DNA of 64,000 nt, from the NCBI GenBank assembly GCA_036275055.1, contig DASUEN010000171.1:42307-106306 (forward strand), written 5' to 3'. Both the position numbers and the translations under genes were made by a program. Positions 1 through 64,000 of this stretch are shown here, piece by piece. How positions within the stretch are numbered: the first letter of the stretch is position 1; every line of letters begins with the position of its first letter. This DNA comes from Thermoanaerobaculia bacterium (GTDB lineage: Bacteria; Acidobacteriota; Thermoanaerobaculia; Multivoradales; UBA5704). The notes under the pieces are model-generated. The model did no database searches. It saw nothing but the letters and a program-made list of their open reading frames with translations, and had not been told where the DNA came from.

Positions 1-38
1 CTGTCGTTGAACCACTTCACTTTTCCGGTGATACGCAT
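1..38 (-). CDS. Cold-shock protein (CspA family), first 12 codons only; the gene runs off the left edge
   Basis: The minus strand reads GGAG-N9-ATG CGT ATC ACC GGA AAA GTG AAG TGG TTC AAC GAC = MRITGKVKWFND, the canonical cold-shock-domain N-terminus. Confidence 0.6.
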   Translation of the reverse strand, partial: MRITGKVKWFND

Positions 39-64
39 GCTTGAAATCTCCTTGACGATGGCCC

Positions 65-104
65 AAAAAACACGAAAGGGACCCGCCAAAAACCAGGTCC
101 CTTT
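65..104 (-). promoter_or_regulatory. Terminator-like stem-loop plus U-tract inside the csp 5' leader (possible attenuator or thermosensor)
   Basis: AAAGGGACC (75-83) pairs with GGTCCCTTT (96-104) across a 12-nt loop. On the minus strand it is followed by CGTGTTTTTT (74-65), about 27 nt upstream of the csp ATG. Confidence 0.35.
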
Positions 105-288
105 GTCGTTCTCTGGGTGCTGCGACAGGCTTGTTCTGTGCCTGACAGTCGGGAGAGTAGCCGTTGCGCGGAGGTTTGTCAAGTGCCTGGCATGGTTGCC
201 CGTCCAGGGAGGCCCGTCATGGCGTATCCTTTGACGGTCTTCGGCGACAGGGCAGCGACGCCGGAATCCAGCTTGGAGGTGACCCTCG

Positions 289-939
289 ATGCAAGAAGGA
301 CTCTTCGCCGCTCTGGCTCTGGCCGCCCTCACCGTCGGCCCCCTCCACACCCTGGCTCCCGACCACTGGGTCCCCTTCGCGGCGGTGGCCCGGGCCCGGG
401 GGTGGTCCGCCGGCCGCACGGCGCGCGTTACCCTACTGTGCGGCTTCGGGCACGTGACGGTCTCGGTGCTCTTCGGCCTCCTGGGCTTCTTCTTCGGCAT
501 GGAGCTGATCAAGGTGGTGGGGCAGCGAATGGAGGCGGTGGCCGGCGTGCTGCTTATCGCCTTCGGCATGATCTACGCCATCTGGGGGCTGCGCCGGGCG
601 GCCGGGGCTCATTTCCATGGCCACCACCACAGCCATTACGACCACGTCCACGAGCCGGAGAAGGCGACCGTGCTCGGCCTCTTCCTCCTCTTCTGCGCCG
701 ACCCCTGCGTGGCGGTGATCCCCCTCCTCTTCGCCGCCGCCCCGCTGGGCGCCCTGAAGACGACTGGCATCGTCGTCCTCTACGAGCTGGCCACCCTGGC
801 CACCATGGTGGCTCTCGTCCTGCCCGCCCGCGCCGGAGCCAAGCTTTTGCGCGCCCCCTGGCTCGACCGCTACGGCGACGCTGTGGCCGGGGGCTCGATC
901 GCGCTGGTGGGAGTGGCGGTGACGGTCCTGGGCTGGTAG
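289..939 (+). CDS. Polytopic membrane protein with His-rich loop; NicO/RcnA-like Ni/Co transporter family (tentative)
   Basis: 216 aa with a GGAGG RBS about 7 nt upstream and multiple hydrophobic segments. It has an H-x4-DH motif (HTLAPDHW) and a central loop HFHGHHHSHYDHVHEPE. Confidence 0.6.
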   Translation: MQEGLFAALALAALTVGPLHTLAPDHWVPFAAVARARGWSAGRTARVTLLCGFGHVTVSVLFGLLGFFFGMELIKVVGQRMEAVAGVLLIAFGMIYAIWGLRRAAGAHFHGHHHSHYDHVHEPEKATVLGLFLLFCADPCVAVIPLLFAAAPLGALKTTGIVVLYELATLATMVALVLPARAGAKLLRAPWLDRYGDAVAGGSIALVGVAVTVLGW

Positions 940-962
940 GGGCTTCCGCCGGCGGGCGCACG

Positions 963-1697
963 ATGCCTTCCCGTCCCTTCCTCACCGCCCGCTGGCGGTA
1001 CCTCGCGATGCTCAACTACCAGGTGCCGCCAGAGGTTCTCGAGCCGCTGGTGCCCCGCGGCACGGAGCTCGACTCGTGGCAGGGGAAGACCTTCGCCAGC
1101 ATCGTGGGCTTCCTCTTTCTCGACACCCGCGTGCGGGGGATTGCGATTCCCGGGCACCGCAACTTCGAGGAGGTCAACCTCCGCTTCTACGTCCGGCGCC
1201 AGGCGGAGGACGGCTGGCGCCGGGGAGTGGTCTTCGTCAAGGAGATCGTCCCCCGTTTGGCGATCGCCGCCACGGCCCGCCTGCTCTATGGCGAGAAGTA
1301 CGTGGCCCTGCGGATGCGGCACTCGATCACCGGCGATCCGTCCCGCGGCGGCCTGTACGTCACCTACGGCTGGCGGTATCCGGTTTCGCGAGGGCGTTGG
1401 AACGGCCTTGGCGCCGTGGTCTCCGGAGTGCCGCAGGAAGCCGCGCCGGGCTCCGAGGAGGAATTCATCACCGAGCACTATTGGGGCTACTCCTCCCTGC
1501 GCGGCGGCGGCAGCGTCGAGTACCAGGTGGAGCACCCCCGCTGGCGGGTGTGGCCGCTGCAGCGCCCCGTCCTGGACTGCGACGTCGCCGCCCTCTACGG
1601 CCGCCGGTTCGCGGAGCCGCTTCAGGGCGAGCCCTCTTCAGCCTTCCTGGCGGACGGCTCCGAGGTGGCGGTGCATTCCGGGCGGTGGCTGGTCTAG
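963..1697 (+). CDS. DUF2071 (YqjF-like) family protein
   Basis: In-frame ATG at 963 within ORF 117..1697. MPSRPFLTARWRYLAMLNYQVPPEVLEPLVP is the typical DUF2071 N-terminus. The upstream part of the ORF is Arg/Pro/Gly-rich and overlaps the 289..939 gene. Confidence 0.7.
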   Translation: MPSRPFLTARWRYLAMLNYQVPPEVLEPLVPRGTELDSWQGKTFASIVGFLFLDTRVRGIAIPGHRNFEEVNLRFYVRRQAEDGWRRGVVFVKEIVPRLAIAATARLLYGEKYVALRMRHSITGDPSRGGLYVTYGWRYPVSRGRWNGLGAVVSGVPQEAAPGSEEEFITEHYWGYSSLRGGGSVEYQVEHPRWRVWPLQRPVLDCDVAALYGRRFAEPLQGEPSSAFLADGSEVAVHSGRWLV

Positions 1698-1708
1698 CGA
1701 TCCTGGTC

Positions 1709-3409
1709 TTACTCGGCCGCCAGCATCTCCAGCAGCGGCTTGTCCCGCTCGTAGAGGTCTTTGCGGAACTGCACGACTCCGGCGTCGTCCACCCAAACGG
1801 TCCAGTAGGCGAGGTGGACGGGGATGGGATGGTGAAGGGTGACCACCCGCTCCTTGCCGGCGGCGACGGCGGCTTTCAGGGATTCGGGGGTCCAGGCGGG
1901 CTCGTCCTGCAGCAGGTAGAGGGCTAGGTCCAGGGGTTTTTCCAGCCGGATGCAGCCGTGGCTGAAGCTGCGCTCGGCGCGCTGGAAGAGGCTGCGCGAT
2001 GGGGTATCGTGCAGGTAGACATCGAAGCTATTGGGAAAGATGAACTTGTAGCGGCCAAGGGCGTTCTTGGGACCGGGTTTCTGGCGCACCACCAGGCCGG
2101 CACCGGAGGTCTTCTGCCAGTCGATGCTGGCGGGAGAAACCGGGGCGCCTCCCCGGCTGGTCGTGACCTCCATCCCCTCGTGGGTGAGGTAGCCCGGGTC
2201 CCGCCGCATGTGGGGCACGATCTCCTTGGTGACGATGCTGGAGGGGACGTTCCAGTAGGGATCGATCACCAGGTAGGTCATCTTGCCGCTGAAGGTGGGC
2301 GACTTAGTATAGGGTTTACCGACGACCACTCTCATTCCGAGGACGCCGCGCCCCTCCTCGACCACGTCGAGAAGGAAGCCGGCGGTGTTGACCATGATGT
2401 ACCGGTCCCCCAAATCGCGCGGGAGCCAGCGCCAGCGCTCCAGGTTGACCTCGATCTGCTTCAGCCGGTCCGCGGCCGGGACGTTCAGGGCCGCCAGGGT
2501 GCCTTTGCCCACACCGCCGTCCGGTTCCAGGCCATTACGTTCCTGGAAAGCGCGGACGGCCGCCTGGAGGGGAGCATCGAAGAGGTCCCGCCCGCCCGCG
2601 GCGGGGTCCACGAAAGAGGAAGCCTCCAAACGCTCCCGCAGGGCGGCGACCCGCGGGTTGCGGTCGCCCGGGTGGAGGGTCGGCCCCGCTGGCACCAGCG
2701 GCCAGCCGCCCCGCGCCACGATCCCCCGGTAGAAGGCCACGGCGAGGCGCAGCGTCTTGTACGCCTCGGTCTGGGGAGCGAGCTCCTCCAGAACGGAGCG
2801 CACCCGCCGCTCCTTGAGGGCGGAGTCCAGCATGGCGGGCAAGTCGGGCTCGGAGGGCGGTTCCTTCGTGGCGGGTCCGGGAGGCTCGCAACCGGCGCGG
2901 GTGCGCGGGTTCACCCGGCCGTACCGAAGATCCGATGCCAGGTTCAGGAAGACGTCGGTCAGCAGCAGGTCGAGCTCGGCGAACTCGTTCGGGTCCGGAT
3001 GGGTACGGACCGCCTCCAGCCGCCGTTTCAGGTCGGCGGGGTGGTAGTCGTTGGGGCGGAGGCCGTCGTAGACCGAGTCCTCGATGACGGCGAGGAGCTC
3101 GCCAGAGCTTTCCGCGTCGGCGCCCGCCTCGCTGCTCCAGGCCGGCGCGAAACCCCGGCGCTGATAGAAGCACGGCACGCCCGCCGCGAGACGGACGGGT
3201 GAGCCGTTCACCTGGAGCTCGGCCGGCTTGTCCCCGGCGGGAAAGTGGGCCTGGATGACGGTCTGGATTTGCTGGATCAGGCCGGCGGGCTCTGCCGGGG
3301 GCGGTGGGGGAGTCTGGGCGGCCACCGGTAAGCCAGAGAGAGCCGAGGTGAGGGCCATCACGGCGAGCCCCTCCCAGGCAGGGCGCGCGAATCCACGATG
3401 AGGCTGCAT
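1709..3409 (-). CDS. L,D-transpeptidase (YcbB/ErfK type) with peptidoglycan-binding domain
   Basis: Signal-like N-terminus; PG_binding_1-like AVRAFQERNGLEPDGGVGKGTLAALN; YkuD catalytic motif SFSHGCIRL. The start could instead be the internal Met at 3358. Confidence 0.9.
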   Translation of the reverse strand: MQPHRGFARPAWEGLAVMALTSALSGLPVAAQTPPPPPAEPAGLIQQIQTVIQAHFPAGDKPAELQVNGSPVRLAAGVPCFYQRRGFAPAWSSEAGADAESSGELLAVIEDSVYDGLRPNDYHPADLKRRLEAVRTHPDPNEFAELDLLLTDVFLNLASDLRYGRVNPRTRAGCEPPGPATKEPPSEPDLPAMLDSALKERRVRSVLEELAPQTEAYKTLRLAVAFYRGIVARGGWPLVPAGPTLHPGDRNPRVAALRERLEASSFVDPAAGGRDLFDAPLQAAVRAFQERNGLEPDGGVGKGTLAALNVPAADRLKQIEVNLERWRWLPRDLGDRYIMVNTAGFLLDVVEEGRGVLGMRVVVGKPYTKSPTFSGKMTYLVIDPYWNVPSSIVTKEIVPHMRRDPGYLTHEGMEVTTSRGGAPVSPASIDWQKTSGAGLVVRQKPGPKNALGRYKFIFPNSFDVYLHDTPSRSLFQRAERSFSHGCIRLEKPLDLALYLLQDEPAWTPESLKAAVAAGKERVVTLHHPIPVHLAYWTVWVDDAGVVQFRKDLYERDKPLLEMLAAE

Positions 3410-3453
3410 GACTCTAGGATATCAGGGGGGCATCGACACTTGGCCGACACGAC

Positions 3454-3663
3454 ACCGGTCCGTAGAGACGCCCCAGACCCGATACGACACCCTCGCCTCT
3501 ACCATGCCGTCGGGGCGTCTCTCTTCCGAGGCGACGCCGGTTCCTCCCCGGGCCGGTGGGAGAGGTCTCAGGTAGGAACCCGTATCGGCCTGCGGGAGAC
3601 GCCCCGCCGTTGTGGTATCGGAAAGGTCGTCGTATCGGGTCTGGGGCGTCTCTACGGACCGGT
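3454..3663. repeat. Composite palindromic element, copy 1
   Basis: The 35-nt arm ACCGGTCCGTAGAGACGCCCCAGACCCGATACGAC (3454-3488) has its exact reverse complement at 3629-3663. There are inner inverted repeats GTCGGGGCGTCTC / GAGACGCCCCGCC. A shared tail CGCGATG.CGGGCCGGTGTGG continues to about 3730. Confidence 0.9.
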
Positions 3664-3750
3664 GTCGCGATGGCGGGCCGGTTGGTTCTGTGGATGGATA
3701 GCGATGACGGGCCGGTGTGGGTTCCGTGAACGGATGATAGGATTCTGCCA

Positions 3751-4230
3751 ATGGCGCCTGGCGACGATTTGTTTCGTAACCGGTATCGCGTTCCGTCTAC
3801 GCGGTTGAAGGGGTGGGATTACCGGCTGCCAGGCTACTATTACGTGACGATCTGCGTCCTGGACAGGGTCCAATGCCTGGGCGAAGTGGTGAACGGCGAG
3901 AGCGTTCTTTCCCCTGGCGGTGAGGCCGTGGCCCGGGAGTGGGGCCAGATTCCGCAAAGAAATCCACAGGTGACCCTGGACGCCTGGATCGTAATGCCAG
4001 ACCACCTTCATGGTCTCCTGCTCCTGAGCGGCAAGGATTCCCAGCCTCTCGGCGGGGTCATCGGCCAGTTCAAGTCCAAGACGACCAAGATATTGCGCTC
4101 TCGTGGCCAGACCGGTTTCACCTGGCAAGAGCGTTTCCACGACACGATCCTCAGGGACCTCAAACAGTTGGACCACATCCGCGCCTACATCCGTGACAAT
4201 CCCCGTCGCTGGCAAAGAAAGCGCTCCTAA
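3751..4230 (+). CDS. REP-associated tyrosine transposase (RAYT; IS200/IS605 Y1 transposase-like)
   Basis: 159 aa: YRVPSTRLKGWDYRLPGYYYVTICV, the HUH-type motif VMPDHLHGLLLL, and C-terminal IRAYIRDNPRRW (catalytic Tyr region). Confidence 0.85.
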   Translation: MAPGDDLFRNRYRVPSTRLKGWDYRLPGYYYVTICVLDRVQCLGEVVNGESVLSPGGEAVAREWGQIPQRNPQVTLDAWIVMPDHLHGLLLLSGKDSQPLGGVIGQFKSKTTKILRSRGQTGFTWQERFHDTILRDLKQLDHIRAYIRDNPRRWQRKRS

Positions 4231-4265
4231 CGCCTCCTGCACAGACACCGACGGGCCAACACGAT

Positions 4266-4477
4266 ACCGGTCCGTAGAGACGCCCCAGACCCGATACGAC
4301 AACCTCACCTCTACCATGTCGTCGGGGCGTCTCTCTTTCGAGGCGACGCCGGTTCCTCCCCGGGCCGGTGGGGGGAGGCCCGCAGGTAGGAACCCGTGTC
4401 GGCCTGCGGGAGACGCCCCGCCGTTGTGGTATCCGAAAGGTCGTCGTATCGGGTCTGGGGCGTCTCTACGGACCGGT
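4266..4477. repeat. Composite palindromic element, copy 2
   Basis: The same 35-nt arm lies at 4266-4300 and its reverse complement at 4443-4477. The interior is about 90% identical to copy 1, and the shared tail runs to about 4515. Confidence 0.9.
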
Positions 4478-4687
4478 ATCGCGATGACGGGCCGGTGTGG
4501 TTCCGTGGAAATCCCTGCCGCCTCCACACGATACCAATGGAATCTCCAGACGCCCTTCCGCGTTAGCTCCGGCGATGCCCGGGGAGCACGAGAGGCTCCC
4601 GTAGGGTAAGATTCGCCGATTCGCCGGAGATGGGCGCTCCGTCTCCCCTGGAATCCCTGTAGGAAATCCCAACGTTTGGAGAACCGT

Positions 4688-5563
4688 ATGAACAAGCTCT
4701 TCACCCTCTCCGCCGCGCTGCTCGTCGCGGCGGCTGGAGCGGCGCACGGCCAGTCCGGCCAGGCTGCCCAGAAGCCTGCGGCCCCGGCGGCGCAGCCGGC
4801 TCCGGCCGCGCCGGCAAGCCCCAACGCGAGCGGCAAGCCGGAGTCGCTGCAGGACAAGGCCAGCTACGTGATCGGCCTCAACCTCGGCAAGTCGCTGAAG
4901 ACCAATGAGATCCAAGCCAACGTCGACCTCATCGTCAAGGGCCTACGGGACGGCCTCAGCGGCGGCCAACCGCTCCTCACCGACGAGGAGATGCAGGCCA
5001 CCATGCAAAGCTTCCAGCAGCAGGTGATGGCCCAGCAGGAAGCCAAGCGGAAGGCGCAGGGCGAGAAGAACAAGACCGAGGGAGAGGCGTTCCTGGCAAA
5101 GAACAAGGATCGCCCGGGGGTCAAGACCACGGCGAGCGGCCTGCAGTACGAGGTCCTGACCGAAGGGACCGGCCCGAATCCCAAGCCCACCGACACGGTG
5201 ACGGTGAACTACAAGGGCACGCTGATCGACGGCACCACCTTCGACAGCTCCTACGACCGCAAGGAGCCCGCGACCTTCGTCCTCAACCAGGTGATCCCGG
5301 GCTGGACCGAGGGCGTGCAGCTCATGAAGGTAGGCTCGAAGTACAAGTTCTACATCCCGTCCGCGCTGGGCTATGGCGAGCGCGGCGCCGGCAATGCGAT
5401 CGGTCCCAACGCGCCGCTGATCTTCGAGGTCGAGCTCATCTCCATCGGCGCCAAGGAAGCGCCGGCCGCTGAGGGCGCGAAGCCGCAGGCCACTCCGAAG
5501 CCCGCCGAGCCGAAGAAGCCGGCTGCCCAGAAGCCGCCGGCCGACAAGAAGCCCCCGGTCTAG
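4688..5563 (+). CDS. FKBP-type peptidyl-prolyl cis-trans isomerase (FkpA/Mip-like), secreted, with Pro/Lys/Ala-rich C-terminal tail
   Basis: ATG 4688 follows GGAG (4677-4680). Signal peptide [21 protein letters not shown]; FKBP_N-like helix; FKBP core [18 protein letters not shown]...[24 protein letters not shown]. Confidence 0.9.
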
Positions 5564-5593
5564 AGGCCTCCCGCTCGCTCCGGCGCCGTTCCG

Positions 5594-5627
5594 CCTCTCC
5601 CGTCGCCGGCGGGAGAGGTTTTATTTT
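5594..5627 (+). terminator. Rho-independent terminator after the FKBP gene
   Basis: CCTCTCCCG (5594-5602), a 7-nt loop, CGGGAGAGG (5610-5618), then TTTTATTTT. The T-tract overlaps the stop codon of the convergent M23 gene. Confidence 0.7.
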
Positions 5628-6202
5628 GCTGCCTGCTGGATCGTCTGCTGGTCTGCGGCAGCGATCTTCATAAACGGCTCGCCGGCGCGCAGGTAGGTAT
5701 AGGGGTTCACGGCACGCCCGCCGGGGGAATAGAGGCCGTAGTGGAGGTGGGTGGAAGAGATGGCCGCGTTGCCGGAGTTGCCCACGTAACCGATGACCTC
5801 GCCGGCCTCGACCCAGTCTCCTTCCGCCTGCAGCCCAAACTCTTCGAGGTGGGCGTAGTAGTGGCGGTAACCGCCTGGCCCGACGATGTAGATCACTTGG
5901 CCGCCCAGGCCGCGCATTCCCTTGAATTCGACGACTCCCTCGGTGATGCTGCGGATGGGCGTGTTGCGGGCCGCGAAGATGTCGATCCCCTGATGATGCC
6001 GGCCGCCGTCCCGGTGCATTCCCCAGGAGTTGCTGACGCGGGTGACCCCGTCCACCGGGATGTGGAGGATTTTCGGCAATGGCTGGGAGAGGAGTGCGGC
6101 GTACCGGGTGTTGTAGCGGACCGAGGCTTGGTGGCAGCCGGTGAGGGAGAGGGTGAGAACCGCGACGACGAGGGCGGCGGAGGAGATTCGGCGTCGAGCC
6201 AT
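5621..6202 (-). CDS. M23 family metallopeptidase, lipoprotein
   Basis: Internal ATG at 6202 of ORF 5621..7759. Lipobox LSLTGC; M23 motifs HQGIDIF and SSTHLHYGLY are intact. Confidence 0.85.
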   Translation of the reverse strand: MARRRISSAALVVAVLTLSLTGCHQASVRYNTRYAALLSQPLPKILHIPVDGVTRVSNSWGMHRDGGRHHQGIDIFAARNTPIRSITEGVVEFKGMRGLGGQVIYIVGPGGYRHYYAHLEEFGLQAEGDWVEAGEVIGYVGNSGNAAISSTHLHYGLYSPGGRAVNPYTYLRAGEPFMKIAAADQQTIQQAAK

Positions 6203-6360
6203 GTTCACCTCACTTCGAATCCAACGGCGTTCCTGACGGACGATACACGTCGCCGAAGACCGCCTGATTGCCGAGAGACCACGGGCGAAAGACGCCGAAG
6301 TATACACCGGCGGGAGGAAAATCAACCCCCCTCGGATCTGGAGGGATCTGGAGGACGGAA

Positions 6361-8655
6361 TTACAGCCGTTTCACCACCACGACCGTCGTATCGTCCTGC
6401 TGCTCCACGCCCGCGCGGTAGCGGCGCCAGTCTGCCAGCAGTCCGTCGAGGATCTCCGTGGCGGTCTTGCCGGCGAGGCCGTGCAGCACCTCCCGCGGCC
6501 GGTCGTAGCCGTAGGCCGTCCCCCGCAGGTCGGTCGCCTCGAAGAGGCCGTCCGAAGCGAACACTAGGGCTGCTCCGGGCGGAATCTCCAGAGCGGCGTC
6601 GTGGTAGGTCCGTTTCGGGCCCTGGCCGAGGGGAAGACCGGCGAGGGGGATTTCCGAAACCTGCCCCTCGGCGCTCAGCAGGGCATAGGGATGCCCGGCG
6701 TTGGCGAGGTGCCCTGTCCCCGTCCGGGGATCGAGGCGCAGCAGGGCGAGGGTGGTGAAGTGGCGGTGGGCGTTTCTCCTCAGCACCTTGTCCACCCGCT
6801 GCAGCACGCCGGCCGGCGTCTCGGTGGCGGTGATCAGGCTGGAGAGGGAAGCGACCGTCATCGCCTGAGCGATCGAGCAGGAGTAGCCATGGCCGGCCAC
6901 GTCGCCGGCAGCGATCCAGAGGAATCCCTCCTCGTCCCCGAAGAAGTCGTAGAGGTCGCCTCCCGCTTCGCTGGCGAGCAGCGAGCTGGCGGCGACCTCC
7001 CAGCCGGTGATCCTGGGGAGCTGCTGGGGGAGCAGCCCGAGCTGCATGCGGGCGAGCAGGTCCATCTCGTACTTGAGCCGCCGCTCCTCCTCGATCCGTT
7101 TCATGAAGGCCGGCTGCTTCAACTGGTCGAGCTCCGGGTCGGCGGGGCGGCGCAGGCCCACGAAGCCCAGGACGAGAAGGAGGGCCGGCGTTCCCGCCGT
7201 CACCGCCAGCGACACCGGGAGCAAGGCCGCATACAGGGCGCAGAAGGCTGCCGCTTGCAGGAGATAGGTGCTGAGGGCGGCGGTGAGGCCGGCGGCGAGC
7301 CCCACGCGACGGCTCAGGAAGACGAGCACGGTTGCCGCTGCCACGTTCACCGCGGCCTGAAAGAGGGTGGGATGAAGAGAGGTGAAGGGAATGGCGAGGC
7401 CGGCGGCGAGCGCTCCGGCCGCCGCGGCCCACCGGGCGGGCACGAACCGCCAGGCGAGCCCCATGGCGAGCGCTACGCCGCCGGCCAGAACGACGCCATC
7501 GAAGAAAGGCGTCAGAACGTCGAACACCGGCAGGCGCAGGCTCCCTTCTTCGGGCCAGGTGTTGGGCAGGCGCGCGGCCACGGCTTCGGCGGCCAGCCGC
7601 AGCCCGGCAAGCCCGGCACCGCAGGCGATTCCCCACACCAGGGCGCGCCCTCCCCGAGGCCCGAGCCGCCCGGCGCGTAGGGCGTCGAGGCTCACGGTGA
7701 CCTCCGGCTGGGCCGAGCGGAGGTACGACTCGCCGGTGGACCAGAGGATGGAGGCCCACAAGGCGATGAAGAGGACGCCGAGCAGTATGAGGGCTCCCGC
7801 CCAGGTCGGCTCGGCGGCCAGAGTCGGCACCGCGGCCACCACGAAGACGATCCCTCCCAGCCAGGCGCCGTTGACGATGCTGATCCGGCGCCGGCCGAGC
7901 AGCACGAAGAAGAGGATGAACGCGATGCAGCTCCCGGCGATCAGGGGCAAGGCGACGAGGAGCACCCTGGCGACCGTTTCGGCGGTGCTCCTCATGTCCT
8001 TCCCTTTCGGCTTCGGCTCGAGCTGCCGGATCATGAGCAGGCTCCCCGGCATTGCGGACGCGACGATTTTCTGCGGCGGCCGGCTCCCCTGGACCGGGTA
8101 GGTCATGCCTTGGATCCCTTCGAGGCCGCCGGGCCGCGATTGACCCAGGCTCTCCCCGGGGCGGAGCAACTGGCGGACGAAAAGGGCCTGAACCTCGGGC
8201 GCGGGCACCGGGTCCTTGTGAATCGCGCTGGAGATGGTCTCCTGGCTGCCCCCGAACCGGATGGCCAGGGGATGGCCGGAGGTGGAGAAACGGGCGCTGA
8301 GCTCGCGGCGCCGACCTTCACGCCCTGGCATCTTGGCGCCTTGCCTCACCTCGACGATGACTCCGGCTCCCACGTCCGCCGCCTCGGCCGGCGTCAATCC
8401 GTCGAGGACGGAGTCGTCCAGGTCGAAGTTCTTGTCGTGCCTGGCGAAAGCGACGCGGGGTACGCCCGGCTCCAGCCGGACTCCCACCCCCTGCGCCAGC
8501 GCCTGGAAGCGCTCCACGAAGGAAGATTGGGAGGGGAGGCGCTCGGCCTGCCATTCCGGCAGCCACTGCCGCGCCAGGGTTATCCCCAGGGCAAGGACCA
8601 GGGCGCCCAGGGCGAGGGCCAGGAGGAGGCGGAGATTACCGGTTCGCGAGGTCAT
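6361..8655 (-). CDS. Membrane-bound PP2C/SpoIIE-family serine phosphatase (RsbU-like) with large N-terminal sensor and multi-TM region
   Basis: 764 aa with about 9 hydrophobic segments mid-protein. C-terminal SpoIIE domain: GGDLYDFF, AGDVAGHGYSCS, ASDGLFEA. Confidence 0.85.
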   Translation of the reverse strand: MTSRTGNLRLLLALALGALVLALGITLARQWLPEWQAERLPSQSSFVERFQALAQGVGVRLEPGVPRVAFARHDKNFDLDDSVLDGLTPAEAADVGAGVIVEVRQGAKMPGREGRRRELSARFSTSGHPLAIRFGGSQETISSAIHKDPVPAPEVQALFVRQLLRPGESLGQSRPGGLEGIQGMTYPVQGSRPPQKIVASAMPGSLLMIRQLEPKPKGKDMRSTAETVARVLLVALPLIAGSCIAFILFFVLLGRRRISIVNGAWLGGIVFVVAAVPTLAAEPTWAGALILLGVLFIALWASILWSTGESYLRSAQPEVTVSLDALRAGRLGPRGGRALVWGIACGAGLAGLRLAAEAVAARLPNTWPEEGSLRLPVFDVLTPFFDGVVLAGGVALAMGLAWRFVPARWAAAAGALAAGLAIPFTSLHPTLFQAAVNVAAATVLVFLSRRVGLAAGLTAALSTYLLQAAAFCALYAALLPVSLAVTAGTPALLLVLGFVGLRRPADPELDQLKQPAFMKRIEEERRLKYEMDLLARMQLGLLPQQLPRITGWEVAASSLLASEAGGDLYDFFGDEEGFLWIAAGDVAGHGYSCSIAQAMTVASLSSLITATETPAGVLQRVDKVLRRNAHRHFTTLALLRLDPRTGTGHLANAGHPYALLSAEGQVSEIPLAGLPLGQGPKRTYHDAALEIPPGAALVFASDGLFEATDLRGTAYGYDRPREVLHGLAGKTATEILDGLLADWRRYRAGVEQQDDTTVVVVKRL

Positions 8656-8787
8656 CTTGAGGAAGAGTACGGCAAATCGGCGCCCGAGTTCCGGGCTGGC
8701 GAAGCCTCCCCGATCTTGCCTCCCGGTTTGCTAGAATCCCCGGCTCGCGACGGTCCGCCAACTTTCAACCCGGAACCCGGCTACGCC

Positions 8788-10950
8788 ATGACGAAGATCC
8801 GCTTCCTGCCCCTTGCCCTCCTGGCGCTCCTGGCGCTCAACGTTCGGCCGGCGTGGCCGGAGCCGCCCAAGAAGCTGATCATCCTCGGTTTCGACGGCGC
8901 CGATGCCAAGCTGACCCAGCAGTGGATGGACGAGGGGAAGCTGCCGAACCTCGCCAAGCTGCGCGCGGCCGGGAGCTTCTCGCCGTTGCGCCCCACCATC
9001 CCGTCGCAGACCCCGGTCTCCTGGTCCACGTTCTCCACCGGTTGGAACCCCGGCCGGCACGGCGTGTTCGACTTCCTGAAGCGCGATCCCAAGACCTATC
9101 GTCCCACCTTCGCCGCCGCGGAGCCGGGGAAGGCGGACTTCCTCTTCGGCAAGAACAACGGCCCGTTCCTGGGCATCCTCGCCGGGCTGGCCGTGGCCCT
9201 GCTGCTGTTGCTGATCCTCAAGCTCTTCCGGCTGAAGACGCCCGTGGCGGCCGGCATCGCCCTGGTGCTGGGCCTTGCCGCCGGCGTGGGCGCGGGGACG
9301 GCCGCCTCCCGCCTGCTCCCCGTCTCCCGGCCCATTGCCATCAACAACCAGCGGGGCGACACCTTCTGGAAGCTCCTGGGGCAGGCCGGCAAGCGGGTAC
9401 GGGTGATGCGTATCCCCGTCACCTTCCCGCCCAAGGAGTTCGAGCACGGCAAGCTCCTCTCGGGCCTCGGCGTTCCGGATCTTTCGGCGCGCATCGGCAA
9501 GCCGTTCTACTTCACCTCCGAGCTGTTCTTCACCCCCAAAGGGGGAGGCGACTTCAAGGTCGAGGTGGTGGAGCTGGTGGACAACCGGGGCACCATCGAG
9601 ACCGAGATCAAGGAGGTGCCCAACGAGCTCTTCCGCAAAAAGGGGGGCGAGCTCGAGCACCTCAAGATCCCCATGACCCTGACCGTGGCCCAGGACCGCA
9701 AGAGCCTGCGCATTCAGGTTTCGGGCAACGATCTCACGCTGAAGCCAGGCGAGTGGAGCGACTGGGTTCGTTTCACCTTCCCCTTCAACTCGCTGATCAA
9801 GGCCAAGGGGATCGGCAAGTTCAAGCTCCTCTCCCTCGATCCGGAGATCAAGCTCTATCTCTCACCCCTCGACTTCGACCCCGAGAACCTGCCGCCCGGT
9901 TTCGACGTCACCACGCCCGCGAGCTTCGTCAAGGACCTGACCCGCGAGCACGGCCTGTTCAAGACGCGGGGCTGGATGATCGACACCTGGTCGCCCACCT
10001 CCGGCACCATCGACGAGCAGACCTTCCTGGACGACGTGAAGCAGACGGTCGACAAGGACAAGGAGATCCTGAACGGCGCCCTGGCCAAGGACGACTGGGA
10101 CGTGCTCGTCCATTACTTCGAGTTCACCGACCGCGTGCAGCACATCATGTTCCGGTATTTCGATCCCAAGCACCCCCTTTACAACGCGGAAGGCGCGGCC
10201 AAATGGGCGGGCTCGATCCTCCAGTCTTATCAAGAGATGGACCGGATCGTGGGCGAGACCCTGCAGAAGCGGCCGGACGCGGCGATCATGGTCGTCTCCG
10301 ACCACGGCTTCGCCTCCTTCCGCCGCGGCATGAACTACAACACCTGGCTGGTGAAGAACGGCTTCATGACCCTGAACGGCCAGGACGCCAAGCGATTGAA
10401 CCTGGAAGACCTCTTCGAGCAGGGGAACTTCTTCGTCAACGTCGACTGGTCGAAGACCAAGGCCTACGCTTTGGGGCTGGGGCAGATTTATATCAATCAA
10501 GCGGGGCGCGAGGCGAAGGGGATCGTCCATCCGGGCGAGGAGTACAAGAACGTGACGGCCCAGATCAAGGCCGGGCTGGAGGCGTTCGTGGATCCGGCGA
10601 CGGGCGACCACCCGGTGGCCCACGTCTTCACCCGCGACGAGGCGTACAACGGCGTCTACGATCCGGTGCTGATTCCCGATCTCATCCCCTCCAACAGCGA
10701 GGGGTACCGCGTCGGTTGGCAGGACAGCCTGGGCGGCGTCGGCAAGGAGATCGTCGAGCCCAACCTGGACATCTGGAGCGGCGACCACTGCTCGGTCTAC
10801 CCGCCCCTCGTCCAGGGGATCTTCTTCAGCAGCTTCAAGATCAGCGCCCCCAGCGGCGCCTACATGGGGGACGTGATGCCGACCATCCTCGACCTTTATC
10901 ACGTCAAGGCGACGTCGAATTTGGATGGGAAGAGCTTGCTGGTCAAATAG
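8788..10950 (+). CDS. Alkaline phosphatase superfamily protein (type I phosphodiesterase / nucleotide pyrophosphatase-like)
   Basis: ATG 8788 lies within ORF 8110..10950. Signal peptide MTKIRFLPLALLALLALNV; ILGFDGAD...PTIPSQTPVSWSTFSTG (nucleophile Thr region); VSDHGF; two internal hydrophobic segments. Confidence 0.8.
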   Translation: MTKIRFLPLALLALLALNVRPAWPEPPKKLIILGFDGADAKLTQQWMDEGKLPNLAKLRAAGSFSPLRPTIPSQTPVSWSTFSTGWNPGRHGVFDFLKRDPKTYRPTFAAAEPGKADFLFGKNNGPFLGILAGLAVALLLLLILKLFRLKTPVAAGIALVLGLAAGVGAGTAASRLLPVSRPIAINNQRGDTFWKLLGQAGKRVRVMRIPVTFPPKEFEHGKLLSGLGVPDLSARIGKPFYFTSELFFTPKGGGDFKVEVVELVDNRGTIETEIKEVPNELFRKKGGELEHLKIPMTLTVAQDRKSLRIQVSGNDLTLKPGEWSDWVRFTFPFNSLIKAKGIGKFKLLSLDPEIKLYLSPLDFDPENLPPGFDVTTPASFVKDLTREHGLFKTRGWMIDTWSPTSGTIDEQTFLDDVKQTVDKDKEILNGALAKDDWDVLVHYFEFTDRVQHIMFRYFDPKHPLYNAEGAAKWAGSILQSYQEMDRIVGETLQKRPDAAIMVVSDHGFASFRRGMNYNTWLVKNGFMTLNGQDAKRLNLEDLFEQGNFFVNVDWSKTKAYALGLGQIYINQAGREAKGIVHPGEEYKNVTAQIKAGLEAFVDPATGDHPVAHVFTRDEAYNGVYDPVLIPDLIPSNSEGYRVGWQDSLGGVGKEIVEPNLDIWSGDHCSVYPPLVQGIFFSSFKISAPSGAYMGDVMPTILDLYHVKATSNLDGKSLLVK

Positions 10951-10998
10951 ACGATCCCTTCGAGGGAGGTTGGTGCCGGTGAAATAAGGGGGAGGACG

Positions 10999-11361
10999 AT
11001 GCCGAGATTGATCGAGAAGCCTACCGTCATCGCGGCGGCGGGCAACAAGCCGAAGAAGATCGAGGAGTACACCGGCCGGGTGAACTCAGGCCACGAGAGC
11101 GTCAGCGTGGCCCGCATGGTCTCCCCCGAAGGCTGGGTGGAGCCCGGCCAGCGCCCCGAGTTCGAGGAGATCACCGTCGTCCTGAAAGGAATGATCCGCG
11201 TCGAGCACGAGGGTGGCTCCCTCGACGTGCGCGCCGGTCAGGCGGTGGTGTCGGTTCCCGGCGAATGGGTGCGCTACAGCAGCCCCGAGCCGGGTGGCGC
11301 CGAGTACGTGGCCATCTGCCTGCCGGCCTTCTCGCCGGCGATCGTGCATCGGGACGAGTGA
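10999..11361 (+). CDS. Cupin domain protein
   Basis: 120 aa with a GGAGGA RBS. Beta-barrel pattern GWVEPGQRPEFEEITVVLKGMIRVEHEGG...GEWVRY. Confidence 0.65.
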   Translation: MPRLIEKPTVIAAAGNKPKKIEEYTGRVNSGHESVSVARMVSPEGWVEPGQRPEFEEITVVLKGMIRVEHEGGSLDVRAGQAVVSVPGEWVRYSSPEPGGAEYVAICLPAFSPAIVHRDE

Positions 11362-11371
11362 GGAGAAGGCG

Positions 11372-12640
11372 ATGAAGAGGCTCGCGGTCCTCGCGCTCCT
11401 GCTCGCCGCCTTTCCGGCGCTCGCTGCGCCGCCCGCCCCGCTGCTGCTCACGGGCGCGCGGGTGCTCGATCCTGCCGGTGAACGCCTCCTCGACGGCCGC
11501 GACGTGCTGATCGAGAACGGCCGCATCGCCGCCGTCGGCCCTGCCGGCACGCTCACTTTCCCGGCGGGAGCGAGGAAGGTGGATCTCGCGGGCCTTACCC
11601 TGATCCCCGGCCTCATCGAGATGCACTCCCACCTCCTCCTCCACCCCTACGACGAAACTCCCTGGGACGACCAGGTGCTCAAGGAGTCGCTGGAGCTGCG
11701 GACGATCCGCGCCGTGGGGGCCGCCAGGGCCACCCTGGAGGCGGGGTTCACCACCGTTCGGGACCTTGGCACCGAGGGGGCAGGCTTCGCCGACGTGGCT
11801 CTGCGGGATGCGATCGCGCAGGGGATAATCCCGGGGCCGCGGGTGTTCGCCTCCACCCGCGCCATCGTGGCCACCGGCTGCTACGGCCCGTCGGGGTTCG
11901 ATCCGCGTTGGGAGGTCCCGAAGGGAGCACAGGAGGTGACCGGGCCCGCCGAGATGCGCAAGGCGGTGCGCCAGCAGATCGCCGCCGGAGCGGACTGGAT
12001 CAAGGTCTACGCCGACTACCGCCGCCGGCCGGGCATCACGACGCCCACGCTGACAGAGGAGGAGATCGCCGCCGCGGTGGACGAGGCGAAAAGCGCCGGG
12101 CTGCCGGTCGCCGCCCACGCCTACACGGAGGAGGGGATCCGCCGCGCCGTCGCCGCCAGGGTGAAGACGATCGAGCACGGCACGAACGTCACCGCGGAGC
12201 TGCTTGCTCTGATGAAGGAGAAGGGGGTAGCCCTGGTCCCCACCCTCGCCGCTTCCGAGGCCGTCTCCCGCTACGCCGGCTGGAAGCCGGGCGAGCCCGA
12301 GCCGCAACGCGTCAAGGAGACCCGCGAGATGTTCGCCCGCGCCCTCAAGTCCGGCGTGACGATCGCCAACGGCAGCGATGTCGGCGTCTTCGCCCATGGC
12401 AAGAACGCCCGCGAGCTGGAGCTGATGGTGGCCTACGGCATGTCCCCGGCGCAGGCCCTCAAGGCCGCGACTCTCACCGCCGCCGCCGTCCTGCGCAAGG
12501 GCCAAGATTTGGGGCGGATCGCCCCCGGCTACCTCGCAGACCTGGTGGCGGTGAAGGGGAATCCGCTGGCGGACGTCGCAGTGATCGAGCAGCCGGCTGT
12601 CGTGTTGAAAGAGGGGCAGATTGCGATCGACCGGCGCTGA
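11372..12640 (+). CDS. Amidohydrolase family protein (secreted; imidazolonepropionase/prolidase-like)
   Basis: ATG 11372 follows GAGGAG. Signal peptide MKRLAVLALLLAAFPALA; metal motif IEMHSHLL; C-terminal GRIAPGYLADLVAV typical of the family. Confidence 0.85.
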   Translation: MKRLAVLALLLAAFPALAAPPAPLLLTGARVLDPAGERLLDGRDVLIENGRIAAVGPAGTLTFPAGARKVDLAGLTLIPGLIEMHSHLLLHPYDETPWDDQVLKESLELRTIRAVGAARATLEAGFTTVRDLGTEGAGFADVALRDAIAQGIIPGPRVFASTRAIVATGCYGPSGFDPRWEVPKGAQEVTGPAEMRKAVRQQIAAGADWIKVYADYRRRPGITTPTLTEEEIAAAVDEAKSAGLPVAAHAYTEEGIRRAVAARVKTIEHGTNVTAELLALMKEKGVALVPTLAASEAVSRYAGWKPGEPEPQRVKETREMFARALKSGVTIANGSDVGVFAHGKNARELELMVAYGMSPAQALKAATLTAAAVLRKGQDLGRIAPGYLADLVAVKGNPLADVAVIEQPAVVLKEGQIAIDRR

Positions 12641-12646
12641 TCCCTT

Positions 12647-13099
12647 TCAAGTCGAAGCGAGCCAGTTCTCAACCCTCAGGGTGGGATCGATGCGCCGGAG
12701 ATCAGAATAGATCCCGTCGGCGCTGATGAGCGTGCAGCCTTCTGTGATGGCCGTGGCTGCCACCATGACGTCCATGTTATGTCTCTTGCTGGCCTTGTCG
12801 CTCAGTTGACGAAGTATCCGTAGCCGGGCTTTCAGAGTTCCGAAGAGTCGGGCGGCTTCAGGCGTGAGAGGCAGAAGAGAAAACTGATTCTGGGCATCTG
12901 AGATCCGTCGTCGGATCGCTGGTTTCATCTCCTCGTCGGCATTCGCATACCCGTACTCCAGCTCGTAAATGGAGAGAATGGAGACGACGATGTCGTTAGC
13001 CTTGCCGAAGGAGGCAATCCTCCGGGTGATATTCGAGTGACCGGGGGAGAGAGGTTCGTAGAAATCGGAAAGACTGTCGGAGTCGAGTAGGAAGAGCAT
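12647..13099 (-). CDS. vapC: PIN-domain toxin (VapC family)
   Basis: 150 aa from the internal ATG: MLFLLDSDSLSDF... with a C-terminal TLISADG.. motif. Its start overlaps the antitoxin stop (TAATG). Confidence 0.8.
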   Translation of the reverse strand: MLFLLDSDSLSDFYEPLSPGHSNITRRIASFGKANDIVVSILSIYELEYGYANADEEMKPAIRRRISDAQNQFSLLPLTPEAARLFGTLKARLRILRQLSDKASKRHNMDVMVAATAITEGCTLISADGIYSDLRRIDPTLRVENWLAST

Positions 13100-13365
13100 T
13101 AACGCTCGTCGTGTGGAAAGGAAAGGTTCCGACGGAACTCTTTCCGATCCGCATCGAATTTCTTCGCGTAGCTGCCGAGAGAGAACTGCCCACTCTCGAT
13201 TCGCTGAACGAGTTGAGCCCACCGGGACGGCTCCGCCTCGGTCGGCGGAGAAGGGGGCGAGTCGGCCAGGGCTGCTTCGACCGCCCGGGTGACGAACTCA
13301 TCACGATCGGGAAGTTGCCGGACCCGTTCGGCGATCTCGTCGGGAAGGGAGACGATGAGCTTCAT
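13099..13365 (-). CDS. Ribbon-helix-helix (CopG/VapB-like) antitoxin
   Basis: 88 aa: MKLIVSLPDEIAERVRQLP (RHH beta-strand pattern). It lies immediately upstream of vapC and overlaps it. Confidence 0.65.
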   Translation of the reverse strand: MKLIVSLPDEIAERVRQLPDRDEFVTRAVEAALADSPPSPPTEAEPSRWAQLVQRIESGQFSLGSYAKKFDADRKEFRRNLSFPHDER

Positions 13366-13433
13366 CGGCCGAAGCTTACCACGAAGCCCGGCGGCCTTGG
13401 TGGCCGCCGGGCCGGTTCTTCCTTCACAACGGT

Positions 13434-16037
<2,604 letters not shown>

Positions 16038-16291
16038 GGTCTCGATCTCCTTGAGGCTGCTGGTATGCGGGTGCCGAGCCCGGCGGGGCGAATCGAAGCT
16101 CAGCCGTTGATTAGAGATTGCACGCGCCATGGGGAACCTTCGGAGGTTTGACCGCGGCCCGCCGCCCCGTCCCTAAGTATAAGGACGTTCCGGCCAGGGA
16201 GGACGGGACAGGAGACCCCTCCCGGAGATGGTTGAGCGATGCGGAGCGGTTTTTACGTCTTTATAGGGAGCGGGAGATTTTTTCCCGGGGC

Positions 16292-16320
16292 TTGACAATG
16301 TGGCCACTAGAGGCTACATT
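16292..16320 (+). promoter_or_regulatory. Sigma-70-type promoter with embedded palindromic operator for the phd-vapC module
   Basis: TTGACA (16292-16297), N17, TACATT (16315-16320). The spacer holds the imperfect palindrome TGTGGCCACTAGAGGCTACA (16/20). ATG 16328 is 7 nt after the -10, implying a leaderless or near-leaderless mRNA. Confidence 0.45.
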
Positions 16321-16327
16321 GCTCTCT

Positions 16328-16624
16328 ATGAGGGAGGTAGGAATCCGTGAGCTCAAGAATCGTCTCAGCGAGTACGTCCGTCTGGTCAAGGAAGGGGAGG
16401 TCGTCATGGTGACCGATCGTGGGGAAGTGGTGGCCGAGTTGCGCGCGCCGCAGCCGGCGAGCGAGCTCGAGCGGCAGTACCCTCTCCTGGCGGAGATGGC
16501 CCGCCAGGGGCTGGTCCGGCTGCCGCTCAAGCCGAACGGACCGGATGCCTATCCGCTTCTGCCGTCGGTGACACCGCCGGGAACTGCCGCCCGGCTCCTC
16601 GATGAAGAGCGGGGAGACCGATGA
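16328..16624 (+). CDS. Phd/YefM-family antitoxin
   Basis: MREVGIRELKNRLSEYVRLVKEGEVVMVTDRGEVVAEL is the typical Phd/YefM N-terminus. An ATGA overlap joins it to the downstream PIN gene. Confidence 0.8.
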   Translation: MREVGIRELKNRLSEYVRLVKEGEVVMVTDRGEVVAELRAPQPASELERQYPLLAEMARQGLVRLPLKPNGPDAYPLLPSVTPPGTAARLLDEERGDR

Positions 16625-17046
16625 AGCTCTATGCGGAGTCGAGCGCCGTGCTCTCCTGGCTGCTCCGGGAGGGGCCGGCCGTCCTCCTGAAGGAGATCCT
16701 GGAGCGAGCTGAGCTCGTCGTGGCCTCGGAGCTGACGCTGGTCGAGTGTGACCGGGCGCTCATCAGGGCGGAGGCGATGGGCGAGCTCTCCCAATTCGAA
16801 ATGGCCCAGCGGCGAGCGCTCCTCGAAGCGGTCTCGGCGCGGTGGCTCCTTTTGAAGCTCGGAGGCGAGATCGTCCAGAGGGCTCGGCGGCGATTTCCCC
16901 AGGAACCAGTACGGTCGCTGGATTCCCTCCATCTGGCGTCGGCTCTCACGGTGCGGTCCACCCTGTCGGATCTCACCCTCCTCAGCCTCGACCAGCGGGT
17001 GCGGGACAACGGCGCCGCCCTCGGTTTCGACGTCCTTCCCGGCTGA
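16621..17046 (+). CDS. vapC: PIN-domain toxin (VapC family)
   Basis: 141 aa with PIN-like acidic residues (LYAESS.., ..SLDSLHLASA.., LLSLDQRV), coupled to the antitoxin. Confidence 0.8.
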   Translation: MKLYAESSAVLSWLLREGPAVLLKEILERAELVVASELTLVECDRALIRAEAMGELSQFEMAQRRALLEAVSARWLLLKLGGEIVQRARRRFPQEPVRSLDSLHLASALTVRSTLSDLTLLSLDQRVRDNGAALGFDVLPG

Positions 17047-17110
17047 TCCTTCCCCGGGCTCCGGAGCGTGAGGCCCGGAGCCCGCCGCCACTCAGTTATC
17101 CTTCCTCTTC

Positions 17111-17563
17111 ATGCCGCGCCGTGATCTCGACGCTCTGCTGACCTATCTGCGGGAGAATGCCGGCCGTTTCTCTCTGGAGGCGCTGCGGGCCCAGATGGTG
17201 AAGGCCGGGCACAAGCCCGAGGCGATCGAGCGGGCCCTGCGCGTCTTCCAAGGGACGGAGCCGCCGCCCGACCCACCCTCCTGGCCCGGGGCCGTGGTGG
17301 TGGCGGCGGCCGACCTCCTGCTGGTGGCGCTCTTCGCCTGGCTGTTCACCCATGCCCACAAGCAAGGCGGCTGCGCCATCCTCGGTCTGCTGCCCGTGCT
17401 CTGCCTGCTGGAATTCGTGGTCGGCCTGACGCTGCTCGCCTCGGCGGACCGCCAGCGCCTGGGGCGGGCGCTGTTCTTCGGCGTCCTCGTCTTCTTCGGC
17501 GTCAGCCTGGCGATCGTCTCCGTCTGGGGCGCCACCAAGATGGGCGGGCTCGCCGGCTCCTGA
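17111..17563 (+). CDS. Hypothetical membrane protein (soluble N-terminal helix bundle plus 3 TM segments)
   Basis: 150 aa with high GC3 and three clear hydrophobic segments. No family recognised. Confidence 0.55.
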   Translation: MPRRDLDALLTYLRENAGRFSLEALRAQMVKAGHKPEAIERALRVFQGTEPPPDPPSWPGAVVVAAADLLLVALFAWLFTHAHKQGGCAILGLLPVLCLLEFVVGLTLLASADRQRLGRALFFGVLVFFGVSLAIVSVWGATKMGGLAGS

Positions 17564-17583
17564 CGGCGGCGACGTTCGAAGCC

Positions 17584-17970
17584 TCAGGACCGGCCGCGGT
17601 TCGTGTTGACGAGGAGGAAGAGCTTTTCGAGCTCCCGGTGGATGACCTCCAAGCCTTCCCGGACCGCGTGCTGATAAGGATCGTTGCTCTCGGCAGGGCG
17701 GGGCGGGGCCTCCGTTCCGCGGGCTTTCTCCGCCGCGTCCTCCCGCAGGCGGTCGTTGCGGCTCGCCAGGATCTCTTCTTCGAGCTTGGCGTGAGTGACG
17801 CCCAGCCCCTTGGCGAGCCGGGCCTGGAGCTTGGCGCCCGGCATGCGCCGCCCCTGCTCGTAATGCGTCCAGGCGTTGGCGCTAATCCCCCCTTGCCGGG
17901 CGCACTGCGCCTGTGTCCGGCTGCCCCGCAGCCGCTTCAAGGTCCGTGCTACATCCTTCTTTTTGATCAC
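17584..17970 (-). CDS. XRE-family helix-turn-helix transcriptional regulator
   Basis: RLRGSRTQAQCARQGGISANAWTHYEQGRRMP is an HTH_3-like motif. Confidence 0.75.
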   Translation of the reverse strand: MIKKKDVARTLKRLRGSRTQAQCARQGGISANAWTHYEQGRRMPGAKLQARLAKGLGVTHAKLEEEILASRNDRLREDAAEKARGTEAPPRPAESNDPYQHAVREGLEVIHRELEKLFLLVNTNRGRS

Positions 17971-18237
17971 CGCAGGATCATAGGGATCTTTTTCTCTCCT
18001 TGCAATCCAAGTCCAACGTAATCAAAGGGTTACGCGTGATGACCAGAAATGGTGAAGCGCCGTAACCAAGGCTCGGAAAAGTGACGGGCTTCGCTACGAA
18101 GATGGAGCAGCCGCGGAGAGATCGTGGCCGGGACGAGTAAGGAACGGGCCGCCGTGATTTGATCCGTTGTGGGCGCGATCCTACGGCGGCAGGCAGACCC
18201 TGGACAGCGGCGCCTGAGCTGCACTAGCCTCTGGGGA

Positions 18238-19101
18238 ATGCCAGTAAGATGTCTCGCCGTCGCGGTCCTTCTTGCAGGACTGGCCGCCTTGAGTTGCAGA
18301 AAAGACCGGCCCGACGAGACGGCCGCCCTCAAGGCCCAAGTTGCCGCCAGCGAAGCCCGGGAGAAAGTGCTCGAAGCCCGTGAGAGGGCGCTCCAGCGCA
18401 AGCTCCGGGACCGGGAGAACGGTGCCACCGATTCGCCGGGCGCTCCCCCTGCGGCCGCTCCCGAGCAGGCGCCGCCCGAGCCCGATCCCATTCGCCTCCT
18501 GGGGGTCGAGGCACGGTTCCTGCCTCCGCAGCGATTCGACGTGGTGGTGAAGGTCTCCGTTCAGGTGAGGATTCAGAACCTCGGCGACGAGGTGGTCCCG
18601 GCCGTGGCGGACCTCCGTGTCCTGGACGACGCCGGAGATGCGCTCAAAGCTCTGCGCAGCGACCTCGAGCTGTCCCCGCGCCAGGTCACCAGCTTCTCGA
18701 AGGAAATCGGCATTCCCAGGGACTCGCAGACCAACACCCGGCGGGTGAAGGTGCAGCTCACGACACGCTGGGGGAGTCTCAGTGGCGAAAACGCCATAGT
18801 CGATGAGGGCGAGGCCCCGCCGGCCGCCGCGGAACCCTCTCAGGGAGATGACGCCGTCCTGCTGGGCACGCCCGACGTCGGCGTATACGAGGACACCGTC
18901 AAAGTGTCCTTCGTCCTCTACAACCCGGGTTCGTCGCCGCACTTCGGCCAAGCGGCGGTGAGGATCCTGAAAGATGGCCTCGCCTTCGACCGCGCCAGCG
19001 TCGCCTACTCGCTTCCCCCAAGAGGGCGGCAAGAGCTTTCCCAGACGTTCCAGAAACCCGGCAAGGGACCCGGCAAGTTCACCGCCGAGGTCGTTCCCTG
19101 A
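18238..19101 (+). CDS. Hypothetical lipoprotein
   Basis: Internal ATG 18238. MPVRCLAVAVLLAGLAALSC resembles a lipobox, followed by a coiled-coil segment and a beta-rich C-terminus. No family recognised. Confidence 0.55.
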   Translation: MPVRCLAVAVLLAGLAALSCRKDRPDETAALKAQVAASEAREKVLEARERALQRKLRDRENGATDSPGAPPAAAPEQAPPEPDPIRLLGVEARFLPPQRFDVVVKVSVQVRIQNLGDEVVPAVADLRVLDDAGDALKALRSDLELSPRQVTSFSKEIGIPRDSQTNTRRVKVQLTTRWGSLSGENAIVDEGEAPPAAAEPSQGDDAVLLGTPDVGVYEDTVKVSFVLYNPGSSPHFGQAAVRILKDGLAFDRASVAYSLPPRGRQELSQTFQKPGKGPGKFTAEVVP

Positions 19102-19135
19102 GGCCGGCCCTGGCTGCGCCGGGATGAAGGGAAAT

Positions 19136-19211
19136 TGGTGGAGCAGAAGGGATTCGAACCCTCGACCCCCACGTTGCGAACGTGGTGCTCTCCCAGCTGA
19201 GCTACTGCCCC
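19136..19211 (-). tRNA. tRNA-Ala: tRNA-Ala (anticodon CGC), CCA encoded
   Basis: The reverse complement is GGGGCAGTAGCTCAGCTGGGAGAGCACCACGTTCGCAACGTGGGGGTCGAGGGTTCGAATCCCTTCTGCTCCACCA. It is 76 nt with a cloverleaf, a G3:U70 pair, anticodon loop TTCGCAA and T-loop GGTTCGAATCC. Confidence 0.92.
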
Positions 19212-20548
19212 ACGGTGCGGGAGGGCGGTATTGTACTCGCGGGGGCTCCCCCCGGCAAGCGCGCGGGCTCGCAGCCTTCGCAACGGTTCAGCAGGCCGGC
19301 CAGGGTGAGACCGGTGAGGTGCTCGCCCCGGGACGCCGCGAGGTCGCCGATGATCTCGTCCAGCCGCCGCTCGATCTCCCCGCCCGCCAGCTCCGCCCCC
19401 CGCTTCGCCCGGTGGTCGTAGGCCGCCAGCACCTTGTTCACGTCCACCTCGCTCGGGTCGGCCGCCAGGCCGTACTCGTCGTCGCCGTGGATCTTAAGCA
19501 GGTCCTGGGTGACCAGCGGATGGAGGATGCGCTCCAACTCGCCGTGGGTGAGGCAGAGGCGATCCGCCAGCTCCTCGCGGGAGATCGAGGGCTCGCCGCG
19601 GGCGAATCGCCGCGAGATGAGCAGCAGCGCCGCCAGCCCCACCCAGCTCGCCTGCACCGGCGGATGGCGGTGGAGCCCCCGCGCCAGCAGCGAGAAATGC
19701 TGCGCCGTGTACGCCGCCTCGCCGCCGAAGAGGATGATGGTCCACATCAGCTCCAGAGAGATCATGAAGAGCAGGGCGAAGGCGAAGCTGCCATAGACGA
19801 TGCTGACGTTGCGGAACACCTCGACGTAGGAGCCGAACCCCTGGCGCAGGATCTCCAGCAGGATGCCGGCGAGGAGCCCCCCGGCCAGGGCGTTGCGGAA
19901 GCGGACGCGGGTGTGGGGGACGATCCAGTAGAGCGTCGTGAGCCCCAGGACCGTGGCGGCGAAGGGTGCCACGTTGAGCAGGAACGAGCGCTCGAAGAGC
20001 ATGCGCAGCGCCGAGTTCTGCCGCAGCAGGATGAGGCTGGAGAAGGTCGCGCCCAAGAGCAGCGGCCCCCAGAAGAGGAGGAGGACGAAGGAGAGGAGCC
20101 GCATCCGCAGCGGCCGCCCCTTGGAGACGTTCCAGATCTTGTTGAGCGACTCCTCGATGGTGGAGAAGAGGAGCAGCGTGGTGGCGAAGAACATGACGAT
20201 GCCGAAGCCGCGGATGGTCTCCGCCTGGTCGAGGAACTCGGCGATCTTGTCGACCACGCTCTTGTCCGAGTAGGGGATGATCTGGACGAAGACCTCCAGC
20301 GTGCGCTGCGGATACTGGCTGAAGACGCGGGCGCCGATGAAGGAGAAGGCCGACATCAGCGGCACCAGCGACAGAGCGGTGACCCACGCCAGGGCCGAGG
20401 CGGTGAGCAGGATGGAGTCCTCGTAGCACTGCCGGAAGGTGAGGTGGAAGTACCGGGCGAGCCGCCCCGCGAGCGACGGCCCCCCTTCGTCCCGCCGGCG
20501 GGGCCGGCCCACGAAAGTCATGTCGCCGGACGTTTCGACGTCTACCAT
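19202..20548 (-). CDS. YihY/BrkB (ribonuclease BN-like) family inner membrane protein with C-terminal winged-helix extension
   Basis: Internal ATG 20548 of ORF 19202..21883 (alternative start 20521). Six TM segments of the YihY pattern, then a soluble tail ISREELADRLCLTHGELERILHPLV. The last 10 nt overlap the tRNA-Ala 5' end. Confidence 0.8.
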   Translation of the reverse strand: MVDVETSGDMTFVGRPRRRDEGGPSLAGRLARYFHLTFRQCYEDSILLTASALAWVTALSLVPLMSAFSFIGARVFSQYPQRTLEVFVQIIPYSDKSVVDKIAEFLDQAETIRGFGIVMFFATTLLLFSTIEESLNKIWNVSKGRPLRMRLLSFVLLLFWGPLLLGATFSSLILLRQNSALRMLFERSFLLNVAPFAATVLGLTTLYWIVPHTRVRFRNALAGGLLAGILLEILRQGFGSYVEVFRNVSIVYGSFAFALLFMISLELMWTIILFGGEAAYTAQHFSLLARGLHRHPPVQASWVGLAALLLISRRFARGEPSISREELADRLCLTHGELERILHPLVTQDLLKIHGDDEYGLAADPSEVDVNKVLAAYDHRAKRGAELAGGEIERRLDEIIGDLAASRGEHLTGLTLAGLLNRCEGCEPARLPGGAPASTIPPSRTVGQ

Positions 20549-21930
20549 GGCACCGAGTCTCCGCTCAGGGGGAGGACGGGGTGGGGCCACCCCAGCTCTT
20601 CGGCGATCGCCACCGCCAGGGCCTTGCGCGGCGGGTCTTCGCCGTGGTTCAGGAAGATCCGCTGCGGCGCCGCCGGCAGGGCGCGGCACCAGCGCAGCAG
20701 CTCGTCGCGGTCGGCGTGGGCGGAGAGGCTCTGGATCTGCTGGATCTTCGCCTTCACCCAGACCGTCTGGCCGTGGATGGCGAGCGTCTCGCAACCATCC
20801 ACCAGGGCCCGCCCGCGGGTTCCGGCCGCCTGGTAGCCCACGAAGACCACCGAGCTGCGGGGATCCCCCAGGTGATGGAGGAGATGGTGGACCACCCGGC
20901 CGCCGTTCGCCATGCCGCTCGCCGCCACGATCACCGCCGGCGCGCTCCGGGAGTTGAGGGCTTTCGACTGCTCCACCGTGCGCACCCGCACGAAGCGCCC
21001 CTCCTGGAGGGGATCGTGTTCCAGGGTGTCCAGCTCCTCGTCGTGCTCGGACTCGGCGCGCGCGTAGAGCTGGGTGGCCTCGATCGCCATCGGGCTGTCG
21101 AGGAAGACGGTGGTGGGATCGAGCCGGCCGGCGTCCACCAGGGCGGAGAGGTAGAAGAGGACGTCCTGGGTCCGCCCCAGGGCAAAAGCTGGAATCACCA
21201 CCATGCCGCCCCGCGCGTAGGTCTCTTCGATGACCTTGCCCAAGGCCTCGCCAGGATCCTCCTGGAGGTGGCGGCGGTCGCCGTAGGTCGATTCGAGGAG
21301 CAGCGCGGCCGGCGGCTCCGGCGGCGGCTCGGGGTCTTTCAGGATGGGCACCCCGTAGCGGCCGACGTCGCCCGAGAAGCACCAGGTGCGGCGCTCGCCG
21401 TCCGCTCCCTTGGCGGTGATCTCGACGCTCGCCGCTCCCAGCAGGTGGCCGGCGCGCACGCAGCGCAGCTTGACGCCGGGGAAGAGCTCGCGCTCCTCCT
21501 GAAAGGAGAGCGGCCGCAGGAGCTTCAAAACCCGCCGGGCGTCCTCCTCCGTGTAAAGCGGCTGCGGATCGTTGTGCCGGCTGTACCCCTTGCGGCGGGC
21601 ATAGCGGGTCTCTTCCTCCTGGAGCTGGCCGGCGTCCCGAAGGACGAGGGAGATCAGCCCGCGGCTGGGACCCGTGCAGTAGATGGGGCCGGAGTACCCC
21701 TGCGCCACCAGGCGGGGGAGGAGCCCCGTGTGGTCGAGGTGGGCATGGGTCACCACCACCGCGCCGAGCGCGGACGGGCGGAAGGGGAAGGGCTGCCAGT
21801 TGCGCCTCTCCAGCTCTTCGCCGCCCTGGTACAGGCCGCAGTCGACGAGCGCTTGGTGATCGCCCCACTGAAGGTGCGTGCAACTGCCGGTCACGACGCC
21901 GCAGGCGCCGTAGAAGGTGACGGTCGACAT
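20542..21930 (-). CDS. MBL-fold metallo-hydrolase, beta-CASP RNA-metabolising family
   Basis: ATG 21930 follows AGGAGGAG. MSTVTFYGACGVVTGSC...; HxHxDH motif THAHLDHTG; beta-CASP and C-terminal RNA-specificity region (SAHADRDELL). Confidence 0.85.
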   Translation of the reverse strand: MSTVTFYGACGVVTGSCTHLQWGDHQALVDCGLYQGGEELERRNWQPFPFRPSALGAVVVTHAHLDHTGLLPRLVAQGYSGPIYCTGPSRGLISLVLRDAGQLQEEETRYARRKGYSRHNDPQPLYTEEDARRVLKLLRPLSFQEERELFPGVKLRCVRAGHLLGAASVEITAKGADGERRTWCFSGDVGRYGVPILKDPEPPPEPPAALLLESTYGDRRHLQEDPGEALGKVIEETYARGGMVVIPAFALGRTQDVLFYLSALVDAGRLDPTTVFLDSPMAIEATQLYARAESEHDEELDTLEHDPLQEGRFVRVRTVEQSKALNSRSAPAVIVAASGMANGGRVVHHLLHHLGDPRSSVVFVGYQAAGTRGRALVDGCETLAIHGQTVWVKAKIQQIQSLSAHADRDELLRWCRALPAAPQRIFLNHGEDPPRKALAVAIAEELGWPHPVLPLSGDSVPW

Positions 21931-22078
21931 GGCTCCTCCTGGCGCGCCCGAGTCTACCACCGGAAAAAACCTGTCCGGGCCGGCACGATTTCTGCTATCA
22001 ATGGAGAGCGACCCTGCCGGAGACGCCGGCAGCTTTTTTTCGATTTTCACCGTCCCCGCCTGGGACATGGAGGCAGAG

Positions 22079-22468
22079 ATGTCCGATCTCAAGAGCGATC
22101 TCAAGGAAAGTGCCGATTCGGCACGCGAAGCCGTTTCCGATACCGTCGATTCCGCCCGTCAGCGGTTCCAGAAGCTGGGTGACGACGTGCAGAGCCGGTA
22201 CAAGAAGGTCTCCGAAGACGTCCGCCGGGGCGCCGAGCGCGCCCAGCAGGAGATCCGCCGCGGCGCCGAGCGGGCCAAGGACGCCTACGACGACGTCTCC
22301 AAGAAGGCCGAGAAGAGCTACCGCCGGGTCCGTTCCCAGGCGACCACTGTGTCGCGCGAGGTCAGCCTCTACGTGCGCGACAACCCGGGCAAGTCCGTGC
22401 TCATCGCCGCCGGCGTCGGCTTCCTCCTCGGCCTGCTCACGCGCCGGATCGGGCGGGACGACGACTGA
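22079..22468 (+). CDS. YqjD/ElaB (DUF883) family membrane-anchored stress protein
   Basis: ATG 22079 follows GGAGG. Repetitive charged helices end in a C-terminal TM anchor NPGKSVLIAAGVGFLLGLL. Confidence 0.8.
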   Translation: MSDLKSDLKESADSAREAVSDTVDSARQRFQKLGDDVQSRYKKVSEDVRRGAERAQQEIRRGAERAKDAYDDVSKKAEKSYRRVRSQATTVSREVSLYVRDNPGKSVLIAAGVGFLLGLLTRRIGRDDD

Positions 22469-22486
22469 GGACCCTCATCACCCCGG

Positions 22487-22612
22487 CCCTCTTCTCCCGC
22501 CCCCTCGCCACCCCCTCACCGGGAGAAGAGGGAGCCCCCGCCCAACAGCAAAAACGGTTCGGCTGGTCCCCCTCTCCCGGTGAGGGGGGTGGCGAGGGGG
22601 CGGGAGAGGGGC
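22487..22612. repeat. GC-rich nested palindromic intergenic element (REP-like)
   Basis: CTCCCGCCCCTCGCCACCCCCTCACCGGGAG (22494-22524) faces its near-perfect reverse complement at 22573-22605. The left arm also holds its own 12-bp hairpin CCCTCTTCTCCC/GGGAGAAGAGGG. Confidence 0.8.
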
Positions 22613-22683
22613 AGGGGTGAGGGTCTTGGGTGGGGGAAAGCTCCGCTTCAGATAAGCTACGATTCAACAAGGGAGACACCGAC

Positions 22684-22923
22684 ATGGAAATCATCGAGCG
22701 GGACTCAGTCGTCGACGAACTGGTCGACGAGCTCGTGCCGGCGGAGCTGGACTGGGAGCGGCTGGTGGTGACGTATCCGCTGCCCGCCCTGGCCCTGGTT
22801 GCCCTCGGCGGCTTCTTCCTGGGACGCCGCCACGGCCGCGAGCTCGTCGCGGCGATCTCCACCTTCGCGGCGGCCCAGGTCACCGCCAACGTCGGTGCGA
22901 TCCTCGGCCGGGAGCTGGGATAA
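22684..22923 (+). CDS. Small membrane protein (hypothetical)
   Basis: 79 aa from ATG 22684 (GGGAGA upstream), with high GC3 and one or two hydrophobic segments (LPALALVALGGFFLG). Confidence 0.5.
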   Translation: MEIIERDSVVDELVDELVPAELDWERLVVTYPLPALALVALGGFFLGRRHGRELVAAISTFAAAQVTANVGAILGRELG

Positions 22924-22958
22924 ATCGGGATCATTCGCAGGTCGAGCGGACAAGAGCC

Positions 22959-23888
22959 CTGCGCACCATCCTGCACATTTCCGACGTCCACTTCGGACCG
23001 CCGCACCTGCCCCGCGTCTCCGAGGGCGTGCTGGAGCTGATCGACCGCCATCCGCCTGACTTCGTCGTCGTCTCCGGCGACCTGACGCAGCGCGCGAAGC
23101 CCGAGCAGTTCCGGCAGGCTCGCGCCTTCGTGGACCGCATCCCCGTGCCCAGCTTGGTCGTTCCAGGCAATCACGACGTCCCCCTCTACCGCGTCTGGGA
23201 GCGGGCCTTCGACCCTTACGGCGCCTACAAGAAATACTTCAGCCCCGAGCTCGAGCCCGTCTGGCAGGACGGCGAGCTGCTGGTGGTGGGGATCAATACC
23301 GCCTTTGGCTGGACTTTCAAGGACGGCCGCATCACCCTGCGCCGGCTGCTGGAGGTGGAGAGGATCCTCAAGTCCGTGCCGGACGAGGTCTGCAAAGTGG
23401 TGGTCGCCCACCATCACCTGATCCCCCCTCCCAACTTCGGCACCCAGACCGTGCTGGCCAACGCCTACGAGGCGATCGACCTCTTCTCCAACGCCGGCGT
23501 GGACCTGATCCTCTCCGGGCACCTGCACCAGGCCTACATCGGCAACTCCGAGGAGTTCTATCCCAAGGGCCGGCCGCGGGTCGTCATCGTCCACTCGGGG
23601 ACGACGACCTCCAACCGCGGCCGTGCGGGCGAGCGGGAGAGCAACACCTGCAACTGGATTCAGGTGGACGGCAAGTCCATGGTGATCTCTCACCTGCGCT
23701 GGCACCGCGACCTCGGCCGTTTCGCCGAGCACAGCCGCCATTGGTATCCCCGCCAGGAGCTCAGTCCCTACACCCTCGACGGTCTCGCGCACCAGAGTTG
23801 GGCCACGGAGCGCCTCGCGGCCGGGAAGGAAGATCCGGTGCCGGCCACTCCACCGGCGGGTGATGAGGGCTCGGCGCCTGCGCTATGA
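22959..23888 (+). CDS. Metallophosphoesterase (calcineurin-like); the start appears non-canonical
   Basis: The track ORF starts at GTG 23028. However, the essential first motif ILHISDVHFG (22968-22997) is encoded in frame upstream, with no ATG/GTG/TTG before it. CTG 22959 would give MRTILHISDVHFG. Later motifs GDLTQR, VVPGNHD and VVAHHHL are present. Confidence 0.75.
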   Translation: MRTILHISDVHFGPPHLPRVSEGVLELIDRHPPDFVVVSGDLTQRAKPEQFRQARAFVDRIPVPSLVVPGNHDVPLYRVWERAFDPYGAYKKYFSPELEPVWQDGELLVVGINTAFGWTFKDGRITLRRLLEVERILKSVPDEVCKVVVAHHHLIPPPNFGTQTVLANAYEAIDLFSNAGVDLILSGHLHQAYIGNSEEFYPKGRPRVVIVHSGTTTSNRGRAGERESNTCNWIQVDGKSMVISHLRWHRDLGRFAEHSRHWYPRQELSPYTLDGLAHQSWATERLAAGKEDPVPATPPAGDEGSAPAL

Positions 23889-24213
23889 TCTCCATTCAAG
23901 CTTTGGAGGACCGAATGGCCGAAGAGCCCGCAGAGTGGGAAATCGTCAAAGTCGTGGGGACCACGGAGGAGGCCACCATCGTGGTGGGATTCCTCAACAG
24001 CAGCGGCATCGACGCCGAGGCCGAGTCCCTGCACGTCAGCGAGCTGCCGACGGATCTCGGCGACTTGTCGGAGATCCGCATCCGCGTTCCCCCCGAGCAG
24101 GCGGAGGAGGCCACGGCGCTGCTCAACGCCCGGGAGGACATCGCCACGGGCGACGAAGGGGAGGACTCCGGAGAGCCTCTGGAGGAGGCGCCGGGAGAGG
24201 ATCAGGGCGAGCC

Positions 24214-24217
<4 letters not shown>
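23885..24217 (+). CDS. DUF2007-like small protein (putative signal-transducing protein) with acidic tail
   Basis: 110 aa: WEIVKVVGTTEEATIVVGFLNSSGIDAE. It has an ATGA overlap with the upstream gene and a GTGA overlap with the downstream kinase. Confidence 0.65.
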
Positions 24218-26437
<2,220 letters not shown>

Positions 26438-26448
<11 letters not shown>

Positions 26449-27757
26449 TCTCGAGAATCCGCGCTTCCATCACGCCCATCCTGCAATCTTGGAGGCGCCG
26501 CCGAGCCTCAAGGCGCTCCCCGGCCAGGTACGCCTGGAGCGGCTGGACAACGGCCTCACCGTCTGCCTGCTGACCAACCGCCAGGCGCCGGTGGTGACTT
26601 CGGCCCTCTTCTACCGCGTGGGCACCCGCGACGAGCCGGCCGGCCATGGCGGCGTCGCCCACTTCCTGGAGCACATGATGTTCAAGGGCTCGGCCCGCTA
26701 CGGGCCGGGGGAGATCGACCGCATCACCCAGGCCCTGGGCGGCGTCAACAACGCCTTCACCAGCCACGACGGCACCGTGTACTACTTCAACTTCGCCGCC
26801 GACCGCTGGACCGAGGCGCTCGCCATCGAGACCGATCGCATCGCCAACCTCACCCTCGACCCCGAGCACGTGGCGAGCGAGCGGCAGGTGATCCTCGAAG
26901 AGATCGCCATGTACGACAGCGAGCCGTGGGACTCGCTGGAGATGGCCGTGCACGAGCGCCTGTTCGCGGGGCACCCTTACGGCAAGCCCGTGCTCGGCAC
27001 CCGCGAGGAGCTGCTGGCGACCGGCGGTGAGGCCCTGCGCGACTTCCACAGCCGCTTCTACCGGCCCGACAACGCCGTGCTGGTGGTGGCCGGAGACCTC
27101 GGGGACGAGGCCTTGGAGGCCGTCGACCGCACCCTCGGCCGCCTCCCCGCGGGAGCCGCCAAGCGCCGCGGCCCGACGCCCCCGTCCGTGCTCCCCACCG
27201 CCCTGGAGCGCCTGGAGCGCCGCAAGGGCGAAGTGGCCCGCATGTTCCTCGCCGTGGCCGCGCCCGCCGGCTCGCACCCGGACCACCCGGCCCTGCGCCT
27301 GGCGACCACCCTCCTCGGCGATGGCCGGACGAGCCGCCTGCAGCACACCCTGGTGGAGGAGGAGCAGCTCTGCGTGTGGGCCGCGGCCGACCTTTCCGAG
27401 GGATTGGACGCGAGCCTCCTCACCGTCGCCGTCGAAGTGGTGCCGGGCGTCGAGCCGGAGCGGGTGGAGGCCCGAGTTCTGGAATTGATCGCCGAAGTCG
27501 CCACCCAGCCCCCCGGCGAGGAGGAGCTGGAGCGCTGCCGGCAGATGGCCGTCGCCGACTGGGTCTTCGGCCACGAGAAAGTCCACCAGCAGGCCGTCTC
27601 CGCGGGCCTCGCCATGGCCCTCTTCGACCTCGAGCACCTCGACCGCCACCTGGACCAGCTCCTCGCCACCACCGCCGACCGTCTCCTGGAAGTCGCCGGC
27701 CGCTACCTGCGCCCCGAGAAGGGCGGCGTGGTGGGTTGGTCGTTGCCGAAGCTGTGA
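26438..27757 (+). CDS. M16 (pitrilysin) family zinc peptidase, catalytic subunit
   Basis: The inverted zinc motif HFLEHMMFKG is present. The start overlaps the kinase stop. Confidence 0.9.
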
Positions 27758-28977
27758 TGACCCTCGTCACCCCGGTCGCCGACGAGCAGATCGCCCGCTG
27801 GCGCCGGGATACCCCCGGTTGCGCCCGGCGGCTGCACCTCAACAACGCCGGCTGCGCGGTGCCACCTGAGTCGGTGACCGGGGCGACCGTGGCTCACCTG
27901 CAGCGCGAGGCCGAGATCGGCGGCTACGAGGCGGCGGACGAAGCGGCCCCGCGCGTGGCCGAGGCCTACGGGCACGTCGCCCGCCTCCTCGGCTGCGCCC
28001 CCCGCAACGTCGCCGTGGTGGACAACGCCACGGTGGCCGTCTCCCAGGCCCTCTCCGCCTTCGACTTCGCGCCCGGCGACGCGCTGGTGACCACCCGCAG
28101 CGACTACACCTCGAATCAGTTGATGTACCTGGCCCTCGCCCGCCGCCGGGGCGTCGAAGTGCTGTGGGCGGAGGAGCTGCCGGCCGGGGGCGTGGACCCT
28201 GGCTCCGTGCGCGAGCTCGTCCGCCACCCCCGCTGCCGGCTGGTCTCCCTCACCTGGATCCCCACCAACTCCGGCCTCGTGCAGCGGGCGGAAGAGGTGG
28301 GGGAAGTCTGCGCGGAGGCCGGAATTCCCTACGTGGTGGACGCCTGCCAGGCCGTGGGGCAGATGCCCGTGGATCCGACCCGCCTGCGTTGCGACTACCT
28401 CGCGGCCACGGCGCGGAAGTTCCTGCGCGGCCCGCGGGGAATCGGCTTCCTCTACGTCTCGGACCGCGCCCTCGACCGCGGCGATCACCCCCTCGCCATC
28501 GACATGGGGGGCGCCCTGCTCACCGGCCCCGGCCGCTTCGAGCTGGTGGACGGCGCCCACCGCTTCGAGAACTGGGAGTTCGCCTATGCCCTGGTGATGG
28601 GCCTGGGCGAGGCGGTCCGCTACGCCCTCGAGGCCGGCGTCGAAGGCTGCGGCCAGCGCGCTGCGGAGCTGGCGGTCCACGCCCGGGAGCGGCTGGCGGC
28701 CGTACCCGGAGTGCGGGTGGCGGACCGCGGCGAGCGGCTGTGCGCCATCGTCACCGCCCAGATCGCCGGCTGGGCCGCCCCGGACGCCGTCCGGCGCCTG
28801 CGCGCGGCCGGCGTCAACACCAGCTCCGCCACGATGGGCTACGGTCCGCTCAACGCCCCCGGCACGGGAGCGCCGACGGCGGTCCGCCTGTCTCCTCATT
28901 ACTACAATACCCACGACGAAGTGGACGCTGCCGTGGCGGCCATCGCCGAGCTCGCCAGAGAGGGGGCAAGAGTTTGA
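27757..28977 (+). CDS. Aminotransferase class V (cysteine desulfurase / isopenicillin-N epimerase-like PLP enzyme)
   Basis: ATG 27757 overlaps the upstream TGA. LHLNNAGCAVPP...; PLP-Lys region ATARKFLRGPRGIGFLYV. Confidence 0.85.
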   Translation: MTLVTPVADEQIARWRRDTPGCARRLHLNNAGCAVPPESVTGATVAHLQREAEIGGYEAADEAAPRVAEAYGHVARLLGCAPRNVAVVDNATVAVSQALSAFDFAPGDALVTTRSDYTSNQLMYLALARRRGVEVLWAEELPAGGVDPGSVRELVRHPRCRLVSLTWIPTNSGLVQRAEEVGEVCAEAGIPYVVDACQAVGQMPVDPTRLRCDYLAATARKFLRGPRGIGFLYVSDRALDRGDHPLAIDMGGALLTGPGRFELVDGAHRFENWEFAYALVMGLGEAVRYALEAGVEGCGQRAAELAVHARERLAAVPGVRVADRGERLCAIVTAQIAGWAAPDAVRRLRAAGVNTSSATMGYGPLNAPGTGAPTAVRLSPHYYNTHDEVDAAVAAIAELAREGARV

Positions 28978-30176
28978 GATTCCGGGTGAAGCGGGTGGAA
29001 GGCGCCCCTGTGGTGGCCGTCCGCCTCTACCTGCAGGCGGGCTCCCGGGAAGAGGTCCTTCCCGGCCAGGCCCTGGTGACCGGCCGCATGCTCACCGAAG
29101 GAACCCGCAGCCGCGACTGGCGGCGGATCGCCGAAGAGGCCGAGAGCAAGGGGATGTCCCTCGAAAGCACCGGCCATTTCGAGTCGATCGGCGTCTCCGT
29201 CGATGCCCTGGCCAAGGACTGGGAGCTGGCCCTGGAATGGGCGGTCGAGATCCTGCTCGACCCCATCTTCCCCGCCGACCGTGCGGCCTGGACGGCCCGC
29301 CAGGCCGCGGCCGAGCTGGAGAGCCTGGCGGATCAGCCGGACGTCAAGACGATGTGGGGATTCCTGGAGCAGCTCTACACGCCCCATCCCCGATGCCGCC
29401 CCACCCATGGCACCGTGGAGAGCCTCCTCAGCCTCACCCCCGGCGACTGCGCCGCGTTCCATCAGCGGTCGCAGGCGCACGGCATCGTGGCCGCCGTGGC
29501 CGGCGTGGTGGACGAGGATGCCGTGCGCGACCGCCTCATCCGTCTGCTCGGCCGTCCGGGCGTGGACGCCGAGCGCTACCCGCCGCCGTCGGCGCCTGTG
29601 GGCCTCGGCCCCCGGCACGTCGTCTCCCTCGAAGCGAGCGATCAGGCCCATCTCTACATCGGCCACCTCACCGTTCCCCGCCGCCATCCGGACTACGCGG
29701 CCCTGGAGCTGCTGGCCGTCGTCCTCGGCTCGGGCGCTGGGCTGACCGGGCGGATTCCGGCCCGTATCCGCGAGCGCGAAGGGCTCGCCTACACCGCCTT
29801 CGCGCAGACCGTCTCCGGCGCCGGCTTCGACGCCGGCCGCCTGCTGACCTACGTGGGCACCTCGGCCTCCACCGTCGAGCAGGCCGAGCGGGGCGTGGTG
29901 GAGGAGATCACCCGACTGGTGGCGGACGGCATCGAGGATTCTGAGTTGGAAGAGGCCCGCGCCTACCTCCTCGGCCGTGAGCCCTTCCGCCACGAGACCG
30001 CCCGTCAATGGGCCGACCTGCTCGTCGAAGCCGAGGAGTACGACCTCCCCTTGGACGACTTCGCGCACCGCAAGACCGAGCTCGAAGCGCTCGACCGCGC
30101 CGCCGTGGAAGCCGCCGCCCGCCGCCATCTCCATCCGGAGGCGCTGCAAGTGACGGTGGGGATGCCGGAGGCGTGA
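28974..30176 (+). CDS. M16 family peptidase, non-catalytic (no HxxEH) partner subunit
   Basis: TTG 28974 (TTGA overlap) or GTG 28986. M16 fold pattern, with no zinc motif visible. Confidence 0.8.
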   Translation: MRFRVKRVEGAPVVAVRLYLQAGSREEVLPGQALVTGRMLTEGTRSRDWRRIAEEAESKGMSLESTGHFESIGVSVDALAKDWELALEWAVEILLDPIFPADRAAWTARQAAAELESLADQPDVKTMWGFLEQLYTPHPRCRPTHGTVESLLSLTPGDCAAFHQRSQAHGIVAAVAGVVDEDAVRDRLIRLLGRPGVDAERYPPPSAPVGLGPRHVVSLEASDQAHLYIGHLTVPRRHPDYAALELLAVVLGSGAGLTGRIPARIREREGLAYTAFAQTVSGAGFDAGRLLTYVGTSASTVEQAERGVVEEITRLVADGIEDSELEEARAYLLGREPFRHETARQWADLLVEAEEYDLPLDDFAHRKTELEALDRAAVEAAARRHLHPEALQVTVGMPEA

Positions 30177-30280
30177 AGGGCGTCTCGGGGGGCGGCCTTG
30201 GAGCAAAAGGCAGCGCTGGTGAGACATTAGAGAGCCCTCATGGGACATTGCGGTGTGCTGTGGACGGGAGGAGGAGCGCC

Positions 30281-30385
30281 CCGCAATGTACCACGAACGT
30301 CCCCCAATGTGCCAAGAGCACGCCGCAATGTGCCACGGGCGCACCGCTATGTGCCCTGAGCATTCCGCAATGTTCCACGGAGGGA
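30281..30385. repeat. Five exact-phase 21-bp direct repeats with core CCGCAATGTGCCAC (iteron-like)
   Basis: Cores begin at 30281, 30302, 30323, 30344 and 30365. A further in-phase copy lies at 30428 (+63 bp) and an inverted copy ACATTGCGG at 30245-30253. Spacers between cores are not conserved. Confidence 0.85.
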
Positions 30386-30467
30386 CATCAGGTCAGGAGA
30401 GGCGCTGAGGGCTCCGGATGGAGCGCGCCGCAATGTCTCTTCGCCGCTCGCGAAGCGAGGAGAGGCG

Positions 30468-30878
30468 CTATTCCTTCGCTTCCGGGGAGGCCGAAAGCTT
30501 GCGGTAGACCGTCAGCCGCTTTCCGCTGCCTTCCTCCGCCACTCCGAGGACGCCGTCGAAGATCAGCTCACGCAGGGCGCGATGGAGAGAAGACCGTCCA
30601 GGCTCACGGTCGAGCACGCGGCAGACGTGGTTCTTGGTGAATTCCTCCGGTAGCTGGTCCATCGCCGCCTTCACCTCCCTGTAGAGCGACCAGGGTTCTT
30701 GCTTGCCGGCGGGCAGGGACGCTACGGTGGCCTCCGAGTCCTCCGGCTCGCCCTGAGCCGCCCAGAGCGCCTCCAGGGCCTGAGCCTCCGTCCGATGCGC
30801 CGCCTCCAGCAGCTCGACCCCGGCGCGCAGCCGCTCGTCGAGCTCGCGTTTGCGCTGGACGTACTCGGAATGTCTCAT
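30468..30878 (-). CDS. Hypothetical protein: N-terminal coiled coil plus C-terminal winged-helix-like segment
   Basis: 136 aa from ATG 30878: MRHSEYVQRKRELDERL...; the C-terminus NHVCRVLDREPGRSSLHRALRELIFDGVLGVAEEGSGKRLTVYRK looks wHTH-like. No family recognised. Confidence 0.5.
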   Translation of the reverse strand: MRHSEYVQRKRELDERLRAGVELLEAAHRTEAQALEALWAAQGEPEDSEATVASLPAGKQEPWSLYREVKAAMDQLPEEFTKNHVCRVLDREPGRSSLHRALRELIFDGVLGVAEEGSGKRLTVYRKLSASPEAKE

Positions 30879-31020
30879 GGGACAAAGAGTGGAACAAATA
30901 GGGGGATGGGGGCAAGGGGGGGCGCCTCTCGGAGCCGACCGCGCCTCCATCGTAGATTGGCAAGTGGAGATGCTGCCCGCGACGAGGAGGAAGGAGTAGA
31001 ATGACCGAGAGGATAAGCCC

Positions 31021-31212
31021 ATGAGCCGGAATGCTGCCAGGAACTATCGGAAAGAGATGCCAGGTCCTAACGACGCGACCTCTCCCACGCGCGTTGCGGA
31101 CGATTCGAAGGAGATCAGGCGCAGGCAACTCGCCGAGGTTTTGAGCCAGCAGGGAAAGATTGATTTGGATATCGACCCAGAGAGGCTCGTTCAGCTTCGC
31201 TCCGCTCAATGA
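31021..31212 (+). CDS. VapB-like antitoxin remnant (C-terminal toxin-binding tail recognisable, N-terminus atypical)
   Basis: 63 aa. The C-terminus GKIDLDIDPERLVQLRSAQ resembles the W/x-GDLDxMR tail of VapB antitoxins. An ATGA overlap joins it to the PIN fragment. Confidence 0.4.
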   Translation: MSRNAARNYRKEMPGPNDATSPTRVADDSKEIRRRQLAEVLSQQGKIDLDIDPERLVQLRSAQ

Positions 31213-31295
31213 TCCTCGTCGACAGCTCCGCGCTCATCGAGTACTACAGACCTTCCGGCTCAGCGGGGACTCGCACTGCTGTGGCGGCGGCTTAG
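31209..31295 (+). pseudogene. vapC: Truncated vapC (PIN toxin), N-terminal 28 codons only
   Basis: MILVDSSALIEYYRPSGSAGTRTAVAAA* carries the canonical PIN N-terminus (ILVDSS). It ends at TAG 31293-31295, exactly where GC content drops. Confidence 0.6.
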
Positions 31296-31296
31296 G

Positions 31297-31623
31297 CTAT
31301 CTCCTAGAGGCAACCCGCTGCAGAACCTTCCCGATTTTCTCCAAAGCCTGCCCGATCTCGCCTAGTAACAGGCGATCCTCTCCGGTAAAGACCTGTTGAG
31401 TGATAATGAGCGGTTCTTTGCGGGGTCTCCCTTTCCTTGCCAATCCTTCCTCCCGGAGCTTGAGGAAGACTGGTATGGCTTCCGGAGGATAGCGGCGTTT
31501 TCGTCCCTCTCCCTGGCAGGGGATGCGAGCCGCGTATTGACTAGCGTATTTTGAAAGAGTTGTAGCGTTGATGCCGGTCTTTTCGGCAATCTCTGTCAGC
31601 GTAAGCAACGTGTCCGATTGCAT
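31297..31623 (-). CDS. MerR/excisionase-type helix-turn-helix DNA-binding protein
   Basis: ATG 31623 follows AGGAG. LLTLTEIAEKTGINATTLSKYASQY...RKRRYPPEAIPVFLKLRE is a MerR-like HTH followed by a wing. Confidence 0.7.
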   Translation of the reverse strand: MQSDTLLTLTEIAEKTGINATTLSKYASQYAARIPCQGEGRKRRYPPEAIPVFLKLREEGLARKGRPRKEPLIITQQVFTGEDRLLLGEIGQALEKIGKVLQRVASRR

Positions 31624-31640
31624 GGCGTTCTCTCCTAACT

Positions 31641-32996
31641 TCACAAAGAGGGTGTCCCACCTTCAAATTTCACCCCACAAGGTCGGGGTATCCAGGTTGC
31701 TCTTAGATGAGATGAGATGACTTTTGGATAGTCATTTGTAAGGAAGGTGCCATCGGCGACAGCATTCACCAAAGACGCCCAAAGTTGTAGGCTATCTCTT
31801 GTAAGCCCCCATTCGCCCAACTGTCGACCTACTTTCTTGGCTAACGAGATCGCCTCATGAGACTCCTGAAGCAGCAGGCGGACTTGTATGCGGTCTATTG
31901 CCAGCAGCGTAGCATCGAAATACAGATGGGCTTGCATGTAGGTATTGGCAGCATTGTCAAGGAATCTCTTGGCGTACTGATACGCTTGATTTGCAAGAGC
32001 GATCCGACCTCTCAGCCAAAGATAATCCCCGGTAATTTGTGGATCAGAATGGCGAGCATATAAATAAGTGTAGGTCTCAACTATGGAACCTGCTTCTTCC
32101 ACCTCTCCCAAGCTCAGGTAGCAACGGGCTAGGGTATGGCGTGCTGATAACTCCGCAATGTCAAGCTTTCCTTCTTTGTCAATCTGAATTAGGACCGCTA
32201 GCCCCTCTTCCGCGATTTCGATAGCGTGGGCTGGATCAACGTGAGTCACGATATACGCCTGTTGAATGAGCGTAAGGGCGACACCTTTGAGATCTCCCAC
32301 TTTGCGAAACATAGATATAACTCGGGTTAGCAGGGCTGCTCCCTCCAAGAAGAGTCCAATGGCGTATAGCAAGTTTGCGGTATTGACTCCTAACATAGCG
32401 TCCTCAAGCATGTCGCCCGAACCGTGCGTCAGTTCACGCCGTGCCAACTCCAAGGCTTCTGCCGCTCCCGTCAAGTCTCCTGCGCGAGTTTTTACCATTC
32501 CAACATTAGAGAACGCCTGTCCTCTGCAATCATGCACCAATCCGGGTCCGTATTGGTCTTCAGGTAACCTGAGTGCTATTTCTAAGGCTAGCTCGGCTAG
32601 GTCTACGCCATATAGAACATCCACTCGGCAAGCGATCCGTACCAATTTCGTAACGTGCGCGAAGAATTCGATGGTCTGGAGAAGGGGATTTCCTCGTACG
32701 ACCTGGAGGCGAAACGGGTGTTCAGATTCTTTTAGCCAGTCCCACAACTCAGCGGCCTTGCCCTTCTGCTCTTCGCGCTCGATCTGAGCGAGCTGCGCAG
32801 CAAATGATGCACGAGAGAAAGCCCGATCGTAACTGCTTGTGAGATAAGCATCCCTAAAGGACTGAAGCACCGCTCCGCATCGTTGGCATTGGGTCAAGAG
32901 GTGAGCCACCACGGACTGGCACTCCTCCCTATTGTTTAGGGAGCCGGCAAGGAACAGAGATAGGGACTCGACAGAGGGGTGGTCCGTACGCGGCAT
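31641..32996 (-). CDS. Soluble protein with N-terminal anti-sigma-type zinc finger (zf-HC2/ZAS-like) and a ~380-aa TPR-like helical repeat domain
   Basis: 451 aa with an AGGAG RBS. The N-terminus SLSLFLAGSLNNREECQSVVAHLLTQCQRCGAVL follows the anti-sigma zinc-finger pattern (H-x4-C-x2-C here). No TM segment. Repeated helical hairpins run throughout. Confidence 0.75.
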   Translation of the reverse strand: MPRTDHPSVESLSLFLAGSLNNREECQSVVAHLLTQCQRCGAVLQSFRDAYLTSSYDRAFSRASFAAQLAQIEREEQKGKAAELWDWLKESEHPFRLQVVRGNPLLQTIEFFAHVTKLVRIACRVDVLYGVDLAELALEIALRLPEDQYGPGLVHDCRGQAFSNVGMVKTRAGDLTGAAEALELARRELTHGSGDMLEDAMLGVNTANLLYAIGLFLEGAALLTRVISMFRKVGDLKGVALTLIQQAYIVTHVDPAHAIEIAEEGLAVLIQIDKEGKLDIAELSARHTLARCYLSLGEVEEAGSIVETYTYLYARHSDPQITGDYLWLRGRIALANQAYQYAKRFLDNAANTYMQAHLYFDATLLAIDRIQVRLLLQESHEAISLAKKVGRQLGEWGLTRDSLQLWASLVNAVADGTFLTNDYPKVISSHLRATWIPRPCGVKFEGGTPSL

Positions 32997-33052
32997 GAGA
33001 ATAGGCTCCTATTGGGTAATTCGCCGCAGTATACTTCATTCTTGTCAAGAAA

Positions 33053-33076
33053 GCCCCAGGTACTTTCCCCTGGGGC
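33053..33076 (-). terminator. Hairpin with short U-tract between the peptide gene and the ZAS-TPR gene (partial terminator)
   Basis: The minus strand reads GCCCCAGG-GGAAAGTA-CCTGGGGC followed by TTTCTTGAC, 15 nt after the peptide gene stop. Confidence 0.5.
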
Positions 33077-33090
33077 CGGAGACTTGGCCA

Positions 33091-33384
33091 CTAGCTGTGG
33101 GTGCATCCCCAAGGGTCAATCGATCCCCTGATATCGCAGGTCGGTGAGTCCTGTTGAGATGAGATGGAGGCAGTCCCGCATAGCCCCCACGGATCAATGC
33201 TACCCCGTAGGCAGGTTGCCTCAGTGAGCTTGACCAGTACGGAGGTAAGACGGTCCCATGCTGAGATTGCAGTAGGACGGGCTGCCGCCCCCCTTCCCCC
33301 TCTTGGCTTCTGGGCTTCCAACGGGCTACAGAGGGTCAAAGACAGGGCTAAGGCGCCGAGAGCAAAGGCTATGCGCTTCCTCAT
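33091..33384 (-). CDS. Small secreted peptide precursor with two Cys-bracketed RGSIDPWG repeats
   Basis: 97 aa with a GGAAGGA RBS. Signal peptide MRKRIAFALGALALSLTLCSPLEA|Q. Mature part contains TCLRGSIDPWGLC and TCDIRGSIDPWGC. Confidence 0.6.
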   Translation of the reverse strand: MRKRIAFALGALALSLTLCSPLEAQKPRGGRGAAARPTAISAWDRLTSVLVKLTEATCLRGSIDPWGLCGTASISSQQDSPTCDIRGSIDPWGCTHS

Positions 33385-33799
33385 GGGTGCATCCTTCCGA
33401 GGGGGCGGACTTACCTAACCCGGAATGGGATAGGAGTTAGGGCATTCCCCTCCATTTGGACAGTGAGGAAGCTACTCCGTTGGGGCGACATAGGGATAAT
33501 CTCTAAACGTCACAACCTACATGGTTTATCGCGCTAAAACATCGGGCTGCTTGTTTTAACGGGCAGCTTTGAGTCTGGTTCCGTGCTGTCGGAGAGGAAC
33601 AAGATTTCGAGGGGAAGACACCTTGACGCGGCTGGAGGGCGGCTGGGAAAAGAGGGCCGAGGTGATGAGGGTCTTGGGGAGGTGGAAAGCCGGCTGGGAG
33701 CAGACGCCCGGCAGACGGTGCGGCGGGAAGGGAACCATCCCGAGCACATCCCCCAGCGTTCCCTGCTACTCTTGAGGACATCCTGATTTCGAGGTCCGG

Positions 33800-34432
33800 A
33801 TGTCCGACGCTGACGCAGCCATTCAGGCGATCGTCGCCGATCTCCAGGCGGGGCGGGCCGTCGAGGAGGGCTTTCGTCTCCTCTGCGAGCGCTTTCACCG
33901 CCCGGTGTACAGGTTCTTCGCCCGGCGCGGCTTCCCCGAGGCCGACTGCTTCGACCTAACCCAGGAGACATTCCTTGGGATCTATAGGGGGATCGGGTCG
34001 TTCCGGCGCGATGCCCCGTTCACGACCTGGCTGTTCAAGGTGGCGACCAATGCCTACCGCAAGCGTCTGCGCCTGCAGGGCGCGGGAAAGCGGGCCGGCT
34101 ACGAGGTCCCCTTGAGCTCCCAGCCTGAGGAAGAGGACGATCGCCCCGCCTTCCAGCCCGTGGCGCCGGGTCCTCTTCCCGAGGCCTCACTGCTTCAGGC
34201 CGAGCGCGCCCGGCTGCTGCGCGAGGCCGTCCACGAGTTGCCGGACCAGATGCGGAAGTGCTTGATCTTGAACGTTTACCATGAGCTCAAGATGAGGGAG
34301 ATCGGCCAATTGCTCCACCTGTCGCCCGAGACGGTGAAGGTCCACCTCTTCCAGGCGCGGCGGCGGCTGCACAAGGCACTGGGCCCCCTCTTCGCGAGCT
34401 CCATGCCGGACGGAGGCGAGGCATCGTCATGA
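33800..34432 (+). CDS. ECF (group 4) RNA polymerase sigma factor
   Basis: Region 2 is FDLTQETFLGIY...TWLFKVATN. Region 4 is DQMRKCLILNVYHELKMREIGQLLHLSPETVKVHLFQARRRL. Confidence 0.9.
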   Translation: MSDADAAIQAIVADLQAGRAVEEGFRLLCERFHRPVYRFFARRGFPEADCFDLTQETFLGIYRGIGSFRRDAPFTTWLFKVATNAYRKRLRLQGAGKRAGYEVPLSSQPEEEDDRPAFQPVAPGPLPEASLLQAERARLLREAVHELPDQMRKCLILNVYHELKMREIGQLLHLSPETVKVHLFQARRRLHKALGPLFASSMPDGGEASS

Positions 34433-35238
34433 GCGATCAAGAGCCCGAGATCCGCCAGGCCGTGGAGGAGTGGACGGCCGAGACCGGCGGGGCCGGCGAG
34501 GGCGGCGGCGAGCACCCCGACGCGGAAACGCTGGCCGCCTACCATACCCGCGAGCTGCCGCCCGCGGCGGAGCAGCGCATCCAGGATCACCTCCTGCTCT
34601 GCCGCGAGTGCGCCGGGTTGCTGCTCGACCTCGAAGAGCTGGACGACCCGGATTTCGGCCGCGAGATCGAGGTTCCCGCGGGCACGGGAGAGGCCCTCTG
34701 GGACGGCCTGCGGCAGGAGATCACCCGCAAGGAGCCGGCGCCACCGGCGGCTGCGGTGATCCCGTTCCCCTCCCGCCCGCGCCCGGCTCCGCCGCTCTGG
34801 ATCTCCTCCCTGGTCGCCGCCCTCGTGGTGGCCGTGATCGGCCTCTCCGTCTGGGTCGCGTCGCTGCGCCGGACCGTGGGGGAGCTGTCCCGGCCGGAGG
34901 TCAACTCCACGGTGCTGGACCTCGTCCCCCGCGGCATCGGGCAGCGGGAAGGGGGGGAGGTACCGGCCGCCGTGGTGCCGTCCGGCTCCCGCATGGTCAC
35001 GCTCATCCTGAGCCCTGCCCGGCGTGGGGATTTCCAGGATTACGAAGCGGAGATCGCGCGCGCCGCCGGCGGGGCGGTGTGGCGGGAGCGGGGGCTGCGG
35101 CCGAACGACTACGGCTCGTTCAGCCTGACCCTGCCGCGCCGGGCCCTCGGCACCGGCGAGCACCGGCTCCGCCTGTTCGGCATCCGGAATGGCGCCCGGG
35201 AGGTCCTCGGCGAGTATGCGTTGCGGCTCGCGCCCTGA
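34429..35238 (+). CDS. Zinc-finger (ZAS, H-x3-C-x2-C) transmembrane anti-sigma factor
   Basis: ATGA overlap with the sigma gene. HLLLCRECAGLL motif; single TM LWISSLVAALVVAVIGLSVWVA; extracytoplasmic domain of about 125 aa. Confidence 0.8.
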   Translation: MSDQEPEIRQAVEEWTAETGGAGEGGGEHPDAETLAAYHTRELPPAAEQRIQDHLLLCRECAGLLLDLEELDDPDFGREIEVPAGTGEALWDGLRQEITRKEPAPPAAAVIPFPSRPRPAPPLWISSLVAALVVAVIGLSVWVASLRRTVGELSRPEVNSTVLDLVPRGIGQREGGEVPAAVVPSGSRMVTLILSPARRGDFQDYEAEIARAAGGAVWRERGLRPNDYGSFSLTLPRRALGTGEHRLRLFGIRNGAREVLGEYALRLAP

Positions 35239-38188
35239 GACGGCGGCGCTCCTGGCTGCCGCTCTCCTGCTCGCCGGCTGCGAGCGGTCGCCGCCGGTGC
35301 ACAAGCCGGCGGCGGGTTCCCCCGCGCCGCGCGTCGCTCCAGCCCGCCCTGCCGCCGCCCGGCTCCTTCGCCTCGCTCCGGGAGTCCTCGACGAAGTCGT
35401 GCTGAAGGGCGGCGAGGAAAGCGCCTATCTCCTCGATCTCGCTACGGGTCAGTACGCTGGCCTGGTGGTCGATCAGCAGGGGATCGACGTGGAGGTGAGG
35501 CTGCGGGCGCCCGGCGGGAAGATCGTGGCCGCCGTCGACAGCCTCAACGGCATGATCGGGCCTGAGCCCCTGCCGTTCGTGGCCGAGACCGGCGGACGCT
35601 TCCGGCTGGAGATCGGGTCGTCCTCTCGTGGAGCACCAGCCGGCCGCTACGTCCTGCGTCTCGAAGCCTTGCGCCCGGCGACCGCGCGAGACCGCGCCCT
35701 GGTGGAGGCCGAGCGGGAGCTGGCGGAAGGGGAACGGCTCTACCAAGCGGGCACTCCCGCGTCTCTTCAGGCGGCCCTGGCGCGCGAGAAAGAGGTCCTC
35801 GCTCGCTTCCGCGTTCTCGGCCTGCCTGCACGAGAGGCCGAAGCTCTGTTCAGTCTGGGAAGTATCCACGAGAAACTGGACGCGGGGGAGGCTGCCGCCA
35901 GTGACTTCCGGCAGGCCCTGGAGATCTTCAGCGGCCTGGGGGACGAGGCGCGGGCGGGGGTCACACTCGGCAATCTCGGTACGTTGGAGCGCGCTCAAAG
36001 CGGCCGGCGGGCACTCACCTTACTTCGCCAGGCACTCCCTTTGCTCCGCCGGTCCCACAACCGGCTGGAAGAGGCCGCGACCCTGAGCAACATTGGTAAG
36101 GCTGCCATGGAGGTTGGCGAAACCGGCGAGGCCCTCGCGGCTTTCGAGCAGGCGATCTCTCTTGAGCGCTCCCTGGGCGATCGAGCCGACGAGGGGAAAT
36201 TGTTGCTCAATCTCGGTTTATTGGAGACCGACCTGGGCCAGACGTCACGGGCTCTCGATCACCTCGGCCAGGCCGTGGCACTGCTGCAGGCCGCCGGGGA
36301 TCGCCGCGGGCTGGGCGTGGCCCTGGCCCGGACGGGGATGGCTCTTGCGGACGGCGGCCACCCCCGTGGAGAGGTCGTGGCGGCTTTTCAGCGCGCCCTC
36401 CGGCTCCAGCGCGAAATTGGAGACCGGCGCCGGGAAGCCGTGACACTCACCAATCTGGGCTGGTACTACCATCAGCAAGGAGAGATCCGGCAGGCGGAAC
36501 AGATTTTCCGTGAGACGCTCGCCATCTTCCAGGCCCGTGGCGATCGCGGCGAGGAGGCCGGAGCCCTCGTCAACCTGGGCGGTATCGATCTGGAGCGCGG
36601 GCGTCTCGCTGAGGCCGAGAAGTCCTTTCTGCGAGCGCAGGCTCTCTTCACCGAGATCGGTGATCCTGAGGAAGAGGCCACCGCCCTGTTTTTCTTGGCA
36701 CGGGTTCGGCGCGCCGAAGGGCAGCTTGTGGCGGCCTTCACCGCCATCGAAAGCGCTGCCGCCCGCATCGAGGCGCTCCGCAGCAAACCGCCCAGCCCGG
36801 ACCTGCGCCTCACGTTCTTCGCCTCCAAACAGGATATTTATGGGCTCCGCGTCGATCTCCTGATGGAGCTTCACCAGGACGCGCAGGCTCTGATGGCCAG
36901 CGAGGAGGCGCGGGCACGCACGCTCCTCGACCTCCTGGACAAGGTGGACGTCCAGCCGGCGGGCTCCGGCACTCTACTGACCTCCCGGGAGATCCAACGG
37001 CAGGTCGTGGAGAAAGGCACGCTCCTCCTCGAATACTCCCTGGGAAAGGAGCGCAGCTTCCTGTGGGCCGTGACGCCGGAGTCGCTGGAGAGCTTCGAGC
37101 TTCCCTCACGAAAAGTGCTGGAAGAGGAAGCCCGCAACGCCGCGTTCCTCCTGGCGTCCAGCGGCCGGACCCTCGCGCGTGCGCAGACCGACCTGGCTCT
37201 GGCCGGCCTTTCCCGCCGGCTGCTCGGGCCGGCGGCTCACCGGCTGCGCGCAGCGGACCGGCTGGTGGTCGTCCCGGACGGTGCGCTCTGGGCCGTCTCC
37301 TTCGCAGCCCTGCCGGACCCCGACACTGGCGCGCCGCTCATCGCCGGCCATGAGATCGTCTCCCTCCCCTCGGCCTCGGTGCTGCCCCGGCTGCGCGCCG
37401 CCGCTGCGGGGCGGCACCCGGCAGCCGGCGCGGTCGCCGTGGTGGCCGATCCCGTCTTCAGCGCCAACGATCCGCGGGTGACGCCCCCTCCAGGGGTGCC
37501 CACGGCGGCTCCCGAGCCCCGAGGCGGCCCTGTGGCACCTTTCGCAAGGCTGCCCTTCTCCCGCGCCGAAGCGCAGGCGATCCTTTCCGTGGCTCCTCGC
37601 GAGGGGACGCTCGCAGCCCTCGACTTCGCGGCGAGCCGCGAAACCGTCCTCAGCGGCCGCCTGGCCCGGTACCGGATCGTCCACTTCGCGACCCATGCCC
37701 TCCTGAATACCGAAAACCCCGAGCTTTCGGGAGTCATGCTCTCGCAGGTCGACCCCCACGGCCGCCCGCGCGACGGTTTCCTACGGCTCGACGACGTCTA
37801 CCGGCTGAACCTTGCCGCGGACCTGGTGGTGCTTTCCGCCTGCCGGACGGCGCTCGGCCGGGAAATCCGCGGCGAGGGTCTGGTCGGCCTCACCCGGGGC
37901 TTCTTCTCGGCCGGCGCCCGCCAGGTCCTGGTCAGTCTCTGGCCGGTGGAGGACCGCGCCACCGCCGAGCTCATGCAGCGCTTCTATCTCGAGATGCTCG
38001 GCCGGGGGCGTCCGCCCGCCGCCGCTCTCCGGGAGGCGCAGATCGCGATGTGGAGAGACGAGAGCCGGCGGCCGGCCTATTACTGGGCGGGATTCACCCT
38101 CCAGGGGGATTGGCACACGGCGGATAAACCATTTTCCCCGAAGCGGATCTCTAAACCCTCCATACGGCGAACCCAATCCGGAGGATGA
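35216..38188 (+). CDS. Lipoprotein with N-terminal beta domain, TPR array and C-terminal CHAT (caspase-like) protease domain
   Basis: Lipobox LLLAGC (alternative start 35189). At least six TPR-like units (xLxNLG motifs). CHAT catalytic dyad context: IVHFATHA (His) and LVVLSACRTALG (Cys). It overlaps the anti-sigma gene by 23 nt. Confidence 0.9.
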   Translation: MRCGSRPETAALLAAALLLAGCERSPPVHKPAAGSPAPRVAPARPAAARLLRLAPGVLDEVVLKGGEESAYLLDLATGQYAGLVVDQQGIDVEVRLRAPGGKIVAAVDSLNGMIGPEPLPFVAETGGRFRLEIGSSSRGAPAGRYVLRLEALRPATARDRALVEAERELAEGERLYQAGTPASLQAALAREKEVLARFRVLGLPAREAEALFSLGSIHEKLDAGEAAASDFRQALEIFSGLGDEARAGVTLGNLGTLERAQSGRRALTLLRQALPLLRRSHNRLEEAATLSNIGKAAMEVGETGEALAAFEQAISLERSLGDRADEGKLLLNLGLLETDLGQTSRALDHLGQAVALLQAAGDRRGLGVALARTGMALADGGHPRGEVVAAFQRALRLQREIGDRRREAVTLTNLGWYYHQQGEIRQAEQIFRETLAIFQARGDRGEEAGALVNLGGIDLERGRLAEAEKSFLRAQALFTEIGDPEEEATALFFLARVRRAEGQLVAAFTAIESAAARIEALRSKPPSPDLRLTFFASKQDIYGLRVDLLMELHQDAQALMASEEARARTLLDLLDKVDVQPAGSGTLLTSREIQRQVVEKGTLLLEYSLGKERSFLWAVTPESLESFELPSRKVLEEEARNAAFLLASSGRTLARAQTDLALAGLSRRLLGPAAHRLRAADRLVVVPDGALWAVSFAALPDPDTGAPLIAGHEIVSLPSASVLPRLRAAAAGRHPAAGAVAVVADPVFSANDPRVTPPPGVPTAAPEPRGGPVAPFARLPFSRAEAQAILSVAPREGTLAALDFAASRETVLSGRLARYRIVHFATHALLNTENPELSGVMLSQVDPHGRPRDGFLRLDDVYRLNLAADLVVLSACRTALGREIRGEGLVGLTRGFFSAGARQVLVSLWPVEDRATAELMQRFYLEMLGRGRPPAAALREAQIAMWRDESRRPAYYWAGFTLQGDWHTADKPFSPKRISKPSIRRTQSGG

Positions 38189-38192
38189 GACG

Positions 38193-38507
38193 ATGACCAT
38201 TTCGACAGTGACCCCGCGTTCGATTCCGGCGACCCCCCGTGTCTCGGTGATCCGAGATTGCGTGCTCGGACTGTGCCTCATGCACGAGCTGGCCTTCTTG
38301 TGCCTTTTGCGCGAGTTGGACCTGAGGTTCCGGCGGCGATCACGGCCCAAAAACTCGGATTCCGCCGCCCGCAGGAGTGACGGCGAAAGCCCGAAGAGCC
38401 GCCTCAGAGAATTTGTCTACCGGCGCCTCGACCATGTGATCAACACCGCCACTGGAACCATCATCGACATCGACGACAAGGTCAAGACGGGCCCTGGCCA
38501 AGGGTGA
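38193..38507 (+). CDS. Small hypothetical protein (104 aa), last gene of the sigma/anti-sigma/CHAT operon
   Basis: GGAGGA lies 7 nt before ATG 38193, which is 4 nt after the CHAT stop. A Cys-rich hydrophobic segment (CVLGLCLMHELAFLCLL) is followed by a basic segment. GC3 is fairly high. Confidence 0.55.
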   Translation: MTISTVTPRSIPATPRVSVIRDCVLGLCLMHELAFLCLLRELDLRFRRRSRPKNSDSAARRSDGESPKSRLREFVYRRLDHVINTATGTIIDIDDKVKTGPGQG

Positions 38508-38550
38508 GCCGCCGGCGAAGATACGGCCACTCTCACCGATTTTCTCGATA

Positions 38551-38584
38551 GGGCGCCCTCCGCGTGGGGCGCCCTTTTCTTTTG
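38551..38584 (+). terminator. Rho-independent terminator
   Basis: GGGCGCCC (38551-38558), an 8-nt loop, GGGCGCCC (38567-38574), then TTTTCTTTT. Confidence 0.7.
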
Positions 38585-38726
38585 ACATCGGCATACGTCG
38601 AGCTGATTCGGGACGAGCCGGTAAACCGAATCTTCCGGAGCGGATCTGTCGCTTCGTGGAATCGCCGGACGGGCCGGCGGCAGCCTGAACGAAAATCATT
38701 CGAAGGTTGGAGCGAAAGGAGCTCTC

Positions 38727-39200
38727 ATGTCAACGTACGTCATTCCCGTCACGACCATCTCGCAGCCGGACATGCAGTACGACTACTACCAAATCAACCC
38801 TCCCCAGCACGCCGAGAAAGCCTACCAGCCAAACCAGGGGGATCAGTTCCCGCCGGTTTCGACAGTGCCGGCGAGGAGCCCGTCCGGACAAGTCGTCGTG
38901 ATGGTGACCAACATCCACAACCAGGTGCCCTTCGCCGTTGGGCAGATGGAGCTTGTCGATTACAACTCTCTGATCCGGTTCAACGGGGGCGTTTTCCCCA
39001 CTCCCGCGCAGGTGCAGCAGATCGTCAATCAGCATCCGGAGATCGTCGCCGCTCACCTCAGTGGACAGACGCCGTTCCTGGCAAGAGTATCCGTTGCGCC
39101 GAACGACCCGATCACCGTGAGGCCGCTCACCGGCGGCTACATGGCGAAAGCCGTCAGCTATGAAGACTTCGTGGCCTGTCACGGAAGGCCCTCGATTTAA
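38727..39200 (+). CDS. Hypothetical protein (157 aa), Gln/Pro-rich N-terminus
   Basis: AAAGGAG RBS. Composition is more AT-rich than the backbone. No signal peptide and no family recognised. Confidence 0.55.
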   Translation: MSTYVIPVTTISQPDMQYDYYQINPPQHAEKAYQPNQGDQFPPVSTVPARSPSGQVVVMVTNIHNQVPFAVGQMELVDYNSLIRFNGGVFPTPAQVQQIVNQHPEIVAAHLSGQTPFLARVSVAPNDPITVRPLTGGYMAKAVSYEDFVACHGRPSI

Positions 39201-39371
39201 CGTCACGAAACCGGCTTTGGCGGGGCAACGGAAGCCCCTGGCGACGGTTTAGGGCGACTTCGGTTGGGAGACCTCGCTGCCGCCCTACGGCTCGCGTTGG
39301 TGGCCTGCGAGGCGTGCCTGGAGCGAAACAGTCGAGCCGCAGGAGCGTAGAAGAAGAGGAAGGAGGACGGC

Positions 39372-39578
39372 ATGGACTTGATCTTCGGGCTCCTCGATCT
39401 GGCCGAGCTGCTTCTCGTACCCTTCGACCTGAGCGGCAGGCGCGCGAAGCGGCGTCAGGAGATGGAGGATCTCGACCGGGGCGTTCCCAAGGATTGGGAA
39501 CGGCTGGCGTCGCCGGCTCAGGGCGGCTCCGAGATCCCGGGCTGCCGGAGGCCGGCGGCAGCCCGGGGCTTCAGGTGA
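39372..39578 (+). CDS. Possible small protein (68 aa)
   Basis: Strong GAAGGAGGA RBS 5 nt upstream of the ATG and high GC3. Its stop lies 2 nt from the stop of the convergent 39581..41794 gene. Confidence 0.35.
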   Translation: MDLIFGLLDLAELLLVPFDLSGRRAKRRQEMEDLDRGVPKDWERLASPAQGGSEIPGCRRPAAARGFR

Positions 39579-39580
39579 TC

Positions 39581-41794
39581 TCAGAGGGTATTGGAGGTGG
39601 AGAAGAGTTTGTCGCCGACGCGCGGCACTATGCACTCCAGTGTGGCTCCGGGCACCCAGGTGAGACCCGCCGGCACGGCAGCCGCGGCCTCGTAGAGGCC
39701 CTTCTTCGTCTGGTAGCCCGACACGCTGGGCGTAGTCTGGGTACCGATCTCGAACACCAGCTTGCTGCCTCCCGTCCCACCGGCGTCCGCGATGTGCCAG
39801 TCGCGGAAGACGCGGTCGCCGACGTTGACCAGCACGCCGTTCTGCGCCAGGTGGAAGTAGAAGCCGAAGGAGCCGTCCTCGTGCTGGATGCTGAGCCAGT
39901 TGCCGATGCTCGAGGGATCGATCGAATCGACGACGGGGTGGGACGCGTCGAACGCCACCACCCTGCCGCCGCGCGCGGCGTAGACGTCGCCCCCCGTGGA
40001 ACCGGAGAAAGCCAAAGCGTACTGATGAGGGGCGCTGTAGCCGGAGGTCGGGTCGTCGGAGTTCCCCTTGATGACCAGCCAGAGCGGATAACCGCCGGTA
40101 TAGGGGAGGTAATAGAAAGAATCGAGGGAGCCCGCGCAGTCGAAGACCCGGTCGCGTACGATGCTCGGCAGGGTGACGGAATATTCGAACTGCTTGCCGT
40201 TCGTGTTGACGCCGAAGATGGCCGGCCAGCTCAGGCCCGCCACGTGGTCGACGCCGTTGGTGCCGAGGTTGGTGGGGGCGTCCGCTCCGTCGTCGTAGAG
40301 CTGGTCGGTCTCATAGATCGCGAAGCTGTCGCCGATCAGCACGCCGGTGGGGAAATCGGCGGGATTGTTGTTGGTGATCTTGTATCCCATGGCGCCGAAG
40401 GTGGGGTTGGGATCGGGAACGCTGGTGAGGGTGAGGCCGGTGATCTTGGCCGGCTGCCAATCGTTGATCACCTGGTTGCCGCCGACGTCGAAAACCGTTC
40501 TGTCATAGGTCACCGAGGCGTAGTGGCCGAAGGGAAGCACGACCAGTGCGAAGGCCTCGGAGCCCTGGACCTGGGGAGCGCTGCAGGTGAAGACGCAGGT
40601 GGTCTGGAAAGTGGTTGCGGTGACGGTGGCGGGCTGGCCGATCACGAGCGCGCTGGGCAGCGATACCGGCACATCGCCGTCCTTGAGGGCGTTGGCGATG
40701 GTCCAGGTGGTGCCACCCTGGGTGACGTCGATTTTCATCGTGTAGTGGGTGAAGGAGATGCCGCCTCCGGAGCAGCCGGAGGCGATTTGGGCGGCCAACC
40801 GCTGGAGGCTCTCGAGGGCGAGGATGCCGAAAAAGCCTTGGGAGTAGCCCCCTTTTTCGCGGAGCCGGTAGGGCTCGCTGGGATCACTTTTGAACGGCGG
40901 GAATTGTTGGAACGGCGCCACGGAGGCCGAAAGGCACGGCGTCGTCTTGAGCGCCGGTCCCGGAGCAGGCAGCTCGCTGCGCAGCGAGGTCAGCAGCGCA
41001 GTGCCGTCGGCAAAGCGGAGGCCGCGGCCGTCGATGGTCCGCCCTGGCATCAGCCCGGGCGGCAACGCGACCGCGGCGATGCCGGTCAGACGATCGCCCT
41101 CCATGCGGAAAGTGCGGGAGGCATCGTCGACCTCGATCACGCGGCCGTGCAGCCGGCCGGCTCCCACCACCTCGCCGCAGGCGGCGCGCGCGAGGCCGCT
41201 GACGGCGCGAGCATCCTCCACCACTTGGTGGACTCGAGCTTGGTGGACGCGCAGGAAGGCCACGCTCATGGCGCCTTCGGCGAGGCCGGTCCTGGCGTCG
41301 CGGGCGCCGAGGAGCCCGGGCGCCTGGGCGCGGATCGCGCTCTCGAAGCTCGTCTCCCCTCCCTCGAGGCCGGTCACGGTGGCTGCGAAGAGATCGGCGG
41401 CGCGGCAAACGTCGCCCTTGCGCATCACCTCCGCCGCCTCCTCCAGACCCAGGCTCCCGCCGCGCAGGGCATGGCCCGTTTCCGCGTAGGCAGGGTCGGA
41501 CTCCAGCGCCGCGGCCTGCTCGTCGAGTTTGGAACGGACGGGATCGACCACGGCTTCCGGCGTTAGGGCAAGGTCCAGCGCCGAGCAACCCTTGCCGACG
41601 AGGGTGGCGCCGCGCGGAGTGGAGAGGCAGAGGTCCAGGCGGTCGGGGACGCCGTCGTGATCGCGATCCGGCAGCGTTGCGGCGAATCCGGCGGTCGCCG
41701 TGAAACCGGCGAGAGCCAGGAAGACCACCGGGACGGCGTGCGCCCGGCGGCGGTGGAAGGGACGATGATGCTCGCGAACCAGAGAAGTGTTCAT
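39581..41794 (-). CDS. Secreted large protein with C-terminal degenerate M23/LytM-like domain
   Basis: Signal-like VVFLALAGFTATAGFA and a thrombospondin-type-3-like DRDHDGVPD. The C-terminal M23 fold pattern (VYAARGGRVV...LSIQHEDGSFGFYFHL...GDRV) is present, but the HxxxD and HxH zinc ligands appear replaced (HQYALAF; SKLVFEI). Confidence 0.7.
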   Translation of the reverse strand: MNTSLVREHHRPFHRRRAHAVPVVFLALAGFTATAGFAATLPDRDHDGVPDRLDLCLSTPRGATLVGKGCSALDLALTPEAVVDPVRSKLDEQAAALESDPAYAETGHALRGGSLGLEEAAEVMRKGDVCRAADLFAATVTGLEGGETSFESAIRAQAPGLLGARDARTGLAEGAMSVAFLRVHQARVHQVVEDARAVSGLARAACGEVVGAGRLHGRVIEVDDASRTFRMEGDRLTGIAAVALPPGLMPGRTIDGRGLRFADGTALLTSLRSELPAPGPALKTTPCLSASVAPFQQFPPFKSDPSEPYRLREKGGYSQGFFGILALESLQRLAAQIASGCSGGGISFTHYTMKIDVTQGGTTWTIANALKDGDVPVSLPSALVIGQPATVTATTFQTTCVFTCSAPQVQGSEAFALVVLPFGHYASVTYDRTVFDVGGNQVINDWQPAKITGLTLTSVPDPNPTFGAMGYKITNNNPADFPTGVLIGDSFAIYETDQLYDDGADAPTNLGTNGVDHVAGLSWPAIFGVNTNGKQFEYSVTLPSIVRDRVFDCAGSLDSFYYLPYTGGYPLWLVIKGNSDDPTSGYSAPHQYALAFSGSTGGDVYAARGGRVVAFDASHPVVDSIDPSSIGNWLSIQHEDGSFGFYFHLAQNGVLVNVGDRVFRDWHIADAGGTGGSKLVFEIGTQTTPSVSGYQTKKGLYEAAAAVPAGLTWVPGATLECIVPRVGDKLFSTSNTL

Positions 41795-41880
41795 GACGAT
41801 CTCCAGAAGAAACTCCCAGACCGGTCATCGGCCAGGGTCTGTCTGGAGAGGGATGCGGAGGAAGCAGGAAAAAAGGGACA

Positions 41881-42483
41881 TCACGGCCCGGGAGGCGGGC
41901 TGCCGACGAGCTCGCTGAGGAGGAAGGCACGGGCCTTCCGCCAGTCGCGTTTCGCCGTGCGCTCCGTCAGGCCCTGCACCTCGCCGATCTCGGCGAAACC
42001 CAGGCCGGCGAAGAAGCGGAGCTCGACGAGGCGGGCCAGGCGGGGGCTCTCGGCCGCCAGACGCTGCAGGGCGGCATCGAGGGCCAGGAGGTCGCCTGTG
42101 AGCCGGGCGTCTTCCGCGGCCGCCGGCTCTCCCCGTCCGTCGAGCTCGAGGCGCACGACGTCGCCCGAGCGTTTGGCGGCGTCCCGCCGGCGGGCGTAGT
42201 CCACCACCACATGACGCATCACCCGCGCCGCGAGGTTGAAGAAATGTGACCGGTCCACGGCGGAGAGGCCCGCCGGCTGGGCGAGGCGCAGGTAGGCCTC
42301 GTGCACAAGAACGGTGGTGCCGAGGGTCTCGCCGGGCCGTCCGCGGACGCCGAGCTGCCGGTGGGCCAGGGCGTGGAGATCGCGATAAACGCGGGAAAAC
42401 AGAGCGTTGGCGGCGGCTGGATCGCCCTCCCGGACCGCGGAGAGCAGGCGGGTGATTTCCTCGGTGGATTTGTAAGGAGACAT
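41881..42483 (-). CDS. ECF sigma factor of the Ser/Thr-kinase-associated type
   Basis: AGGAGG RBS. EITRLLSAVREGDPAAANALFSRVY...LVHEAYLRL...FAEIGEVQGLTERTAKRDW. It lies directly downstream of a TPR kinase. Confidence 0.9.
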   Translation of the reverse strand: MSPYKSTEEITRLLSAVREGDPAAANALFSRVYRDLHALAHRQLGVRGRPGETLGTTVLVHEAYLRLAQPAGLSAVDRSHFFNLAARVMRHVVVDYARRRDAAKRSGDVVRLELDGRGEPAAAEDARLTGDLLALDAALQRLAAESPRLARLVELRFFAGLGFAEIGEVQGLTERTAKRDWRKARAFLLSELVGSPPPGP

Positions 42484-42498
42484 TTTTCCTCCTGGATG

Positions 42499-45405
42499 TT
42501 ATCCAGCGCGCCGCAGCAGGGCCGCCGCTTCGTGAGTGGCCGCATGGCTCTCGCCGCGATGCTCGCGCAGGCGGGCCACGGCTTCGGTGAGGTCCTGCCT
42601 GGCCCGGGTCCGGTCGCCGGCGGCGAGGGCGATGCGGCCGCTCGCCACCAGGAATTCGTCGAGACGAGGGTGTCCGGGATCGCTCTGGCGCAGGAAAGCG
42701 ATCGCCGGGTCGATCCCGCGCCGCGCTGCGATCAGGTTTTCGCGGCCGCCAAGGGCCAGCAGGTCGAGGGCAATCTGATAATCGGACGTTGCCACACCGA
42801 GGTGAGCCGCGGTGCCGAAGAGCTTGAGCTCGATCTCCCGGGCCCGCCGGTGAAGGGCCAGGGCCTGGCCGGCATGCCCCCGCCGCCGCTCCACCTCGCC
42901 CAGATATTTGAGCGCCGAGCGGATCTCGTTGCCTTCGGGATCGTGGTGCTCGTCATGCTCCACGACCTGGGAGAGCGTGCGCTCCGCCTCCTCCAGCCGG
43001 CCGAGCCGCAGCCGCGCCCAGCCTTCGCTCAGCCGGGCGGCCCACACCAGGGGATGGTCTTCTCCCACCTTCTGCCGCAGGAACCTCTCCGCCGCCACGA
43101 GCTCCTGCTCCGCCTCGGCGTAGCGCTCCTCGCTCATCAGGCAGAAGCCCAGGTAGCGGCGGGCCGTGCCCGCGTCGTAGTGACCGAGAGGTTCCAGGAT
43201 GCGGATCGCATCGCGTAGCGCCCGCTCGGCCTCTGCATAGCGCCGCATCTCGGAGAGCAGGAAGCCGTACTTGATCTGCGTCTGGGCCACTTCGAGATGA
43301 TCGGGCCCCACCGCGGCCCGCTGCTGGGCGAGGGCGGCAGCGTACTGGGCCGCGGCCTCCTCGCGGCGGCCGGCCGTGGCGAGGAGCTCGGCCAGCATCC
43401 GGCGGGCGAACGAGACTTCGAGGGGGGAGGCCCGGGGCGACGCCTCCAGAATGGCGAGGCCCTCCTGCGCCGCCCGCTGCGCCTCGTCGAAGCGGGAGAG
43501 GTCGCCGAGGATGGCGGCGGTCTCGTAGAGCCAGCGCCCCGTCTCGACGCTGCGGGGGCCGTAGCGGCTGCGGGTGCGGGCGATCATCTCGCGGCCGAGG
43601 GCGAGAGCCTTGTCCGGCTCCCCCCGCTGGCCGAGCAGGAAGAGGCGGATGCTGGCCAGGCGCAGCCCCTCCTTGCTCTCCCGGCCGAAGTGCCGTGCCA
43701 GCAAGGGGCGCGTGCGTTCGGCGAGACGCCATGCCTGGTCCAGATGGCCGCGATTGGCTTCGATCTCCGCCAGCGTCGTGAGGCTGAGGGCCGCCTCCGC
43801 CGAGCCGGCGCCGAAGAGCCGCCGCCTCCCGGCGAGAGAGGCCCGCCCCGCCTCGCTCCCGGCGTCGTACAGACCGAGGCTGAGATCGATCTGGGCCAGG
43901 GCGTCCAGCAGCTCGGCCTGCACCTCGGGCTCCTGCGCCAGCTCCTTCTCCACTCGGCGGGAGCCCACGGCGAGGATCTGCCGCGCCGTCAGCTCCGGCC
44001 CCTGCCCCTTCTCCGGAGCAGCCTCGTGGAAGATGGAGAGCAGGAGCTCCTTGACCCGCTCCGCCCGCTGCGCCTGGGCCGTGGCGATCCGCGCCTCCCG
44101 CTGCGACATGGCGACACCGGCCACCAGCGACAGCACCGCCGCGCTCATCGCCGCCGCCGCCAGCTTGTGGCGCAGCACTAGCTTGCGCGCGCGGTAGAGC
44201 GCCGAATCCGGGCGTGCCCGCACCGTCCGCCCCGCGAGGAAACGCTGGAGATCCGTGCCGAAATCGGCGGCCGAGCGGTAGCGGCGCGCGGGGTCGCGAT
44301 GCAGGGCGGCGAGCACCACGGTATCGAGGTCTCCCTGGACCCGGCGGGCCAGGCGCCGCCGGTCGGGGATGCCGGCTTCGTCGTCCGCGGCCTTGGGATC
44401 GGCCTCGCGGAGCACGGCCGACGGGCGCTCCGTGGGCTCACTGGCGTCCTGGCGGGCCAGGGTGGCGAGCGAGCGGCCGGTGGGATGGGGGGAGCGGCCG
44501 GTCAGCAGCTCATAGAGGATCACTCCCAGGGCGTAGACGTCCGTGGCCATGGTCACAGGCTCGCCCAGGAGCTGCTCCGGAGCGGCATAGGCCGGCGTCA
44601 GCGGCGTGCCCACGTGCTGCGTGGACCACTCCTCAGGAGTTTCGGCCAGCAGCTTGGCGATGCCGAAGTCCAGAAGCTTCACCTGTCCCTCGGCCGTGAC
44701 CAGCAGGTTCGAGGGCTTGAGATCGCGATGCACGACCAGGCTGCGGTGCGCGGCATCCACTGCTTCGCAGGCGGCGATGATCAGGCGCAGGCGCTCCTCC
44801 AGCGACACTTTGACGCGCCGGCAATACGAGGGGATCGGCTCGCCCTCGACGAGCTCCAGCACGAAATAGGGGCGGCCGTCCGGAGCCGTGCCGCCGTCGA
44901 GCAGGCGGGCGATGCCGGGATGCTCCAGGCGGGCGAGGATCTGGCGCTCGCGATGGAACCGCCGCACGATCTCCTCCGAATCCATGCCGCGCTTGATGAG
45001 CTTCAAGGCCACCCGCTGCTCGAAGGCGCCATCCGCCCGCTCGGCGAGGAACACCTCGCCCATGCCGCCCCGGCCGAGGAGGGCGAGGAGCTGATACGGG
45101 CCGATGCGATCCGCCGGGAGGGGTGTCTCCGGTTCCGCGTCAGCGACGAAAGCCGAGGCCACGAATACCGGTGCCCGCTCGGCCACCGGCCGCGAGAGTC
45201 CCTCCGGCCCCTCCGCATCGGCCGCGAAGAGCCGAGCCAACCGCGCCGCCAGCTCCGGCTGCGTCCGCGCCAGCTCCGCGAGTCTGGCCGCGCGCTCCTC
45301 AGCGGCAAGCTCCGCGAGCTCATCGAACCAGCGCAACCACTCCGGCTCTCCGCCCGGAGCCACCCAAGTGCTGGCTCGTTTGTCGAGAAGCAGGTCTGTG
45401 GACAT
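42499..45405 (-). CDS. Ser/Thr protein kinase with one TM segment and a long C-terminal TPR array
   Basis: GRGGMGEVF, ALKLIK, HRDLKPSNLLV, DFGIAKL, APEQ. TM segment LAAAAMSAAVLSLVAGVAM, then more than 500 aa of TPR-like repeats. Confidence 0.9.
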   Translation of the reverse strand: MSTDLLLDKRASTWVAPGGEPEWLRWFDELAELAAEERAARLAELARTQPELAARLARLFAADAEGPEGLSRPVAERAPVFVASAFVADAEPETPLPADRIGPYQLLALLGRGGMGEVFLAERADGAFEQRVALKLIKRGMDSEEIVRRFHRERQILARLEHPGIARLLDGGTAPDGRPYFVLELVEGEPIPSYCRRVKVSLEERLRLIIAACEAVDAAHRSLVVHRDLKPSNLLVTAEGQVKLLDFGIAKLLAETPEEWSTQHVGTPLTPAYAAPEQLLGEPVTMATDVYALGVILYELLTGRSPHPTGRSLATLARQDASEPTERPSAVLREADPKAADDEAGIPDRRRLARRVQGDLDTVVLAALHRDPARRYRSAADFGTDLQRFLAGRTVRARPDSALYRARKLVLRHKLAAAAMSAAVLSLVAGVAMSQREARIATAQAQRAERVKELLLSIFHEAAPEKGQGPELTARQILAVGSRRVEKELAQEPEVQAELLDALAQIDLSLGLYDAGSEAGRASLAGRRRLFGAGSAEAALSLTTLAEIEANRGHLDQAWRLAERTRPLLARHFGRESKEGLRLASIRLFLLGQRGEPDKALALGREMIARTRSRYGPRSVETGRWLYETAAILGDLSRFDEAQRAAQEGLAILEASPRASPLEVSFARRMLAELLATAGRREEAAAQYAAALAQQRAAVGPDHLEVAQTQIKYGFLLSEMRRYAEAERALRDAIRILEPLGHYDAGTARRYLGFCLMSEERYAEAEQELVAAERFLRQKVGEDHPLVWAARLSEGWARLRLGRLEEAERTLSQVVEHDEHHDPEGNEIRSALKYLGEVERRRGHAGQALALHRRAREIELKLFGTAAHLGVATSDYQIALDLLALGGRENLIAARRGIDPAIAFLRQSDPGHPRLDEFLVASGRIALAAGDRTRARQDLTEAVARLREHRGESHAATHEAAALLRRAG

Positions 45406-45552
45406 GAGGGATCTCCGGGCTCCAGGTCGGATAGGTTGAGCTGTCAGAGAGTGACCTCGGGCGGGAAACCATTTCGAGCCCTGGAGCGGCGATTACTCGC
45501 TTCCTGCCGCTGTAGAATTCCGCTGATATCTGGGAAAGGAGACTGACCGGCC

Positions 45553-46317
45553 ATGTCATCGAGTCTTGGGCAAACCGTCCCCGTCAACGATATGGAGATG
45601 TATTACGAAACCCGCGGCGAAGGTGAGCCTCTGGTGCTGCTGCACGGCGGGGGAGGAGCAGGTATCAATTGGACACTTCACTTCCCGGAACCACCCGAAG
45701 GATACCGGCTCATCGTGCCGGACCTGCGCGGCCATGGGAGGTCGACCAATCCCGCGCAGAGGATCACCTACCGGCAATTGGCGCTCGACGTCTTCGCGCT
45801 GTTGGACCACTTGGGGATCGAACGCTTCAAGGCCGTGGGATTGAGTCTGGGCGCCAAGACGCTGCTGCACGTGGCCACGCAGCAGCCGGACCGGCTCGAA
45901 GCGGCTGTGCTGGTCAGCGCAACGCCCTACTTTCCGGAGCAGGCGCGTGCGATCATGCGCCAGATGACGCCGGAAAATCGCACCGACGCAGAGTGGGACC
46001 AGATGCGCCAGTGGCACCATCATGGTGACGAGCAGATCCGGGAGCTGTGGCGCCAGATGAACGCCTTCAAGGACAGCTATGACGACATGACCTTCACGCC
46101 GCCCTATCTATCGACGATCACCGCCCGCACGCTGATCGTGCATGGCGACCGGGATCCTCTGTACCCCGTGAGGCTGGCGCTGGAAATGTACGAGGCGATC
46201 CCCAAAGCGTTCCTCTGGGTCGTTCCGAACGGCGGGCATGGCCCCATCTTCGGCGAGAGGAGCCAGCGTTTCGTGGAGACAACGCTGGCGTTCTTGCGGG
46301 ACGACCCCAACCTTTAA
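45553..46317 (+). CDS. Alpha/beta hydrolase fold protein
   Basis: LVLLHGGGG, nucleophile elbow GLSLGA, C-terminal GGHGP. Its stop overlaps the convergent RND gene stop. Confidence 0.85.
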   Translation: MSSSLGQTVPVNDMEMYYETRGEGEPLVLLHGGGGAGINWTLHFPEPPEGYRLIVPDLRGHGRSTNPAQRITYRQLALDVFALLDHLGIERFKAVGLSLGAKTLLHVATQQPDRLEAAVLVSATPYFPEQARAIMRQMTPENRTDAEWDQMRQWHHHGDEQIRELWRQMNAFKDSYDDMTFTPPYLSTITARTLIVHGDRDPLYPVRLALEMYEAIPKAFLWVVPNGGHGPIFGERSQRFVETTLAFLRDDPNL

Positions 46318-49300
46318 TCCGTCACCGGCGACGGCTCTCCGATCACCTTTTTCGGGCGACTCTTGCGCACGGTGAACAGCGCTCCCAGGCGCGAGAAGAC
46401 CTTCGAGTTCGCCCAGTCGTCGAAGATGCTGTAACTGACCGGCGTGCCGATCAGCGTCAGCAGGAGCGAGAGGAGCTGGCCGCCCAGGATCACCGAGGCG
46501 ATGGCCCGGTTCGTCCCCGCTCCTGTACCGCTCGAAGCCACGAGCGGAATCATGCCGGCCACGAAGGCTAAGGTGGTCATCAGGATCGGCCGCAACCGGT
46601 CGCGGTTCGCCTCCCGAATGGCCTCCGCCCGCGGCATTCCCTGCGCCCGCAGCGCGTTGGTGTGGTCGATCTGCAGGATGGAGTTTTTCTTCACGATGCC
46701 GAACAGCACCAGGATACCGAGCATCGAAAAGATGTTGACCGACTGGTTCAGCATCAGGATCGACAGCAGCGCGAACGGCACCGTCATCGGCAGCGACAGC
46801 AGGATGGTGAACGGGTGGAGCCAGCTCTCGAACTGCGCTGCGAGGATCAGATACATGAAGATGATCGACAGCAGGAAGGCGATCATGAACGACGTGAACG
46901 CCTTCCCCTGCTCGCGCGAGCGGCCGGTCAAACCGGAGGAGAAGCCGGCCGGCATCTTGAGGTCCGCCGCCGTGCGGTTCAGCGTGTCGATGGCCGTCTG
47001 CGACGAGAAGCCCGGCCGCATGTTGGCGGTGACCATCACCTGCCGCCGCCGGTTGAGGCGATTGATCAGCGACGGGCCCGTGCCCTCGTTTAGAGTGACA
47101 AGATCGCGTAGCGGCACGGTGCCGCGGCTCAGCGAGGGCACTTCCATGGCGGCGATGGCCTGGGCGTTGTTGCGGTCGGCCTCGTCGGCCCGCACATGCA
47201 CCTCGTACTCCTCGCCTCCCTCGAAGTAGGAAGTGGCCTTCTGGCCGCCCACCAGGACGTTGAGCGAACTCGCGATGTCCTGCACCCGCACGCCGAGGTC
47301 GGCCGTCTTGTCGCGGTCGATGCGCACGCCGAGCTCGGGTTTGCCGACGATGAAGTTGGTGTCCACGTCGGTGGTGCCCGGCACCTTCACGAGCGCGGCC
47401 TTGAGCTTCTGCGCGTACTCGTTGAGCTTGTCGAGGTCGGGGCCGCCGATCCAGAACTGGATCTCGTTGTCCACGCCGTTGCCGAAGGCCGAGACCTGTG
47501 CCACCTGGGCCCGCACCTTGAGGGCTTCGTACTGCGGCAGGATCTCCTCGCGCACCCGCTGCATGAGGTGGAACTGATCTTCCTTGCGCGTCTTCGGATC
47601 GCTGAGCTGAACGTAAACCAGACCCAGGTTCAGCGTCTGCTGCGGGTCGTTGCCGATGGTGTTCACCGTCGTCACCACGCCGGGGAGCTTGCGCACCTGG
47701 CTGGCCACGGACTCCAGGATGGTCTGCGTCGTCGTCAGATTCGCTCCCTCGGGCACGCGCACCACCACCTGGAATTGCGACTCGTCGTCGTTGGGCAGGA
47801 AGTTTTTGTTCACCGCCATGAACAGGGGGATGGTGGAGAGGAACACCAGCACCATCGCGATCACCACCACCCAGCGGTGAGCCATGGCGAAGTCGAGCAA
47901 GCGCAGGTAGACGCGCTCGACGGCGGCGTAAACGCCCCGCTGGCGCGAGCCTTCCCCGGGCTGGGCGGTATCGTTCGACCGTAGCCACCGCGAGGCCAGC
48001 ATCGGCGTCAGCGTGAACGCGACGATCAGCGACACGGCGATGGCGAACGCCATGGTGATACCGAAGGAGTACATGAAGCGGCCCACGATGCCGCCCATGA
48101 AGGCCACCGGCAGGAAGACGGCGATCAATGACAGGCTGGTGGCGAGCACGGCGAGGCCCACCTCCTTGGTGCCCTCGACGGCCGCCTGCCGCGGCGTCAT
48201 CTTTTTCTCTTCCATGAAGCGGAAGATGTTTTCGAGCACCACCACCGCATCATCGATCACGATTCCCACCGCCAGCGTCAGCGCCAGCAGGGTGAGCACG
48301 TTGAGCGTGAAGCCCATGTACTTCATGGCGGCGAAGGTGGCGATGAGCGAGCTGGGGATGGCCACCGCCGAGATCAGCGTCGGCCGGAAGCGGCGCAGGA
48401 AGAGCCACACGATGCCGGCCGCGAACAGCGAGCCCACCATCAGGTGCTCTTTCACGGCGTCGACCGCGGCGACGATGAACTTCGACTGGTCGCGGACGAT
48501 CTCCGCGTGCCAGCCCGCGGGGATCTGCCCTTTGAGGTCCTCGAACCGCTCCTTGATGGCATCGACCACGGCGATCGTGTTGGTGCCTGACTGCTTGATC
48601 ACCTGCAGCACCACGGCCGGCTTGCCGGCGACGGTGGCGACCGACTCGGCCTCTTCGACTCCGTCCTCGATGCGGGCGACGTCGCCCACCCGCACCGGGT
48701 AGCCGTTGCGGGTGGTAATCGGCAGGCGCGCGAAGTCGGCGGGCGTGCCGACGCGGCCGTAGGTGCGCAGCGTCAGGTCGCGACGGTTCTGGGCCACCTT
48801 GCCGCCCGGAATCTGCACGTTCTGGCTCCCCAGGGCGTTGACCACGTCCGCCGCCGTCAGGTTCAGGCTGTCGAGCTTCGCCGTGTCGGTGATCACGTTG
48901 ATCTGCCGCAGCCGCTGACCCACGAGCTTCACCTGGCCGACGCCGAAAACGGTTTCCAAACGCCGCTTCAGCACGCGGTCGGCATATTCCGAAATGTCGC
49001 GCTGCGAGGCGGGGCCCGAAAGCGCGATCGAGATCACCGGATCGGCGTCCGCGTTGATCTTTTGAATGATCGGCGGATCGGCGTCCTTGGGCAGGTTGGC
49101 CAGGATGGCGTTGACCTTGTCGCGCACCTCCTGGGCGGCCACGTCCGGGTTCTTCTCCAGCGTGAATTGGATCTGCACCAGCGACACGTTCTCCGAGGAG
49201 GTGGAGATCAACTGATCGATGCCGTTGATGGTGTTGACCGCCTCCTCGATCTTGTCGGTGACCTCGGTCTCCATCTCCTCGGGCGCGGCGCCCGGCAGAA

Positions 49301-49451
49301 CGGTGGTGATGACGACGAAGGGGAACTCGACGTTCGGAAAGCGGTCGACGCCGAGCTGGAAGTAGGCGAAGATGCCTACCACCACCAGCGCGAGAATGAG
49401 CACCGTCGCGAAGACGGGCCGGCGGACGCAGAGCTCAGCGAGCTTTTGCAT
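46314..49451 (-). CDS. RND efflux permease (AcrB/HAE1-like)
   Basis: ATG 49451 follows GGGGAGGA. MQKLAELCVRRPVFATVLILALVVVG...; 12-TM plus two large loop architecture; 1045 aa. Confidence 0.95.
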   Translation of the reverse strand: MQKLAELCVRRPVFATVLILALVVVGIFAYFQLGVDRFPNVEFPFVVITTVLPGAAPEEMETEVTDKIEEAVNTINGIDQLISTSSENVSLVQIQFTLEKNPDVAAQEVRDKVNAILANLPKDADPPIIQKINADADPVISIALSGPASQRDISEYADRVLKRRLETVFGVGQVKLVGQRLRQINVITDTAKLDSLNLTAADVVNALGSQNVQIPGGKVAQNRRDLTLRTYGRVGTPADFARLPITTRNGYPVRVGDVARIEDGVEEAESVATVAGKPAVVLQVIKQSGTNTIAVVDAIKERFEDLKGQIPAGWHAEIVRDQSKFIVAAVDAVKEHLMVGSLFAAGIVWLFLRRFRPTLISAVAIPSSLIATFAAMKYMGFTLNVLTLLALTLAVGIVIDDAVVVLENIFRFMEEKKMTPRQAAVEGTKEVGLAVLATSLSLIAVFLPVAFMGGIVGRFMYSFGITMAFAIAVSLIVAFTLTPMLASRWLRSNDTAQPGEGSRQRGVYAAVERVYLRLLDFAMAHRWVVVIAMVLVFLSTIPLFMAVNKNFLPNDDESQFQVVVRVPEGANLTTTQTILESVASQVRKLPGVVTTVNTIGNDPQQTLNLGLVYVQLSDPKTRKEDQFHLMQRVREEILPQYEALKVRAQVAQVSAFGNGVDNEIQFWIGGPDLDKLNEYAQKLKAALVKVPGTTDVDTNFIVGKPELGVRIDRDKTADLGVRVQDIASSLNVLVGGQKATSYFEGGEEYEVHVRADEADRNNAQAIAAMEVPSLSRGTVPLRDLVTLNEGTGPSLINRLNRRRQVMVTANMRPGFSSQTAIDTLNRTAADLKMPAGFSSGLTGRSREQGKAFTSFMIAFLLSIIFMYLILAAQFESWLHPFTILLSLPMTVPFALLSILMLNQSVNIFSMLGILVLFGIVKKNSILQIDHTNALRAQGMPRAEAIREANRDRLRPILMTTLAFVAGMIPLVASSGTGAGTNRAIASVILGGQLLSLLLTLIGTPVSYSIFDDWANSKVFSRLGALFTVRKSRPKKVIGEPSPVTD

Positions 49452-50385
49452 GGGATTCCTCCCCTCCCAGCTCGACGCGCGCGAAAAGGCCAGGACGCAG
49501 GCGCCCATCGGAGTTGGGGAATTCGGCCTCGGCGAAGAAGGTGCGGGTGGACGGATCGATGACGCCGCCCAAGGTCTTGATCCGTCCACTGAACGTCTCG
49601 CCGGGATAAGGGTCCACACGGGCGATGATCGGTTGCCCGGTCTTAAGGTTCGGAAGGTACCGCTCGGGAACGCTGAAACGGAGCTTGAGCGGCGCCGTCT
49701 GCACGATGACGAAAGCGACGCCGGCTTCGCCGAGGCGCTCGCCCGGATTGGTCTTGCGCTGATCGACGACGCCGGTGATCGGCGAGCGGATCACCGCATC
49801 TTCCACTTTCTGGCGGGCCAGGGCCAACGCCGCCTCGGTCGATTGGCGTGCGGCCTGGGCCTGGTCCAGCGCGGCCTGGGCTTTGTCGAACGTGGCCTGT
49901 GGGATCGATTCGTTGGCGAGCAGCCCCTTCTTGCGGGTCCACTCGCGGCGGGCGTCGTCCTCGGCCGCCTTGGTCCGGGCGAGGTCCGCCTGGGTGCGCT
50001 GCACGTCGAGCTTCAGGTACTCGGTCTCCAGCACGAGCAGGGGCTGCCCCTTGCTCACCCGCTGCCCGGCGTCCACGTACACGGTCGCCACGCGACCCGG
50101 CGTCTTGGGCGCCACCTGGGAGCTTGCCGGGGAGACGAACTCGCCCGTGGGCTCCAGGCTGGAGAGAGCGCCCTTCGCGTTCGTCTCCTCTGGTTTCGTT
50201 GCGGCGGCCGGTGCCGGGGTGCCCGGGGTCTCCGGCTGGGCGAGCTTGGCGACGTCGGCCGGCAGGGCCGGGGTGGGAGTTGCCGCGGTGGCCGCAGCGT
50301 CCTTCGACTTATCGTGAGCGCAGGCGGCGGCCAGCATCAGGGTGATCAGCGTGGCCGCGGCGAGCGCGAGGCTCTTCCCATTCAT
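49435..50385 (-). CDS. RND efflux membrane fusion protein (HlyD family), lipoprotein
   Basis: ATG 50385 follows GAGGAG. Lipobox LMLAAAC; coiled-coil hairpin and beta-barrel pattern. It overlaps the RND start by 17 nt. Confidence 0.9.
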   Translation of the reverse strand: MNGKSLALAAATLITLMLAAACAHDKSKDAAATAATPTPALPADVAKLAQPETPGTPAPAAATKPEETNAKGALSSLEPTGEFVSPASSQVAPKTPGRVATVYVDAGQRVSKGQPLLVLETEYLKLDVQRTQADLARTKAAEDDARREWTRKKGLLANESIPQATFDKAQAALDQAQAARQSTEAALALARQKVEDAVIRSPITGVVDQRKTNPGERLGEAGVAFVIVQTAPLKLRFSVPERYLPNLKTGQPIIARVDPYPGETFSGRIKTLGGVIDPSTRTFFAEAEFPNSDGRLRPGLFARVELGGEESHAKAR

Positions 50386-51728
50386 TTCGTGCTCTCCTCG
50401 GTGAGGATCAGAGTCTTCAAAGTTCCAACCGCGGACCACACGTTCAGCTCGGCCAGGTCGCGGTTCAAGGTTCCGTTCACCACCGCCCGGCGCGAGGAAG
50501 CGAGGGCGGCTTCCGACGTTTGCAGGTCGAGCGAGGTCGCTTCCTGGGCGCGGTAGAGCTCGAAGCTCTGGCCGTACTCGGCCTCGGCCGCGGCGAGCTG
50601 CTCCTTGGCGAGGGCTAGGTCCGTCTCCGCCGTCTTCAGCTCGAGCAGGGCCTGGAGGACGTCCTCCCGCACCTGGCGCTTGGCCTCCGCCAGTGCGATC
50701 TCCGCCTGGCGCTGGCGCTCGCGGGCCACGGCCACCTTGGCCGAGATCTCGCCGCTGTCGAAGATCGGCATCGTCAGCTTGATCGAGAGCGACGCCGTCC
50801 GGTCCGCCGGGAACGACGTGCGCTGGCTGACGAAGTCTCCCTCGGCCCGCACGGTGGGGAGGCGGGCCGCCTGCTGCTTCGAGGTCTCGAGCTGGGCGAT
50901 CTGGAACGCCAGGTCCGCCTGCTGGACAGTGGGATGATTCGCCTGCGCTTGGGCTACCAGCTCCTCGGCGGGCGGCAGGGGCGGGAACTTGAGGTCCGGC
51001 GACGCCACCTGGAGCGTGGCGCCCGCGGGCTGGTCGAGGGCGAGGTTCAGCCGCAGGCGGCTGGCCGCGAGGTCCCGGCTTTGGACCGCCGCCGCCAGGG
51101 CCCGTTCGGCCGCCTTGGTATCCGTCTCCACCCGCAGCACGTCCACCTTGGTCTGCTCTCCCGCTTCATAGAAGGCCTGTGCCTGCTTGCGCCGGCGTGC
51201 GGCCAGCTCCAGGTTCCGCTGCTCCACGTCGACCAGGGCCTGCCCCTGGACGATCCCCAGGTAGTTGGAGGCCGTCGCCAGCAGGACCATGTCCTCCGTC
51301 GACCGCAGCCCCACCTCGGCGCTGGTCACTCCCATGCGCGCCTGGCGCAGCGCCTTGAGCTCCCGGGCACCGGCGTAGATGGGCTGGCTGAAGATGAGCC
51401 GCGCGTTCCAGTCGTTGCGCGGCAGGATCGTCGCCCGGAAGCCGTTCACGTCGAAAGCCACCTCCTGGCCGTTGCGGATGACCGCGCTTTCGAGGTCGAG
51501 GTGGGGCAAGATCGACGTCTTGAGCTGGCGCACCTGCGCTTGCGAGGTCGCCACTTGGGAGCGGGCCGTGGCCGTGGCCGCATTCGCCTCCAGCGCCCGC
51601 CGCAGCGCCTGTTGCAGCGTCAGCGCCGGAGCGGGCTCCTGGGCGCGGGCGGCGGGGGATGGCAACGACAACAGCGCGAGGGCCAGAGCGATTCCGCCCC
51701 TCCCGCCAGGTCTCGTCCAAAAATTCAT
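50382..51728 (-). CDS. TolC-family outer membrane efflux protein
   Basis: ATG 51728. Signal peptide, then two OEP repeats (LTLQQALRRALE...; VLQALLELKTAETDL...). ATGA overlap with the MFP gene. Confidence 0.9.
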   Translation of the reverse strand: MNFWTRPGGRGGIALALALLSLPSPAARAQEPAPALTLQQALRRALEANAATATARSQVATSQAQVRQLKTSILPHLDLESAVIRNGQEVAFDVNGFRATILPRNDWNARLIFSQPIYAGARELKALRQARMGVTSAEVGLRSTEDMVLLATASNYLGIVQGQALVDVEQRNLELAARRRKQAQAFYEAGEQTKVDVLRVETDTKAAERALAAAVQSRDLAASRLRLNLALDQPAGATLQVASPDLKFPPLPPAEELVAQAQANHPTVQQADLAFQIAQLETSKQQAARLPTVRAEGDFVSQRTSFPADRTASLSIKLTMPIFDSGEISAKVAVARERQRQAEIALAEAKRQVREDVLQALLELKTAETDLALAKEQLAAAEAEYGQSFELYRAQEATSLDLQTSEAALASSRRAVVNGTLNRDLAELNVWSAVGTLKTLILTEESTK

Positions 51729-51962
51729 GTCTCTTTTTCCTCCCGAGCCTCTCCTTTGCACCGAGAGGGTGCGAGGAGGGCCGGCCTACTGCCTTTTCGT
51801 CCAACGGCTGATTTCAAGGTAGATTTGCCGCGAAAGCTCCCGGGACCTCTCCGCCCCGCCCGAACCTTGGACATACGGTAGAAACCGGCTGAAGTTTACG
51901 GCGGAACCTTGTGCCCTTTCCTGCGTTCTATGAGAATCGTCCGGCGAGGAGAACCATTCCCC

Positions 51963-52874
51963 ATGATCCAGAAACGTCACATCCTGCTCCCGGCCCTCAC
52001 CGTCCTCACCCTCGCCTCTGGGGTCTCCGCCCAAACGGCGGCGAAGCCTCCCGGCTACCCCGAGCTGTTCGACCAGGCCTCGGTCTCCTACGAGAAGGGG
52101 GACTGGGCGCACTGTGGCGAGCACTTCGCCGCCGCCGCCAAGGCCGCCCCCCTCGATCGCCAGGCCGCCCGCGCCCTTTCCGGCGCCGCCCGCTGCCATG
52201 CCCATGGGGGTGACAAGGACGCCGCCCTCCACGACCTCGAGCAGGCTTCGTCTCGCGGCTACCGCGACGCCGACCGCGTCGCCACCGATCCCGACTTCGA
52301 TTCCCTGCGGCAGGACCCGCGCTGGAAGACCTTCGTCGACCAGGTGAGGGCCCGCGACACGGCGGCTCGCAAGGGCCCCCTCAACCCGGAGCTGGAGAAA
52401 CTCTACAACGAAGATCAGGCGGACCGTGCACCCGAGATGGGGAAGGTCGATTGGAGCGTCGTCGCCAAGCGGGACGAGGAGCGCCGCAAGCGGGTACTGG
52501 AGATCGTGGCCCAGGGGGGCACCAAGGAGGCCCCCGACTACGTTCACGCCGCCATGGTCCTCCAGCACGGCCAGGCGCCCGAGGACTTCCAGCACGCCCA
52601 TGAGTGGTGCCTCAAAGCCGTGGAGCTCGATCCGGACTACCCCGGCGCCCGCTGGCTCGCCGCCGCCGCCCAGGACCGCTACCTCATGAACCTCGGTAAG
52701 CCGCAACTCTACGGCACCCAGTTCAAGCGGGACCCTAAGGGCGGCCCCTGGTATCTCTACCAGGTTGATCCTACGATCACCGATGAAGAGCGAGCGAAGT
52801 GGGACGTGCCGCCCCTCGCCCGGGCCAAGGCGCGCGTCGAGGCGCTCAATGGGGGGACGTTCCAGCCGCATTGA
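51963..52874 (+). CDS. Secreted hypothetical protein (DUF6624-like, tentative)
   Basis: ATG 51963. Signal peptide MIQKRHILLPALTVLTLASGVSA, then a helical-repeat-like body. Confidence 0.55.
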   Translation: MIQKRHILLPALTVLTLASGVSAQTAAKPPGYPELFDQASVSYEKGDWAHCGEHFAAAAKAAPLDRQAARALSGAARCHAHGGDKDAALHDLEQASSRGYRDADRVATDPDFDSLRQDPRWKTFVDQVRARDTAARKGPLNPELEKLYNEDQADRAPEMGKVDWSVVAKRDEERRKRVLEIVAQGGTKEAPDYVHAAMVLQHGQAPEDFQHAHEWCLKAVELDPDYPGARWLAAAAQDRYLMNLGKPQLYGTQFKRDPKGGPWYLYQVDPTITDEERAKWDVPPLARAKARVEALNGGTFQPH

Positions 52875-52876
52875 CT

Positions 52877-53040
52877 CAGAGGGTGTTTGGAAACGCATCC
52901 TGAATCCGGGGGTCTGCGCTTGGAATCCTCTCCCCCTCTCCCGTCTCCCGGCGGGGGGTAGGGTGGGAGACCGGAGAGGGGGAGAGGATTCCAAGCGCAG
53001 AACGGCCGGATTTTCCAAACTCCCTCTCAGACATTGACTC
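52877..53040. repeat. ~160-bp imperfect palindrome (REP-like, same GGAGAGGG flavour as 22487-22612)
   Basis: The inner arm CTGCGCTTGGAATCCTCTCCCCCTCTCCCGTCTCCC (52925-52960) faces its reverse complement at 52976-53011 with one mismatch. Outer arms are AGAGGGTGTTTGGAAA and TTTTCCAAACTCCCTCT. Confidence 0.85.
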
Positions 53041-53182
53041 GGAGGTATCGGCGCTCGCGACTAGCACAATCTTGCTATCTCGCATGGGAACGCTCCCCAG
53101 GCCAAACACTCTCCGTCTACCTCGCGTAGGAAATACCAGCGGCACTCTGCCGCCGAAGGTGTCTTCGCAGAAAGGAGACGAC

Positions 53183-54463
53183 ATGGCCTTCAAGTTGCGG
53201 ATCCTGTTCGACGGCCTCTGCGTTTTCGTTCCAAACACCGACGAGGGCAAAGGGATGCGGGTGCTGGTGATCGATGGACGCGCGCCCGGCCTCGCCTCGA
53301 ACGGTGAGAGCCAGGTCTCGCATATCCCGAGCCTGCGCTTCGCCATTGCCGACCTCGCCGCCGCCGATCACCAGCCAGCCTACCGCATCGACTACAGCTC
53401 GGCGGACCCCGTCCCGAAAGGCGCCTGGCTCCTCAACGGCGACGATCTCGAGATCCGCGTCGACGGGGCGCCGCTGGCCGACGGACCGCTCACCATCTTG
53501 CGGTCGGAGCCGAGCCGCGACTTCGCGCTCGTTCCGAGCATGCGGATCATCTATCCGGAGACTCTGGGAATCGAAGTCCGGGAGGAGTGCCTGGATCGAA
53601 ACCTCAAGCGGCTGGCCGATGCGGGCCTGGCGGCGCGAATCCGTCTCCAGAACGGCGTCGTCGGCGCTTGGGACGGCGCGGATGGCCGGTACATCTCCAG
53701 CGACGAGTTCATGTTCATCGGCACTCCGGGTTTCCATCGTCAAAGGGTTGCCGGCTGCGTCTTCTTCGAGACCGAGGTCGCGGGAGAGACAGTGGAGATC
53801 GTCTCGCGTCAGCGCGGTCATGGACCTGTTTTCCAGCCCGCCGATGGGCAAACGTTGGAAATCAGCCTCCGGAACGATCCGCCGGAGGAACTCATGGGGG
53901 CACGTCCGACGAACCCTGAGGCTGACTATGACTTCGAGTTGGTTTACAAGGTCGCCAAGAATCCCCCGGCCGAGCTCCGCGTCCCAGTTCTGGCCACGGC
54001 GGTCTGGCCCGGCGCGACGGCGGCGGCAACCGCTACAGAGCAGACCGGCGATTCGCCCGCGACGTTCAACCCAAGCAGCGAGGCGGACCCGCCCGGCAAA
54101 TGCATGCCGGCCAGCTACAATCCCAGCAGCGAGGCCGACCCGCCCGGCAGCAGGTGCATTCCGGCGAGCTACAATCCCAGTAGCGAAGCGGACCCTCCCG
54201 GTCGTTGCATGCCGGCGAGTTATAACCCGAGCAGTGAAGCGGGTGGCCGGCCGTATTGCTCCGGGGCAGAGTACAACCCGAGCCAGGAGGCGGGTGGCAT
54301 AGACACCGTCCGTTGTAATCCTGTGGCATACAACTCCAGTAGTGAAGCCGGAAAATACCCTGTCGTCTGCCTGCCTGCCGAATTCAACCCGAATCACGAA
54401 GCTGGTGGGTTCGCTCGTCCACTCTGCTTCGGCGTAATCTATAACCCAACTCCCGAAGCCTGA
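53183..54463 (+). CDS. Hypothetical 426-aa protein: unknown ~290-aa N-terminal domain plus seven tandem single-Cys peptide units delimited by [F/Y]-N-P-x-x-E-A
   Basis: AAAGGAG RBS and ATG 53183, with no signal peptide. The C-terminus reads ATF|NPSSEADPPGKCMPASY|NPSSEADPPGSRCIPASY|NPSSEADPPGRCMPASY|NPSSEAGGRPYCSGAEY|NPSQEAGGIDTVRCNPVAY|NSSSEAGKYPVVCLPAEF|NPNHEAGGFARPLCFGVIY|NPTPEA*. Confidence 0.75.
   Translation: MAFKLRILFDGLCVFVPNTDEGKGMRVLVIDGRAPGLASNGESQVSHIPSLRFAIADLAAADHQPAYRIDYSSADPVPKGAWLLNGDDLEIRVDGAPLADGPLTILRSEPSRDFALVPSMRIIYPETLGIEVREECLDRNLKRLADAGLAARIRLQNGVVGAWDGADGRYISSDEFMFIGTPGFHRQRVAGCVFFETEVAGETVEIVSRQRGHGPVFQPADGQTLEISLRNDPPEELMGARPTNPEADYDFELVYKVAKNPPAELRVPVLATAVWPGATAAATATEQTGDSPATFNPSSEADPPGKCMPASYNPSSEADPPGSRCIPASYNPSSEADPPGRCMPASYNPSSEAGGRPYCSGAEYNPSQEAGGIDTVRCNPVAYNSSSEAGKYPVVCLPAEFNPNHEAGGFARPLCFGVIYNPTPEA
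54065..54460 (+). repeat. Coding tandem repeat (7 units of 17-19 codons plus a terminal half unit)
   Basis: See the 53183..54463 CDS. The units are conserved at the amino-acid level and diverged at synonymous sites. Confidence 0.85.
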
Positions 54464-54465
54464 TT

Positions 54466-56355
54466 TCAACCCGCGGGGAGCGGCGTTACAACCGCTCCCC
54501 GGTCGGGCTCGCCCTCGAGGATGCCGTTCGCAATCCAGAGGGCGAAGTCCTGGCGCGGGGGGGCGACGCAACCTGTCAGGCAGTCCATCGCAATCTCGAG
54601 GGTGGTCACGGAAACCTGCGCAATCTCCACTGCCACGGCTTCCGCGGGCAGATAAACGTTCTGGAGATTGTCCCATCCCTCCCGCTCGGCGGCGCCTGGG
54701 ACCGACCAGCCTCCCGCGAAATGGTTTCCGAAGTACGTCTTCCCACCAACCTCGACTCGCAGGGCTAGACGATTGACGATCGCCGGGATCTCGGGAGTGC
54801 CACTACCCAGAGGGCCGGGCGGATCGGTCCAGGCGAGGGTGATCTTGAGTGGCTGCGCGGCGTCGGCGAGGCGGATCGGCCAGATTCTCTGCTGGCCTGA
54901 GGAGGTAAAGAGAAGGGTTTGATCGAGCCAGGCGCGCCTCAGATTGGGGGCCAGGACGTTCTCGAGGTTGAGCCTTCCCCAGCCTTGCCGGCGATTGGGA
55001 ATGGGGCCGCCGTCGCCCGTATCCACGGCGCCGTTGACGATCAGGGCCCGCAGCAAGGCCGGTGACGGATCGCGGCCGGCCGTGGTCCGCCACCACTGCG
55101 TCAGCAGGGCGCAGGCTCCCGAGGTCAGCGCTGTGGCTCCAGAGGTGCCCCCTCCCCAGGTGAGCCGTCGGCTCAGGTACTTTCTTTCTCCCGGCTGGGC
55201 GCCATGGTTGGCCGTGGCAGACCATTGCCCAGGCGCCACCACGTGAGGACGGATGCGGCCATCGCCGCAATTGCCGAGACTGCTCGCATAAAAGCCGGTG
55301 TCGTAGTCGCCCGAATAGACCGCGGAGATGGTTTCGGCTTCGATTCCGCCGTCGCGCGGCCGGTAGGTGCTCGAGTTGCCGGTTACCAGGACGTTTTTCG
55401 CCCCTGCAGGACGGTTGAGGCCCTTGGTTCCTTCGTTTCCGGCAGCGAAACAGATGGTGAGAGGCTTCGGTGTCGGTCCCCTCGGATCGGAATTGCGCAC
55501 CATCCGATCGTAGAGTGCCTCCTCGGAACCATAGTCCATGGGGTTGCGCGTGCCCTTGCCAAAGGAGTTGTTCTGCACCGTCCCCGGGGCGCCGGAAGGA
55601 CCCGCCTCGGTTACCGTTTGGCGGCAGACCTCCTCGGGCGGGTCGAAGCGGTCTTGAGCCAGCAGGTCCGCCGCGGGCGCCACCCCCAAGCCGTAAAGGT
55701 ATCCGGCCTCGTCGCGCTCCTCCAGATAACGGCCGGCCGCGAGCCCTGCCATTGCCGTACCGTGCCAGGATTTCTTACCGTTCGCGAGGTCGCGAATACG
55801 GCCGGTAAAGGCGGGGTGATCGACGTTGACTCCGCTATCGACGATGCCGATCGTCACTCCCGCGCCGTCGAGCCCGTGCGCCCTCAGCCATGCGAGATAG
55901 GAGCCGCTCGGTATGCCTTCCCGGTCGTATTGGCCTGCGAGGATGAGGCCGGTCACCTCGTCCTGAAGGACCGGCGGCTCCCGGCTTTCGACCGCCAGTA
56001 CGTGCGGCACGGCGAGGACTCTCCGCTGCGCCTCTTCCGTCAAGCGTGCTGGTATACGCAGGAAGTACACCCCGGTGGAAGGCTGCGCGGTCAGAACGAC
56101 CCAGACGCTTCGGCTTCCACCCTTGGGGAAATCAACGCGCGGCTTCATCGCCGGAGTCAGCGGCACGACCTGGCGAACGAAAGAGAGCCCCTCTGCCGTG
56201 CGAAGTGCAGCGTCTGTGCCCGAGCCGAGATAGGTCCCGGCAGATCGATACTGGAGAAGCTCTACGCCGCGGCGGCGCAACGCCTCCGGCCAGCAGGGCT
56301 CGACCGGGCCGGCCAACTCCACGTAAGCAAGCGAGCGGTGTCCAGAGTGGCTCAT
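54466..56355 (-). CDS. Subtilisin-like S8 serine peptidase, no signal peptide, with N-terminal pro-like region and C-terminal beta domain
   Basis: The start is taken at ATG 56355 (MSHSGHRS...), because the longer ORF overlaps the divergent amidase gene. Catalytic triad contexts: GIVDSGV (Asp), SWHGTAMAG (His), GGGTSGATALTSG (Ser). Confidence 0.85.
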   Translation of the reverse strand: MSHSGHRSLAYVELAGPVEPCWPEALRRRGVELLQYRSAGTYLGSGTDAALRTAEGLSFVRQVVPLTPAMKPRVDFPKGGSRSVWVVLTAQPSTGVYFLRIPARLTEEAQRRVLAVPHVLAVESREPPVLQDEVTGLILAGQYDREGIPSGSYLAWLRAHGLDGAGVTIGIVDSGVNVDHPAFTGRIRDLANGKKSWHGTAMAGLAAGRYLEERDEAGYLYGLGVAPAADLLAQDRFDPPEEVCRQTVTEAGPSGAPGTVQNNSFGKGTRNPMDYGSEEALYDRMVRNSDPRGPTPKPLTICFAAGNEGTKGLNRPAGAKNVLVTGNSSTYRPRDGGIEAETISAVYSGDYDTGFYASSLGNCGDGRIRPHVVAPGQWSATANHGAQPGERKYLSRRLTWGGGTSGATALTSGACALLTQWWRTTAGRDPSPALLRALIVNGAVDTGDGGPIPNRRQGWGRLNLENVLAPNLRRAWLDQTLLFTSSGQQRIWPIRLADAAQPLKITLAWTDPPGPLGSGTPEIPAIVNRLALRVEVGGKTYFGNHFAGGWSVPGAAEREGWDNLQNVYLPAEAVAVEIAQVSVTTLEIAMDCLTGCVAPPRQDFALWIANGILEGEPDRGAVVTPLPAG

Positions 56356-56424
56356 CAGACGGATAGAATAGCCCCCTTCGAAGGGACTCAACGCGTCAGC
56401 CCTTGTGGTAGCGTCTGCGTCGCC

Positions 56425-57459
56425 ATGCGAATCCATGTCGCCGTCGCCGCGTCCATCCTTGGGCTCACCGCTGCCGTCACGGCCGCCCAGCAGGGGCCGA
56501 AAACACACCGCCTCGAAGCCACGCCGTCCACCGTTGCCTACGGCTACTACTGGTCCGAAGCGAAGCCGGTGCTGCGCATCGCCTCGGGCGACGTCATCGA
56601 CGTGGACACGCTGTTGACGAACACTCCCGCCGGGCTCCAGCGTGCCGGCGTGCCCGACGACAAGATCCAGAGCTCGCTGAAAGCGATCGTGGCCGAGGTC
56701 ACCGGAGACCGTCGCGGGCCTGGGGGGCACATCCTCACCGGTCCGGTGTATGTCGAGGGAGCGCAGCCGGGCGACGTGCTCGAGGTGAAGATCCTATCGA
56801 TCGATTTCGCGATCGGCTACGGCTACAACGGCTGCAGCGGCTTCCTGCCGGAAAACTGCGATCGTTCCCTCGCCCCGCGCATCCTTCCCATCGATGCGAA
56901 GGCGAGGACCGCGGAATTCGCGCCTGGCATCGTGATCCCACTACATCCGTTCTTCGGCAGCATGGGCGTCGCACCGGCGCCGGAGCTCGGCCGGGTCAGC
57001 AGCAACCCGCCGGGGAAACACGCGGGCAATCTCGACAACAAGGAGCTCGTCGCCGGTTCGACGCTGTTCATTCCGGTCTTCACACCTGGCGCGCTGTTCG
57101 AGGTGGGCGATGGCCACGCCGCGCAGGGTGACGGCGAGGTCGATCAGACGGCGATCGAGACCTCCTTGCGCGCGCGGATTCAGCTCACCGTCCGCAAAGA
57201 CCTGAAGCTCACATGGCCGCGTGCCGAGACGGCGGCCGACTACATCAGCATGGCGACCGATCCGGATTTGACCGTCGCCACGAAGGCCGCGATCCAGGAG
57301 ATGATCGATTTCGTCGCGTCGACGCGGAAGATGACGAAGCACCAGGCGTACCAACTGGTGAGCATCGCCGGCAACGTCGCGGTGACGCAGCTCGTCGACA
57401 AGCCGAACGTCGGCGTCCACGTGCGGCTGCCGAAGAGCATCTTCAAGGAGGGCTCGTGA
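56425..57459 (+). CDS. Acetamidase/formamidase (FmdA/AmdA) family protein, secreted
   Basis: ATG 56425. Signal peptide MRIHVAVAASILGLTAAVTAA; GPVYVEGAQPGDVLEVKI and GDGHAAQGDGEV are typical of the family. Confidence 0.85.
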   Translation: MRIHVAVAASILGLTAAVTAAQQGPKTHRLEATPSTVAYGYYWSEAKPVLRIASGDVIDVDTLLTNTPAGLQRAGVPDDKIQSSLKAIVAEVTGDRRGPGGHILTGPVYVEGAQPGDVLEVKILSIDFAIGYGYNGCSGFLPENCDRSLAPRILPIDAKARTAEFAPGIVIPLHPFFGSMGVAPAPELGRVSSNPPGKHAGNLDNKELVAGSTLFIPVFTPGALFEVGDGHAAQGDGEVDQTAIETSLRARIQLTVRKDLKLTWPRAETAADYISMATDPDLTVATKAAIQEMIDFVASTRKMTKHQAYQLVSIAGNVAVTQLVDKPNVGVHVRLPKSIFKEGS

Positions 57460-58094
57460 GGGCGGAAGAGCCGCTGATTCCGAAACATGGCGGGTACCGG
57501 AAGCTGCGGAGCTTCCGGGTGGCGCAACTCGTCTACGACGTTACGGTACGTTTCTGCGAGCGTTTCGTCGACCGCAACAGCCGAACCCGCGATCAGATGG
57601 TGCAGGCGGCGCGCAGTGGAGTGCAAAACATTGCCGAGGGGAGCCAGGCGTCGGGAACCTCGAAGAAAACCGAGCTCAAGCTGACCAACGTGGCGCGGGC
57701 CAGTCTCGAGGAGCTGCGGCTCGATTACGAAGACTTCCTGCGGCAGAGGGGGCTCCCTCTGTTGTCACCGAATCACCCGTCCCTGGTGCGCTTCAAGGCG
57801 AGGCGCTGCGCCACCGTGGAGGACGTGCGCCTATGGGTCGAGGACGAGCAGGGACGGACACGGACGGGCAAGGACGAAAAGAAAAAGACCGACAGCTCGT
57901 CCGTGCCTGTCCGTGAAGTCCGTGTTTCGTCCGTGTCCTCTTCCACCTTGGTGGCCAACGCGGCCCTCTCTCTGCTAAACCTTTGCTGTTACCTGCTCGA
58001 CCGCCAATTGGCGGCCCAGGCCCAGGCTTTCGAAACCGAAGGCGGCTTTACGGAGCGCCTCTACAGGATCCGGAGTCAGCGGAGAAGGAGCTGA
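57456..58094 (+). CDS. Four-helix-bundle protein (23S rRNA intervening-sequence protein family) with internal low-complexity insert
   Basis: GTGA overlap start. YRKLRSFRVAQLVYDVTVRFCERF...DQMVQAARSGVQNIAEGS; C-terminal NLCCYLLDRQL. Confidence 0.8.
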   Translation: MRAEEPLIPKHGGYRKLRSFRVAQLVYDVTVRFCERFVDRNSRTRDQMVQAARSGVQNIAEGSQASGTSKKTELKLTNVARASLEELRLDYEDFLRQRGLPLLSPNHPSLVRFKARRCATVEDVRLWVEDEQGRTRTGKDEKKKTDSSSVPVREVRVSSVSSSTLVANAALSLLNLCCYLLDRQLAAQAQAFETEGGFTERLYRIRSQRRRS

Positions 58095-58118
58095 TTCCTT
58101 TTCAGAGGGACCCCAACC

Positions 58119-58742
58119 ATGCCCCGAGCCAAGACTGCCAACCCCTACAGCGTTCACCCAGGAGTGCTGTCGACCCAGACCTGGATTCAGACCCTGCCTG
58201 AGAAGACCGGCCGCTCGCTGGAGGAGTGGATCCAACTCGTCCAGAAGGAAGGGCCGCCCACGGAAATCAAGCGGCGGGACTGGCTCAAGACTGAGCACAA
58301 ACTGGGTACCAATTCCGCTTGGTGGATCGCCGAGCGCTCCTTTGGCAAGGGGGACGAGGCCGGTGACCCGGAGTCCTACCTGAAGGCCGCTCTGGGCTAC
58401 GTCGAGGACATGCTCGCCGGCCCCAAGGCCGCCCTGCGGCCGATTTACGATGCTCTCCTCGACCTCGGCCTCTCGATCGGCCCGGACGTCAAGGCCTGCC
58501 CCTGCCAGACCATCGTACCCCTCTACCGCAACCACGTTTTCGCGCAGATCAAGCCGACGACGAAGACCCGTATCGACTTCGGCCTGGCCCTGAAGGACAC
58601 CCCCGTCACCGGCCGTCTTATCGACACCGGCGGCTTTGCCAAGAAGGACCGAATTACTCATCGCTTCGCAATTACCAGCCTGGCGGAGATCGACGACGAG
58701 GTGCGGCGGTGGCTGAAGAGGGCGTACGAAATGGACGCCTAG
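58119..58742 (+). CDS. DUF4287 plus DUF5655 two-domain protein
   Basis: 207 aa: ...TWIQTLPEKTGRSLEEWIQLVQKEGP...WLKTEHKLGTNSAWWIAE... (DUF4287-like), then a C-terminal half CQTIVPLYRNHVFAQIKP. Confidence 0.75.
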   Translation: MPRAKTANPYSVHPGVLSTQTWIQTLPEKTGRSLEEWIQLVQKEGPPTEIKRRDWLKTEHKLGTNSAWWIAERSFGKGDEAGDPESYLKAALGYVEDMLAGPKAALRPIYDALLDLGLSIGPDVKACPCQTIVPLYRNHVFAQIKPTTKTRIDFGLALKDTPVTGRLIDTGGFAKKDRITHRFAITSLAEIDDEVRRWLKRAYEMDA

Positions 58743-58756
58743 GTGCGGCGGTGGCA

Positions 58757-60048
58757 ATGCTCATCTTGCTCAAGATTGTCGCCGCCTCGCTAGGAATGGC
58801 CGCGTTGCTGTCAAATGCAGCCAGTGCCCAAGGTCAGGGAGCTAGCGGCTCCACGAACGAATCGGTCTACCAGACCCTCGCGGAGCATGGCGTCACCGCC
58901 TCGCTCGTCTACGATGGCGAAGGATTCGCGGACCTGTCAGGTGGTGCGCGACGGGGCGCGACGTACCTCGGCAACCTGAACCTTCTGCTCACGCTTGATG
59001 GAACGCCTCGCCAGTTGGCGCGGTGCCACGGTTTTCATCGATGGCCTCGATATCCATGGGGGCCGGCCGAGCCGGTTTGCCGGGGACGCCCAGGGCGTGA
59101 GCAACATCGAAGCTGCGCCGGAATGGAAGCTCGAAGAGGCGTGGATTGAGCAGAACCTTTTCGGTAACAGGTTTTCGGCCCTGGTCGGGCTTTACGATTT
59201 GAACAGCGAGTTCTACCACCTCCACGCCGCGGACCTCTTCCTCAATTCGTCGTTCGGCATCGGCCCGGAGATCTCGCAGAGCGGTAAGGGCGGCCCGTCC
59301 GTCTTCCCGAATACGTCGGTCGGTGCCCGCTTCGAGGTCAAGCCCATGGAAGGTGTTGTGCTTCGTGGCGCCGTGCTCGACGGCGTTCCTGTGGAGCGTC
59401 CGAGTGGGAGGGAAGTTTTCGCGAAGGCCGACGGCCTGCTTATCGTCAGCGAGGCGGCTTTCCTCTATCGCCCGGCCCCGCCGGACGCGTCGCCGCGGAT
59501 GCCACACCGGTTTCTCCTGGGCCGAGAAGCGCAATTGCCTCCTTATGACGACAAACTGGCGGTCGGCGTGTGGCACTACACGTCGAGCTTCGACGACCTC
59601 GTTCGAACGCGAGAGGACGGCACGCCGCTGACCCACCAGGGAAGCTCGGGCGCGTACGTGATTCGGTGATGCGATCGTGTACAAGGAAGAGTCTGGGCGC
59701 CAGATGCGAGTGTTCGGCCAGGCCGGCCTCGGCGATTCTCGCGTGAATCGTTTCGGCCTGTATACAGGTTGCGGGGTCGACCTTGCCGGCTGGGTCCCGG
59801 GCCGCCAGCAGGATGAAATCGGATTCGCCGTGGCGGCGGCCCGCAACGGCAGCCCGTTCATCGACCAACAGCGGCAAGCGGGGCAACGCGCCGGCAGGTC
59901 CGAAGTGACTCTCGAGCTGGCGTACCGTTCCAGCGTTACTTCCTGGCTCAACGTTCAACCCGATTTGCAGTACGTCTTCAATCCGAACACCGATCCGCGA
60001 GTGGCGAATGCCTTGGTCTGTATGATCCGTATCGAAGTTTCGTTCTGA
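58757..60048 (+). pseudogene. OprB-family carbohydrate-selective porin disrupted by two +1-type frameshifts (or sequencing errors)
   Basis: Three consecutive frames carry one continuous porin. Frame 1 holds the signal peptide to ...NLNLLLTLD (to ~58996). Frame 2 holds ERLASWRGATVFIDGLDIHGG...SSGAYVI (to ~59663). Frame 3 holds (GDAI)VYKEESG...NVQPDLQYVFNPN...IRIEVSF*. C59664 is a candidate inserted base. Confidence 0.6.
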
Positions 60049-60082
60049 GCGCGTTTCCGAGAACCTGACACGCGGGCAGTGC

Positions 60083-60111
60083 TTGACATCGACGGGTCGC
60101 CGTTCTACAGT
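60083..60111 (+). promoter_or_regulatory. Sigma-70-type promoter for the Cys-rich peptide gene
   Basis: TTGACA (60083-60088), N17, TACAGT (60106-60111). A GGAGG RBS at about 60138 precedes ATG 60150. Confidence 0.45.
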
Positions 60112-60149
60112 TACAAAACAACTGTTGTTTCCCCTTCGGAGGGAACGAT

Positions 60150-60371
60150 ATGAAGAAGAAGTCGCCTTCCAAGCTCCACCTCAACCGTGAAACGCTGCGA
60201 TCCCTGACGGAGTCGGCTCTCGCCCAGATCCCGGGTGCCACCTGCAGCGCCTGCAGGACCAACGAGACCAATTGCAGTCAGACGGACCCCTGCAGCAGTC
60301 CCTGCACTGTAGAGTGCTCGAGGTACTGCCCCAGCCCCGTTCTCACAGCGGAACCTGCCGGGGGATTGTGA
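60150..60371 (+). CDS. Stand-alone precursor-like peptide (73 aa): Lys-rich leader of the KLxLNRETLRxL type plus a Cys/Ser/Thr-rich C-terminal region
   Basis: MKKKSPSKLHLNRETLRSLTESALAQIPGA|TCSACRTNETNCSQTDPCSSPCTVECSRYCPSPVLTAEPAGGL. A GC hairpin GGCCCCGAG/CTCGGGGCC (60372-60391) starts directly after the stop. Confidence 0.55.
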   Translation: MKKKSPSKLHLNRETLRSLTESALAQIPGATCSACRTNETNCSQTDPCSSPCTVECSRYCPSPVLTAEPAGGL

Positions 60372-60453
60372 GGCCCCGAGCCCTCGGGGCCCTCGCCACT
60401 CACTAGTCGCTCTCTGCTCGCCGGGGTGGGCCGGGTTCCCCCCAGTCTACTTC

Positions 60454-60483
60454 TTGACCGGAACATACCGAAAACGGTATAAT
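60454..60483 (+). promoter_or_regulatory. Sigma-70 promoter with palindromic operator for the toxin-antitoxin pair; leaderless start
   Basis: TTGACC (60454-60459), N18, TATAAT (60478-60483). The palindrome ATACCGAAAACGGTAT (60465-60480) overlaps the spacer and -10. ATG 60489 is only 5 nt after the -10. Confidence 0.5.
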
Positions 60484-60488
60484 GCGTC

Positions 60489-60872
60489 ATGGCTCGGTTC
60501 CCGACGACCACGGAAAAGCCCCTCCATTGGGTCGGCGCGTCAAAGAAGGACTTGCTGACGTTTCCTGGCGATGTGGTGGACGACTTCGGATATGCCCTGA
60601 GCGTCGTCCAGCATGGCGGTACGCCACCTTCTGCCAAGATGTGGAAGGGTGAAGGCCCGGGAGTCTTCGAGCTGGTCGAAGAGTATCGTGGCGATGCGTT
60701 CAGGGCCGTCTACACGGTGCGCTTTGAGAAGGCGGTTTATGTCCTGCACTGCTTCCAGAAGAAATCGCCCTCAGGAATGCGCACGGCTAAACAGGATATC
60801 GACCTGATCCATGAGCGCCTGAGAACGGCACAAGCAGACTATGAGGTGCGCTATGCGAGAAAAGAAGACTGA
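60489..60872 (+). CDS. RelE/ParE-superfamily toxin of the phage Gp49-like (DUF891) type
   Basis: KPLHWVGASKKDLLTFPGDVVDDFGYAL...GVFELVEEYRGDAFRAVYTVRFEKAVYVLHCFQKKS is the family hallmark. Confidence 0.8.
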   Translation: MARFPTTTEKPLHWVGASKKDLLTFPGDVVDDFGYALSVVQHGGTPPSAKMWKGEGPGVFELVEEYRGDAFRAVYTVRFEKAVYVLHCFQKKSPSGMRTAKQDIDLIHERLRTAQADYEVRYARKED

Positions 60873-61188
60873 GACGGTGGATGCTGGGAGCGGTGACGTT
60901 CTGGTGGATCTTGGTTTCCCGGATGCTGACGAGAGGAAGCTGCGTGTACAGCTAGCGATGCAGCTCAACGAGCTGATCGCAGCCTGCCGTTTGACGCAGG
61001 CCCGCGCGGCAAAGCTTTTCGGCATTCCGCAGCCCCATGTCTCGGAGCTCAAGCACTACAAGCTTAACCGGTTCTCCTCCGAACGATTGCTGCATTTCGT
61101 CACTCTCCTCGATCGTGACATCGAAATCATCATCCGGCCGAAGGCCAAGGGGCACGCATCGGGAGTCGTATTTGTGTCGGTCGCCTGA
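60853..61188 (+). CDS. XRE-family HTH antitoxin partner
   Basis: VLVDLGFPDADERKLRVQLAMQLNELIAACRLTQARAAKLFGIPQPHVSELKHYKLNRFSSERLLHFVTLL. It overlaps the toxin 3' end. Confidence 0.8.
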   Translation: MREKKTETVDAGSGDVLVDLGFPDADERKLRVQLAMQLNELIAACRLTQARAAKLFGIPQPHVSELKHYKLNRFSSERLLHFVTLLDRDIEIIIRPKAKGHASGVVFVSVA

Positions 61189-61366
61189 GCTTTCTCCGCT
61201 CTCAAGCACCGTCCGCATTCATTCCGCCCGCGGCGCGGGGCCGGAGAGGAGGAGGCGTAGCCCTGCTATCATGTCGCGATGGTTCGGTCGTTCAAGGACC
61301 GCGGTGCTGGCAGGATGAAGCCGGCTTGGCCGCGACTACAATAAGTTCTTCTTGGAGGGACCAACC

Positions 61367-61765
61367 ATGCCCAGGGCCCAAGACTGCCAATCCCACAGCG
61401 CCCACCTGGGAGTGCTGTCGACCCAGAGCTGGATTCAGACGCTTCCTGAGAAGACCGGCCACTCGCTGGAGGAGTGGATCCAACTCGTCCAGAAGGAGGG
61501 CCGCCTACGGAGATCAAGTGGCGGGACTGGCTCAAGACTGAGCACAAGCTGGATACCAACTCCGGTTGGTGGATCGCCGAGCGCTCCTTTGGCAAGGTCG
61601 TGCCCCTCGGCCTAGAAGGACACCCCCGTCACCGGCCGCCTCATCGACACCGGCAGCTTTGCCAAGAAGGACCGCATCACGCATCGTTTCGCCATCACCA
61701 CGTTGGCGGAGATTGACGGCGAGGTGCGGCGGTGGCTGAATAGGGCGTACGAGATGGATGCATAG
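61367..61765 (+). pseudogene. Degraded duplicate of the DUF4287/DUF5655 gene (1-nt deletion plus ~230-nt internal deletion)
   Basis: Nucleotide-level similarity to 58119..58742 runs from the RBS region to the stop. GAAGGAAGGGCCGCCCACGG in the intact copy is GAAGGAGGGCCGCCTACGG here (one base shorter). The segment between TTTGGCAAGG and GAAGGACACCCCCGTCACC is missing. Confidence 0.75.
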
Positions 61766-61768
61766 GTT

Positions 61769-61879
61769 ATGAAGCAGACATCATCTCATACTGACTGGGA
61801 AAGTCTCGCATTGATGAAGGATGACGAGATCGATTATTCAGATATCCCGTCACTTGCGGGTGAATTCATCCAAGTATAG
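61769..61879 (+). pseudogene. Possible truncated BrnA/DUF4415-like antitoxin fragment (36 codons)
   Basis: MKQTSSHTDWESLALMKDDEIDYSDIPSLAGEFIQV* resembles the TDWERL...DEEIDYSDIPEL N-terminal motif of that family. It lies at the left edge of low-GC island 2. Confidence 0.3.
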
Positions 61880-62030
61880 GTGGCTGAATAGATAGAATCT
61901 CCTGAATATGTACACGTCAATGTGTGTATAGACTCTAGACACAGCGGCTAAGATGTGCTAAAAGTTGAGTAGCCTGAATCTTTGTTCCCAGTGAACGCCT
62001 ATTGCCATCTCCATTGGTTTAGGAGCAGTT

Positions 62031-63194
62031 ATGGACGCCGCGTTGAAGGCTGATAAACAAGAAGGTCTCGATGAGTTTTGGAAGAAGAATCTTGGGCTTC
62101 TGAGTTGGATGGTGCTGCTGTTCTTCGGAGGTAGCTTGCTCGGCATCTACTACGCAAGCATTGGCTATTTTCCTGAGATCGACTGGCAGGCCTCGTTGAG
62201 CTATCTTTTTGCCATGTCGGCGATTGGCTTGATCATGTTGGTCATCTATGGCCTCCTTCTGTTTGTGCCTGGATGGATCTGGTCCGAGGCGTTGGTTCAT
62301 CATTACCTGATGGAGGAAACGGTTTGTAGGGAAGACGAGAGTCCGAGAAAAGGCAAGGTTTTTGTTATCTTTGGATTCCCCTTTATTTTGACCGTAGTGG
62401 CGGCGCACTGGGCTCTCGCAACGCGGAGCTTTAGTGCTTGGTCGGTGACCATGAGCGCTGTAATCTTTTCGGCAGCCTGGGTATGCCGAGCTCTATGTGG
62501 TGCAACAGCTTCAAGAATTCCGCTTTCATCGAGCCAGAAAGGTCAAAAGACAACTCCGGCGGTCTCTGTCCAGGTTCGCAAGGTTAAGATAAATCAAAAC
62601 GAAATACCGCTTATGGATCTCATAGAACGCCTTGGATTTTTCGAGCTGTCTCTCCTGTCCAGCATCGCTTCCTTGGCCGCTATTCATTATTTGGCGGCTC
62701 AAGACCCCAGGAAAGATGCGTGGATGCTGGCGATCTGTAGCTTGGTAATGGTCGTGGCAAATTTTCTGGTGGCGATTTACTTCAGGGATAAGCGTCGAAC
62801 CGCAGTTGTCTGCGCAGTGGCCTCAGCCTTTCTTCTTCTTGTGTTGGGCAACATTCTTGTAACGAGGCGAGAGGCTCAGCTACCCTGCCAGATTCTGCGC
62901 CTCTTCGGTGTCGGATCTGGACAGTCCGTAACTCTGATTCTGACCAAGGAAGCCGCTGAAGTAGTTAAGTTGGAGGACATACCTTTTGAGCCCATCGATC
63001 ATAAAGATGGTGCGGTGAAGGTCGAGGCCGCTGAAATTCTATCCCGCCTGGGTTCAGAGTATTTTCTGCACGCTTACGGCAAGCGGTTCTCTCTTCCCAA
63101 GGCTATGGTCCTCTCTTGGTCTGTGGACGATACTCCCAAGGAGCAGCTATGCCCTCTTCCTTTCCTCGATGTCCAGATCTGCCCGCTGAAGTAG
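62031..63194 (+). CDS. Hypothetical polytopic membrane protein (about 8 TM segments plus a ~100-aa soluble C-terminus)
   Basis: 387 aa with an AGGAG RBS and AT-rich codon usage. No family recognised. Confidence 0.6.
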   Translation: MDAALKADKQEGLDEFWKKNLGLLSWMVLLFFGGSLLGIYYASIGYFPEIDWQASLSYLFAMSAIGLIMLVIYGLLLFVPGWIWSEALVHHYLMEETVCREDESPRKGKVFVIFGFPFILTVVAAHWALATRSFSAWSVTMSAVIFSAAWVCRALCGATASRIPLSSSQKGQKTTPAVSVQVRKVKINQNEIPLMDLIERLGFFELSLLSSIASLAAIHYLAAQDPRKDAWMLAICSLVMVVANFLVAIYFRDKRRTAVVCAVASAFLLLVLGNILVTRREAQLPCQILRLFGVGSGQSVTLILTKEAAEVVKLEDIPFEPIDHKDGAVKVEAAEILSRLGSEYFLHAYGKRFSLPKAMVLSWSVDDTPKEQLCPLPFLDVQICPLK

Positions 63195-63257
63195 AGTCCG
63201 AGCGTCAGGCGCTCGTCACAGAATAACTGCGTCAGTCCTTACTCAGCTCCTGAAGGC

Positions 63258-63491
63258 TTAGGGGGCTGAAGTGCGCGCCAAACCCCGAAACGCAAGGCTT
63301 GCCCGGATATCCGCCTCCTCGATTGAAGGGTACTGACGCAGGATCTCCTCCCGGCTCTCGCCAGCGCTCAGGAACTCCAGAATCGTCTGGACCGTGATCC
63401 GCTTGCCGCGGATGGTGGGCTTGCCGTTGCAGACGGTGGGATCGATCGTGATCCGGCTCTCCAGCGGGCTGTTCGACGCGGGGGTAGGCAT
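63258..63491 (-). CDS. DUF433 family protein (antitoxin-like), orphan
   Basis: ITIDPTVCNGKPTIRGKRITVQTILEFLSAGESREEILRQYPSIEEADIRASL is the DUF433 hallmark. No DUF5615/PIN-like partner lies downstream. Confidence 0.75.
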   Translation of the reverse strand: MPTPASNSPLESRITIDPTVCNGKPTIRGKRITVQTILEFLSAGESREEILRQYPSIEEADIRASLAFRGLARTSAP

Positions 63492-63517
63492 GACAAGGGG
63501 ATTATACTCCCCCAAGC

Positions 63518-64000
63518 ATGCCCCCCCTCACCCTCCAAGACCTCGGCTTCACCGACTTCTTCGCCGCCGCCTTCGAGCCCTATCGCGCTCAGGAGGGGCT
63601 CGTTCCCGCCCGCGTGGTCGCTCAGATGGGGCTGCTCAAGGTGTCGACGGGGGAGGCGGAGCACTTTGCGGACCTCTCCGGCAAGCTTCGCCATGAGCTC
63701 AAAGGGCCTGGCGGCGGCTCGGGCTATCCGGCGGTGGGGGACTGGGTGGCGCTGAGGCCTCCGGCGGGGGAGGGACGGGCCGTGATCCATGCGGTGCTTC
63801 CCCGCAGGTCCAAGTTCTCGCGCAAGACAGCCGGCCACAAGACCGAGGAACAGGTGGTGGCGGCCAACGTCGATACCATCTTCCTCGTCTCCGGTCTCGA
63901 CGGCGACTACAACCCCCGCCGCATCGAGCGCTATCTCACCGCGGCGTGGGACAGTGGCGCGCAGCCCGTGGTCGTCCTCAACAAGCTCGACCGTTGCGAC
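63518..64000 (+). CDS. rsgA: Ribosome small-subunit-dependent GTPase A (RsgA/YjeQ), N-terminal 161 codons; continues off the right edge
   Basis: Not in the ORF track because it has no stop. Translated by hand: MPPLTLQDLGFTDFFAAAFEP...GDWVALRPP...AVIHAVLPRRSKFSRK...ANVDTIFLVSGL...RIERYL...VVVLNKLD (OB fold, then the circularly permuted GTPase NKxD). Confidence 0.85.
   Translation, partial: MPPLTLQDLGFTDFFAAAFEPYRAQEGLVPARVVAQMGLLKVSTGEAEHFADLSGKLRHELKGPGGGSGYPAVGDWVALRPPAGEGRAVIHAVLPRRSKFSRKTAGHKTEEQVVAANVDTIFLVSGLDGDYNPRRIERYLTAAWDSGAQPVVVLNKLDRCD

Follow-up and report, generated by a model that had tools for sequence, protein, structure and literature searches.

Several described systems come close to the locus reported here. 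In cyanobactins (PatE, PatA/PatG), several cores, hypervariable in an otherwise conserved locus, lie in one precursor between conserved recognition sequences, and the proteases are S8-family members located in the cytoplasm. PatA cleaves at G(L/V)E(A/P)S, and the alpha-factor precursor of fungi carries Glu-Ala spacer dipeptides. Alpha-factor, dikaritins and epichloecyclins derive from kexin-processed precursors, i.e., tandem-unit polyproteins whose cores are excised by S8-family proteases at conserved sites, as known for fungal RiPPs (PMC10540207). Borosins of the OphMA/SonM type combine a large folded domain with a C-terminal core inserting into it, occur in fused and split forms, and have a minimal cassette with a serine peptidase partner (10.1101/2021.12.24.474128; PMC8429565). 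Plant BURP-domain peptide cyclases carry tandem cores with an aromatic residue, fused to an autocatalytic domain, and likewise have split variants (PMC10107690; PMC11253845). Among 50 bacterial gasdermins, 43 are reported to adjoin C14 or CHAT proteases, often TPR-fused; fungal gasdermins adjoin subtilases, and inhibition is exerted by a short peptide at the gasdermin C-terminus (10.1101/2021.06.07.447441; PMC8851545). In traits such as these, as observed or predicted, our locus resembles each of these systems. DdvA/DdvS-type systems, a TPR-CHAT anti-sigma factor (the periplasmic DdvA) with an ECF sigma factor, are alike only in the genomic context of distant family members (PMC11506125).

The window, a stretch of 64 kb from a soil acidobacterium of the class Thermoanaerobaculia, contains the convergent gene pair collected in Table 1. 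The start codon of the precursor gene agrees with the N-termini of all homologs (M[AS]FKLRILF). The preliminary description had called the product a 426-aa protein without signal peptide, which the ORF call and the lack of a hydrophobic N-terminal segment confirm. No match was found for it in Pfam or NCBIfam, its 34 homologs (47-84% identity) are all unnamed or annotated as "hypothetical", and literature searches retrieved no description of the protein family. The precursor is a member of a protein family so far undescribed.

Table 1. Features of the precursor/subtilase locus, in positions of the window.
Feature	Position	Strand	Description
Shine-Dalgarno sequence AAGGAG of precursor gene	53170..53175	+	7 nt 5' of ATG 53183, in GAAAGGAGACGACATG
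Precursor gene	53183..54463	+	ORF, 426 aa: domain, spacer, seven tandem Cys units
N-terminal beta-rich domain, residues 1-270	53183..53992	+	family unassigned, fold unmatched
Ala/Thr-rich spacer, residues 271-294	53993..54064	+	predicted disordered, AF2 pLDDT <50
Cys-less half-motif FNPSSEA, residues 295-301	54065..54085	+	proposed first cleavage boundary, which would free the N-terminus of unit 1
Unit 1 DPPGKCMPASYNPSSEA	54086..54136	+	17 aa, Cys307
Unit 2 DPPGSRCIPASYNPSSEA	54137..54190	+	18 aa, Cys325
Unit 3 DPPGRCMPASYNPSSEA	54191..54241	+	17 aa, Cys342
Unit 4 GGRPYCSGAEYNPSQEA	54242..54292	+	17 aa, Cys359
Unit 5 GGIDTVRCNPVAYNSSSEA	54293..54349	+	19 aa, Cys378; N-S replaces N-P in motif
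Unit 6 GKYPVVCLPAEFNPNHEA	54350..54403	+	18 aa, Cys396
Unit 7 GGFARPLCFGVIYNPTPEA	54404..54460	+	19 aa, Cys415; protein end = Cys+11, C-terminal Ala
KP-43-type S8 subtilase, 629 aa	54466..56355	-	PF00082 at 6e-32; predicted cytoplasmic; convergent with precursor gene
S8 C-terminal domain, KP-43 type, residues 471-629	54469..54945	-	1WMD/5FAX alignment reaches approximately residue 575
S8 catalytic domain, residues 161-470	54946..55875	-	Pfam; D173, H198, S405
S8 N-terminal region, approximately 160 aa	55876..56355	-	Pfam match begins at residue 164; matches no family

Membership in the cyanobactins, borosins, BURP cyclases and graspetides was tested, and the locus belonged to none of them, in agreement with the preliminary description, which had recognized no described class in this combination. 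Different from cyanobactins, it has a single KP-43-type S8 instead of the PatA/PatG pair (TIGR03895 scored 11.5 bits, with a cut-off of 421), a folded domain of 270 aa in place of a short leader, and no PatE-like leader, YcaO heterocyclase or prenyltransferase; furthermore, the conserved share of each unit exceeds the variable share. The S-x-E-A boundary with G/A/S behind it bears a loose resemblance to the PatA site. In contrast to borosins, the precursor contains neither a SAM-dependent methyltransferase domain nor any Pfam domain, its partner is an S8 and not a prolyl oligopeptidase, its invariant residue is a Cys, and its cores are arranged in tandem, up to 17 in number. BURP cyclases differ by their BURP domain with CH motifs, both missing here, and by its C-terminal position, whereas the locus is bacterial, its domain N-terminal, its product cytoplasmic and its conserved residue Cys. 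The fungal precursors are secretory (signal peptide, Kex2 in the Golgi), are cut at dibasic sites and are modified by DUF3328/UstYa proteins, in contrast to the cytoplasmic precursor with S-x-E-A boundaries and a fused domain of unmatched fold found here. Since none of these classes takes up the locus, "RiPP-like" is at most a plausible working model.

The tail of the precursor reveals eight [FY]N[PS]xxEA motifs at residues 295, 312, 330, 347, 364, 383, 401, and 420. Their number is that of the preliminary description, although its strict N-P applies to seven copies, the eighth being N-S (YNSSSEA). The seven units of 17-19 residues with one Cys apiece, claimed in the same place, are borne out by the residue positions. 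In a six-frame translation of the window, the motif matches eight times, always within the precursor gene; among 20,000 shuffles of the protein or tail, 0.2% contain at least one match and none more than one. A recent tandem duplication is pointed to by the near identity of units 1-3 together with a 51-nt period at 54067-54242 (TRF).

Across homologs, the conserved element is a motif of 12-15 residues, (P-x-x-)C-x4-[YF]-N-P-x-x-E-A. In 233 of 239 units from 34 proteins, the aromatic residue stands 5 positions behind the Cys (Cys-x4-[YF]), and conservation within N-P-[SN]-x-E-A is 72-97% by position. Variation is confined to 4-7 residues per unit; the conserved part, which is predicted to dock on the domain, makes up most of each unit. 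The C-terminus lies at Cys+11 with Ala in 31 of 32 full-length close homologs, and in 19 of 28 homologs a Cys-less x-S-x-E-A boundary precedes the first tail Cys by 4-10 residues. Because the protein ends at the last Cys+11, a cut behind each internal "EA" would recreate the native C-terminus.

The preliminary description had proposed to follow the repeat region and its link to the S8 gene through homologs, and both persist. The number of units per homolog ranges from 1 to 17, while their boundaries and a spacing of 17-20 aa are kept. In the window, as in 12 further independent loci (L001, L002, L003, L005, L006, L009, L013, L014, L017, L018, L020, and L022), the precursor gene or genes adjoin a window-type S8, which makes 13 of 13 loci with enough flanking DNA to be informative, while the other flanking genes vary by locus. 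They include PIN/PhdYeFM toxin-antitoxin genes adjoining the module in L005 and L014 and TIR/AAA genes in L013. P0035 of L022, which belongs to a different clade, carries a separate array of 7-8 units with another consensus, AICGSAVYNAEDQ, next to a window-type S8. Between close orthologs or tandem paralogs, domains are 88-98% identical, tails 41-79%, and unit counts are unequal; the divergence of tails far outpaces that of domains. Two precursor paralogs occur in tandem in L001, L002, and L017. Stand-alone repeat-only ORFs with Shine-Dalgarno sequences were found in L014 (5843-6358, 171 aa, 7 units, flanked by a 2-unit domain gene and the S8) and in L009 (approximately 87 aa, 3 units). In the wider family, a single unit with a tail of approximately 20 aa is the commonest arrangement, and this one-unit form is the ancestral and most widespread one.

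These data bear on the simplest reading of the tail, a low-complexity disordered linker or functionless C-terminal extension beside an unrelated S8 gene. Pro, Ser, Ala and Gly abound in the tail, AF2 predicts it to be disordered in the window protein, and a protein search with the tail alone as query returned nothing. However, register and motif are conserved across the 239 units, the motif is missing elsewhere in the window and nearly so from shuffled sequences, the array was amplified separately in a distant clade, and the S8 is retained where the other flanks are unlike. We consider this reading extremely improbable, since conservation and linkage between them leave it effectively refuted.

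The S8 gene was described earlier as convergent, signal-less and catalytically intact, and this holds. Its stop codon is 2 nt from that of the precursor gene (54466 and 54463), and the triad codons (D173, 55837-55839; H198, 55762-55764; S405, 55141-55143) lie in canonical motifs. In a phmmer search it matches 1WMD/5FAX at approximately 1e-28 over the catalytic and C-terminal domains. A hydrophobic N-terminal segment is missing, and in the ortholog alignment the N-termini coincide with the proposed start and show no signal-like stretch ahead of it. Judged by its position, the N-terminal region of approximately 160 aa may be a propeptide; it is kept in the orthologs of L005, L006, L018, and L020 and missing from the L003/L009/L013 sub-clade. 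A GTP-cyclohydrolase-II-like gene lies ahead of the S8 gene in L003 and L013.

For the N-terminal domain, described before as unassignable, every library tried agrees: no match was obtained in Pfam, NCBIfam, PHROGs, PADLOC, PDB or BFVD, and the domain comprises approximately 270 aa followed by the spacer. Foldseek with the domain models retrieved nothing from PDB or BFVD, a profile search of PDB sequences was equally negative, and Pfam gave no meaningful match in any of 67 family members. In the AF2 model of the window protein, the domain reaches a pLDDT of mostly 80-95, and the entire tail is undocked (pLDDT <35). For the one-unit homolog P0032, modeled from the 67-sequence alignment (pLDDT 91.8, pTM 0.91), tail residues 290-305 are confidently placed, and the C-terminal Cys motif is predicted to dock on the domain. 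The motif bounds the units, as in the preliminary description, but it is more than a boundary. The tail Cys is the sole invariant column of the alignment; H47, R152, N231, and Y255 are near-invariant (at least 90%) across the wide family. With only about four near-invariant polar residues, the domain looks more like a binding pocket than like an enzyme that depends on a cofactor.

An invariant Cys together with such residues, a single Cys per unit, never more or fewer, and a motif modeled as part of the fold are also what one would see if the tail were not released and the Cys acted in chemistry or binding within the protein. It could form an autocatalytic covalent staple to the domain, e.g., a thioester or thioether to N231 or Y255, or a Cys-His metal or redox site, or take part in autoproteolysis at x/Cys via an N-to-S acyl shift; the repeats would then provide multiple reactive or valency sites, and the S8 would serve in turnover or quality control. 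This leaves the strict family-wide pairing with proteases without a reason and does not account for the S-x-E-A boundaries, the Cys+11 C-terminus, the Cys-less boundary before unit 1 or the domain-less repeat-only genes, and we regard it as improbable.

Distant one-unit relatives always neighbor a protease, the class of which changes each time and includes five or more classes: S8 (L012), C70 papain-like (L023), S1 trypsin-like (L024), metzincin-like (L025), and Nal1-like (L026). Some of these partner proteases bear signal peptides. TPR-CHAT genes occur in L011, L012, L015, L023, L024, and L025; L012, L023, and L025 also have ECF sigma or zf-HC2 anti-sigma genes nearby. In the window and all Thermoanaerobaculia loci, neither was found. 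Such a context is as typical of protease-gated conflict-system effectors as of RiPPs. In the former case, the beta-rich domain would be the active agent, e.g., toxic, membrane-active or oligomerizing, autoinhibited by its docked tail until the neighboring protease removes it, following the logic of gasdermins but not their fold. The extra units in Thermoanaerobaculia would be spare latches, each cut behind "EA" exposing a re-dockable native-like C-terminus, so that activation would have a higher threshold or the response be timed, and stand-alone repeat proteins would act as inhibitors in trans.

The docked tail in the confident P0032 model, the prevalence of the one-unit form, the restored C-terminus and the changing contexts with toxin-antitoxin and TIR/AAA genes are consistent with such an effector. 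By analogy, a constant substrate with interchangeable proteases is the pattern reported for gasdermins, which are likewise proteins of approximately 270-300 aa with a short C-terminal peptide packed on the domain, variable genomic contexts and an adjoining protease of varying class (CHAT often with TPR, C14, trypsin, subtilase). However, Foldseek with the pLDDT-92 model detected no similarity to gasdermins (TM <=0.15) or any pore-former, PADLOC has no match for the domain, the invariant Cys is located in the tail and not N-terminally, and tandem amplification of the tail and tail-only genes set the family apart from gasdermins. The window S8 has no recognizable sensor domain, and a toxin would therefore have an unregulated protease beside it. 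Up to 17 units, fast diversification of linkers, paralogs differing only in their tails and repeat-only genes are unexpected of a simple latch. Moreover, the large TPR-CHAT proteins of L011, L012, L015, L023, and L024 have an N-terminal membrane or signal segment; being DdvA-like in this respect, they may have a regulatory role and not be the protease acting on the family protein (PMC11506125). The CHAT protein of L025, as called, has no such segment, and its gene follows a separate anti-sigma-like/TPR gene. Taken together, we think a gated effector, the main rival reading, rather unlikely, with a chance nevertheless clearly above that of an unreleased tail.

The reading we put forward, tentatively and at slightly less than an even chance, is a RiPP-like precursor of several cores that carries its own recognition or modifying domain and is cleaved by the S8. 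The module would consist of a cytoplasmic precursor and a cytoplasmic KP-43-type subtilase. The domain would bear a docking site for (P-x-x-)C-x4-[YF]-N-P-x-x-E-A-COOH, a motif amplified in this lineage to seven tandem copies joined by the variable residues. The subtilase would cut behind each S-x-E-A boundary, first at the Cys-less half-motif, and free seven different single-Cys peptides of 17-19 residues; we infer the cleavage, its site and these products. As each peptide would share the C-terminus of the native protein, each could fit the domain pocket, and the domain may take the part of a leader or recognition element built into the precursor, possibly also that of a catalyst at the invariant Cys. 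The logic would be that of a multi-core RiPP or polyprotein precursor, occurring fused and split, and repeat-only genes, tandem paralogs with divergent tails and rapid tail turnover fit this as well. Precedents are the fused and split precursors of borosins and BURP cyclases and the kexin-cut tandem cores of fungal RiPPs.

Homologs, linkage and tail turnover side with the RiPP-like interpretation of the preliminary description, whereas neither modification chemistry nor an enzyme signature nor an exporter is apparent. The genes scanned approximately 10 kb to each side contain no domain of the radical SAM, YcaO, Lan or P450 type, as stated before, and the members of the conserved module include no modifying enzyme, cofactor motif or exporter. 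Against a precursor also speak the few variable residues per unit, the single unit as commonest form, the signal peptides of some partner proteases, the undocked window tail in AF2, and the TPR-CHAT, ECF-sigma and mixed-class protease context of distant relatives, which is typical of conflict or regulatory systems. With these points weighed, the module looks like a new route to many small peptides, or to gating a protein by proteolysis.

The gene of the seven-unit precursor is confirmed as an open reading frame on the plus strand, and its start agrees with the N-termini of all homologs (M[AS]FKLRILF...), with an AAGGAG located 7 nt 5' of the ATG. The encoded domain is followed by a spacer and by seven units with a single Cys each, which have lengths of 17, 18, 17, 17, 19, 18 and 19 residues. 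Eight copies of the motif [FY]N[PS]xxEA bound these units (residues 295, 312, 330, 347, 364, 383, 401 and 420), one of them reading N-S and the others N-P. An N-terminal signal or lipoprotein peptide was rejected for the precursor: a lipobox is missing, and the N-terminus forms the first two confidently predicted strands.

In a six-frame translation of the whole window, the boundary motif occurs eight times, always within the precursor gene, and only about 0.2% of 20,000 shuffles contained even one copy. The shuffle test, together with the register across homologs, rules out a chance or low-complexity feature. Units 1-3 are near-identical in DNA, which points to recent duplication. A half-motif devoid of Cys, FNPSSEA, occupies residues 295-301, and 19 of 28 proteins have a corresponding x-S-x-E-A ahead of their first unit, as would be expected of a cleavage site freeing the first unit. 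The intergenic region upstream of the gene also carries a nested palindrome, unique in the window, which could terminate transcription of the TPR gene lying upstream, act as a regulatory hairpin or represent a MITE-like element.

Among 5.8 billion proteins searched, 34 homologs with 47-84% identity were found, all of them unnamed or 'hypothetical' and, where the source is named, from Thermoanaerobaculia metagenome-assembled genomes. In line with the preliminary description, the repeat region is kept and its boundaries persist at a spacing of 17-20 residues, with a unit number varying from 1 to 17. At 233 of 239 tail Cys positions the aromatic residue follows at a distance of exactly 5, and over all 239 the unit consensus reads x-R-P-I-C-P-[PG]-x-x-[YF]-N-P-[SN]-x-E-A. 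Units vary in length only in the 5-8 residues that separate E-A from Cys, and the 2-3 of these closest to Cys are semi-conserved. A separate array of 7-8 units, with another consensus, AICGSAVYNAEDQ, is found in the more distant homolog P0035 (locus L022). In 31 of 32 full-length close homologs the protein ends with an Ala exactly 11 residues past its last Cys, and the modal Cys-to-end distance of distant members is 11 as well (25/68). Thus, cleavage behind any of the internal E-A pairs would leave a C-terminus like the native one. That the tail is a functionless linker is, given this conservation and the linkage to the S8 gene, scarcely credible and effectively refuted.

A profile search with a 47-sequence alignment against the same protein set added only P0066, P0115 and P0116, the last being a weak partial match. 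With a narrower alignment, only six loci in genomes and six in metagenomes were found, and the family is therefore rare; plasmids and phages, searched by tblastn, yielded no match.

Domain and tail differ strongly in their conservation. Among close orthologs and among tandem paralogs on one contig the domains are 88-98% identical, whereas the tails of the same pairs share 41-79% identity and differ in unit number, which at the sequence level is the pattern of a conserved leader with a hypervariable core. Furthermore, repeat-only genes composed of a leader and 3-7 Cys units, without the domain, were found at three loci (see the table). The one in L014 is flanked by the S8 gene on one side and by a domain gene with two units on the other. 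The conserved Shine-Dalgarno-ATG of the L003 ORF lies in another frame than its repeats; this ORF may therefore be a pseudogene or may reflect a frameshifted leader or an assembly error. A search with only the tail as the query returned nothing, probably due to composition filters.

The explanation we prefer, at slightly less than an even chance, is a multi-core RiPP or polyprotein precursor. The subtilase would cut after each S-x-E-A and thereby release seven single-Cys peptides of 17-19 residues, which would be the products of the module. The domain would serve as an inbuilt leader or recognition element, and it might also catalyse chemistry at the Cys.

The convergent gene, with a stop codon 2 nt from that of the precursor gene, encodes an S8 subtilase (Peptidase_S8 PF00082, 6e-32) whose catalytic triad, D173, H198 and S405, is intact, and neither product has a signal peptide; in these respects the preliminary description was correct. 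N-termini of S8 orthologs line up at the proposed start, with no hydrophobic stretch ahead of it. The nearest solved relatives are KP-43 and SubHal, which cover the catalytic and C-terminal domains (phmmer against 1WMD and 5FAX: 1e-28 to 5e-29, residues 159-576), and PADLOC assigned the generic 'subtilase' model only. With its S8A type, D/H/S triad and KP-43-like C-terminal domain, the protein fits a KP-43-type subtilase, as judged from its sequence; of the two genes, it is the only one that can be filed in a known class. In one Thermoanaerobaculia sub-clade the S8 is shorter by the N-terminal ~120 residues. In L003 and L013 a GTP-cyclohydrolase-II-like gene (174 aa; PF00925, 5e-37) lies ahead of the truncated gene and overlaps it by 4 nt; it may belong to the module as an additional component. 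Kinship between this gene and the N-terminal region of the S8 was rejected (BLASTP E=0.8).

The pairing of the two genes extends beyond the window. In all loci with sufficient flanking sequence, a window-type S8 adjoins the one or two precursor genes; these loci are the window, L001, L002, L003, L005, L006, L009, L013, L014, L017, L018, L020 and L022. All other surroundings differ from locus to locus, and the conserved unit therefore consists of one or two precursor genes and one S8 gene. Among the flanking genes scanned, about 10 kb on each side, there is no radical-SAM, YcaO, Lan or P450 gene, as had been noted from the sequence. Neighbours in the window comprise an RND efflux operon, a TPR protein, a formamidase-like gene and others, none of which recurs in related loci. 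The upstream efflux operon was considered as a dedicated exporter and rejected, since it is conserved in no other locus.

Several genes in the wider surroundings are recorded here as separate observations. About 8 kb upstream of the locus the window encodes a Ser/Thr protein kinase fused to TPR repeats, which is absent from related loci. Two stretches of low G+C may be horizontally acquired islands. PIN/PhdYeFM toxin-antitoxin pairs in L005 and L014 and the TIR_2 and AAA_14/DUF4143 genes in L013 are no more than a few kb away from the module and hint at accessory or defence-island-like surroundings. L002 contains a LanC-like gene and an NRPS/siderophore-like cluster near the module, and L005 holds ATP-grasp and lanthipeptide dehydratase genes some 5-10 kb off it; these are not conserved across loci and thus probably represent separate biosynthetic clusters.

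Coordinates of features in the window and in loci of the family (L001-L026) from other genomes and metagenomes
Feature	Locus	Coordinates	Remarks
Precursor gene	window	53183-54463 (+)	426 aa; ATG at 53183, stop ends at 54463; domain of ~270 aa
S8 subtilase gene	window	54466-56355 (-)	629 aa
Nested palindrome	window	52869-53036	just upstream of precursor gene
Palindrome, inner arms	window	52913-52949 / 52965-53001	37 nt, 97% complementary
Palindrome, outer arms	window	52869-52893 / 53012-53036	25 nt
RND efflux operon	window	46314-51761	
Kinase-TPR gene	window	42499-45405 (-)	968 aa
Low-G+C stretches	window	30001-34000, 60001-64000	G+C 0.56-0.60 vs 0.63-0.73 elsewhere in window
Repeat-only gene	L014	5843-6358	171 aa: ~60-aa Pro/Ser-rich leader + seven units; good Shine-Dalgarno
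Repeat-only ORF	L009	~1890-2150	~87 aa, three units; AAGGAG + ATG ahead
Repeat-only ORF	L003	~9700-9984	last unit identical to that of L009
GTP-cyclohydrolase-II-like gene	L003	12969-13493 (-)	checked in L003 and L013
GTP-cyclohydrolase-II-like gene	L013	5137-5661 (-)	
PIN/PhdYeFM pair	L005	8476-9104	
PIN/PhdYeFM pair	L014	460-1136	
TIR_2 and AAA_14/DUF4143 genes	L013	6201-8632	
LanC-like gene	L002	3837-4979	
NRPS/siderophore-like cluster	L002	12530-20404	
ATP-grasp and Lant_dehydr genes	L005	16923-21374	
TPR-CHAT gene	L011	673-4068	no adjacent protease besides TPR-CHAT
TPR-CHAT gene	L012	10058-13306	adjacent: short cytoplasmic S8; linked: ECF sigma
TPR-CHAT gene	L015	1158-4472	no adjacent protease besides TPR-CHAT
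TPR-CHAT gene	L023	4734-7964	adjacent: C70 papain-like; linked: zf-HC2 anti-sigma
TPR-CHAT gene	L024	4684-7977	adjacent: S1 trypsin-like with signal peptide
TPR-CHAT gene	L025	3813-6818	adjacent: metzincin-like with signal peptide; linked: ECF sigma, tandem paralog of family protein
Protease gene of one-unit locus	L026		adjacent: Nal1-like; no other linked genes noted

The N-terminal domain could not be assigned in the preliminary description, and the database searches bear this out: its ~270 residues have no match in Pfam, NCBIfam, PADLOC or PHROGs. Pfam gave no meaningful match in 67 family members, a family-profile search of PDB sequences gave nothing, and Foldseek against the PDB (two models) and BFVD reached best E-values of 0.05-0.15 with TM <=0.15. 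No description of the family was found in the literature searched. AF2, applied to the one-unit homolog P0032 with the 67-sequence alignment, predicts an almost all-beta fold at very high confidence (pLDDT 91.8, pTM 0.91). The last 16 residues of P0032, PLLCPPGVYNPEDAA, are placed in this model with pLDDT 84-97 after a short low-confidence linker, and the motif is thus a predicted ligand of the domain. Since AF2 left the multi-unit tail of the window protein unplaced, we infer docking from P0032 only. In the 67-sequence alignment, mostly at 20-35% identity, the tail Cys is the sole invariant column, and F9, G11, L12, H47, R152, G158, N232, Y256 and P269 are at least 90% conserved.

The only hint of a modification of the core peptide is indirect: in the model the invariant Cys faces a domain in which H, R, N and Y residues are conserved. 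This would also be compatible with chemistry at the Cys within the molecule and no release of peptides, which we consider improbable. The docking could further be extended to a self-templating peptide factory, a new RiPP class in which the domain processes its own re-docking tail unit by unit; we regard this as an unlikely elaboration. Here the domain with its unmatched fold would be an autocatalytic enzyme or a receptor acting on the Cys of the docked unit, which would be recognised by its free ...N-P-x-x-E-A-COOH end, exactly 11 residues past the Cys. Each cut after 'EA' would free one modified 17-19-mer, whereupon the next unit would re-dock as a native-like C-terminus. Both the protein's own tail and separate repeat-only precursors would be processed from the C-terminus inwards, and one two-gene cassette would yield a small set of distinct Cys-modified peptides. 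Alternatively, such re-docking could serve as a proteolytic countdown fuse on an effector.

Distant relatives present another arrangement. An exhaustive phmmer search with residues 1-290 against 1.8 billion cluster representatives gave 82 relatives, a few of them fragmentary or doubtful, and most consist of 270-350 aa, i.e., the domain and one C-terminal Cys motif. Where their loci include an adjacent protease (L012, L023-L026), its class differs in each. Orthologous TPR-CHAT proteins of ~1000-1130 aa are encoded in six of the loci; those compared (L011, L012, L015) are ~32% identical over ~1000 residues. All six have an 'RLSGGF'-like motif near the N-terminus, and five have an N-terminal membrane or signal segment, the exception being the L025 protein as called. 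In L012, L023 and L025 there are also nearby genes for ECF sigma (PF07638) or zf-HC2 anti-sigma factors. DdvA of the DdvA/DdvS system is a periplasmic TPR-CHAT anti-sigma factor, which the proteins of the distant loci resemble in their N-terminal membrane or signal segments (PMC11506125); thus, they may have a regulatory role instead of being the protease that cleaves the family protein. Both arrangements occur in sample ERZ25039606 on separate contigs, as a multi-unit Thermoanaerobaculia-type module with two paralogs and S8 (L001) and as a distant one-unit operon of CHAT, family protein and trypsin (L024).

The one-unit form being the commonest, the interchangeable protease class and the sigma and anti-sigma genes of the distant loci would all suit a protease-gated effector with an autoinhibitory tail. 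Such logic is reported for gasdermins, next to which CHAT, C14 or subtilase proteases are encoded (10.1101/2021.06.07.447441; PMC8851545). The present proteins are gasdermin-like by analogy only, in that a short C-terminal peptide is predicted to pack on the domain and a protease gene is adjacent. Solved structures of bacterial gasdermins exist. Foldseek of the pLDDT-92 model against the PDB listed no gasdermin, at a best E-value of 0.08 and TM <=0.15, and Pfam gave no match; membership was therefore rejected. The palmitoylated N-terminal Cys (C3/C4) of gasdermins has no counterpart, as positions 2-5 are free of Cys; C13 is shared by close homologs only and is not maintained in the wide family. 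PADLOC assigned the precursor to 0 families. The effector reading is further weakened by the missing fold similarity to any pore-former and by the window S8, which has no sensor domain, and it can hardly explain amplification to 17 units, paralogs differing only in their tails and tail-only genes. We consider it the main rival of the precursor reading, possible but doubtful.

Comparison with known RiPP classes upholds the likeness in logic to cyanobactins, borosins and BURP cyclases proposed in the preliminary description; membership fails, as the defining domains are absent. Tandem cores and S8 proteases are common to cyanobactins and our locus. However, the PatA/PatG model (NCBIfam TIGR03895) scored 11.5 bits on the window S8 (E=0.089, cut-off 421), and a single S8 per locus stands in place of the PatA/PatG subtilases. 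The precursor shows tandem cores with conserved flanks, with neither a PatE-like leader nor an NCBIfam or Pfam precursor match; instead of the short PatE leader it has a 270-aa folded domain. A YcaO heterocyclase PatD or PatF-type prenyltransferase was found neither among the genes scanned over ~10 kb in the window nor in the conserved module of other loci. Borosins and BURP cyclases share with the locus the core fused to a domain and the existence of split variants (10.1101/2021.12.24.474128, PMC10107690). Assignment to borosins was rejected, as there is no methyltransferase domain (Pfam and NCBIfam on the precursor, Pfam on 67 members) and no methyltransferase-like fold (Foldseek); the resemblance is by analogy only, in a tail that docks on its own fused domain in the AF2 model and in stand-alone repeat genes. 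BURP-domain cyclases were dismissed as well, with no Pfam match and a domain of 2-5 Cys without the CH motif pattern. Graspetides, lanthipeptides and radical-SAM RiPPs were discarded, given that no ATP-grasp, Lan or radical-SAM gene occurs among the scanned window flanks. Fungal kexin-processed tandem precursors resemble the locus in logic (PMC10540207).

The feature is real, conserved, rare and undescribed in whatever was searchable, and we rate it as a precursor or pro-protein coupled to a protease, whose family and fold are without known relatives. Comparison of the loci establishes a conserved cassette of two cytoplasmic proteins, E-A boundaries in the register of the native C-terminus, fast turnover of the tail, and fused as well as split forms; docking of the motif on the new domain is predicted from the model.

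The core protein represents a family unannotated in any library searched, with no structural relative and yet a very confidently predicted fold. If it is part of a peptide factory, two genes would suffice for a new bacterial route to multi-core ribosomal peptides, and a new recognition or modifying domain along with a programmable cassette, in which 4-7 residues of each unit vary, would become useful for genome mining and peptide engineering. If it is protease-gated, a non-gasdermin effector family would be added to protease-controlled cell-fate systems, with a tandem re-latching tail that is without precedent. On either reading, intracellular KP-43-like subtilases and a set of TPR-CHAT/ECF-sigma operons in the rarely cultured Acidobacteriota would gain a testable function.

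What the first reader, a model, noticed from the sequence alone, without database searches (positions are those of the whole stretch)
54065..54460. Repeat units show fixed C-x4-[Y/F]-N-P geometry and synonymous recoding, indicating selection on the peptide rather than the DNA
The seven Cys-to-aromatic segments are CMPASY, CIPASY, CMPASY, CSGAEY, CNPVAY, CLPAEF and CFGVIY. The Cys always lies exactly five residues before the aromatic residue that precedes N-P/S-x-x-E-A, while the segment between EA and Cys varies (4-8 residues). The boundary NPSSEA is encoded four different ways: AAC CCA AGC AGC GAG GCG, AAT CCC AGC AGC GAG GCC, AAT CCC AGT AGC GAA GCG and AAC CCG AGC AGT GAA GCG. Third positions here are more A/T-rich than in the rest of the genome. 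This pattern rules out a recent slippage repeat. It fits a conserved recognition or cross-link motif (for example a Cys-to-Tyr/Phe or Cys-to-terminus macrocycle) with hypervariable positions, as in multi-core natural-product precursors.
Basis: seen in the sequence. Interest (0 to 1): 0.7.

Follow-up and report, generated by a model that had tools for sequence, protein, structure and literature searches.

The report
Amplified cysteine tail beside a protease
The repeats are real and under selection as peptide: they are seven copies of a short cysteine-bearing tail that defines an undescribed bacterial protein family always encoded next to proteases, so they are probably cut into many small peptides, though no cross-linking chemistry is shown.

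Summary
Window 54065-54460 encodes the tail of a 426-aa cytoplasmic protein (53183-54463,+). The tail holds seven modules of the form linker(5-7)-C-x4-[Y/F]-N-[P/S]-x-x-E-A. The modules are heavily recoded at synonymous sites.

The motif is conserved in 224 of 239 units from 33 homologs. All named or genome-derived homologs are Thermoanaerobaculia.

New findings:
- The tail is an amplified copy of a single C-terminal "Cys tail". That tail ends a wider, unannotated family of about 300-aa proteins. The family domain model is confident (pLDDT 93) and has no Foldseek match in PDB or BFVD.
- The tail Cys is the only invariant residue across 104 diverse members.
- Family genes always sit beside proteases. 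Most lineages have an upstream TPR-CHAT protease plus a second protease (S8, C39-like, M10, or fused trypsin or zincin). This clade has one intracellular subtilase, placed convergently 2 nt away.
- Stand-alone ORFs with a short leader and 3-9 cores occur in sister loci.
- Internal units keep S-x-E-A strictly (E in 188 of 195). Terminal units do not. This points to cleavage after Ala.

Best reading: a multi-copy cassette of peptides released by a protease. It is built like a multi-core precursor. No modifying enzyme or exporter is conserved. A Cys-aromatic macrocycle is untested.

The parts
53171..53177 (+). Shine-Dalgarno-like AAAGGAG, 5 nt upstream of the ATG at 53183
   Evidence: Sequence read. 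Homologs start at the equivalent MAFKL/MSFKL.
53183..54463 (+). Gene for the 426-aa family protein (N-domain, loop, seven-module Cys tail, stop). No signal peptide.
   Evidence: ORF; translation. 34 homologs found. No Pfam, NCBIfam, PADLOC or PHROGs hit.
53183..54007 (+). Conserved beta-rich N-domain (aa 1-275). It carries the near-invariant G11, L12, H47, R152, G158, N231, Y255 and P268.
   Evidence: Alignments A1 and A4. AF2 model of the single-core homolog P0030 has pLDDT 93 and pTM 0.90. No Foldseek match in PDB or BFVD and no PDB profile match. dN/dS is about 0.12 against L036.
54008..54085 (+). Low-complexity loop (WPGATAAATATEQTGDSPATF) ending in the first boundary element NPSSEA (54068-54085). 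This boundary precedes the first Cys module.
   Evidence: An x-S-x-E-A element lies at linker distance before the first Cys in at least 21 of 33 homologs. The equivalent loop in P0030 (285-294, VEAPSGEATI) has pLDDT below 50.
54086..54136 (+). Module 1: DPPGK-CMPASY-NPSSEA
   Evidence: Identical at protein level in L036.
54137..54190 (+). Module 2: DPPGSR-CIPASY-NPSSEA (lineage-specific duplicate)
54191..54241 (+). Module 3: DPPGR-CMPASY-NPSSEA (lineage-specific duplicate; 10 synonymous and 1 nonsynonymous codon changes against module 1)
54242..54292 (+). Module 4: GGRPY-CSGAEY-NPSQEA
   Evidence: The ortholog in L036 is GGKPYCTGAEYNPSQEA.
54293..54349 (+). Module 5: GGIDTVR-CNPVAY-NSSSEA
54350..54403 (+). 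Module 6: GKYPVV-CLPAEF-NPNHEA
54404..54460 (+). Module 7 (terminal): GGFARPL-CFGVIY-NPTPEA-COOH. It has the ancestral-type tail, with hydrophobic residues at +3/+4 and x-P-x-A at the end.
   Evidence: terminal units differ systematically from internal ones. In the P0030 model the last ~10 residues dock as a strand at pLDDT 88.
54466..56355 (-). Partner protease: a 629-aa intracellular subtilase (Peptidase_S8) with triad D173/H198/S405. It has an N-terminal ~160-aa pro-region-like domain, a C-terminal ~170-aa domain and no signal peptide. It is convergent, with its stop codon 2 nt from the precursor stop.
   Evidence: Pfam E 8e-32. Closest solved relatives are SubHal and KP-43. Start and triad. 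The same gene is adjacent in L001, L002, L003/4/6, L007, L009, L011 and L036.

Best explanation
The 396 bp encode the C-terminal tail of a cytoplasmic 426-aa protein. The tail is seven tandem copies of a 17-19-residue module, linker(5-7)-C-x4-[Y/F]-N-[P/S]-x-x-E-A.

This module is an amplified copy of the single C-terminal 'Cys tail' of an undescribed protein family. Each family member has a ~280-aa beta-rich domain with no Foldseek match in PDB or BFVD, a disordered loop, and a tail that folds back onto the domain. Family genes are always coupled to proteases. In this Thermoanaerobaculia clade the partner is one dedicated intracellular subtilase.

Most likely mechanism: the subtilase cuts after the ...S-x-E-A boundary that precedes every module. 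The tail is then released as seven Cys-containing peptides of about 17-19 residues. Each peptide ends in a free ...[Y/F]-N-P-S-x-E-A carboxy-terminus, like the ancestral tail. The N-domain is the binding partner of the C-x4-aromatic element, either as receptor or as modifier.

In architecture this is a multi-core precursor processed by a protease.

Shown: the motif, its selection, the family, the invariant Cys, the protease linkage, the stand-alone multi-core ORFs, and the difference between internal and terminal units.

Inferred: the cleavage, its position, the docking (an AF2 model only), and any role of the released peptides. I rate an intracellular regulatory role (latch or decoy of a proteolytic switch) about as likely as an exported peptide product.
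For: - Motif and codon recoding.
- 239 units in 33 homologs carry C, +5 Y/F (224), +7 P (213), +10 E (202) and +11 A (232). Every protein ends exactly after the last A.
- The subtilase is adjacent in 8 of 8 independent loci of the clade, while other neighbours differ.
- Internal boundaries keep S/N at +8 (94%) and E at +10 (188/195). Terminal units have P at +9 (19/28) and a free choice at +10. The E is therefore required only where a peptide bond follows.
- An x-S-x-E-A element also precedes the first module. In the P0030 model it falls in the only disordered loop, just before the docked tail.
- Stand-alone ORFs with a ~20-aa leader and 3-9 cores lie next to the N-domain gene and the subtilase in L003/4/6, L007 and L011.
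- Wider family: 131 representatives, nearly all ~270-370 aa with one tail. The tail Cys is the only invariant column in 104 sequences.
- TPR-CHAT lies immediately upstream in all but L028, L029 and L033 of the 22 metagenome loci, and also in L010, L012 and L013. In L035 the CHAT ORF is downstream.
- A second protease of four catalytic classes is encoded downstream or fused.
Against: - No biochemical evidence of cleavage exists, and the substrate preference of the subtilase is unknown.
- No exporter or modifying enzyme is conserved. The RND pump occurs only in the window and L036.
- The window's tail is predicted disordered, not docked, although that alignment was shallow.
- The subtilase of this clade is not orthologous to the second-protease S8 of the CHAT cassettes, so continuity of mechanism is assumed.
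- Four different protease classes in the wider family argue against one sequence-specific processing site.
Confidence: 0.5

Rival explanations
1. This is the first reader's reading made concrete: a true RiPP. Each core ends at the Tyr/Phe, and the Cys is joined to it. One route is a thiolactone or macrocycle formed when the subtilase acyl-enzyme at Y/F is resolved by the Cys thiol, as in AIP or PatG chemistry. The other is a Cys-aromatic cross-link made by the fused N-domain acting as a new self-modifying maturase, as in borosins or BURP proteins. N-P-S-x-E-A would be a recognition spacer that is discarded.
For: - Fixed Cys-to-aromatic spacing in 224 of 239 units.
- Aromatic residue in a subtilisin-friendly P1 position.
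- Fused and split (stand-alone) precursors, as in borosins.
- Invariant Cys with near-invariant His47, R152, N231 and Y255 in the N-domain.
- The tail is modelled docked on the domain.
- One sister locus carries a P450 next to four stand-alone precursors.
Against: - In the wider family only 62 of 104 tails have an aromatic residue at +5, while the Cys is invariant.
- Phe replaces Tyr in ~30% of units, which disfavours a Tyr-specific cross-link.
- No known maturase family is present or conserved. The P450 occurs in one locus only.
- The strict E-A conservation at internal boundaries, and the free Ala terminus retained from the ancestor, fit a unit that ends at Ala.
- No conserved exporter or immunity gene.
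- The ancestral context is TPR-CHAT cassettes.
Confidence: 0.2
2. This would be a protease-gated switch with no peptide product. The N-domain, or the partner protease, is a latent effector. The Cys tail is an autoinhibitory latch, following the same logic as the C-terminal peptide of bacterial gasdermins. The extra tail copies and the stand-alone multi-tail ORFs are spare latches or decoy substrates. They set a threshold for activation by the protease, like a labile antitoxin.
For: - The wider family sits in cassettes of a ~1100-aa TPR-CHAT protease, the family protein and a swappable second protease (S8, C39-like, M10). The family domain is sometimes fused directly to a trypsin or zincin domain. 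This is a typical conflict-system pattern.
- The model shows a disordered loop followed by a docked C-terminal peptide. Bacterial gasdermins cleaved by CHAT proteases have the same arrangement (bioRxiv 10.1101/2021.06.07.447441).
- Tandem paralogs are common.
- No exporter is conserved.
Against: - The fold is not gasdermin-like and has no PDB match. There is no PADLOC hit.
- The family is not found on plasmids or phages.
- This clade has lost the TPR-CHAT sensor.
- Internal units are less hydrophobic than terminal ones, so they may not dock.
- Nothing shows that the N-domain is toxic.
Confidence: 0.25
3. The tail could be an unprocessed, disordered repeat region, such as a thiol- or metal-binding or tethering tail, that only happens to lie next to a protease gene.
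For: - The tail is predicted disordered in the window protein.
- There is one Cys per unit.
- The composition is rich in Pro, Ser and Gly.
Against: - Protease adjacency holds in 8 of 8 loci of the clade and in nearly all loci of the wider family.
- Boundary residues are strictly conserved and behave differently at the terminal unit.
- Stand-alone multi-core ORFs exist.
Confidence: 0.05

Closest known systems
Cyanobactin precursors (PatE-type) with PatA/PatG subtilisin-like proteases
   Same: Several cores sit in one precursor. Short conserved recognition sequences flank more variable cores. An S8 protease is encoded next to the precursor.
   Different: - The precursor carries a folded ~280-aa domain instead of a ~35-aa leader.
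- The S8 is SubHal/KP-43-like. It matches no NCBIfam family at its curated cut-off, and the solved PatA protease (3zxx, my identification) matches only at E 3e-4.
- There is no YcaO cyclodehydratase.
- The Cys is invariant but nothing is present to heterocyclise it.
Fungal Kex2-processed repeat proteins (KEPs; PMC7329392, seen)
   Same: Tandem short peptides are separated by a conserved protease site and released by a subtilase-family protease. Copy number varies between relatives.
   Different: KEPs are eukaryotic, travel the secretory pathway and use dibasic sites. They have a signal peptide. They have no folded N-domain and no invariant Cys.
Borosins (core peptide fused to its own modifying enzyme, with split variants); plant BURP-domain cyclases
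   Same: A large folded N-terminal domain is fused to one or several C-terminal cores. Relatives exist in which the cores are separate small ORFs (own knowledge for borosin and BURP; for this family).
   Different: The N-domain has no methyltransferase or BURP signature, and no Pfam hit at all. No catalytic activity is known for it.
Bacterial gasdermin plus protease operons (bioRxiv 10.1101/2021.06.07.447441)
   Same: A ~270-300-aa beta-rich protein has a disordered cleavage loop followed by a short C-terminal peptide docked on the core. It is encoded next to a TPR-CHAT or other protease, and tandem paralogs occur.
   Different: - A pLDDT-93 model gives no Foldseek match to any PDB structure, gasdermins included.
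- There is no PADLOC hit.
- A second protease is part of the cassette.
- The defining residue is a tail Cys rather than an N-terminal palmitoylated Cys.
- The tail is amplified in this clade.
AgrD/AgrB autoinducing peptides (thiolactones)
   Same: The Cys lies at a fixed distance from the residue that would become the C-terminus. A short variable N-terminal 'tail' precedes the ring. An acidic, Pro-containing follower comes after it (own knowledge).
   Different: The ring would have 6 residues, not 5. There is no AgrB. The precursor is not a small amphipathic peptide. The phylum is Gram-negative (Acidobacteriota).
Cysteine switch of matrix metalloproteinase pro-domains (PRCGxPD)
   Same: A conserved Cys sits in a Pro-rich motif (R-P-x-C-P-G) at the end of an N-terminal regulatory domain. 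That domain lies directly before, or is encoded next to, a protease, including M10 and zincin types.
   Different: Most partner proteases here are Ser or Cys proteases with no zinc to ligate. The motif is not PRCGxPD. The resemblance is recalled from memory and was not tested.

Membership tests
Cyanobactin pathway | PatA/PatG-type subtilisin protease or macrocyclase | tested here: not met
   NCBIfam gives only weak sub-threshold hits to mycosin and CspBA. The best PDB relatives are SubHal and KP-43 at 5e-29 and 1.5e-28, against 3e-4 for the solved PatA protease 3zxx (my identification).
Cyanobactin pathway | PatE-like precursor leader, and a YcaO heterocyclase or prenyltransferase in the cluster | tested here: not met
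   The precursor has no Pfam or NCBIfam hit. Neighbours are an RND pump, a TPR protein, a formamidase and DUF4287. No YcaO appears in L001-L004, L009, L011 or L036.
Bacterial gasdermin | Gasdermin N-terminal pore-forming fold | tested here: not met
   The pLDDT-93 model of P0030 gives a best Foldseek E of 0.05 and TM 0.12 against PDB, with no gasdermin entry listed. The profile search against PDB sequences gives nothing. There is no Pfam or PADLOC hit.
Bacterial gasdermin | Adjacent protease that removes a docked inhibitory C-terminal peptide | tested here: inconclusive
   Protease adjacency is met. The docked tail after a disordered loop is modelled only. Cleavage and inhibition cannot be tested here.
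Borosin | Fused SAM-dependent alpha-N-methyltransferase domain | tested here: not met
   The N-domain gives no Pfam hit at E<=0.1.
RiPP in the general sense | Ribosomal precursor with core(s), a dedicated post-translational modification enzyme, and proteolytic release | tested here: inconclusive
   Cores and a dedicated protease are present, and stand-alone multi-core ORFs exist. No recognised modification enzyme is conserved. Whether the N-domain is one cannot be told from sequence.
AgrD/AIP | AgrB-type membrane cysteine protease and a 5-residue thiolactone | tested here: not met
   No AgrB-like gene appears among the neighbours scanned. The spacing would give a 6-residue ring.
Simple slippage or low-complexity repeat | Near-identical DNA units with no excess of synonymous change | tested here: not met
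   TRF sees only the first 3.4 units, at 78% identity. Unit 1 and unit 3 differ by 10 synonymous and 1 nonsynonymous codon changes. At fixed positions pN is 0.06 with synonymous differences saturated.

The most novel reading that the evidence does not exclude
A previously undescribed, widespread family of protease-gated bacterial proteins, whose domain has no Foldseek match in PDB or BFVD, uses a Cys-bearing C-terminal tail as its working part. In Thermoanaerobaculia this tail has been turned into a multi-copy peptide cassette, fused or stand-alone.

This could be a new RiPP class whose maturase is the fused N-domain, acting on the invariant Cys. Alternatively it could be a 'multi-fuse' for a proteolytic cell-fate or immunity switch. 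That switch would be analogous to gasdermin activation but unrelated to it.
Probability: 0.35. Interest if true: 0.85.

Novelty: new variant of a known kind. Interest (0 to 1): 0.7.

Why it matters
If the reading holds, it defines a new protein family: 131 representatives at the 50% identity level, no Pfam, NCBIfam, PADLOC or PDB counterpart, and a confident model with no Foldseek match in PDB or BFVD.

The family's single invariant residue is a tail cysteine. Its genes are hard-wired to proteases of five kinds (CHAT, S8, C39-like, M10/zincin and trypsin).

That makes it a candidate for either a new proteolytic signalling or immunity module, or a new route to ribosomal peptides. The Thermoanaerobaculia variant offers a natural experiment, because the same element occurs as a single tail, as 5-17 fused copies, and as stand-alone multi-core ORFs.

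The system is directly testable with two genes, the precursor and the subtilase.

Tried and rejected
Searches that gave nothing:
- Pfam, NCBIfam, PADLOC and PHROGs scans of the precursor and of distant relatives: no hit.
- The first AF2 run, on the window protein with 27 close homologs, was poor (pLDDT 49.5). Its Foldseek result was meaningless.
- The second AF2 run, on P0030 with 104 diverse sequences, was good. It still matched nothing in PDB or BFVD.
- The profile search against PDB sequences gave nothing.
- tblastn of the N-domain and of two distant members against plasmids, and of the N-domain against phages: no match.
- Six literature searches found no description of this family or motif.

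Tool calls that failed or were uninformative:
- The second homolog search, with A2, mostly returned the same close family.
- The third homolog search, with the tail alone, returned nothing, probably because of composition filtering.

Ideas considered and rejected:
- Gasdermin homology was rejected on fold.
- An N-glycosylation sequon (N-P-S) was rejected because Pro at the middle position blocks it (own knowledge).
- The FGE C-x-P-x-R motif was rejected because there is no FGE fold and no Arg.
- An alpha-2-macroglobulin-like thioester was rejected because there is no CxEQ motif.
- Eukaryote-like proteins with CPxGTYNP repeats matched the repeat part of the profile. They have two Cys per unit and are unrelated repeats of a different kind.
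- The RND efflux operon upstream was rejected as a dedicated exporter. It is conserved only in the closest relative.
Full report
**Observation**

Window 54065-54460 lies inside an ORF whose biological start is the ATG at 53183. An AAAGGAG element sits 5 nt upstream, and homologs start at the equivalent MAFKL/MSFKL. The product has 426 aa and no signal peptide.

From residue 295 the sequence reads F-NPSSEA followed by seven modules:
- DPPGK-CMPASY-NPSSEA
- DPPGSR-CIPASY-NPSSEA
- DPPGR-CMPASY-NPSSEA
- GGRPY-CSGAEY-NPSQEA
- GGIDTVR-CNPVAY-NSSSEA
- GKYPVV-CLPAEF-NPNHEA
- GGFARPL-CFGVIY-NPTPEA, then the stop codon

Every statement of the finding about the peptide and the codons checks out. The exception is the linker length, which is 5-7 here rather than 4-8.

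GC3 is 0.67 in the tail, against 0.80 in the rest of the gene and 0.76-0.90 in neighbouring genes. Only 4 of 20000 shuffles of the tail gave even one full motif.

TRF sees only the first 3.4 units, with period 51 and 78% matches. These are younger duplicates, because the closest relative (L036) has one of them where the window has three. Even so, unit 1 and unit 3 differ at 10 synonymous codons and 1 nonsynonymous codon. Across all unit pairs the fixed positions have pN 0.06 with saturated synonymous change. The variable positions have pN 0.53. Selection therefore acts on the peptide.

**Orthologs**

A search of 5.8 billion proteins found 34 homologs. All named or genome-derived ones are Thermoanaerobaculia. 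Only 4 of 185,579 GTDB species representatives carry the family.

The homologs share a ~295-aa N-terminal region and carry 1-17 modules. In 239 modules, Y/F is at +5 in 224, N at +6 in 172, P at +7 in 213, S/N at +8 in 202, E at +10 in 202 and A at +11 in 232.

Against L036, the N-domain shows 53 synonymous-only and 22 nonsynonymous codon changes in 275 codons. Four clearly orthologous modules show 17 and 12 in 77 codons. The tail is under purifying selection, but more relaxed than the domain, and units are gained and lost.

**Context in the clade**

An S8 subtilase gene is convergent and immediately adjacent. The stop codons are 2 nt apart in the window and overlap in L009. This holds in the window, L001, L002, L003/4/6, L007, L009 and L036. 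In L011 the gene is divergent and upstream. All other neighbours differ between loci.

The window enzyme spans 54466-56355 on the minus strand. It has 629 aa, triad D173/H198/S405 and no signal peptide. It carries a pro-region-like N-terminus and an extra C-terminal domain. Its closest solved relatives are SubHal and KP-43.

No known peptide-modifying enzyme and no exporter is conserved. The RND pump upstream is shared only with L036.

Two or more family genes in tandem are common (L001, L002, L036).

Sister loci also carry stand-alone ORFs made of a ~20-aa leader plus 3-9 cores. There is one in L003/4/6, one in L007 (the 87-aa P0117), and four in L011 next to a single-core family gene, the subtilase and a P450.

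**The wider family**

A profile search of 1.84 billion cluster representatives gave 131 hits. Most are stand-alone proteins of 270-370 aa. They end with a single copy of the element, for example ...ALSRPICPGAVFDAHPEA...NPKCPPAMFAEHPEA and ...RPLLCAPIIYNPDDRA.

In an alignment of 104 diverse members the tail Cys is the only invariant column. G11, L12, H47, R152, G158, N231, Y255 and P268 are at least 90% conserved. C-x4-aromatic holds in 62 of 104 tails, and 36 of those 62 have exactly six residues after the aromatic residue. The window's repeat is therefore an amplification of an ancestral single tail.

With this deep alignment AF2 gives a confident model of the single-core member P0030 (pLDDT 93, pTM 0.90). 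The domain is beta-rich. The only disordered segment is 285-294 (VEAPSGEATI). The last ~10 residues form a strand at pLDDT 88, meaning the tail docks on the domain.

Foldseek finds nothing in PDB (best E 0.05, TM 0.12) or BFVD, and a profile search of PDB sequences finds nothing. No Pfam, NCBIfam, PADLOC or PHROGs family matches.

**Context of the wider family**

A metagenome scan gave 22 loci. In all of them except L028, L029 and L033, and also in L010, L012 and L013, a ~1100-aa TPR-CHAT protease gene lies immediately upstream on the same strand; in L035 the CHAT ORF is downstream.

Wherever enough downstream sequence exists, the next gene is a second protease of variable class:
- S8 in seven loci
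- C39-like in four or five loci
- matrixin M10 in one locus

In L034 the family domain and its Cys motif are fused to a trypsin domain. In L013 they are fused to an HExxHxxGxxH zincin domain.

This pattern, a sensor-like initiator protease plus a family protein plus a swappable protease, is what one expects of a proteolytic switch or conflict system. The loop-then-docked-tail anatomy parallels bacterial gasdermins, whose C-terminal peptide is removed by CHAT-type proteases (bioRxiv 10.1101/2021.06.07.447441). The fold is not a gasdermin fold, however.

The Thermoanaerobaculia clade has lost the adjacent TPR-CHAT. A TPR-CHAT gene does exist 15 kb away at 35129-38185, but it is not of the cassette type. 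The clade keeps one unrelated subtilase.

**Where is the cut?**

Internal and terminal units differ systematically.
- Internal units have S/N at +8 in 94% and E at +10 in 188 of 195.
- Terminal units have H/S at +8, P at +9 in 19 of 28, and K/E/other at +10.
- Terminal units are more hydrophobic at +3/+4 (64%/54% against 31%/22%), like ancestral single tails.

The S-x-E-A element is thus strictly required only where a peptide bond follows. A similar element also precedes the first module at linker distance in at least 21 of 33 proteins. In P0030 it falls in the disordered loop just before the docked tail.

The simplest reading is cleavage after Ala. This would give ~17-19-mer peptides that reproduce the ancestral tail with its free Ala carboxylate. 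A second cut after Y/F cannot be excluded.

**Mechanism and rivals**

- Best supported (0.5): the tail is a multi-copy cassette released by the adjacent subtilase at the S-x-E-A boundaries, and the N-domain is the partner of the Cys-x4-aromatic element.
Its support is the fixed spacing, the aromatic P1 position, and the fused/split architecture resembling borosins. Against it are the lack of any maturase, Phe in 30% of units, the loss of the aromatic residue in 40% of the wider family, and the Ala-terminal logic.
- Rival (0.25): a protease-gated switch in which the tails are latches or decoys and no peptide is a product. Its support is the CHAT cassettes. Against it are the absence of any toxicity evidence and the less hydrophobic internal units.
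- Rival (0.05): an unprocessed disordered tail.

**Novelty**

No paper in the library describes this family or motif. The logic is known in two forms: multi-core precursors cut by a subtilase, and proteins gated by removal of a C-terminal peptide. The family, its domain with no Foldseek match in PDB or BFVD, the invariant tail cysteine, and the amplification of a gating tail into a peptide cassette are not known. I therefore rate it a new variant of a known kind, with interest 0.7.

Noticed in passing
window 35129-38185 (+): A 1019-aa TPR-CHAT protease gene (CHAT E 6.5e-71, several TPR families) lies 15 kb upstream of the finding. It is only distantly related to the cassette-type TPR-CHATs (E 8e-26 against ~1e-100 among cassettes), and no family gene follows it.
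   Followed up: partly
window 54461-54468: The precursor and subtilase genes are convergent, with only 2 nt between their stop codons. In L009 the two genes overlap by ~170 nt. No terminator-like hairpin lies between them, so read-through transcripts would be antisense to the partner gene.
   Followed up: no
L011 522-7375: This sister locus carries a cytochrome P450, then three stand-alone multi-core ORFs (4, 9 and 7 cores; spacer Y-R-P-S-x-x-A), the subtilase, a single-core family gene (P0033) and a fourth multi-core ORF cut by the contig end.
   Followed up: partly
L034 7998-9650; L013 3215-5383: The family domain plus its Cys motif is fused to a trypsin domain (Pfam E 4e-8) in L034. In L013 (P0166, 722 aa) it is fused to a C-terminal region with an HELGHVFGGLH zincin signature. 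Each lies directly next to a TPR-CHAT gene (downstream of it in L034, upstream of it in L013).
   Followed up: partly
window 56400-57459 (+): A formamidase/acetamidase gene with a signal-peptide-like start sits between the subtilase and the DUF4287/DUF5655 gene. It is absent at this position in the otherwise syntenic L036. The long ORF on the opposite strand (55204-57459) overlaps the subtilase gene and is mostly spurious.
   Followed up: no
window 41881-51761: This stretch holds an ECF sigma factor (41881-42483,-), a 968-aa Ser/Thr kinase with TPRs (42499-45405,-), an alpha/beta hydrolase (45553-46314,+) and an RND efflux operon of AcrB, MFP and OEP (46314-51761,-). The pump is syntenic with L036 only.
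   Followed up: partly
window 51909-52874 (+): A 321-aa TPR-containing protein (weak DUF6624 hit) lies directly upstream of the precursor. It appears conserved as a 300-aa gene in L036 but not in L001-L003, so it is probably not part of the module.
   Followed up: partly
P0080, P0107, P0071: Long eukaryote-like proteins with C-P-x-G-T-Y-N-P-x-x-G repeats matched the repeat part of the profile at E 1e-6 to 1e-11. They have two Cys per unit and look like extracellular disulfide-rich repeats. The similarity is taken as convergent.
   Followed up: partly
P0035: An independent multi-core member from a different lineage (41% identical N-domain) carries eight AICGSAVYNAEDQ-type units. Tail amplification therefore happened more than once, or the spacer diverged strongly.
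   Followed up: no
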